Assembly: GCF_048465575.1 (NCBI RefSeq)
Contig: NZ_DBFWLG010000034.1
Location: 16,568-40,567 of the forward strand
From: Alistipes sp.
GTDB taxonomy: Bacteria; Bacteroidota; Bacteroidia; Bacteroidales; Rikenellaceae
Direction of reading: 5' to 3'
DNA: 24,000 nucleotides
Positions 1 to 24,000 of this stretch are shown here, one piece after another. Under the pieces are notes generated by a model. The model was given only the letters and a program-made list of their open reading frames with translations. It had not been told where the DNA came from and ran no database searches. Made by a program: the position numbers and the translations under genes. Position 1 is the first letter of the stretch. Every line of letters begins with the position of its first letter.

Positions 1-2
1 AG

Positions 3-1175
3 GCGATTCTCGAAAAACTGCTCGAAAAGGGGTGTTACGGGGTGATTACGACCCACTACGGCAATATCAAGTATTTTGCGGCCAGCAACGAGGGGGTCGC
101 CAACGGCGCCATGACGTTCGACGTGCAAAATATCCGGCCGTTGTTCCGGCTCGAGACGGGCAAGCCCGGCAGTTCGTTCGCCGTCGAAATCGCCCGCAAG
201 ATCGGGCTGCCGGAGGAGATCATCCGCCGGGCGAGCGAAAAGGCCGGGTCGGACCGGATCAACCTCGAGAAGCAGCTGCGCGAGATCGCACGCGACAAGC
301 ACTACTGGGAGCAGAAGCGCGACCGCATCCGCCTGACGGACCGCAAGGTCGAGGAACTGGAGCAGACCTACGCCGGGCAGCTGCAAAAAATCCGTGCCGA
401 GCGGCAGGAGATTCTCAAAAAAGCGAAGTTGGAGGCGCAGCAGTTGGTCGCCGAGGCCAACAAGCAGATCGAAAATACGATCCGGACCATCCGCGAGGCG
501 CAGGCCGAGAAAGAGTTCACACGCCTGGCGCGCCGCGAGTTGGACGAGTTCCGCGAGACGGTCGAGCGGGCCGACGCGGCGGAGCGCGAAGCCGATGTGC
601 TGCGCGAGATCGAACGCATCGAACGCCGACGCCAGCGACGTGCCGAGCGCAGGACGCAGCAGCAGGCAGCCAAACCGGAGGCCGGGGCCGCCGAGCCGCC
701 CAAACCAAGGCCCGTGGAGGCGGGATCGAAAGTCCGCATGGCCGGGCAGGAGATGGTCGGGGTGGTGCAGGCAGTCAAGGGCAAGCGGGCGCAGGTGGCG
801 TTCGGTCAGATATTGACGACGGTCGACAAGTCGCTGCTGACCGTCGTGTCGAACAACGAATACCGCGAGGCGACGCGGCCCGTGGCGGCCCGGACGGTGA
901 TCGCGTCCGATATTTCGGCCCGCAAATTGGCGTTCCGCGACCACATCGACGTGCGCGGGATGCGGGCCGCCGAGGCGTTGGATGCCGTGCAGAACTTTAT
1001 CGACGACGCCCTGATGGTGGGCGTGGGGTCGGTCTCGATCCTCCACGGCAAGGGGACAGGGGCTTTGAAAGAGGAGATCCGGCGCTACCTGAAGACGGTG
1101 CCCGAGATCGCCTCGGCCGCAGACGAACACGCCGACCGCGGCGGAGCGGGCATTACGATCGTGACTTTCGATTGA
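3..1175 (+). CDS. mutS2: MutS2 endonuclease (recombination-inhibiting MutS paralog), C-terminal part; 5' end lies outside the window
   Basis: The frame of ORF 42..1175 stays open to nt 3 (AILEKLLEKGCYGVITTHYGNIK...). A long charged coiled-coil region is followed by a C-terminal Smr domain (ILHGKGTGALKEEIRRYLK...GGAGITIVTFD). Confidence 0.9.
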   Translation, partial: AILEKLLEKGCYGVITTHYGNIKYFAASNEGVANGAMTFDVQNIRPLFRLETGKPGSSFAVEIARKIGLPEEIIRRASEKAGSDRINLEKQLREIARDKHYWEQKRDRIRLTDRKVEELEQTYAGQLQKIRAERQEILKKAKLEAQQLVAEANKQIENTIRTIREAQAEKEFTRLARRELDEFRETVERADAAEREADVLREIERIERRRQRRAERRTQQQAAKPEAGAAEPPKPRPVEAGSKVRMAGQEMVGVVQAVKGKRAQVAFGQILTTVDKSLLTVVSNNEYREATRPVAARTVIASDISARKLAFRDHIDVRGMRAAEALDAVQNFIDDALMVGVGSVSILHGKGTGALKEEIRRYLKTVPEIASAADEHADRGGAGITIVTFD

Positions 1176-1206
1176 GGGGAAAGGTGAAAAGTGAAAGGTG
1201 AAAGGC
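1176..1206. repeat. Purine-rich heptad microsatellite, about 4 units of GGTGAAA/GTGAAAG, starting directly after the mutS2 stop codon
   Basis: Read directly: ggggaaaggtgaaaagtgaaaggtgaaaggc. Confidence 0.9.
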
Positions 1207-1287
1207 AACTTTGTGGAGTAAGCAAGTGTGGAGACCGCTTCCCGGGCTATGTCGGGCAGCAGCAAAGTCAAGCTGCTAAAGGCGGGT

Positions 1288-1329
1288 TGAAAGGTGAAAG
1301 GTGAAAGGTGAAAGGTGAAAGGTGAAAGG
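1288..1329. repeat. Second array of the same heptad: 6 tandem units of GTGAAAG (the first is degenerate, TTGAAAG)
   Basis: Read directly: ttgaaag(gtgaaag)x5 gc. It lies about 80 bp from the first array. Confidence 0.95.
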
Positions 1330-1393
1330 CCATCGGTAGCTAAACCGTGAAGAACGGAAAACGGAAAGTAGAGGGGTAATAGGGAACGGGATT

Positions 1394-1421
1394 TTGCGAC
1401 CCCTCGACTTTCGCTCGGGGA
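1394..1421. repeat. Dispersed intergenic repeat, copy 1 (TTGCGACCCCTCGAC-N4-GCTCGGGGA)
   Basis: The 15-nt and 9-nt arms are identical to copy 2 at 9281..9307; only the 3-4 nt centre differs. Confidence 0.8.
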
Positions 1422-1512
1422 TCGAAAGATATTCGGTTCGGAATGACACAGGGCGCAAGGCTCGCTGGAATCGTTAATTATTGAATGCTGAATTGCGATA
1501 AACGCAAAAACG

Positions 1513-3882
1513 ATGAAATACCTGCTATCCCAAATTGCCGCGATCGTGGGCGGTGAAATGACGGGCTGCGACTCCGAGGTGCAGTCGGTGGTGACGGACA
1601 GCCGTTCGCTGACATGCGAACTGGGCGCTGCGCCCTTGTTCGTTGCCATGCGCGGTGCCAACCACGATTCGCACGACTTTGTCGCGCAGATGCGCGACCG
1701 CGGCGTCCGGGCCTTTCTGACCGAAAGGGAGGTGCCGGTGGCCGCGGGGTGCGGGTATGTCGTGGTGGAAAATGCCATCGAGGCTCTGCAACGGCTGGCG
1801 GCGCATCACCGCGCGCAGTTCCGGGGCAGGGTGGTTGCAATCACGGGTTCCAACGGCAAGACGATTATCAAGGAGTGGATCGCCGGGGAGTTGCCCCGGG
1901 AGGTGAAATGCTACCGCTCGCCCAAAAGCTACAACTCGCAGCTGGGGGTACCCCTGTCGGTGCTGATGATAGCGGGCGACGAGGAGCTGGCGCTTATCGA
2001 GGCGGGGATTTCCCGGCCCGGAGAGATGGAGCGGCTGGAGCGCGTGATTCGTCCCGATGCAGTGATCTTCACCTCGTTGGGCGACGCCCATCAGGAGAAT
2101 TTCCGCGACCTGGAACAAAAATGCGAGGAGAAGCTAATACTGGCCCGCCGGGCGCGGACGATCGTCTACCACAGTTTTTACGAACCGCTGGGACAGCTGG
2201 TCGCCGAGCGATTCGCAGACCGCGAAACGGTCGATGCCGCAACGTTTCCCGAGCCCGCCGCAACGGTTGCGGGTAACGCCCCCATGCGCCGCAACGCGCA
2301 ACTCGTCGAGGCGTTCTGCACCGCGACGGGCTATCCGGCCCCCGCATTTACCGCGGTTCCGAGCGTGGCCATGCGGCTCGAGGTGCGGGACGGGATCAAC
2401 GATTCGGTGCTGGTCAACGACGCCTACAACCTCGATCTGAACTCGCTGGCCCTGGCGCTGGACTACCTGCACAACGTGGCGATGGGACGGCCCCGGACGC
2501 TGGTGCTGTCGGACATTGCACAGAGCGGCTTTCGGGACGACGAACTGTATGGCCGCGTGGCGGAGCTGGTCGCCCGCGCGGGTATCGACCGGCTGGTCGG
2601 GGTAGGGCCCGAACTCCGGCGCCACGCGGCGCTTTTCGGGTGCGCGACGGAGTTTTACGCCACGACCGGAGAGTGCATCGAGCGCATGAGCCGCCGTGCC
2701 GTGGCCGGATGCGCCGTGCTCCTGAAAGGGGCGCGGGAATACCGCTTCGAGAAATTGGCACACGCCCTCGCGCGGCAGAGCCACACCACGGTGCTGGAGG
2801 TGGACCTCGATGCCATGATCCACAATCTCAACTATTTCCGCTCGCGCCTCGCATTCGGCACCCGCCTCGTGGCCATGGTCAAGGCGGGGTCGTACGGCAC
2901 GGGCGATTTCGAGGTCGCGCAGCTCTTGCAGCACCAGGGGGTCGACTACCTGGCCGTGGCGTTCGCCGACGAGGGCGTCCGGCTGCGCGAGCGGGGAATC
3001 ACGATGCCCGTGGTGGTGCTCAATGCCGATGCCGACAGTTTCGATCAGATGGTCGCAAACCGGCTGGAACCCGAGATATACAGCGTGCACTCGCTCAGGG
3101 CCTTCGCAGCGGCGGCTGCCCATGCGGGCGAGATGCGCTATCCGATCCACATCAAGCTCGATACGGGGATGCACCGGCTGGGATTCGCGGAGGAGGAGCT
3201 CGCGCCTCTCATCGAGGAGCTGGCTTCGACGCCCGAGGTGCGGGTGGTTACGGTCTTTTCGCATCTGAACTGCGCCGACATGCCCGGCGTGGAGGAGTAC
3301 ACGCGCGCGCAAATCGCCCGGTTCGACCGCATGAGCGCACGGCTGGCGGCGGCGCTGCCCTGTCCTGTACTGCGCCATACAGCCAACTCGGCGGCGATCG
3401 AGCGCTTCCCCGAGGCGCAGTTCGACATGTGCCGCCTCGGACTGGGGCTTTACGGCTTCGGCTGGGAGCACAACGCGGCGCTGCGCCCGGTGGCGACGCT
3501 CCGGACCCGCATCGTGCAGATCAAGCGCCTGGCGGTGGGTGAGGCAGTCGGCTATGGGCGGGCGCAGGTATTGCAGCGCGACAGCGTCATCGCCACCGTG
3601 CCCATCGGATATGCCGACGGGCTGGACCGCCACCTGGGGTGCGGCCGTTGGGCGATGCGGGTGAACGGGCGTCCGGCGCCCATCGTCGGGCGGGTCTGCA
3701 TGGACAGCTGCATGATCGACATCACGGACATTCCCGGCGTCGGCGAGGGCGACGAGGCGGTGATCTTCTCGCCCGAGCCGGGCAATGACCTCGAAACGAT
3801 GGCCCGCGTGCTCGACACGATTCCCTACGAGATCATGACCTCGGTCTCGGCCCGGGTGAAACGGATTTACCTCAAGGAGTAA
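1513..3882 (+). CDS. Bifunctional UDP-N-acetylmuramoyl-tripeptide--D-alanyl-D-alanine ligase (MurF-like) / alanine racemase fusion protein
   Basis: 789 aa. The N-terminal half has the Mur-ligase P-loop (AITGSNGKTIIKEW) and NDAYNLDLNS (MurF DAYNANP-like). The C-terminal half has the alanine racemase PLP-lysine motif (VAMVKAGSYGTG) and GRVCMDSCMIDIT. Confidence 0.93.
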   Translation: MKYLLSQIAAIVGGEMTGCDSEVQSVVTDSRSLTCELGAAPLFVAMRGANHDSHDFVAQMRDRGVRAFLTEREVPVAAGCGYVVVENAIEALQRLAAHHRAQFRGRVVAITGSNGKTIIKEWIAGELPREVKCYRSPKSYNSQLGVPLSVLMIAGDEELALIEAGISRPGEMERLERVIRPDAVIFTSLGDAHQENFRDLEQKCEEKLILARRARTIVYHSFYEPLGQLVAERFADRETVDAATFPEPAATVAGNAPMRRNAQLVEAFCTATGYPAPAFTAVPSVAMRLEVRDGINDSVLVNDAYNLDLNSLALALDYLHNVAMGRPRTLVLSDIAQSGFRDDELYGRVAELVARAGIDRLVGVGPELRRHAALFGCATEFYATTGECIERMSRRAVAGCAVLLKGAREYRFEKLAHALARQSHTTVLEVDLDAMIHNLNYFRSRLAFGTRLVAMVKAGSYGTGDFEVAQLLQHQGVDYLAVAFADEGVRLRERGITMPVVVLNADADSFDQMVANRLEPEIYSVHSLRAFAAAAAHAGEMRYPIHIKLDTGMHRLGFAEEELAPLIEELASTPEVRVVTVFSHLNCADMPGVEEYTRAQIARFDRMSARLAAALPCPVLRHTANSAAIERFPEAQFDMCRLGLGLYGFGWEHNAALRPVATLRTRIVQIKRLAVGEAVGYGRAQVLQRDSVIATVPIGYADGLDRHLGCGRWAMRVNGRPAPIVGRVCMDSCMIDITDIPGVGEGDEAVIFSPEPGNDLETMARVLDTIPYEIMTSVSARVKRIYLKE

Positions 3883-3888
3883 GCGTGT

Positions 3889-3905
3889 GCGGCTCTCGGA
3901 GCCGC
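3889..3905 (+). terminator. Possible stem-loop after the murF-alr stop (GCGGCTC tcg GAGCCGC); no U-tract follows
   Basis: Perfect 7-bp stem read from the sequence, but it is followed by a C-run rather than a T-run. Confidence 0.3.
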
Positions 3906-3952
3906 CCCCCCCGGCGGAGACCCCCGATGCGTGCCCCGGAGGCTGCAACCCG

Positions 3953-3989
3953 AATTCTTCATTTTTAATTCTTAATTCTTCATTTCTTT
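3953..3989. repeat. AT-rich heptad microsatellite (AATTCTT / CATTTTT / AATTCTT / AATTCTT / CATTTCT) running into the start codon of the next gene
   Basis: Read directly: aattcttcatttttaattcttaattcttcatttcttt. It is a conspicuous AT island in GC-rich DNA. Confidence 0.9.
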
Positions 3990-4704
3990 GGAACCCGGAA
4001 CCCTCTACCTGATCCCCTGTCCGATTTCGGACCAGACGGCACCGTGGGAAGTGCTGCCCGCGGCCAACCGCGCGGTGATGGACGCGCTGGACTATTTCAT
4101 CGTCGAGAATACGCGCTCGGCGCGGCGGTTTCTCTCCGCGGCGGGCATTGCACGGCCGATCGGCGAACTGGAGTTCCGCGAACTGAACGAACATACGACG
4201 GCCGGCCGCGAGGTCGAGGAGCTGGTCGAACCGCTCGCTGCTGGCCGCTCGGCGGGCGTGATCTCCGAGGCCGGCGTGCCGGGCGTGGCCGATCCCGGAG
4301 CGCTGGTGGTCGAGGCGTGCCACCGGCGCGGCATCCGCGTGGTGCCGCTCGTGGGGCCGTCGTCGATCATCCTCGCGGTGATGGCTTCGGGGCTGAGCGG
4401 GCAGTCGTTCGCATTCAACGGCTACCTCCCGGTCAAGCCGCCCGAGCGGGCCCGGGCTATCCGCCATTTCGAGCGGCGCGCCTTGCAGGAGGGGCAGTCG
4501 CAACTTTTCATCGAGGCGCCCTACCGCAATATGAAACTCCTGGAGCAGCTCCTGGAGATACTTGCGCCCGCGACGCGCCTGGCCGTGGCCGTGGACCTCA
4601 CGGCGCCCGCCGAGAGCGTCCGGATGCACGAGGTGGCCCGCTGGCGTACGCTGCCCCGGCCCGAAATGAACAAACGTCCGGCCATTTTCATCATCGGCCG
4701 ATAG
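3988..4704 (+). CDS. RsmI-family (tetrapyrrole-methylase fold) SAM-dependent methyltransferase
   Basis: 238 aa, collinear with E. coli RsmI: GTLYLIPCPISD (GQLYIVPTPIGN), ENTRSARRFL (EDTRHTGLLL), ISEAGVPGVADPG (VSDAGTPLINDPG), GIRVVPLVGPSS. There is an in-frame stop at 3973-3975, and TTG at 3988 is the only plausible start. Confidence 0.85.
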   Translation: MEPGTLYLIPCPISDQTAPWEVLPAANRAVMDALDYFIVENTRSARRFLSAAGIARPIGELEFRELNEHTTAGREVEELVEPLAAGRSAGVISEAGVPGVADPGALVVEACHRRGIRVVPLVGPSSIILAVMASGLSGQSFAFNGYLPVKPPERARAIRHFERRALQEGQSQLFIEAPYRNMKLLEQLLEILAPATRLAVAVDLTAPAESVRMHEVARWRTLPRPEMNKRPAIFIIGR

Positions 4705-4720
4705 CGCAAACCGCGTGGTA

Positions 4721-4729
4721 TACAATTTG
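4721..4729 (+). promoter_or_regulatory. Near-consensus Bacteroidota -7 box (TAcaaTTTG, one extra spacer nt) upstream of grpE
   Basis: Matches the Bacteroides sigma-A -7 consensus TAnnTTTG apart from one inserted nt. It lies 39 nt upstream of the grpE ATG. No clear -33 TTTG. Confidence 0.25.
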
Positions 4730-4767
4730 ATCGAATAGGTGGAAAGAATAACCGAAAAACAAGCGAT

Positions 4768-5370
4768 ATGAAAAAGGAAAAAATTTATAATGAGGAGGTT
4801 AGGGACCACGAAGAAGCCGCAGGCGGACCGAATTGCACCCCCGGCGAAACCGAGCCGCGTGCCAATGTGGCAGACGGGGAGCGGCAGGCGACTGACACAA
4901 TGGCAGACGCCGCCGGAGAGGAGGGTGCGGACGAGCGGCTTGCGGCGGCGGTAGCCGAGTGGCAGGACAAGTTCATGCGTTTGCAGGCCGAGTTCGACAA
5001 CTACCGCAAGCGCACGCTGCGCGAGAAGATGGAACTGGTCGAGAGCGGTGGACGCGATGTGCTGCTCGAAATGCTGCCCGTGCGCGACGACGTGCAGCGC
5101 GCCGTGGATGCCATGCACAAGTCGGACGACCTGGAGGCCCTGCGCGCCGGGGTGACGCTCATCTCGCAGAAATTCACCGAAGCGCTGCGCCGCAAGGGGG
5201 TCACGGAGATCGACGTGGCGGGCAAGGAGTTCGACGCCGACCTGGCCGAAGCGGTGGCGCGGTTCGATGCGGGCGAGGAGAAGCGGGGCCTGGTGATCGA
5301 TGTCGTGCAGACGGGTTACATGTTGGGCGACAAAGTGCTGCGCTTTGCGAAAGTAGTTGTAGGAGAATAG
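4768..5370 (+). CDS. grpE: GrpE nucleotide exchange factor
   Basis: 200 aa. Contains [21 protein letters not shown], the GrpE signature, and sits 4 nt upstream of dnaJ. Confidence 0.95.
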
Positions 5371-5374
5371 GATC

Positions 5375-6544
5375 ATGGCAGAAAAAAGAGACTACTACGA
5401 GGTGCTCGGCGTTCAGAAGAACGCCAACGCCGACGAAATAAAGAAGGCCTACCGCAAGGCGGCCATCCAGTATCACCCCGACAAGAATCCGGGCGACAAG
5501 GAGGCCGAGGAGAAATTCAAGGAGGCCGCCGAGGCCTACGACGTGCTCTCGAATCCCGACAAGCGGGCCCGTTACGACCAGTTCGGCCACGCCGGCATGA
5601 GCGGTGCGGCGGGCGGCGGTGCCGGGGGTTATGGCGGCTTCAGCGGCGGCGGATTCACGATGGAGGATATCTTCTCGCAGTTCGGCGACATCTTCGGCGG
5701 CCATTTCAGCGGCGGGGGTTTCCGGTCGGGTTCGTCTTCCGGGCGTCGCGTGAACCGCGGTTCGGACATCCGCATCAAGGTGAAGTTGACGCTCGCGGAG
5801 ATCGCCTCGGGCGTGACGAAGAAACTGAAGATCAACAAGACCGTCGCCTGCGACAAGTGCGGCGGCTCGGGCGCACAGGATGCCAACTCCTACTCGACCT
5901 GCTCGACGTGTCACGGCACGGGGCACGTGACGCGCGTGGAAAACACGTTCTTCGGGCGGATGCAGACCGAGGGTGTCTGCCCGACGTGCGGCGGTACGGG
6001 CAAGGTCATCACCTCGCCTTGCGACAAGTGCAAGGGCGAGGGAACGGTCCGCGGGCAGGAGGTCGTGGAGATCCAAATTCCGGCCGGCGTGGGCGAAGGC
6101 ATGGTCCTCACGGTTACGGGCAAGGGCAATGCCGCGCGCCATGGAGGCGTCAACGGCGACTTGCAGGTTTTGATCGAGGAGGAGCGCCATCCGGAGCTGA
6201 TGCGCGATGGCAACGACCTGATCCACAACCTCAATATCACCGTTACGACGGCCATCCTGGGCGGCTCGGTCGAGGTGCCCACGGTGGACGGGCGCGCCAA
6301 GATCAAAATCGCACCCGGCACGCACGCCGGCAAGGTGCTTCGTCTGGGCGGCAAGGGCATTCCCGACGTCAACGGATACGGCCGCGGCGACGAGTTGGTG
6401 GTGGTCGACATCACCATCCCCTCGAAACTCAACGCCGAGGAGAAGCGTCTGGTCGAGCAGTTGGCCGCGCAGCCCGATTTCCAGAAAGCCGAATCGGTCC
6501 GCAACCAAAATATCTTCGAGCGGATGAAGAGTTTTTTCCGGTAG
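5375..6544 (+). CDS. dnaJ: Molecular chaperone DnaJ
   Basis: J-domain (DYYEVLGV...[18 protein letters not shown]), G/F-rich linker and four CxxCxGxG zinc-finger repeats ([32 protein letters not shown]). Confidence 0.97.
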
Positions 6545-6631
6545 CGGCATCCGGCGCGCCGTTCGGGCGCTGGCCGGACAGCGTGCCGGGAAGAGAAACC
6601 GGACGGCCCGCCGAGCTGGTTGCACCTCAAA

Positions 6632-6649
6632 CCCCCGCTTCGGCGGGGG
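6632..6649 (+). terminator. Stem-loop terminator after dnaJ (CCCCCGC ttcg GCGGGGG, then cttgtcgt)
   Basis: Perfect 7-bp GC stem with a TTCG tetraloop and a partly T-rich tail, 88 nt after the dnaJ stop. Confidence 0.55.
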
Positions 6650-6706
6650 CTTGTCGTATGGGTGAAAAAGGGGGCTCGCCGGGCAATAAATTTCGACGAA
6701 AATGCG

Positions 6707-6714
6707 TATCTTTA
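6707..6714 (+). promoter_or_regulatory. Candidate -7 box TAtcTTTA for the 6738 gene / mutL
   Basis: 7 of 8 match to TAnnTTTG, 24 nt upstream of the ATG at 6738, in an AT-rich patch. Confidence 0.35.
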
Positions 6715-6737
6715 CAAAAAAATAGGAGGAAACGGCC

Positions 6738-7178
6738 ATGTTGGGTTTTACCCCTTTCAAGAAACACGCAAACAAGTTCAACTACATACCGCGCTATTAC
6801 GATCCCGAAAAGGAGGCGCGCGAGCAGCGCCGCGCCGAGCTTCGGGGCGAGCGCGCCGAGGAGGGCGAACGCACCTACCGCCCCGGGCAGTACATTCGCA
6901 CGCAGCGCGAGGCCCGCGCCGCACGCCGCGCCCGCGAGGACGACCGGGGCCGCAAGCGCATCTGGACGATGGCCGTGGCCGTGGTCCTGGTGTTGTTGTT
7001 CGTCGCCCTGTTGTATCCGCGGCTGGTGGCGCTCTTCGTCCGTCCGGCTGCCCCCGCCGCAACCGAAGCCGCCGCGCCCGAAAGCGTTCGGCGCAATGCG
7101 CTCGACCAGTCGGGCATCGGCGACGTGGAGTGGCAGGAGCAGACGATTACCGTAGTACCCAACGATTACAGCGAATAG
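6738..7178 (+). CDS. Hypothetical single-pass membrane protein with an Arg/Glu-rich N-terminal region
   Basis: 146 aa. N-terminus FNYIPRYYDPEKEAREQRRAELRGER..., one hydrophobic helix (IWTMAVAVVLVLLFVALLYPRLVALFV). Its stop codon TAG directly abuts the mutL ATG. Confidence 0.7.
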   Translation: MLGFTPFKKHANKFNYIPRYYDPEKEAREQRRAELRGERAEEGERTYRPGQYIRTQREARAARRAREDDRGRKRIWTMAVAVVLVLLFVALLYPRLVALFVRPAAPAATEAAAPESVRRNALDQSGIGDVEWQEQTITVVPNDYSE

Positions 7179-9206
7179 ATGGCAGACCGGATCAGATTAC
7201 TGCCCGAGATCGTCGCCAACCAGATCGCGGCGGGCGAGGTGGTCAACCGGCCCGCCTCGGTGGTGAAAGAGATGATGGAGAACGCCATCGACGCAGGGGC
7301 TACGCGCGTGCAGGTCAATTTCCGCGACGGCGGCAAGGACCTCATCCAGATCGTCGACAACGGCTGCGGCATGTCGCCCATCGACGCGCGGATGGCTTTC
7401 GACCGCCACGCCACGAGCAAAATATCGTCGGTGGATGACATCTACGCCCTCCGCACGTTCGGCTTCCGCGGCGAGGCGCTCGCCTCGATCTCCGCCGTGG
7501 CGCAGGTCGAACTGCGCTCGCGGCAGGAGGGCGACCCGATGGGAACCCAGACCGAAATCAACGGCGGGGAGTTCGTGCGCCAGACGCCCGTCATGTGCCC
7601 CGTGGGGTCGCAGTTCTATGTGCGCAACCTCTTCTACAACGTGCCGGCGCGCCGCCGGTTTCTGGACAAGAGCACCACGTCGGCGTCGCAGATCAAGAGC
7701 GAGTTCCAGCGCGTCGCGCTGTGCAATCCCGGCGTGGCTTTCGAACTCTACGCGAACGACGCCCCGATCTACATGCTCGCGGCCGGCTCGCTCGCCGCGC
7801 GCATCGTCGAGGTCGTCGGGCGGCATATCAAACAGAATCTGCTGGAGGTCGAGGCCGACACTTCGATCGCCCGCATCGAGGGGTATATCGGCCGCCCGGC
7901 GGCCGCCAAGCGGCGCAATACGGAGCAGTATTTGTTCGTCAACGGCCGCTATTTCCGCAGTTCGTACCTTGCGAGCGCGATTCTCAAGGCCTACGAAAAG
8001 CTGATCCCCGAGAGTTGCACGCCCTCCTATTTCCTCTACCTTACGATCGACCCCGCGCGCATCGACGTGAACGTCCATCCGCAGAAAACCGAGGTCAAGT
8101 TCGCCGACGAGGAGGCGGTGTGGCAGATCGTGAACGCCGCCGTTCGGGAGACGCTGGCAAAGACGGGCGCCGTGCCGCTGATGGATTTCGACCGCGAGGG
8201 CGATGTGGAGATACCCGTCATGCAGAAAGGGGCTGTGTACAGCGAACCGCGGGCCATGTCCAACGCCGACTACAACCCGTTCCGCGAGGAGTATATCGAC
8301 CCCTCGGCTCCCGACCCCAACGTCGATTTCGCGGGATTCGACGTGCCTTTCCGCGATCCGGCTGCCGGCGTGTCGGATGCCGGCGCGTGCTTCAGCGCCG
8401 GGGAGAGCGGCGGTTCGGGCACGGTATCTCCGGCAGCCGGTTTCGGCGCCGAAGCGGATGGCTTCCGTGTCGGGTCCGGAGCCTTTCGGTCGTTCGGCGC
8501 TTCGGCGGGCGGATTCTCCCTTTCAGGCGACGCTTCGGAGGCGTTCGAGGAGTTCGTTTCGGGAGAGGACGGCGAGAGCCTCATCGAATTCGTTTCGTCG
8601 GAGGGCGATGCGGAGCAGCAGCGGTTGGATGTGGATCGGCGGGCCGAATTTTCGGAGCCGTTGTCCGTGGGCGGCGGGTACCTGGTCGCCCTCATGGACG
8701 GCCGCTTGGTCGCAGTGGATGTGCGCCGGGCCCGCGAACGCATCCTCTACGAGGAGTACCTCGGGATGCTGGGGCACGGCTCGTCGGTGAGCCAGCAACT
8801 GCTCTTTCCCGAGCGGCTGGTGCTCTCCGGCGATGAATATGCGCTCCTGGAGCAACAGGCTGTGGAGTTCGCAGCGCTGGGGTTCGACATCGATTTCAAG
8901 GGCGAGGGGGCTATCGAGGTGAAAGGGACGCCGGCCGACATGCCAGCGGATTCGGTGGATACGCTGCTGTTCGAACTGTTGCAGGCCTTTGCGACGCCGG
9001 GGTCGCTCGCCGATCTCAGGCGCGAGAAGATCGCCGCCGTGATGGCGCGCAGCGGCGCCCGCAGCGTGCCCCGTCAGCTCGGACGGCCGGAGGCAGAGGC
9101 GCTTCTGGCACAGCTCGCCGCCACGGGCAATATCAGTTTTTCGCCCTCGGGCAAAGCCGTCGTGGCCGAAATCACGCCCGAAGATTTGCGCGCCAAACTG
9201 GGTTGA
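7179..9206 (+). CDS. mutL: DNA mismatch repair protein MutL
   Basis: GHKL ATPase N-terminus (IRLLPEIVANQIAAGEVVNRPASVVKEMMENAIDAG, DNGCGM, FGFRGEAL), a G/S/A/F-rich disordered linker and a MutL C-terminal dimerisation domain. The endonuclease motifs are degenerate (see findings). Confidence 0.95.
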   Translation: MADRIRLLPEIVANQIAAGEVVNRPASVVKEMMENAIDAGATRVQVNFRDGGKDLIQIVDNGCGMSPIDARMAFDRHATSKISSVDDIYALRTFGFRGEALASISAVAQVELRSRQEGDPMGTQTEINGGEFVRQTPVMCPVGSQFYVRNLFYNVPARRRFLDKSTTSASQIKSEFQRVALCNPGVAFELYANDAPIYMLAAGSLAARIVEVVGRHIKQNLLEVEADTSIARIEGYIGRPAAAKRRNTEQYLFVNGRYFRSSYLASAILKAYEKLIPESCTPSYFLYLTIDPARIDVNVHPQKTEVKFADEEAVWQIVNAAVRETLAKTGAVPLMDFDREGDVEIPVMQKGAVYSEPRAMSNADYNPFREEYIDPSAPDPNVDFAGFDVPFRDPAAGVSDAGACFSAGESGGSGTVSPAAGFGAEADGFRVGSGAFRSFGASAGGFSLSGDASEAFEEFVSGEDGESLIEFVSSEGDAEQQRLDVDRRAEFSEPLSVGGGYLVALMDGRLVAVDVRRARERILYEEYLGMLGHGSSVSQQLLFPERLVLSGDEYALLEQQAVEFAALGFDIDFKGEGAIEVKGTPADMPADSVDTLLFELLQAFATPGSLADLRREKIAAVMARSGARSVPRQLGRPEAEALLAQLAATGNISFSPSGKAVVAEITPEDLRAKLG

Positions 9207-9231
9207 TGTCCCGCAGAAAGAGAAAAAAGGT

Positions 9232-9239
9232 TATATTTG
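9232..9239 (+). promoter_or_regulatory. Perfect Bacteroidota -7 box TAtaTTTG, 26 nt after the mutL stop
   Basis: Exact match to TAnnTTTG. No well-spaced -33 TTTG. It would give a leader of roughly 200 nt for the rhomboid operon. Confidence 0.4.
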
Positions 9240-9280
9240 CAGAGCGCAAGCAAGCCGCCGGCCGAAAACGGCAACCCGCC

Positions 9281-9307
9281 TTGCGACCCCTCGACGATGC
9301 TCGGGGA
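9281..9307. repeat. Dispersed intergenic repeat, copy 2 (TTGCGACCCCTCGAC-N3-GCTCGGGGA); a partial third copy TTGCGACCTCTCGGG lies at 9357..9371
   Basis: Arms are identical to copy 1 at 1394..1421. Confidence 0.8.
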
Positions 9308-9452
9308 ATGAAAAAATGGATTGTGGCGGAAAGCGGAGAAATCCGGAGCCTCGCATTTGCGACCTCTCGGGAAAGCCGCCGCAGGCGGATTGCAGTGCAT
9401 TTGTGGATAGGAGTGCAAACAGCGAAGAATAACAAATAGAGAAAAGATAGAA

Positions 9453-10055
9453 ATGAACCGTTTTTTTCAGACCCCGCCGGTTGTCAAGAATTTGATAATC
9501 ATCAATCTGCTGATCTTCATGGCCACGGCCCTGCTGCCCGTGGGCGAGCGGATCATGGGCTGGGGCGCGCTTTCGCTCGGAACGCCGCTCTTCCACACCT
9601 ACCAGTTCATCACCTACATGTTCCTGCACGCCAATTTCGAACACATCTTCTTCAACATGTTTGCCCTGTGGATGTTCGGGCGCACGCTGGAGTACGAACT
9701 GGGATCGAAGCGGTTTCTGATCTATTACATGATCTGCGGCGTGGGCGCCGCGCTGATCCAGTACCTCACGGCCCTGGCCTTTGGCGAACTGCCCCTTTTC
9801 CTGGTCGGCGCTTCGGGGGCGGTGATGGGGCTGCTGCTGGCATTCGGGGTGATGCACCCCAACGCGGTCATCATGCTGCTGATCCCGCCCATCCCGATGA
9901 AAGCCAAGTGGTTCGTCATCATCTACGCCGTGATCGAGCTGTTCCTCGGCTGGCGGGGCGTGGGCAATGTGGCCCATTTCGCCCATATCGGCGGCATGCT
10001 TTGGGGCTTTCTGCTGCTCCACTGGTGGAAACGCAGGGGGATAATCCGCTTCTGA
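9453..10055 (+). CDS. Rhomboid-family intramembrane serine protease
   Basis: 200 aa, polytopic. Has the HxxxxHxxxN motif (LHANFEHIFFN), the catalytic GxSG (GASGAVMGLL) and the TM6 His (AHFAHIGGMLWG). Confidence 0.93.
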   Translation: MNRFFQTPPVVKNLIIINLLIFMATALLPVGERIMGWGALSLGTPLFHTYQFITYMFLHANFEHIFFNMFALWMFGRTLEYELGSKRFLIYYMICGVGAALIQYLTALAFGELPLFLVGASGAVMGLLLAFGVMHPNAVIMLLIPPIPMKAKWFVIIYAVIELFLGWRGVGNVAHFAHIGGMLWGFLLLHWWKRRGIIRF

Positions 10056-10056
10056 T

Positions 10057-11202
10057 ATGGCCGAGTCCTATTACGACGGGTACGGAAGCCGCTCGGCGAG
10101 GCCGCGGCGGAGCCTGGCGATGTGGCTGCTGGATGCGGTCATGACATTGCTCACGCTGGTCGTCGCGGTGACCATGGCGGTCACCTATTTCGTGCCCTAT
10201 ACCAACCCGGCGCGGGTCTGGTTCTTTCCGCTGCTGGGGCTGGCCGCTCCGGCGGTCTACGTCGCCACGCTCGTGCTGGCGCTCTACTGGATCATCCGCT
10301 GGCGCTGGCTGCGGGCCGGGACGATGCTGGTGCTGGTCGCGGCGGGACTCTTTCAGGTCTCGTTGTTCTGGCGGCCCGAATTGCGGCGCAACTACCACGC
10401 CCAAGCCTACGACCGCGCGGCTATCAAGGTGATGACCTACAACGTCCGTAACTTTTACGGCGAAAAGGGCGGTAGCAGCGTAGAAGACATTCTGGCTCTG
10501 ATCGAGGAGCAGGACCCCGACGTGATCTGCTTGCAGGAGTTCAATGCGCGGCTGGCCCAAAAGGAGGAGGGCTTCGAGCGGATCGAAGAGAAATACGAGC
10601 GCGCGGCGTTCGGGCGTACCCAGCTTCCCGATTCGCTGCACGGCACGCCGCTGATGATTCTGAGCAAGTACCGCATCCTCAGATCGGGGACCGTGCTGAC
10701 CCCGGCCTCGTCGGTCTGGGCCGACCTCGTGATCGGCGAGGACACGGTGCGGGTGTTCAACAACCACCTGCGCTCGACGGCCATCACGGCGTCGGACAAC
10801 GAGTACCTGACGCGCCGCGGGTTTCTTTCCGATACGGCCCGCGAGGTCAAGTTGCGCAGCATGGTGGACCGTTACCGTGAAAACAGCGTGTTGCGAGCCG
10901 CCCAGGTCGACTCGATCGCCCGGGTGGTCGCCGCGGTTCCGACGCGCCGCATCCTGTGCGGCGATTTCAACGACACGCCCATGTCCTACGTCTACCGCAC
11001 GATGGCCCGCGGGCTCAACGACGCTTTCTCGGCGTGCGGATCGGGCTATTCGCATACCTACCGGGGGTTTTACAACATGCTGCGCATCGACTACGTGCTC
11101 TCGTCCGAGGGGTTCGAGACCATCTCCTACGAGGTGCCGGCGGTCGACTATTCGGATCATCATCCCGTCCTTGTACGGCTCAGGAAGCATACTACCCACT
11201 AA
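10057..11202 (+). CDS. Membrane-anchored endonuclease/exonuclease/phosphatase (EEP) family protein
   Basis: 381 aa with three N-terminal hydrophobic helices. EEP motifs follow: VMTYNVRNF, DVICLQEF, FNNHL, GDFNDTP, SDHHPV. It starts 1 nt after the rhomboid stop. Confidence 0.9.
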   Translation: MAESYYDGYGSRSARPRRSLAMWLLDAVMTLLTLVVAVTMAVTYFVPYTNPARVWFFPLLGLAAPAVYVATLVLALYWIIRWRWLRAGTMLVLVAAGLFQVSLFWRPELRRNYHAQAYDRAAIKVMTYNVRNFYGEKGGSSVEDILALIEEQDPDVICLQEFNARLAQKEEGFERIEEKYERAAFGRTQLPDSLHGTPLMILSKYRILRSGTVLTPASSVWADLVIGEDTVRVFNNHLRSTAITASDNEYLTRRGFLSDTAREVKLRSMVDRYRENSVLRAAQVDSIARVVAAVPTRRILCGDFNDTPMSYVYRTMARGLNDAFSACGSGYSHTYRGFYNMLRIDYVLSSEGFETISYEVPAVDYSDHHPVLVRLRKHTTH

Positions 11203-11214
11203 AAAAATACGATT

Positions 11215-11664
11215 ATGATTTTCGATTCCCTGAAAAACTGCGCGACCTATTACGGCGTGAATCCGCGCATGAAGCGTGCTTTCGAACTGATCCGCTCGAC
11301 CGACTGGACCGCCACGGAGCCGGGCATTCACCACCTGGACGGCAAGGACATCTACGTCAACGTGATGGAGCGCTGCCTGAAGCAGCGCGCCGATGCCAAA
11401 CTGGAGGTGCACAACGAGTATATCGACATTCAGGTGCTCGTTGCGGGCCGCGAGGAGGCGTTCGGCTGGAGCGACCGCGCCGATGTGAAAAAGCCCCAGG
11501 GCGATTTCAACGCAGAGAAGGATATTCAGTTCTTCGACGACGAGCCGCAGACCTACTACACGCTGCGGCCCGGACAGTTCACGATCCTCTTTCCGGAGGA
11601 CGCCCACGCGCCGATGGTCGGTGAGGGCACGGTACGCAAGATCATCGTCAAGGTCCGCAAGTAA
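11215..11664 (+). CDS. YhcH/YjgK/YiaL (DUF386, EbgC-like) family protein
   Basis: 149 aa with the family-typical N-terminus MIFDSLKN...Y and C-terminal FTILFPEDAHAP. It starts 12 nt after the EEP gene. Confidence 0.8.
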   Translation: MIFDSLKNCATYYGVNPRMKRAFELIRSTDWTATEPGIHHLDGKDIYVNVMERCLKQRADAKLEVHNEYIDIQVLVAGREEAFGWSDRADVKKPQGDFNAEKDIQFFDDEPQTYYTLRPGQFTILFPEDAHAPMVGEGTVRKIIVKVRK

Positions 11665-11763
11665 GCGGGAACCGGACGGCTGCTTGCAGGAGGGCGACAC
11701 GACAGCGTGCTGTGCGGCGGAGCGTCCGAAGCGGAGTGCCGCCTGCCTGAACCCATGACCCGT

Positions 11764-11793
11764 GCGGTCCGGCCATGCGCCGGGCCGCTTTTT
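11764..11793 (+). terminator. Rho-independent terminator closing the rhomboid-EEP-yhcH unit
   Basis: GCGGTCCGGC catgc GCCGGGCCGC (10-bp stem with one G-U pair) followed by TTTTT. Confidence 0.7.
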
Positions 11794-11849
11794 CGTGCCT
11801 GCGGATGAAAAAATCGGTCGGAAGCGCTTGCCGTTCGGGAAATTATCGC

Positions 11850-11857
11850 TACATTTA
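11850..11857 (+). promoter_or_regulatory. Candidate -7 box TAcaTTTA for the GH2 gene, with cTTG about 20 nt upstream
   Basis: 7 of 8 match to TAnnTTTG, 28 nt upstream of the ATG at 11885. TTG at 11827-11829 leaves a 20-nt spacer. Confidence 0.4.
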
Positions 11858-11872
11858 TTCGCTTCATTCTGA

Positions 11873-14962
<3,090 letters not shown>

Positions 14963-14980
14963 CGCGGACGGATAAACGCA

Positions 14981-15015
14981 AGAACGGGTGTACGGTCCAA
15001 ACGTACACCCGTTCT
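14981..15015. terminator. Bidirectional stem-loop between the convergent GH2 and GH13 genes
   Basis: Perfect 14-bp stem AGAACGGGTGTACG / CGTACACCCGTTCT with a 7-nt loop. Outer ACGGAT/ATCCGT pairing is also possible. No clean U-tract on either side. Confidence 0.6.
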
Positions 15016-15032
15016 GCATCCGTACCGGCGGG

Positions 15033-16475
15033 TTATTTTTTGACCCAGACGGCCAGCTTGCCGCCCCGGACCTTGAAGAGGGCTTTGCCGTCGGGACCGA
15101 TGGTCACCTCTTCGTCGATGCTGCCGGTGATCTCGTGCCACGTCTCGCCTGCGTGCGCTTCGCCCACGCTCATCTCCTTTTCGCCGTCCTCGCCGTTGGA
15201 GAGGAGCAGGGCCACTCCCGAACCGGGATGCTCCGCATCGCCCGTGCGCGTGAGCCCGACCGTGCTGGGGTGGTCGAAATAATCGTTCTGATCGCCGAAA
15301 GCCTTGCTGCGGCGCGCTTCGAGCAGGATGTCGAGAATCTTGCGGTGGGGCGACGCCTCGCCGCCCATGCTGTAATAGTCGCCGTAAAAGATGCACGGAT
15401 AGCCCTCTTTCATCAGGAGGATCAGTGCGTAGGCCTGCGGCTTGAACCACGATTTGACCTGCGACTCGAGCGAGCTGCCCCGCTGCGAGTCGTGGTTGTC
15501 GACGAACGTGACCGCCAGGGTGGGGTATTTCTTGACCAGCGTGTCGTCCAGCAGCGTGCGCATGTCGAACCCGCCGCCCTCCTGCGAAGCCTGGAAGAGT
15601 TTGAAATGGAGCGGCGCGTCGAACAGATCGACCGAGTGGTCCACGGCATCGAGGTAGGCCTCCAGGTCGGCGAAATCCCCGCTCCAGTACTCGCCCACGG
15701 CGTAGAACTCCTTGCCCCGCGCGGCCCGGACGGCGTGCATGAAATCGGCGATGAAGCTGTTTTCGATGTGCTTGAGCGCATCGAGCCGCATGCCGTCGGC
15801 GTCGAGCGTCTCGGAGATCCAGACGCCCCATCTCTTCATCTGGTCCACGACCTCGGGGTGGTCGAAATCGACATCGTTGAAGATCAGAAAGTCGTAGTTT
15901 CCGTTCTCGCTGTCGACGCCCTCGCTCCACCTTTTGCCCTCGCCCTGGATGAGGTAGATGGCCCGCTTGCCCGTTTCGTACACCTGGTCGGTGCCCGAGA
16001 AGTGGTACCAGTGCCATTTGAAATCGGAGTATTTGTCGCCGCGGCCCGGAAAGGTGTAACCGGTCCAACCCTCGACCTCCTTGGGCTCGCCGATGATCTT
16101 CTCGCGGTCGGTAGGGTCGACCTCGCGGGCCATGAATTTCTCGGTGTAGTCGGCCCCCGTTTTCTGGTTCATCACCGTGTCGATATAGACCGAAATGCCG
16201 TTTTCGTGCAGGGCTGCGACGGCCTCTTTCAGCTCCGAGATGGTGCCGTATTTGGTCCGCACGGTCCCTTTCTGGTCGAATTCGCCCAGGTCGTAGAGGT
16301 CGTAGACGGCGTAGCCCTCGTCCTGCTGCTCGTCGGCCTTGTAGGCGGGCGGAATCCATACCGACGTCACGCCCGCGTCGTGCAGGTGCTTTGCGTCTTC
16401 TTTCAGTTGTGTCCACAGTTTTCCGTCGTTGGGCAGATTCCATTCGAAATACTGCATCATTACTCCGTTTTTCAT
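15033..16475 (-). CDS. Cytoplasmic GH13 alpha-amylase (Bacillus licheniformis / E. coli AmyA type, GH13_5-like)
   Basis: 480 aa from MKNGVMMQYFEWNLPNDGKLW, with no signal peptide. Has GH13 regions II DGMRLDALKHI, III YAVGEYW and IV FVDNHDSQ. Region I reads DTVMNQ. The tracked 840-aa ORF is this gene plus an artefactual upstream extension. Confidence 0.92.
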   Translation of the reverse strand: MKNGVMMQYFEWNLPNDGKLWTQLKEDAKHLHDAGVTSVWIPPAYKADEQQDEGYAVYDLYDLGEFDQKGTVRTKYGTISELKEAVAALHENGISVYIDTVMNQKTGADYTEKFMAREVDPTDREKIIGEPKEVEGWTGYTFPGRGDKYSDFKWHWYHFSGTDQVYETGKRAIYLIQGEGKRWSEGVDSENGNYDFLIFNDVDFDHPEVVDQMKRWGVWISETLDADGMRLDALKHIENSFIADFMHAVRAARGKEFYAVGEYWSGDFADLEAYLDAVDHSVDLFDAPLHFKLFQASQEGGGFDMRTLLDDTLVKKYPTLAVTFVDNHDSQRGSSLESQVKSWFKPQAYALILLMKEGYPCIFYGDYYSMGGEASPHRKILDILLEARRSKAFGDQNDYFDHPSTVGLTRTGDAEHPGSGVALLLSNGEDGEKEMSVGEAHAGETWHEITGSIDEEVTIGPDGKALFKVRGGKLAVWVKK

Positions 16476-16519
16476 AGCGTTCGTATTTGTTTCGCTGCCG
16501 CATACTGCAAAGCGTGTGC

Positions 16520-16558
16520 AAAAACGGCAAGGCGCCCCGAAAAACGTTTCGGGACGCC
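16520..16558 (-). terminator. Stem-loop between the catalase and amylase genes
   Basis: On the - strand: GGCGTCCCGAAA cgtt TTTCGGGGCGCC (12-bp stem with one mismatch). The T5 run follows only after a 6-nt spacer. Confidence 0.45.
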
Positions 16559-16582
16559 CTGCGCGGTGCGGTCGGGAAGCAC

Positions 16583-17551
16583 TCAGTCCTGCTCGGCCGG
16601 CTCGCGGCGGCGACTCTTCGGGGCCTCGTCGTAGTCGGACCACTGGAGGTTCGAGGTGGGCATAGAACGCTTGATCTCCTGGCTGCGCTCCTTGCTCAGC
16701 CGCTTGTCGGCCGTGCGAACCGTGGAGGTCGTGCGGTCTGTGCCCACGGGTTTGAGGTCCGTCAGCCCCTCGGTGCGGACGACCTGCTCGTAGGGGTTCT
16801 CGACATACTGCCAGTCCTCGCCCAGTCCCGTGCTGACGCCTTCGTTCCACGGTCCGCGGGCCTCCTCGCCCATCGAGTGGTTGGAGTAGAGGTTGCTGTA
16901 ACGCGGGTCGCTTTGCAGCACGCCCGGCGGGAAATTGGGCTGAATGGTGTCCAGCGCGGCCTCGAACTGCTGGAAGTGGGCCACCTCGCGCGTCATCAGG
17001 AAATTGAGCGTGGCCTGCACGTCCTTGTCGTCGGTGAACTGCATGAGGTATTCGTAGACGATCTTGGCACGCGACTCGGCGGCGATGTCCGACCGCAGGT
17101 CGACCGTCAGATCGCTGTTGGCATTGACGTAGGCGCCCTGCCAGGGGAAGCCGTTGCTGTCCGTCAGGCGGGGGCCGCCGCCCGTCAGCACGCCGAACTG
17201 CGGATTGATCGAAAAGGCCGCATGGATCACGTCCTCCTTGCTGTTGCCCTCGCCGAAGACGTCGTTCTTCTCGGCGGCGTCCTTGAGGTTGCCGTTGACC
17301 CCGGCCAGCAGCATCTGGATGGTGGCGCCGACGATCTCGAGGTGCCCGAGCTCTTCGGTGGCGATGTCCATCAGCATGTCGTACTTGTCGGGATAGGGGT
17401 TGTGGCAGGCGAACGCCTGGACGAAATACTGCATGGCAGCTTTCAATTCGCCGTTCGGGCCGCCGAACTGCTCGAGCAAAAGGCGGGCGAAACGGGGGTC
17501 CGGGCGCGATACCCGGGCGTTGAACTGGAGTTCTTTGGAGTGGAAAAACAT
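16583..17551 (-). CDS. Manganese catalase family protein
   Basis: 322 aa. N-terminus MFFHSKELQFNARVSRPDPRFARLLLEQFGGPNGELKAAMQYFVQAF and the di-Mn ligand motif ATEELGHLE are typical of Mn-catalases (KatN/YdbD/CotJC family). Confidence 0.93.
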   Translation of the reverse strand: MFFHSKELQFNARVSRPDPRFARLLLEQFGGPNGELKAAMQYFVQAFACHNPYPDKYDMLMDIATEELGHLEIVGATIQMLLAGVNGNLKDAAEKNDVFGEGNSKEDVIHAAFSINPQFGVLTGGGPRLTDSNGFPWQGAYVNANSDLTVDLRSDIAAESRAKIVYEYLMQFTDDKDVQATLNFLMTREVAHFQQFEAALDTIQPNFPPGVLQSDPRYSNLYSNHSMGEEARGPWNEGVSTGLGEDWQYVENPYEQVVRTEGLTDLKPVGTDRTTSTVRTADKRLSKERSQEIKRSMPTSNLQWSDYDEAPKSRRREPAEQD

Positions 17552-17683
17552 ACAATTATCGTTTTAATTGGTTGAACTTGCGGCAGGGCCTGAATCGTCC
17601 GAAAAGGCACCGATCTGTTCCGTACAGGGCAAATGGCTTGCCAAAAAAAACGGTTTGCGAGGAGTTTGCGGTCCTTGAAACCC

Positions 17684-17712
17684 ACAAAAAAACGGCCGCC
17701 GACGCGGCCGTT
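17684..17712 (-). terminator. Rho-independent terminator of the S/Y/G/Q-rich protein gene
   Basis: On the - strand: ACGGCCGC gtcg GCGGCCGT immediately followed by TTTTTT, 14 nt after the stop codon. Confidence 0.75.
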
Positions 17713-17725
17713 ACTTGCGTTAGGA

Positions 17726-18397
17726 CTACTTGCAGCAGTCGGAACTCTTCTTTTCGGACGAGGAGCCGTAGCCCGATTCTTTCTCTTTCTCGGGATCGAG
17801 GCTGCCGCCGTGGCTCGAGCTCTGGCCTCCGCTGCAAGGGCTGCCCTGGCCATACTCTTTCTCGTTCTGGCCGTATTGACCATGCTCTTTCTGGCCCTGG
17901 GCGTACTGGCCGCTCTGGCTCTGCTGGCCATACTCCTGCTGGCCCTGGCCGTATTGGCTGCCCTGACCGTACTGGCCGCTCTGACCCTGCTGGCCGTACT
18001 CCTGCTGGCCCTGGCCATATTGGCTGCCCTGACCTTGCTGGCCATACTGACCGCTCTGCGAGGAGGAGCCGTGGCTCTGGCCCTGGCCGTATTGGCTGCT
18101 CTGACCGTACTGGCCGCTCTGGCCCTGCTGGCCCGACTGGTATTTGTCGCCCAAGCTCTCTTCGTTCATCTTGCTGCCGTAGCTCTGGCCCGAGCCGCTG
18201 TTCTGGTGTCCATAGGACGAGCCCGACTCGTCTTTCCACGACGAGCCGCCGGTCTGCTGCTCCTGATAGGACTTGTTCTCGGTGCCGGGATAGGGCTGGT
18301 CGCTCTGCGAGTTCTGGCTGCCCGATTCGTAGCCGTTGCCCGTCGAATTTTTCATCTTCTCACGATCTTCGCCGTACATGTTGTCTTTCTTTTCCAT
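17726..18397 (-). CDS. S/Y/G/Q-rich intrinsically disordered hydrophilin-like protein (no recognised family)
   Basis: 223 aa from MEKKDNMYGEDREKMKN (internal ATG of ORF 17726..18436). GC-rich third codon positions, its own terminator, and the same strand as the neighbouring stress genes. The sequence is dominated by (S/Q/E)YGQ motifs. Confidence 0.8.
   Translation of the reverse strand: MEKKDNMYGEDREKMKNSTGNGYESGSQNSQSDQPYPGTENKSYQEQQTGGSSWKDESGSSYGHQNSGSGQSYGSKMNEESLGDKYQSGQQGQSGQYGQSSQYGQGQSHGSSSQSGQYGQQGQGSQYGQGQQEYGQQGQSGQYGQGSQYGQGQQEYGQQSQSGQYAQGQKEHGQYGQNEKEYGQGSPCSGGQSSSHGGSLDPEKEKESGYGSSSEKKSSDCCK
17897..18028 (-). repeat. Intragenic tandem duplication, 2 x 66 nt (22-aa unit GSQYGQGQQEYGQQ(G/S)QSGQY(G/A)Q)
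   Basis: Units 17897-17962 and 17963-18028 differ at only a few nucleotides. More degenerate copies flank them. Confidence 0.9.
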
Positions 18398-18473
18398 AAT
18401 CGAAATTTTAGGTGGTTCTGCTCTATGAACATGCAAATCGCGTACAAAGAGCGGATGGACGGGACCGAAAATG

Positions 18474-18719
18474 CTACCGTCCGTAGGTGTTGTCGTGCCC
18501 CTCGGTCTTGACGACCTTGTTGTAGAGGCCCATGATCAGGAGCGGTGCCGCCCACTGGCCCACCATCAGCGCGGTGTGCTTGCGCCGGCCGTGCATCAGG
18601 CACATGGAAACGGTCAGGGCGCTCAGACCGGCTACAAGATAGACCATCGAAGGAATCTTCGAGGTCCGTTTTTCGACGGCAACGGTTGCGCTGCCCTCTT
18701 TGGATTTATCGTTGTACAT
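18474..18719 (-). CDS. Small (81 aa) two-helix membrane protein, hypothetical
   Basis: Two hydrophobic segments (IPSMVYLVAGLSALTVSMCLM and ALMVGQWAAPLLIMGLY) between charged termini. Third codon positions are GC-rich. Confidence 0.7.
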   Translation of the reverse strand: MYNDKSKEGSATVAVEKRTSKIPSMVYLVAGLSALTVSMCLMHGRRKHTALMVGQWAAPLLIMGLYNKVVKTEGHDNTYGR

Positions 18720-18733
18720 TTATGTTGCGGTTT

Positions 18734-18765
18734 AAAAAACCCGGAGCAGGCGCGCCTGCTCCGGG
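18734..18765 (-). terminator. Rho-independent terminator of the lipoprotein gene
   Basis: Perfect 26-nt palindrome CCCGGAGCAGGCG/CGCCTGCTCCGGG followed on the - strand by TTTTTT. Confidence 0.8.
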
Positions 18766-18784
18766 CAGTTCGACAATCGGTTGA

Positions 18785-20032
18785 TTAATAGATCGTGACT
18801 TTGATCAGTTCGTTCACGGCGGGAACCGGGAACGTGCTGCCGACAGCCGTGATGGGCTTGTCCTCAGGCATGACCGTACCGCCGAAGATGTACTGGGCAT
18901 TCCCTGCACCGGGGTACTGGCTGATGGCCGTACCGTCGTCGAGCAGTACCGTCTTGCTGGTCACGTCGCCCTTGGTCAGAGCGGCCAGCGCGGGACCGTT
19001 GGCGAAGAACCAGTCGTTCGAATAACCGAACATGGTTGCGAATGCCACTTTCTCGTTGGTTGCGGCATCGTAGGTGCACGACAGGCTCTCACCCGGCTCG
19101 GCGGTCTCGGTGATCGTGTAGATCTTGCGGACCTGCGGAACTTTCTCGAGCGAGGTCTTCAGCGGCGAGGGATCGCCGCGCTGTGCCAGAGCGGCCAGAC
19201 CGAGCTGTGCGTCTTTCTGGTTGAGCGTATAGATGGGGTTCGTGTCACCCGTGTAGACCACGACGATGGCGCCTGCGAGGGTGGTGATGATACCCGTCTG
19301 CGAAGCTACGAGCGTCTGAAGCGGCGAAACGTTGCTGTTCTCGGCCAGCTGCGTGAGCTCGGTGCTCGATTTCTGGTCGACGCTGAAGAACGGCTTGTCC
19401 ATTACCAGCTCGCCGTCCAGGATGTTCGATACGACGAATACGCCGCCCGAGAAAGGAGTCGAGTTGGCCGTGTTGTTCGAAATGTTGGTGATCGTGCAGG
19501 TGAAGAGCGACTGCGCTACATCGTAGGCCAGGCTGACCTGGAACATGTCCGAAGCGGCGGGGTAGGTGTGGCCTGCGGCATCGGTGCCGTTGACCTCGGT
19601 GACGACGCCCGTCTGGGGAGTACCCGGGTGCGATACGCCGGGCCCCGGCTGCTCGTTGACGCGCGTTCCGTTATCCCACAGCTTCACGGCATTGGCCACG
19701 ATGCCCGTGTTGGGCACGCCCTGGTCGTTGAAAAGTGCGATACCCGGGTTGGCGGGAGCGAAGAACAGGTCGTTCGAATTGCTGTACTTGGAAACCAGCA
19801 TCAGGCGCTGCCCTTTGGCGGCGTAGAACGTAAACTGCGAGGTGGCTCCGGGAGCTGCCGCAGCGAAGGTACCGCTCTGAACATAATTTTTCTTCGCAAC
19901 GACATTCTCGAACTTGATGGTCGGTTTGGTACCGGGGGCACCGTTGTCGTCATCGTCATCGCACGCGGTAAATGCGAATCCTGCGAACAGCAAAGCCGCA
20001 GCGAGCGCGGCGGAAAAGTACTTTTTTTTCAT
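18785..20032 (-). CDS. Lipoprotein with two tandem spondin_N-like domains (function unknown)
   Basis: 415 aa. Signal peptide plus lipobox (LLFAGFAFTAC followed by DDDDD). Two internally similar halves each carry an xSNDxFFA motif (YSNSNDLFFAP and GYSNDWFFANGP). TPFSGGVFVVSN resembles the bacterial spondin_N PLSPGVWAVH motif. The domain call is from memory and unverified. Confidence 0.85.
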   Translation of the reverse strand: MKKKYFSAALAAALLFAGFAFTACDDDDDNGAPGTKPTIKFENVVAKKNYVQSGTFAAAAPGATSQFTFYAAKGQRLMLVSKYSNSNDLFFAPANPGIALFNDQGVPNTGIVANAVKLWDNGTRVNEQPGPGVSHPGTPQTGVVTEVNGTDAAGHTYPAASDMFQVSLAYDVAQSLFTCTITNISNNTANSTPFSGGVFVVSNILDGELVMDKPFFSVDQKSSTELTQLAENSNVSPLQTLVASQTGIITTLAGAIVVVYTGDTNPIYTLNQKDAQLGLAALAQRGDPSPLKTSLEKVPQVRKIYTITETAEPGESLSCTYDAATNEKVAFATMFGYSNDWFFANGPALAALTKGDVTSKTVLLDDGTAISQYPGAGNAQYIFGGTVMPEDKPITAVGSTFPVPAVNELIKVTIY

Positions 20033-20165
20033 AGCTGATTTTGATAATTAATTAAGTGAATATTCGGTTTAACCGTTGTTGCTTTTTATTATAATGTATC
20101 GGTTCATATCAATCGTCGGGATACTCTCCCGGCACATTACCTTGCATCATTAATGCCATAAAAAT

Positions 20166-20173
20166 TACTTTTG
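20166..20173 (+). promoter_or_regulatory. Perfect -7 box TActTTTG with cTTG 21 nt upstream; promoter of the VIT1 gene
   Basis: Exact TAnnTTTG match. TTG at 20142-20144 gives a 21-nt spacer that contains the palindrome CATTAATG (20148-20155). Confidence 0.5.
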
Positions 20174-20370
20174 CGCGGATCGGATTCGCTCACCGGATGC
20201 ACCGCATTGGAAAACACGGGATAAAGGATGCGGAAAATTTTTCGGATGATTTCCGGCCGCCGACCCGTCGGGCGGGAGAAGCCTTTCGGCAGCTGTTTTG
20301 CAGGCAGGCATGCGATGAAAAAGTCACGCTCGGGCTTCCGAAAGCCTTGCGACGCACGAATCACACCAAG

Positions 20371-21234
20371 ATGAACCGAACGACGAAAAACCTGCTCGCC
20401 TTGCAGCGGGACGAAATCACCTTGTGCGAAACCTATCGCCGCCTGGCCCGCTCCGAGAAAGATGCCGGGCGCCAGGCCGTGTTCGTACGCCTTTTGCAGG
20501 ACGAGATACGGCATTGCGATGCGCTGCGCAGCCACACCGGGTGCGAGGTGGCGCCCGATGTCAAGCGGGTCGTACGCTATGTCTGGACGGGACGGATGCT
20601 GGGGCCTGCGTTCGTGGCGCGGCAGATGGAGCGGCGCGAAAAGGGGACCGAGCTGGGGTATGCCCGCTACTGCAAAGGGGCCGAGTTCGTGCAAATCGGC
20701 CTCGACGAACGACGGCACGGCGAGGAACTGACCCGTCTGGCCGCCGGGGTGCGGCTCTCGTACATGAGTTCCGTGGTGCTGGGGCTGAACGATGCGCTGG
20801 TCGAATTCACGGGGGCGCTCGCGGGCTTCACGCTGGCGTTGAACGATCCGCGTCTGGTGGCGCTCACGGGCGGAATCACGGGTATTGCGGCGGCTCTTTC
20901 GATGTCCGCCTCGGAATACCTCTCGACCAAGACCGACCGCAAGGGCGAAAAGCATCCGCTGCGTGCGGCCGGTTGTACGGGTGCGGCCTACATCCTCACC
21001 GTCGGGATACTCATAGCGCCCTACCTGATTTTCTCCGATGCGCTGGTGGCGTTGGGCGTCATGCTCGCGGCGGCGCTGCTCGTGATCGCTCTGTTCAACT
21101 ACTATTATGCGGTGGTGCGGCGCGAGAGTTTTCGGAGGCGGTTTCTCGAAATGGCCATCCTCAGCTTCGGCATTGCCGGGATCAGCTTTTTGATCGGCTA
21201 CCTGCTCAAGTTGATCGTCGGGGTCGACGTATAG
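20371..21234 (+). CDS. Ferritin-like domain / VIT1 (CCC1) family iron-manganese transporter
   Basis: 287 aa from MNRTTKNLLALQRDE. The N-terminal four-helix di-iron pattern is E, ExxH, E, ExxH (QRDEITL, QDEIRH, ERREKG, DERRHG). The VIT1 membrane domain follows (VVLGLNDALVEFTGALAG, SMSASEYLSTK). An upstream ATG at 20197 is an alternative start, but the added 58 codons have a clearly lower third-position GC. Confidence 0.85.
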   Translation: MNRTTKNLLALQRDEITLCETYRRLARSEKDAGRQAVFVRLLQDEIRHCDALRSHTGCEVAPDVKRVVRYVWTGRMLGPAFVARQMERREKGTELGYARYCKGAEFVQIGLDERRHGEELTRLAAGVRLSYMSSVVLGLNDALVEFTGALAGFTLALNDPRLVALTGGITGIAAALSMSASEYLSTKTDRKGEKHPLRAAGCTGAAYILTVGILIAPYLIFSDALVALGVMLAAALLVIALFNYYYAVVRRESFRRRFLEMAILSFGIAGISFLIGYLLKLIVGVDV

Positions 21235-21240
21235 AAACGA

Positions 21241-21283
21241 ATTGCGCGTGTACTTTCCCCCGGGAGAAAGCAACACGCGCAAT
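21241..21283. terminator. Bidirectional stem-loop between the convergent VIT1 and LEA-like genes
   Basis: ATTGCGCGTGT / ACACGCGCAAT (11-bp perfect stem) with inner CTTTC/GAAAG pairing around CCCCGGGA. Confidence 0.65.
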
Positions 21284-21301
21284 CGTGTCTGGCAGGTGCC
21301 G

Positions 21302-21631
21302 TCAGTCGTGCTTCTCGTGGAAGCGGTTGGTGGCCTGATCGACCTTTTCGTCGAACCAGTTGGAGGTTTTGGTCGCCCCCTCCTCGACCTTGTTCTTGAT
21401 CTTCGTTGCAGCTTCGTCGATCTTGCCGCCGGCCTTGTCCATCCCCGAGCGGGTCTCGTTCTCGGCTTTCTTGAACCCCTCTTCGGTGCGGTGGGCCGCC
21501 TGCTGCCCTTTCTCCTCGAGGGTGTGTTCGGCCTCGCGGCCGTGCTCTTCGGCCCGGTTCACCGCTTTTTCGGCGTGGTCGTGCAGGGAGTCGGCGAAAC
21601 GCTCATGGCGTGTGGTGTCGTCGTGTTTCAT
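21302..21631 (-). CDS. His-rich, highly charged helical hydrophilin (LEA/CsbD-like stress protein; family not recognised)
   Basis: 109 aa, MKHDDTTRHERFADSLHDHAEKAVNRAEEHGREAEHTLEEKG.... It has no hydrophobic segment and, by my count, nine His. It starts 13 nt after the glsB-type gene. Confidence 0.8.
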   Translation of the reverse strand: MKHDDTTRHERFADSLHDHAEKAVNRAEEHGREAEHTLEEKGQQAAHRTEEGFKKAENETRSGMDKAGGKIDEAATKIKNKVEEGATKTSNWFDEKVDQATNRFHEKHD

Positions 21632-21644
21632 GGTGTAATGTGTT

Positions 21645-21908
21645 TTAACGTGTAGTGGTTGTTCTGCTGTGACGCGTGATGAGCGATACGATCCACAGGA
21701 GGACCACCGCTCCGATGACCGAGGCGATCAGCGTGCCGAACGTTCCGGTCGGCACCCATCCGAAGAGGGAGACGAGCCAGCCGCCCAAAAGGCCGCCGAT
21801 CAGTCCGACGATCAAATTTATCAGAAGGCCGGACCCGCCGCCCTTGACAATCAGGTTGGCGATCCATCCGGCCACCAGACCTATGAGCAAATACCAGAGA
21901 AAATACAT
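21645..21908 (-). CDS. GlsB/YeaQ/YmgE-family (transglycosylase-associated) stress-response membrane protein
   Basis: 87 aa from MYFLWYLLIGLVAGWIANLIVKGGGSGLLINLIVGLIGGLLGGWL, the typical Gly-zipper three-helix pattern of PF04226-type proteins. This uses the internal ATG of ORF 21645..21944. Confidence 0.88.
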   Translation of the reverse strand: MYFLWYLLIGLVAGWIANLIVKGGGSGLLINLIVGLIGGLLGGWLVSLFGWVPTGTFGTLIASVIGAVVLLWIVSLITRHSRTTTTR

Positions 21909-21982
21909 AGTTTTGTTGTGTTGGTTACGCACCCGAATGTGCAAAATCCGTACCCACGGAGATTATCCGACGCAAATAGATG

Positions 21983-22010
21983 AAAAAAGACACGCCCGGG
22001 GCGGGGCGTG
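21983..22010 (-). terminator. Rho-independent terminator of ugd
   Basis: On the - strand: CACGCCC cgcccc GGGCGTG, then tc and TTTTTT. Confidence 0.65.
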
Positions 22011-22037
22011 CCTTTGCGTAAGTCGATGGGAGAAAAG

Positions 22038-23354
22038 CTATTTGCCGATCGCAGAGTAGCGGAAACCGGCCCGGAGCACCTCCTCCTTGTCGAAGATGTT
22101 GCGGCCGTCGACCAGCGCGTCGCCGCGCATGATGCGGTGCAGCAACTTCCAGTCGGGCATGCGAAACTCTTTCCATTCGGTAATGAGGGCGATGGCGTCG
22201 GCCCCTTGGGCGGCTTCGTACATGGTCTGCGCATAACGGACCCGCTCGCTGCCGATCCGGCGCCGGCACTCGGGCATGGCGACCGGATCGTAGACCGCGA
22301 CCTCGGCGCCCGCAGCGGTCAGCAGGTCGATGACGACCAGCGCCGGAGCTTCGCGCATGTCGTCGGTCTCGGGTTTGAACGAAAGGCCCCACAAAGCGAT
22401 GCGGCGGCCCCGAAGATCGCCCAGCAGCCCGCGGAGCTTCTCGAAGACGATCGATTTCTGCTCCTCGTTAACCCGCTCCACGGCCTCGATGACCTGCATC
22501 GTGTAGCCGTGTTCGCGGGCCGTGCGGGCCAGCGCTTTCACGTCTTTGGGGAAGCACGAACCCCCGTAGCCGCAGCCGGGGTAGAGGAACTTGTTGCCGA
22601 TGCGGGCGTCGGAACCGATCCCCTTGCGGACCATCTCCACGTCGGCGCCCACGCGGTCGCAGAGGTTTGCGATCTCGTTCATGAACGAGATGCGGGTGGC
22701 CAGCATGGCGTTGGCGGCGTATTTGGTCATCTCGGCCGAGGGAATGTCCATGAACAGGACGCGGAAATTGTTGATCAGGAAAGGCCGGTAGAGCCGGGCC
22801 ATCAACTCGCGGGCCCGCTGGCTTTCGACACCGACCACCACGCGGTCGGGCGACATGAAATCCTTGATCGCGGCGCCCTCTTTGAGGAACTCGGGATTCG
22901 AAGCCACGTCGAAAGGCACCTCGCGGCCGCGCTTGCGCAGCTCCTCCTCGATGACGGTTTTGACCCTCTGCGCCGTACCCACCGGGACGGTGCTCTTGGT
23001 CACCAGCACGGTGTACTTGTCGATCAGGCGCCCGAACGTGCGGGCCACCTCAAGGACATACCTCAGGTCGGCCGAGCCGTCCTCGTCGGGCGGGGTGCCG
23101 ACGGCCGAGAAGACCACCTCGACCTCGGGGAGACACGCCGCCAGGTCGGTGGTGAAATGGAGCCTGCCGGCCTCGACGTTGCGCCGGACCAACTCTTCGA
23201 GGCCGGGTTCGTAGATGGGGATTTCGCCCCGGTTGAGCGCCTCGATCTTCTCCCGGTCGGTATCGACGCAGGTGATGTCGAGCCCCATCTCGGCAAAACA
23301 GGTTCCCGAGACCAGACCGACATAGCCCGTTCCCACAATTGCTATTTTCATCAT
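22038..23354 (-). CDS. ugd: UDP-glucose 6-dehydrogenase
   Basis: 438 aa. Rossmann motif MKIAIVGTGYVGLVSG, catalytic-Cys motif GYGGSCFPKDV and LSFKPETDDMREAP. Confidence 0.95.
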   Translation of the reverse strand: MMKIAIVGTGYVGLVSGTCFAEMGLDITCVDTDREKIEALNRGEIPIYEPGLEELVRRNVEAGRLHFTTDLAACLPEVEVVFSAVGTPPDEDGSADLRYVLEVARTFGRLIDKYTVLVTKSTVPVGTAQRVKTVIEEELRKRGREVPFDVASNPEFLKEGAAIKDFMSPDRVVVGVESQRARELMARLYRPFLINNFRVLFMDIPSAEMTKYAANAMLATRISFMNEIANLCDRVGADVEMVRKGIGSDARIGNKFLYPGCGYGGSCFPKDVKALARTAREHGYTMQVIEAVERVNEEQKSIVFEKLRGLLGDLRGRRIALWGLSFKPETDDMREAPALVVIDLLTAAGAEVAVYDPVAMPECRRRIGSERVRYAQTMYEAAQGADAIALITEWKEFRMPDWKLLHRIMRGDALVDGRNIFDKEEVLRAGFRYSAIGK

Positions 23355-23378
23355 ATCCGTTTCATTCCTTTCGGAAGA

Positions 23379-23386
23379 TAAAGATA
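23379..23386 (-). promoter_or_regulatory. Candidate -7 box TAtcTTTA upstream of ugd
   Basis: 7 of 8 match to TAnnTTTG on the - strand, 24 nt upstream of the ATG at 23354. Confidence 0.35.
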
Positions 23387-23420
23387 GTGTTTTTTCGGGA
23401 TATGCAAGGCCGGCTCCAGG

Positions 23421-23443
23421 AAAAAAGAGCGGTCCGGCCGCCC
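23421..23443 (-). terminator. Rho-independent terminator of the fprA-type gene
   Basis: On the - strand: GGGCGG ccgga CCGCTC (6-bp stem with one G-U pair) followed by TTTTTT. Confidence 0.55.
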
Positions 23444-23450
23444 TTTTCCG

Positions 23451-24000
23451 CTATTTTTCCCGCATCCGCTCCGCCAGCCGACGGGCCAGGGTGCGGCACG
23501 GCTCGCAGACCGCGGGCGAGAATCCCTGCTTCATCTCCACCGGGTCGCACACGGCCTCCCATTTCATCCGCTGGGTGAATTCGCCCAGCAGGCGCACCGC
23601 AGCCCCGGCCCAGCAGAACGAGCCGAACCAGGCGAAGCGGCGGTTGGTCACGCAGCGCGAAGAGATCATTTCGAGCAGCTGCGCGACGGGCGGAAAGAGC
23701 GCACCGTTGTAGGTCGGGCCGCCCACGACGAGCGTGTCGTAGCGGAAGACGTCGCGCAGCACCTCCGAGGGATCGGCCGCCGAGAGGTTGTGGACCACGA
23801 TCTGCCGGACGCCCTCCTCGGCCAGGTCGCGGGCGATGCGGTCGGCCATCTGCTCCGTGTTGCCGTACATCGAGCCATAGGCGATCACCACGCCCGGCTC
23901 GCCCTCATAGCGGCTCATGCGGTCGTAGAGGTCCAGCACGCGCCCGATCTGCTGCTGCCAGACGGGGCCGTGCGTCGAGCAGATCGTCTCGGGGGCCAGC
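23451..24000 (-). CDS. FprA-family flavodiiron protein (O2/NO reductase), C-terminal flavodoxin domain; 5' part lies outside the window
   Basis: The frame stays open to the right edge (LAPETICSTHGPVWQQQIGRVLDLYDR...), and THGPVW resembles the SHGxIW motif of the metallo-beta-lactamase-like domain. The flavodoxin core is VVIAYGSMYGNTEQMA...LVVGGPTYNG. Confidence 0.85.
   Translation of the reverse strand, partial: LAPETICSTHGPVWQQQIGRVLDLYDRMSRYEGEPGVVIAYGSMYGNTEQMADRIARDLAEEGVRQIVVHNLSAADPSEVLRDVFRYDTLVVGGPTYNGALFPPVAQLLEMISSRCVTNRRFAWFGSFCWAGAAVRLLGEFTQRMKWEAVCDPVEMKQGFSPAVCEPCRTLARRLAERMREK

Follow-up and report, generated by a model that had tools for sequence, protein, structure and literature searches.

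The yciGFE-katN locus of Salmonella depends on RpoS, YdbD and GsiB of Bacillus subtilis depend on sigma-B, and gls24-glsB of Enterococcus is a general stress operon. MbfA, the erythrin-VIT1 membrane-bound ferritin-like iron exporter of alpha-proteobacteria, is regulated by Irr. A PSSM survey of Bacteroidota found sigma-54 promoters enriched at GroEL/ES, GrpE, DnaJ/K and IbpA. Its targets are chaperones, proteases, ABC permeases and ribosomal proteins, with no occurrence of catalase; grpE and groES of Bacteroides thetaiotaomicron are stated to be sigma-54-dependent (PMC12316311). In Myxococcus xanthus, katB and ahpC are controlled by PexR and sigma-54, which sets a precedent for a catalase controlled by sigma-54 and a bEBP; reported PexR homologues are limited to Myxococcota, Acidobacteriota, Nitrospirota, Planctomycetota and Pseudomonadota (PMC12754779).

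Here we describe a gene cluster found in a 24,000-nucleotide stretch of DNA (the window) from Alistipes, an assignment in line with the identity of its catalase to those of Ca. A. excrementavium (85 %) and A. timonensis (84 %). Our cautious judgement is that it is probably a lineage-specific seven-gene protective cluster and part of a sigma-54 stress regulon, whose activator would be encoded outside the window.

Gene Content

All seven ORFs (7/7) are present at the coordinates listed in Table 1. They code for a Mn-catalase, an S/Y/G/Q-rich protein, an 81-aa protein, a spondin-domain lipoprotein, a VIT1 protein, a 109-aa hydrophilin and a GlsB/Transgly_assoc protein. The original prediction had named these products correctly, as Pfam/NCBIfam matches for the catalase, the lipoprotein, VIT1 and GlsB confirm, but had counted four genes without a family where there are three (S/Y/G/Q-rich, 81-aa and 109-aa). 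The FprA gene that it placed 1.5 kb past the cluster is found there and codes for Lactamase_B, ODP and Flavodoxin domains.

Table 1. Features of the cluster and of the grpE-dnaJ comparator. Box scores are from the leave-out matrix, whose training sites all come from other genomes.
Feature	Position	Strand	Score or energy	Remarks
grpE-dnaJ (comparator outside cluster)	4716..6544	+		grpE 4768-5370, dnaJ 5375-6544; Pfam GrpE E=7e-40, DnaJ
Box TGGTATACAATTTGAT	4716-4731	+	9.4	36 nt 5' of grpE
GH13 alpha-amylase	15033-16480
Weak box TTGCACACGCTTTGCA	16506..16521	-		5' of alpha-amylase gene
Catalase terminator hairpin	16527-16562		-35.5 kcal/mol
Mn-catalase, 322 aa	16583..17551	-		PF05067 E=2e-66; hydrophilic 67-aa C-terminal tail
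-24/-12 box TGGCAAGCCATTTGCC	17628..17643	-	19.3	92 nt 5' of catalase ATG
S/Y/G/Q gene terminator	17691-17712		-24.2 kcal/mol
S/Y/G/Q-rich disordered protein, 223 aa	17726..18397	-		66-bp x3.5 internal tandem repeat (TRF)
Degenerate box TTGTACGCGATTTGCA	18432..18447	-	13.2	5' of S/Y/G/Q gene; single G at -24
81-aa small membrane protein	18474..18719	-		no Pfam family
Lipoprotein gene terminator	18739-18766		-26.1 kcal/mol	sequence conserved in 6 species
Spondin-domain lipoprotein, 415 aa	18785..20032	-		NF038123 E=4e-51; lipoprotein signal ...FTAC
TGGCATTAATGATGCA	20143..20158	-		-24/-12-like lipoprotein-gene box or dyad operator shared with VIT1
-24/-12 box CGGCAGCTGTTTTGCA	20287..20302	+	17.8	65 nt 5' of VIT1 ATG
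VIT1-family metal exporter, MbfA-like	20368..21234	+		PF01988 E=2e-15; N-terminal ExxH/ExxH (erythrin-like) domain; start corrected from 20197 by orthologues
Bidirectional terminator hairpin, 109-aa gene/VIT1 (convergent)	21237..21286	.	-34.6 (-), -30.8 (+) kcal/mol	z = -6.1 (-), -4.0 (+)
109-aa His/Glu/Lys-rich helical hydrophilin	21302..21631	-		LEA-like by composition only
GlsB/YeaQ (Transgly_assoc) membrane protein	21645..21908	-		PF04226 E=1e-12; first in two-gene operon
-24/-12 box GGGTACGGATTTTGCA	21940..21955	-	10.1	31 nt 5' of GlsB ATG

The catalase, whose translation shows EELGH and EVAH as metal-ligand motifs, would remove H2O2. The VIT1 protein is predicted to export iron or manganese. 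It had been called ferritin-like/VIT1; the VIT1 domain is confirmed, while a ferritin-like N-terminus is weakly suggested by two ExxH motifs and a Rubrerythrin match to residues 15-55 (E=0.014). No solved relative was found by sequence. Among the other products, GlsB and the 81-aa protein are probably small membrane proteins, the spondin-domain protein a surface lipoprotein and the remaining two intrinsically disordered hydrophilins, and the three proteins without a Pfam or NCBIfam family may be protective.

The S/Y/G/Q-rich protein (G 21, Q 20, S 19 and Y 9 %; GRAVY -1.84) has orthologues of 96-257 aa that have in common an N-terminal M.(D/N)K.N.(Y/H)GE.RE and a pair of Cys residues at the C-terminus. 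The 109-aa protein (His 8 %, GRAVY -1.60) gave weak phasin/apolipoprotein-type matches and just 13 relatives among 1.84 billion representatives, united by the sequence ...AGK(I/L)EEAG.K(V/I)KN..KEG... The 81-aa protein belongs with 164 homologous clusters, all unnamed, and its C-terminal motif ...VGQWAAP.L(I/L)(M/L)G(L/V)YNK(V/I)VKT(E/Q)GHD is invariant. Those of its homologues that have an organism name are from Alistipes, Tannerellaceae, Dysgonomonas and "Prevotella sp. 10(H)", and in Pedobacter and Dyadobacter loci homologues adjoin the catalase gene.

Transcription Units

Strong hairpins follow four of about five units (catalase, S/Y/G/Q, lipoprotein and 109-aa/VIT1; z of -3.4 or lower), in agreement with the proposal of separately terminated units rather than one operon. 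Terminator-like structures are frequent in this part of the window (20 observed at 14-24 kb versus 9.7 expected). No hairpin terminator was found after GlsB or the 81-aa gene. GlsB and the 109-aa gene were assigned to one operon because they are 13 bp apart with no hairpin after GlsB. The 81-aa gene has no promoter box of its own in the window or in related loci.

Candidate Sigma-54-Type Promoter Boxes

Rigidly spaced -24/-12 boxes precede the catalase gene, the VIT1 gene and the GlsB-hydrophilin operon, and weaker ones the S/Y/G/Q and lipoprotein genes. A leave-out matrix, built exclusively from the catalase and hydrophilin sites found in genomes other than this one, was used to scan the 24-kb window. 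It gave five matches scoring at least 10 (block-shuffle mean 1.27, maximum 3), all within the cluster and four of them in promoter position. With a consensus score requiring GG and GC, 4 of the 13 window matches lie in the roughly 1.1 kb of upstream sequence that has the correct orientation (binomial estimate about 2e-4). One high-scoring match is inside the VIT1 coding sequence (20483+).

The boxes are conserved between genomes. An equivalent TGGCA-N6-TTTGCW box stands 100-141 nt 5' of the catalase gene in 19 other Rikenellaceae species genomes, and in these and in the window the GG-N10-GC spacing is fixed; catalase genes of the A. timonensis clade lack a box of their own. A strict pattern matches 37 times over 2.75 Mb of strand, and about 24 of these matches stand before the catalase or a small hydrophilin gene; for a looser pattern the background amounts to 0.1 per 300 nt. 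At VIT1, 68/72 related loci have CGGCA(G/A)ATTTTTTG(C/T)G between -69 and -81. At GlsB, GGGTA...TTTG is invariant in 51/52, the -12 element being TTTGCA or TTTGTA. The VIT1, GlsB and lipoprotein boxes are kept while the flanking intergenic sequence diverges. The box of the S/Y/G/Q gene recurs as TTGTACG-N4-TTTGCA/TTTGTA before the homologous hydrophilin gene in four loci (L002, L016, L018 and L078). The amylase gene always follows the catalase gene in this clade and its box is kept as TTGCATG.G.TTTGC(A/T) in three loci (L002, L003 and L005), but as a sigma-54-type site it is doubtful because the GG doublet is missing.

Several boxes deviate from the consensus: S/Y/G/Q has TG for GG at -24, most GlsB orthologues have GT for GC at -12, grpE has GA and the lipoprotein box reads ATGCA. 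The deviating positions are ones usually critical for sigma-54.

The window's own heat-shock operon, grpE-dnaJ, carries a box whose score is among the window's top nine, and Bacteroides groES loci carry TGGCACAGTTTTCGTA with the same spacing. Because grpE-dnaJ has the same promoter class, the cluster may form one branch (oxidative, metal and hydrophilin) of a stress regulon under sigma-54, in the role that RpoS or sigma-B play elsewhere. Its four to five units, most of which would start at a sigma-54 (RpoN)-type promoter, are proposed to be switched on jointly by RpoN-RNA polymerase and an ATP-dependent enhancer-binding activator encoded outside the window, since most of them have a -24/-12 promoter; some stress would presumably be the inducer. 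The genes thus do look like the co-regulated stress set that had been predicted, most units having one unusual promoter type in common. Of their controller, described then as unknown, the sigma factor now has a concrete candidate, sigma-54 (RpoN), whereas the activator still has none in the window. The genus Alistipes has the machinery, though rpoN itself lies outside the DNA analysed. An A. senegalensis MAG encodes a REC+Sigma54_activat+AAA_lid protein without HTH 2.3 kb from the catalase gene. No conserved upstream activator sequence was found.

A different explanation, which we regard as unlikely, is that the genes do form a functional stress neighbourhood but are each under conventional control by OxyR/PerR/Fur-type repressors, ECF sigma factors or the housekeeping sigma factor, the motifs being operators or promoters of another Bacteroidota-specific sigma factor. 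It draws on the GG or GC doublets missing in several boxes and on TTTG, which lies at the core of the Bacteroidetes housekeeping -7 element as well. The element GGTCTTTTCGG, conserved 3' of the catalase box with no RNA structure, looks like a protein-binding site. The lipoprotein/VIT1 16-mer, which 66/66 related loci have and whose spacer hardly changes among them, would suit a repressor or Fur-type operator at least equally well; its assignment is ambiguous because it is a near-palindrome and holds the half Fur-box TAATGAT. However, the catalase, VIT1 and small-hydrophilin boxes fit yTGGCACGrnnnTTGCw with exact spacing and have neither the TA of TAnnTTTG nor a -33 TTTG at 19-21 nt. Their spacer is free to vary between species, as expected of promoters rather than operators.

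Extent of the Cluster

Co-localisation of the families holds in one Alistipes sub-clade and fails in other Alistipes and other Bacteroidota. In a comparison of the neighbourhoods of homologous loci the full block was confined to genomes of the A. timonensis type and to about 60 contigs from gut metagenomes; as these are many contigs of few species, their counts are not independent. The seven genes might accordingly form no functional unit, being unrelated small genes kept together by descent in a young clade, with the stress theme imposed on proteins that are poorly characterised. Synteny is indeed limited to close relatives (catalase 82-85 % identical), the catalase of other Alistipes lies beside unrelated genes, distant VIT1 and 81-aa homologues have unrelated neighbours, and three products have no known function. 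We nevertheless find this account rather improbable: the units have in common a promoter class otherwise rare in the window, and relatives with an extra PepSY-like gene in the block carry a similar box on the inserted gene. Moreover, catalase is repeatedly paired with hydrophilins that are not homologous, in other Alistipes (L016, L018 and L078), in Mucilaginibacter (KGG) and in Tannerellaceae (YtxH and GlsB).

Acquisition of the block as a genomic island brought by a mobile element is highly improbable: in its favour, the source contig has a gene for a tyrosine integrase about 1.7 kb past FprA, GC is slightly lower at 17.5-22 kb (0.56-0.60 versus 0.62-0.67) and the flanks differ (UDP-glucose dehydrogenase/FprA in the window's species, a GH13 enzyme in the A. 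timonensis clade), but AT-rich intergenic regions and Q/S/G/K-rich genes account for the GC dip, the catalase-amylase end has a stable chromosomal position in different species and the promoter type, common to grpE, is the host's own.

To call the cluster an undescribed system was an overstatement; it is better seen as a probable local cluster of sigma-54 stress regulon members. The role in desiccation or in survival outside the host that was suggested for it is speculation.

Comparison with Known Systems

The Bacteroidota chaperone promoters (PMC12316311) are from the same phylum and of the same -24/-12 class as those of the cluster, including the window's grpE-dnaJ. Mn-catalase, hydrophilins, GlsB and VIT1 would be additions to that regulon because the survey never mentions catalase. 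In the Myxococcus PexR/katB system (PMC12754779) a catalase likewise has a -24/-12 promoter, there without OxyR/PerR-type control of the catalase gene. The Alistipes catalase, in contrast, is a Mn (non-haem) enzyme from another phylum, the CACCG-n6-CGGTG dyads are not present at the cluster and no GAF-type bEBP adjoins the catalase.

The VIT1 protein resembles MbfA in its C-terminal VIT1 domain after an N-terminal domain with two ExxH motifs, and an MbfA-like role in H2O2 and iron stress would suit its catalase neighbour; MbfA is Irr-regulated whereas the Alistipes gene has a -24/-12 box. As in Enterococcus gls24-glsB, the gene of a GlsB/Transgly_assoc membrane protein shares its operon with that of a small hydrophilic protein, but the Alistipes partner has no Asp23/Gls24 domain and the order is reversed, with GlsB first.

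Like yciGFE-katN and YdbD/GsiB, the cluster puts a Mn-catalase beside small hydrophilic stress proteins, with an alternative sigma factor proposed here too. The analogy to yciGFE-katN drawn originally is apt at the level of function, because Mn-catalase genes of other Bacteroidota recurrently adjoin those of a KGG/YciG-like protein, DUF892 (YciE/F), YtxH or GlsB. It does not extend to homology, as the window's small and hydrophilic proteins have no Pfam match relating them to YciG, YciE, YciF, GsiB, CsbD or Gls24. The proposed sigma-54 differs from RpoS and sigma-B in being of an unrelated family that requires an ATPase activator and, if this reading is true, would offer a route to general stress protection in bacteria without RpoS and sigma-B.

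Gene content of the island

ORF and family searches located seven genes between positions 16583 and 21908, which agrees with the original prediction apart from small corrections, as does the position of FprA 1.5 kb past the island. Just past FprA, beyond the window end, the 143-kb source contig carries a SusC-type gene and one for a tyrosine integrase with Arm-DNA-bind_5/Phage_integrase matches (locus L001, 1201-2442). The host is an Alistipes whose catalase is 85% identical to that of Ca. A. excrementavium and 84% identical to that of A. timonensis. This enzyme represents a divergent Mn-catalase subfamily, since its score with the NCBIfam ManCatBAC equivalog (180 bits) is below the cut-off of 350. 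Long ORFs antisense to real genes (e.g., 15033-17555, 17633-18511, 20137-21282) were rejected as artefacts of the high GC content.

Features of the window, with strand and distinguishing properties
Feature	Position	Strand	Remarks
Mur ligase-racemase ORF	1513-3882	+	789 aa; Mur-ligase domains fused to complete alanine racemase (Ala_racemase_N/C)
9-mer CGCAAACCG, grpE copy	4705-4713	+	directly upstream of grpE box, 2 nt off
grpE	4768-5370	+	
dnaJ	5375-6544	+	
Weak box-like sequence	9390-9405	+	TTGCAGTGCATTTGTG; 47 nt upstream of rhomboid gene
Rhomboid gene	9453-10055		
GH13 alpha-amylase	15033-16480	-	cytoplasmic
Mn-catalase	16583-17551	-	PF05067, E=2e-66 (KatN/YdbD family)
Conserved element GGTCTTTTCGG	about 17590-17615	-	(A/T)CGG..C...G.GGTC(T/C)TTTCGG..CA
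Catalase box	17643	-	TGGCAAGCCATTTGCC
9-mer CGCAAACCG, catalase copy	17651-17659	-	directly upstream of catalase box, 8 nt off
S/Y/G/Q protein		-	223 aa; Gly 21%, Gln 20%, Ser 19%, Tyr 9%; GRAVY -1.84
Tandem repeat in S/Y/G/Q gene	17867-18133		66 bp (22 aa) x3.5; sub-period 18 bp
81-aa membrane protein		-	no family
Lipoprotein/81-aa terminator	18739-18784	-	CCGGAGCAGG-N4-CCTGCTCCGG-T5-6
Lipoprotein		-	415 aa; NCBIfam spondin domain in two stretches, E=4e-51
Perfect palindrome	20066-20076		CGGTT-N-AACCG
Lipoprotein box (16-mer)	20143-20158	-	scan match at 20158
Partial palindrome, A/T-centred	20223-20252		between divergent VIT1 and lipoprotein boxes
VIT1 box	20287	+	CGGCAGCTGTTTTGCA
VIT1-family transporter	from 20368	+	PF01988, E=2e-15, above gathering score
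Intragenic VIT1 box	20483-20498	+	TCGTACGCCTTTTGCA; 115 nt into coding sequence
109-aa protein		-	His/Glu/Lys-rich; Gly 6%; GRAVY -1.60
GlsB/Transgly_assoc protein		-	PF04226, E=1e-12
GlsB box	21955	-	GGGTACGGATTTTGCA

The start of the VIT1 gene was set by orthologue comparison. The N-terminal 130 residues of its product show a weak Rubrerythrin match below the cut-off (E=0.014, 16 bits), and two ExxH motifs (DEIRH, DERRH) can be read in this part; a PDB sequence search with the protein gave no match. Three of the seven genes, and not four as had been proposed, lack a Pfam or NCBIfam family. Orthologues of the S/Y/G/Q protein (loci L002-L007, L010, L016, L018, L078) vary from 96 to 257 aa and retain the N-terminal motif M.(D/N)K.N.(Y/H)GE.RE together with a pair of C-terminal cysteines (CC, CGC). 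Its composition is reminiscent of the FUS-type low-complexity domains of eukaryotes, with their [G/S]Y[G/S] pattern. Hydrophilins are defined by a Gly content above 6% together with high hydrophilicity; the S/Y/G/Q protein falls within this definition and the 109-aa protein is borderline. Neither matches the LEA, CsbD, KGG or YtxH families of Pfam/NCBIfam at E of 0.01 or less. For the 109-aa protein a word-index search found no homologue and full HMMER only 13 relatives, none of them annotated; the Asp23 profile gave no match, and phasin/apolipoprotein-like matches were all sub-threshold.

Transcription units and terminators

The suggestion that most of the genes are followed by their own strong hairpin terminator agrees with the hairpin analysis, apart from small corrections. 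U-tailed strong hairpins are found 3′ of the catalase (-35.5 kcal/mol), S/Y/G/Q (-24.2 kcal/mol) and lipoprotein (-26.1 kcal/mol) genes, and the convergent 109-aa and VIT1 genes are parted by a bidirectional hairpin (-34.6 kcal/mol). The exceptions are the 81-aa gene, with no hairpin at its 3′ side, and glsB, which is spaced by 13 bp from the 109-aa gene and forms an operon with it. The 81-aa start codon lies 15-20 nt beyond the T-run of the lipoprotein terminator, which is kept in sequence as well as in structure. An Rfam scan of the 16-24 kb segment identified no RNA family at E of 1 or less, and the long leaders are therefore not explained by a riboswitch.

Putative sigma-54 promoters upstream of the island genes

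Alignment of the regions upstream of orthologous blocks revealed short islands of identity, GG(C/T)A-N7-TTTG(C/T), inside otherwise diverged spacers. As sequence motifs they have the geometry of sigma-54 promoters (consensus used: yTGGCACGrnnnTTGCw). A window scan requiring GG and GC and at least 9/12 matches identified 13 sites versus 8.5 in shuffles. Four of them, assigned to the catalase, lipoprotein, VIT1 and GlsB genes, are in the right orientation within the ~1.1 kb that precedes the island units, a placement for which our binomial estimate is ~2e-4. The catalase and VIT1 boxes match fully at the -24 GG and -12 GC. The GlsB box in the window also matches, with a -12 doublet that is GT in most orthologues. 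The match is partial for the lipoprotein gene (ATGCA at -12) and for the S/Y/G/Q gene (TTGTACG-N4-TTTGCA), which has TG, thus a single G, at -24; a box of the latter type is kept before homologues in four other species. The deviations at the GlsB orthologues and the S/Y/G/Q gene, like the one at grpE (see below), fall on positions that are normally critical.

The boxes recur in related genomes. They were found in 68/72 related loci for VIT1 (-69 to -81), in 51/52 for GlsB and in 66/66 for the lipoprotein, and 19 further Rikenellaceae species carry TTTTTGGCA-N5-TTTTGC(A/T) 100-141 nt upstream of catalase. About two thirds of the 37 matches to the strict pattern in 2.75 Mb of strand precede catalase or "MKES..." hydrophilin genes, the latter having TGGTA(C/T)-N5-TTTTG(C/T)A. 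Neither the 81-aa gene nor the amylase gene has a match to the pattern used on related loci. A weak TTGCA..TTTGCA box is present upstream of the amylase.

Circularity was avoided with a position matrix for which other genomes alone supplied the catalase and MKES-hydrophilin sites. In the 24-kb window this leave-out matrix gave five matches with a score of 10 or more, compared with a mean of 1.27 and a maximum of 3 after block shuffling. Each of the five lies within the island, at catalase (19.3), VIT1 (17.8), intragenic VIT1 (16.1), S/Y/G/Q (13.2) and GlsB (10.1). The intragenic site could be a promoter internal to the gene or else a match by chance. In the A. timonensis clade no box precedes catalase, which must there be expressed by upstream read-through or from another promoter.

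A housekeeping-promoter reading of the boxes was rejected, as a sigma-70 scan found 1 site versus 2.1 expected and the TAnnTTTG and -33 TTTG geometry is missing. The role of the lipoprotein 16-mer is ambiguous because its spacer is invariant, it is dyad-symmetric, it includes half a Fur box (TAATGAT), and ~130 bp separate it from the VIT1 box downstream; instead of the lipoprotein promoter, this 16-mer may be an enhancer or operator.

Other sequences accompany the boxes. In most species GGTCTTTTCGG occurs 20-35 nt 3′ of the catalase box, and the consensus given in the table falls 5-35 nt 3′ of it (same position in L009-L032). The element is one of sequence rather than structure: no consensus fold emerged when 16 catalase leaders were analysed with RNAalifold. 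TTTCGG/CCGAAA-like words are also present in the VIT1 and grpE leaders. The 9-mer shared by the catalase and grpE boxes occurs exactly just three times in the window, and it is not enriched there when one mismatch is allowed. The perfect palindrome, ~35 nt before the lipoprotein ATG and downstream of the putative box, was found in six species (including L003-L007). No conserved dyad was detected upstream of the catalase boxes, and the PexR-type UAS CACCG-n6-CGGTG is not enriched (4 versus 2 expected; 0 in promoter regions).

Conservation of the block

Synteny was sampled with catalase as anchor in one genome per species (80 loci), the other six proteins being sought in each. Among these loci the full block is confined to six species-level genomes, those of A. 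timonensis and five relatives (L003-L007, L010). In them the 109-aa gene is separated from VIT1 by two additional genes, one SRAP/YedK-like and one PepSY-like, and the amylase is followed by a gene for a small hydrophilin rich in S/T. The PepSY-like gene (L003 6345-6779 (-), L005, L006) has TGGAATAC-N3-TTTGCA 55 nt upstream. Ca. A. excrementavium (L002) retains only hydrophilin-catalase-amylase, and the remaining 70 or so catalase loci are without the rest of the block, catalase being found in other surroundings in ~25 other Alistipes/Rikenellaceae and ~45 other Bacteroidota genomes. A VIT1-anchored metagenome search found the same block on ~60 human-gut contigs; VIT1 homologues of ~50% identity have none of the partners alongside. 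The metagenome counts, here and for the boxes, are not phylogenetically independent. The expected co-localisation across Rikenellaceae or Bacteroidales was thus not observed. The island as such is, judging from its confinement to the A. timonensis-type clade and these contigs, young and clade-specific.

The 81-aa membrane protein belongs to a family conserved across Bacteroidota (164 clusters of homologues, 0 with a Pfam domain). It is encoded directly upstream of catalase in Pedobacter and Dyadobacter, whereas its gene has unrelated neighbours in Dysgonomonas, Tannerellaceae and "Prevotella sp. 10(H)". A role as fixed catalase partner was rejected because of the unrelated contexts, which have no box in Dysgonomonas and Tannerellaceae.

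Catalase neighbours across Bacteroidota encode Thioredoxin_5/DsbA-like (23 loci), DUF892/YciE-F (8 loci), KGG/YciG-type (L069), YtxH-like, GlsB and DUF4142 proteins. In other Alistipes, a hydrophilin sharing the S/Y/G/Q N-terminal motif is encoded just upstream of catalase. A family of 64-103-aa S/T-rich proteins without Pfam domain, MKES(T/N)NKTS...NNPEG(H/I)NQYTKK, is found just downstream of catalase or amylase (L020, L022-L024, L028, L002, L003, L005) and is missing from the window. The amylase gene is always 3′ of catalase in this clade (L003 2926-4893), and 13 loci, Dyadobacter among them, have a GlgX-like GH13 gene no more than 7 kb from catalase. A GH13 gene is also located at L057 11747-13924. 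This neighbourhood may indicate a link to glycogen or trehalose metabolism.

Heat shock genes and the sigma-54 machinery

A -24/-12-like box, TGGTATACAATTTGAT, is positioned 36 nt upstream of the grpE ATG at the head of the grpE-dnaJ heat-shock operon (4716-6544 with the box), with GA in place of the -12 GC. It is among only nine matches of the pooled matrix in the window and among the nine best of the leave-out matrix. A 2025 PSSM survey of Bacteroidota reported enrichment of sigma-54 promoters at GroEL/ES, GrpE, DnaJ/K, IbpA, HtpG and Clp/Lon genes, described B. thetaiotaomicron grpE and groES as sigma-54-dependent, and did not mention catalase (PMC12316311). In an order-level comparison covering Bacteroides loci only, TGGCACAGTTTTCGTA with the same spacing is found ~85 nt upstream of groES-groEL. 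The grpE box, the survey and the groES boxes thus place the island promoters in a class already attributed to sigma-54 at Bacteroidota stress genes.

No rpoN gene is present in the DNA analysed, and the window codes for no REC/Sigma54_activat-type activator. Sigma-54 activators do occur in Alistipes: in an A. senegalensis MAG (L032 13312-14442 (-)), a REC+Sigma54_activat+AAA_lid protein without HTH/DNA-binding domain is encoded 2.3 kb from catalase. Such an HTH-less activator would make a UAS unnecessary, which would fit the lack of a conserved UAS. In the same MAG an ECF sigma gene (3780-4361 (-)), 6 kb away, has a box-like TTCTCGGCATGTTATTTGCT ~210 nt upstream. Experimentally, a catalase under sigma-54 control has one precedent, that of Myxococcus with PexR (PMC12754779). 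Literature searches on RpoN promoter mapping in B. thetaiotaomicron or F. psychrophilum and on Alistipes Mn-catalase retrieved nothing specific.

Interpretation

To our knowledge, Bacteroidota have neither RpoS nor sigma-B, and general stress coordination in these dominant gut anaerobes is poorly understood. All of the evidence is sequence-based, and the promoter motifs point to sigma-54 as the likely controller of the island. The proposal of co-regulated stress genes in separate units is partly supported: the shared boxes argue for it, but the genes form a clade-specific cluster and no widely conserved island. Nor would this be an undescribed system. Because its likely controller is sigma-54, the island adds to a type of regulon that had been proposed before in Bacteroidota and is no new kind of system.

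A broader proposal, which we consider doubtful, is that sigma-54 could act as the general-stress sigma of Alistipes, perhaps even of Bacteroidales in general. A single RpoN regulon would then cover the grpE-dnaJ chaperones and Mn-catalase, an exporter of iron/manganese, membrane proteins of the GlsB type and several disordered "shield" proteins that evolve fast. A receiver-AAA+ activator without DNA-binding domain would switch this regulon on, and RpoS and sigma-B would have been convergently replaced by an unrelated, ATP-gated sigma family.

If the boxes are read by sigma-54, the regulon could be mapped in any Alistipes/Bacteroidales genome by a simple motif scan, and the activator could be found because there are few Sigma54_activat-domain proteins per genome. 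The three family-less proteins (FUS-like S/Y/G/Q, LEA-like helical and 81-aa membrane) would also gain a testable context. Catalase would be the second, independent sigma-54-controlled catalase after that of Myxococcus PexR. The island would add a further convergent "Mn-catalase plus hydrophilin" module to those under different sigma factors, since its hydrophilins are not homologous to the others and the sigma factor would be a third, unrelated one. How well Alistipes tolerates oxygen/H2O2 matters for its transmission and for the way it behaves in inflamed guts.

Comparison with known systems

The UAS motif of Myxococcus PexR is absent from the window promoters. GlsB (Transgly_assoc) is shared with the Gls24-GlsB operon, whose Asp23/Gls24-family partner is missing in the window and has the 109-aa protein in its place. 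The VIT1 protein shares the C-terminal VIT1 membrane domain of MbfA (erythrin-VIT1); its N-terminal part, with the two ExxH motifs and the sub-cut-off Rubrerythrin match (E=0.014), may correspond to the di-iron ferritin-like domain of MbfA. With the yciGFE-katN-type locus the window has the Mn-catalase in common. That locus carries adjacent KGG (YciG) and DUF892 (YciE/YciF) genes, whereas the window proteins have no KGG or DUF892 match; genes of both types do adjoin catalase in other Bacteroidota (KGG in L069, DUF892 in 8 loci).

Follow-up and report, generated by a model that had tools for sequence, protein, structure and literature searches.

Bacterial hydrophilins are few, the mechanism by which they protect is poorly understood, and only a handful of them (YciG, DtpA/DtpB) has been tested. 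The GsiB/group 1 LEA and CsbD-type proteins of Firmicutes belong to alternative-sigma regulons and are hydrophilic stress proteins built from repeats. Hydrophilins were defined operationally by Garay-Arroyo et al. (2000; cited in PMC5437024) as proteins that contain more than 6% glycine and have a hydrophilicity index above 1, which corresponds to a mean Kyte-Doolittle hydropathy below -1; they are also expected to accumulate when water is short and to protect enzymes on drying. In the sigma-S locus yciGFE(katN) of Salmonella the hydrophilin YciG is paired with the Mn catalase KatN (PMC5437024), and the desiccation cluster of Acinetobacter baumannii harbors the hydrophilins DtpA/DtpB together with KatE and DtpC; DtpA guards enzymes against both drying and heat (PMC13232832, PMC13552118). 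A different kind of disordered protein is represented by FUS, whose phase behaviour depends on the number and valence of its tyrosines (PMC5704491). The Alistipes locus described here resembles those of Salmonella and Acinetobacter in its pairing of a hydrophilin with a catalase, yet the sequence is unrelated and the promoter is apparently of a different type. The family that it represents is gut-specific, carries no annotation and comes from an important genus of commensals.

The window, i.e. the whole stretch of 24,000 nucleotides that was analyzed, contains on its minus strand an open reading frame of 223 codons plus TAG (Table 1), and the sequence evidence confirms that 17726-18397 is a real protein-coding gene. 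Its GC content at codon positions 1/2/3 is 0.57/0.45/0.82 and resembles that of the neighbouring real genes, compared with a GC3 of 0.48-0.60 for the shadow ORFs that overlap it on both strands. An independent gene caller predicted the identical 223-aa ORF on the public contig, and homologues keep both frame and start, with every indel preserving the frame. The strong terminator of the original prediction is present as well (folding energy -28.5 kcal/mol, z = -4.9 against shuffles) and begins 13 nt past the stop. Together these observations bear out the proposed minus-strand coding. The conserved N-terminal block identifies the ATG at 18397 as the start, and since homologues begin at ATG, a TTG start at 18436 was rejected.

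Table 1. Features of the hydrophilin-Mn catalase locus (coordinates refer to the window)
Feature	Position	Strand	Basis
81-aa two-helix membrane protein, constant upstream neighbour	18474..18719	-	Slot constant across loci; family Bacteroidales-wide
-24/-12-like upstream element, TTGTACGCGATTTGC	18433..18447	-	35 nt 5' of ATG; comparison across loci
A-rich leader immediately 5' of ATG, CCTAAAATTTCGATT	18398..18417	-	Kept as ATTAAAAATTACGATT at homologous loci (upstream comparison)
Coding sequence, 223-aa disordered hydrophilic protein	17726..18397	-	Stop codon 17726-17728; ORF, GC3, gene call, homologues in matching slot
Conserved N-terminal block, aa 1-17, MEKKDNMYGEDREKMKN	18347..18397	-	Alignments A1 and A2; in nearly all members the profile alignment begins at position 1
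Conserved central block, aa 74-87, GSKMNEESLGDKYQ	18137..18178	-	Alignments A1 and A2, family table
Lineage-specific x-Y-G-Q repeat region, aa 88-184	17846..18136	-	Composition, TRF, Tyr patterning (z = -3.2), absence from ~95-aa members
Two best-preserved 66-nt (22-aa) copies, 17963-18028 and 17897-17962	17897..18028	-	20/22 aa identical
Conserved C-terminal block, aa 185-211, GSPCSGGQSSSHGGSLDPEKEKESGYG	17765..17845	-	Alignment A2
Window-specific C-terminal tail with Cys-Cys pair, aa 212-223, SSSEKKSSDCCK	17729..17764	-	Window protein alone in alignments A1 and A2
Intrinsic terminator behind the 223-aa gene	17691..17712	-	9-bp stem with 7 GC pairs, then T7; begins 13 nt past the stop
Canonical sigma-54-type -24/-12 element, TGGCAAGCCATTTGC	17629..17643	-	77 nt 5' of Mn catalase ATG
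Mn catalase, constant downstream neighbour	16583..17551	-	Pfam PF05067, E = 2e-66; named manganese catalase family protein, Alistipes sp.

The 223-aa protein is one member of a small family that lacks annotation, has conserved blocks outside the repeats and a fixed synteny, and whose taxon, wherever given, is Alistipes; on the sequences retrieved the family is confined to this genus. A search with the family profile matched 22 clusters among 1.84 billion (1.84e9) representatives; its value of 1.7e-27 for the window protein is circular, as this protein is a row of the source alignment A2. The likeness among the members exceeds their shared composition and represents significant sequence similarity: the window protein shares 49-51% of its residues with P0009 and P0010 (alignment A2), and phmmer with the window protein against the fetched loci reached E = 2e-4 to L007. 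The search of the whole protein against 5.8 billion proteins gave no match at E <= 1e-3, probably because composition correction strips the score. In a metagenome scan with the window protein none of the 193 pattern matches was confirmed, and neither the 223-aa nor the 236-aa version was found by exact look-up in the protein collection, though contig and gene call are present.

Family members share the N-terminal, central and C-terminal blocks and range from 85 to 257 aa, the typical member being about 95 aa long and free of repeats. This short form is common in human-gut metagenomes (109 matches) and is also encoded by A. timonensis DSM 25383 (L003); the C-terminus of short members is located just past the central block. 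Aa 1-14 of the window protein, MEKKDNMYGEDREK, contain the family signature M-x-K-x-N-x-M-Y/H-G-E-x-R-E and align with all members (A1, A2). The central DNSGMHAGG..GSSY block of the family is lost from the window protein, which has ENKSYQEQQTGGSSW in its place with no more than the GSS motif and one aromatic residue left (A1, A2), and the close relatives P0009 and P0010 exhibit GCGCKGGSGSLDPEK...SY in the C-terminal block; stretches of 7-10 conserved columns are absent from alignment A2. These data bear on the alternative that the gene is non-functional, i.e. a fast-evolving, slippage-prone spacer ORF, or that the L/A-rich ORF on the plus strand is the real product. The narrow family, its very variable length, the empty whole-protein searches and an antisense frame that is open in every homologue would be in line with this proposal. 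The open frame is nevertheless trivial, because TTA, CTA and TCA codons are nearly absent. Moreover, conservation across species extends to the three blocks, the ATG, the leader and also the upstream element, the indels are frame-preserving, the gene has a dedicated terminator, and the plus-strand ORF (GC3 of 0.56 versus 0.82) and two other shadow ORFs were rejected as products on account of their GC3. We therefore regard a non-functional sequence as extremely improbable.

The amino acid counts of the window protein (G 46, Q 45, S 42, Y 19, E 18, K 15, L 2, W 1, A 1, R 1; zero I, V and F) agree with the predicted dominance of S/Y/G/Q. Glycine accounts for 20.6%, glutamine for 20.2%, serine for 18.8% and tyrosine for 8.5% of the residues. 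With this glycine content and a GRAVY of -1.84 (-1.98 in the repeat region) the operational definition applies as far as glycine content and hydropathy are concerned, in support of the proposed hydrophilin character. The net charge is negative (pI 4.9), and AF2 with the family alignment predicts a fully disordered chain (pLDDT 46, zero secondary structure). Signal peptide, lipobox and hydrophobic stretches were not found, and a secreted or surface location was therefore rejected. No Pfam or NCBIfam model, including KGG (YciG/YmdF, PF10685), LEA_5 and CsbD, matched the protein at E <= 1, the KGG tripeptide is absent from it, and a PDB sequence search gave no match beyond one chance chain (E = 2.7). 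As the original prediction had stated, the protein thus does not fit the KGG repeats of YciG or the GsiB repeats, and homologues from a characterised fold family did not emerge from Pfam, NCBIfam or the PDB. Its repeats consist of Tyr/Gln units, unlike the charged 20-mers of the GsiB/LEA/CsbD proteins. Given that there is no sequence relation to characterised hydrophilins, composition and genomic context are the only grounds for the proposed function.

The genomic context is conserved. A membrane protein of 76-81 aa, the gene of the 223-aa family and the Mn catalase follow each other in fixed order, and a homologue occupies the equivalent slot at loci L002-L007, L010, L082 and L083. In the window the catalase starts 174 nt downstream, in agreement with the reported adjacency. 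The surrounding cluster comprises further oxidative-stress and metal genes, namely those for a VIT1 transporter that bears a ferritin-like domain, for a stress membrane protein of the Transgly_assoc type, for a 109-aa protein that is helical and hydrophilic, and for a flavodiiron protein. In Dysgonomonas, Prevotella and Tannerellaceae neither hydrophilin nor catalase follows the 76-aa protein, which rules out that it is a hydrophilin partner there; the pairing is therefore Alistipes-specific. A literature search on Mn catalase of Alistipes returned nothing relevant, and Rfam gave no match in the whole 24-kb window.

Among the described systems, YciG offers a close parallel. Both are small, Gly-rich, very hydrophilic and disordered stress proteins that are located beside a Mn catalase and associated with an alternative-sigma stress promoter (PMC5437024 and its references 33-35 for the Salmonella protein). 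The differences concern the missing KGG repeat and model match, the charge (acidic here, basic in YciG), the size (223 aa with Tyr/Gln repeats versus about 60 aa), the phylum and the promoter, which is -24/-12-like here and sigma-S-dependent there. The bacterial hydrophilins DtpA/DtpB are likewise clustered with a catalase and provide the functional model that we adopted for the 223-aa protein, but sequence similarity to them was not detected, their catalase is the haem enzyme KatE instead of a Mn catalase, and a Tyr-repeat array is not described for them (PMC13232832, PMC13552118).

The regions upstream of the two genes contain related elements. The one preceding the 223-aa gene is a variant that departs from the canonical form, with TG in place of the GG in the element upstream of the Mn catalase; the motif TTGTACG-N4-TTGC is found 31-35 nt 5' of the ATG in L016, L018 and L078 and in the equivalent place in L082. 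TGGCA-N6-TTGC is present upstream of the Mn catalase in 20 of 110 loci, compared with a background of 0.0024 per 200 nt. Within the 24 kb, -24/-12-like elements are restricted to the regions that precede the 223-aa gene, the catalase and the next gene. Based on these related motifs we infer that the 223-aa gene is probably co-regulated with the Mn catalase. The GG on which sigma-54 promoters normally depend is missing from its element, so that the shared regulator may be sigma-54 or another factor that recognizes the TTTG-N7-TTTGC repeat. A sigma-70 promoter scan is uninformative for Bacteroidota, inspection by eye revealed no convincing match to the Bacteroides -33 TTTG/-7 TAnnTTTG promoter upstream of the 223-aa gene, and a literature search on RpoN promoters in Bacteroides returned nothing relevant.

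The hydrophilin properties, the predicted disorder, the stress-gene context, the related upstream elements and the precedents of YciG and DtpA/DtpB all point to a stress hydrophilin. We give about even chances to the interpretation that the gene is translated into a cytoplasmic disordered protein of an Alistipes family with a fixed slot, which would be made together with the Mn catalase and serve as a protective polymer, and whose array may self-associate. Its production would be triggered by exposure of the anaerobe to oxygen, peroxide, starvation or drying; that desiccation matters to a gut bacterium is an assumption. The Mn catalase and the stress genes nearby are the only indication that the protein may accumulate under water deficit and protect enzymes on drying. 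By analogy to other bacterial hydrophilins, it might act in bulk, shielding proteins and membranes or replacing the water around them. Such a function may be relevant to the survival of Alistipes and other strict anaerobes in air and on drying while they pass from host to host.

An alternative function of the 223-aa protein would be metal binding or redox buffering, for example by chaperoning or storing Mn/Fe for the adjacent Mn catalase and the VIT1-type transporter, with the C-terminal Cys pair, His, Glu and Asp as ligands. The C-terminus ...SSDCCK had been highlighted as an oddity; the cysteines are indeed present, but they are not isolated, because about half of the family has a GCGC or CGC pair in this place. 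GCGC is found in P0009, P0010, P0005, P0007, P0012 and L010, CGC in L016, L018 and L078, and the window protein has C188 in addition to the terminal CC. This recurrence, the 10-11 His of some relatives, and the neighbourhood of a Mn enzyme and of a VIT1 transporter that bears a ferritin-like domain are compatible with a role in metal handling. However, roughly every second family member contains no Cys and only 1-3 His, the abundant ~95-aa forms of the gut among them, the window protein has 4 His, and no known metal-binding domain of Pfam or NCBIfam was matched. We moreover know of no chaperone that is needed for Mn catalase, and we consider the metal-binding function distinctly unlikely.

Within the stress hydrophilin that we favour, the x-Y-G-Q array represents an add-on and not the core of the function, since most family members are about 95 aa long and lack repeats. 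TRF detected a period of 66 nt (17894-18133; 3.5 copies, 77% matches). The near-identical 22-aa duplication that had been noticed is real: 60 of 66 nt are identical, counted for 17960-18025 versus 17894-17959, one codon off the 22-aa register, and two of the six differences are synonymous changes of Tyr codons. With 9% divergence between the best copies, the expansion can be called recent solely insofar as this duplication is missing from the closest relative. Similar x-Y-G-Q arrays arose independently in a few lineages of the family with units of 66, 48, 42 and 21 nt, and all of them retain TACGGCCAG, i.e. Y-G-Q.

The tyrosines follow a regular pattern. Aromatic residues of the whole protein are more evenly spaced than in all 5000 shuffles (z = -3.6), the value for the non-repeat N-terminal part is z = -2.1, the minimum Tyr-Tyr spacing is 6 residues, and the repeat region contains one Tyr per 6-15 residues. 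The original prediction placed nearly all tyrosines in an (S/Q/E)-Y-G context, which is somewhat overstated: this holds for 12 of the 19, with Q-Y-G-Q as the commonest motif, and x-Y-G for 14. S/Y/G/Q residues make up 68% of the whole protein at a charged fraction of 0.18, and 88% of aa 87-185 (about Q36 G27 S14 Y11 %) at a charged fraction of 0.07. In the N- and C-terminal thirds 27-29% of the residues are charged. Q/N-rich yeast prion domains, such as Sup35 with PQGGYQQYN, are disordered regions with imperfect short repeats rich in Gln, Gly and Tyr. The window protein resembles them in this respect, but Asn is scarce (3.6%) and a folded functional domain is not attached.

The comparison with the low-complexity domains of FUS/EWS/TAF15, in which S/Y/G/Q account for about 80% of the residues and charged residues are nearly absent, led to a mixed result. 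We take the composition of FUS 1-214 to be about G25 S24 Q20 Y13, and the proposed FUS/prion-like character is retained with respect to the Q/G/S/Y-rich, low-charge composition, which applies to aa 87-185 only, and to the even spacing of the aromatic residues. It is not sustained by the sequence motifs, as [G/S]Y[G/S] triplets account for 3 of 19 Tyr (SYG at 62 and 73, GYG at 210) and the dominant motif is Q/E-Y-G-Q, nor by the charged flanks and the overall charge of 18%. An RNA-binding domain is missing, the host is a bacterium, the gene is part of a stress locus, and neither a PDB chain with bearing on FUS nor a Pfam domain indicated homology to FET proteins. The resemblance to FUS is compositional. 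A true functional analogue of the FET domains that organises RNA granules as a nucleic-acid condensate scaffold would account for the FUS-like composition and Tyr patterning of the repeat region, but the protein harbors no RGG or basic tract, its pI is acidic, and its neighbours are stress and metal genes instead of genes for RNA metabolism; the probability of such a scaffold is practically negligible.

A further proposal starts from the chemistry of the tyrosines, which may scavenge radicals as a sacrificial antioxidant or form dityrosine links under H2O2, resulting in a covalent gel. Resilin and Tyr-rich spore-coat proteins are models for such gels. The 19 exposed Tyr on a disordered chain, the adjoining peroxide-handling enzyme and the selection that retains Tyr in every independent array fit this proposal. 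Its weak points are the short members with merely 3-4 Tyr, the lack of a peroxidase or laccase partner at the locus, and the adjacent catalase, which would lower H2O2 and not use it. To our knowledge, an antioxidant or dityrosine-forming Tyr protein has no precedent in Bacteroidota, and we judge this chemistry very unlikely.

The extended form of the hydrophilin interpretation assigns a physical role to the array. In the lineage of the window protein only, about 11 evenly spaced Tyr could act as "stickers" within a near-uncharged Q/G/S spacer, a rising protein concentration might then drive multivalent self-association into a condensate or gel, and the length of the array might tune this behaviour. 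The charged N- and C-terminal thirds may oppose condensation. That a bacterial hydrophilin independently evolved a FUS-like sticker-and-spacer module, which would form a reversible condensate or gel under oxygen, peroxide or drying in the cytoplasm of a gut anaerobe, be switched on with the Mn catalase from sigma-54-like promoters and have its valence set by repeat expansion, is a tentative and rather unlikely scenario. If true, it would provide a natural experiment that relates the valence of Tyr to the phase behaviour of the protein and to the survival of bacteria under stress. The graded natural series from repeat-free 95-aa forms to members with 10 YGQ motifs makes it testable in bacteria whether a eukaryote-like Tyr-sticker region adds condensation or gelation to a protective disordered protein. 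Within this single orthologous family the number of YGQ motifs per member is 0, 4, 5, 9 or 10, and the 223-aa protein of the window is the most Tyr-rich member.

The gene for the S/Y/G/Q-rich protein is a 223-codon ORF that runs from ATG to TAG on the minus strand. Its composition corresponds to that of the original prediction: Gly (20.6%), Gln (20.2%), Ser (18.8%) and Tyr (8.5%, 19 residues) dominate, Glu (8.1%) and Lys (6.7%) are also present, Leu occurs twice and Trp once, and Ile, Val and Phe are absent. The GC content at codon positions 1/2/3 is 0.57/0.45/0.82, compared with 0.52-0.66/0.37-0.45/0.72-0.89 in nine neighbouring genes, whereas GC3 of four overlapping shadow ORFs is 0.48-0.60, which argues against one of them, a 292-aa L/A-rich plus-strand ORF, as the product. 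The antisense frame is open in all homologues because TTA, CTA and TCA codons are nearly absent from this Leu-poor, GC3-rich gene. On an identical public contig (ENA ERZ14651271 NODE_64), gene calling yielded the same 223-aa ORF, and its frame, ATG and A-rich leader are all conserved among homologues. Together with GC3, this bears out the proposed minus-strand coding. The anticipated terminator, a 9-bp GC-rich hairpin with T7, starts 13 nt past the stop codon (-28.5 kcal/mol, z = -4.9). The gene is solidly established as real, and it is experimentally attractive; an unlikely rival explanation is that the protein has no function at all.

Neither Pfam nor NCBIfam models matched the protein, in accordance with its supposed dissimilarity to known bacterial stress-repeat families, and a search of 5.8 billion sequences with the whole protein returned no match at E <= 1e-3. 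The family was discovered with the Mn catalase as anchor and one genome per species: a very hydrophilic ORF occupies the same slot in the Alistipes loci L002-L007 and L010, and the window protein matches L007 with E = 2e-4 (phmmer, within the fetched loci). A profile of the slot sequences retrieved eight clusters from the 5.8-billion collection, including P0009 (206 aa) and P0010 (185 aa), which share 49-51% identity with the window protein. The HMM search for family and taxonomic spread proposed with the original prediction, run exhaustively on 1.84 billion representatives, yielded only 22 clusters at E <= 1e-3, and all taxon-labelled members are Alistipes. The protein is a family member and not an orphan. 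Many database "members" (P0008, P0015, P0018, P0019, P0021-P0027, P0029) are chimeric or frameshifted gene predictions made on metagenome contigs of low coverage, one example being the N-terminal block joined to unrelated sequence, and family-size counts from protein databases are therefore inflated.

The family comprises an N-terminal block (M-x-K-x-N-x-M-Y/H-G-E-x-R-E), a central block (DNSGMHAGG..GSSY) of which the window protein has a degenerate version, a G-S-K/R-M-N-E-E-S/G-L block and, in longer forms, a C-terminal block (G(C)GC..GSLDPEK...S-Y). The commonest form of about 95 aa ends just past MNEESLKQK and lacks repeats; it accounts for the majority of the 38 different sequences compiled, and human-gut metagenomes gave 109 matches to it. 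Near the C-terminus, about half of the family carries a Cys pair (GCGC, CGC or CC; carriers: P0005, P0007, P0009, P0010, P0012, L010 and the window protein) that the 95-aa forms lack. The pair could bind metal or act as a redox switch, but such a role as the rival explanation for the family is opposed by the lack of Cys and His features in about half of its members. In the Alistipes loci L016 (5518-5781), L018 (5444-5779) and L078 (5414-5782), another hydrophilic protein, 87-122 aa long, fills the slot before the Mn catalase. Shared features are the N-terminal M-D-K-I-N-x-x-Y-G-E-x-x-D-K-M motif and a C-terminal CGC pair; its middle consists of helical DKVDNAA-type repeats, and it is probably a diverged relative with a non-significant profile E value of 4.8.

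Tandem Repeats Finder detected 3.5 copies of a 66-nt repeat unit (77% matches). The best two units (17963-18028 and 17897-17962) are identical in 20 of 22 aa and, counted one codon out of the aa-unit register, in 60 of 66 nt; synonymous Tyr codon changes account for two of the six differences. The near-identical units of the original prediction are present, but "recent" mildly overstates their duplication. A minority of lineages carry an array insertion behind the MNEES block. Its units measure 66 nt in the window, 48 nt in L082 (the P0009 contig) and 21/42 nt in L083 (the P0017 contig), while L006 has a 21-nt unit (SEKYGQS, six times) together with 12/36 nt units. Given this minority distribution and the differing units, arrays were added repeatedly, in particular lineages, to a small protein that is older. 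Every array retains the codons that spell Y-G-Q, and this unit is what the independent expansions preserve; the proposed comparison of repeat numbers, conducted across lineages, gave YGQ counts of 10 (window), 9, 5, 4 and 0.

Reading of the protein revealed no signal peptide, lipobox or hydrophobic segment, which points to a cytoplasmic localization. A Gly content of 20.6% and a GRAVY of -1.84 (pI 4.9) place it within the operational definition of hydrophilins (as cited in PMC5437024), as had been surmised. AlphaFold2 with the family alignment predicted zero secondary structure (mean pLDDT 46, pTM 0.12), and PDB sequences contain no relative. Residues 87-185 (Q 36%, G 27%, S 14%, Y 11%; charged fraction 0.07) are close in composition to the FUS low-complexity domain. 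The claimed FUS-type likeness holds, in composition, for this segment, but only three of the 19 Tyr fit the strict [G/S]-Y-[G/S] motif, and charged residues make up 27-29% of the N- and C-terminal parts. "Nearly all" was also slightly too strong for Tyr in [S/Q/E]-Y-G contexts (12 of 19; x-Y-G, 14 of 19). None of 5000 shuffles disperses the aromatic residues as evenly (z = -3.6 for the whole protein, -2.1 for its repeat-free N-terminal part), and they are never spaced by less than six residues; such patterning is known from prion-like domains that phase-separate. Among the members seen, none has as many Tyr as the window protein; in FUS, the threshold for phase separation is set by Tyr number (PMC5704491). 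A FUS-like Tyr array might mediate self-association into a condensate or gel; such phase separation would be the striking part of the claim and would apply to few lineages only. Rival explanations are a sacrificial or dityrosine-forming Tyr scaffold and a true FUS-like RNA scaffold, although nothing points to RNA. The evidence best fits a disordered stress hydrophilin of the cytoplasm that is co-regulated with the Mn catalase and, from its composition and context, would protect cell contents.

Features of the hydrophilin-catalase locus (window positions)
Feature	Position	Strand	Remarks
Mur ligase-alanine racemase ORF, 789 aa	1513-3882	+	single ORF
GH13 alpha-amylase		-	after Mn catalase
Element TTGCACACGCTTTGC	16521-16507	-	before GH13 alpha-amylase
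Intrinsic terminator	16562-16527	-	after catalase
Mn catalase	16583-17551	-	PF05067, E = 2e-66; downstream of target
Element TGGCAAGCCATTTGC	17643-17629	-	77 nt before catalase ATG; canonical sigma-54-type -24/-12
Intrinsic terminator	17712-17691	-	after target
Target gene	17726-18397	-	between 81-aa membrane protein and Mn catalase
Cys, aa 221-222	17732-17737	-	in target
Cys, aa 188	17834-17836	-	in target
66-nt repeat array	17894-18133	-	in target
Element TTGTACGCGATTTGC	18447-18433	-	35 nt before target ATG; GG-to-TG variant
Two-helix membrane protein, 81 aa	18474-18719	-	upstream of target
Intrinsic terminator	18766-18739	-	after spondin gene
Spondin-domain lipoprotein, 415 aa	18785-20032	-	first in minus-strand order; NF038123 (bacterial spondin domain), E = 4e-51
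VIT1 transporter	20197-21234	+	N-terminal ferritin/rubrerythrin-like region
Helical hydrophilic protein, 109 aa	21302-21631	-	Lys/Glu/Ala-rich; weak phasin, apolipoprotein, YtxH-like matches
Transgly_assoc stress membrane protein	21645-21944	-	GlsB/YeaQ/YmgE-type

The 24-kb window contains three copies of the motif T[GT]G[CT]A-N6-TTGC (0.40 expected). All are intergenic and on the minus strand, each closely preceding one of three successive genes. The catalase element shows the sequence and GG-to-GC spacing of sigma-54 -24/-12 promoters (consensus: PMC2831329). Of 110 loci, 20 have TGGCA-N6-TTGC in the 200 nt that precede the Mn catalase (background 0.0024 per 200 nt), and these account for 20 of the 31 matches in 2.5 Mb. 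Loci with the canonical element are the window, L008, L009, L011, L013-L016, L018, L019, L021, L023-L025, L030-L032, L078 and L082; across loci, its consensus is TTTTTTGGCAAgnnTTTTGCa and its distance to the ATG 77-130 nt. This pattern suggests that the Mn catalase of Alistipes requires RpoN together with an enhancer-binding protein; we found no description of an RpoN-type element at this gene in the literature, and Bacteroidales encode rpoN (e.g., PGN_1202 in P. gingivalis; PMC11225630). The target's variant element is kept at the same distance in L082, and the same element (TTGTACG-N4-TTGC) precedes the hydrophilic slot gene of L016, L018 and L078 by 31-32 nt. In L020 (2105-2119) and L028 (5897-5911), both without a hydrophilin gene, the hydrophilin-type variant (TTGTACG...TTTGC) immediately precedes the Mn catalase, consistent with a gene loss that left the promoter behind. 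The amylase-side element (TTGCAC/TTGCAT-N5-TTTGC) is conserved in L002-L005 and L083 just past the catalase terminator. With an element upstream of each, hydrophilin, Mn catalase and amylase are three consecutive units, possibly one regulon linking stress protection with glucan metabolism. Judged from these elements, hydrophilin and catalase would share a regulator, sigma-54 with an enhancer-binding protein being a candidate at the target's variant element. In short-form species the three genes are 40-90 nt apart, lack -24/-12-like elements and probably form one operon.

A bacterial hydrophilin adjoining a catalase is already known: parallels are the Salmonella sigma-S locus yciGFE(katN) (PMC5437024) and the A. 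baumannii cluster DtpA/DtpB + KatE + DtpC, whose DtpA protects enzymes on drying (PMC13232832, PMC13552118). New are the unannotated family, restricted to Alistipes among taxon-labelled members, the Tyr-sticker array that is eukaryote-like by composition and offers a natural series of valences, and the -24/-12-type promoter context of the pairing.

The locus is a chromosomal stress cluster and not a mobile element. Flanking proteins recorded as Alistipes sp. are WP_418992408 (manganese catalase) and WP_418992410 (hypothetical protein), and the P0009 and P0017 contigs exhibit the same order of VIT1, spondin lipoprotein, 76-aa membrane protein, target homologue and Mn catalase. A flavodiiron protein is also nearby, and the remaining window is housekeeping (Smr, MurF-Alr, GrpE, DnaJ, MutL, rhomboid); in its MurF-Alr ORF, MurF-like domains are fused to a complete alanine racemase. 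In each Alistipes locus examined, the spondin lipoprotein is conserved as the first gene of the row. The VIT1 transporter is divergent to the lipoprotein-hydrophilin-catalase genes, its position is conserved in L082, and with its ferritin-like part it resembles membrane-bound ferritin-type Fe/Mn exporters. The 81-aa membrane protein, for which Pfam has no model, has two predicted helices and the motif GQWAAPLLIMGLYNK[IV]VKTEGHD; its relatives outside Alistipes adjoin neither hydrophilin nor catalase, and its family comprises at least 164 clusters in Bacteroidales (Alistipes, Tannerellaceae, Dysgonomonas, Prevotella). The 109-aa hydrophilic protein adjoins the Transgly_assoc protein, a second pairing of membrane and hydrophilic proteins in the cluster.
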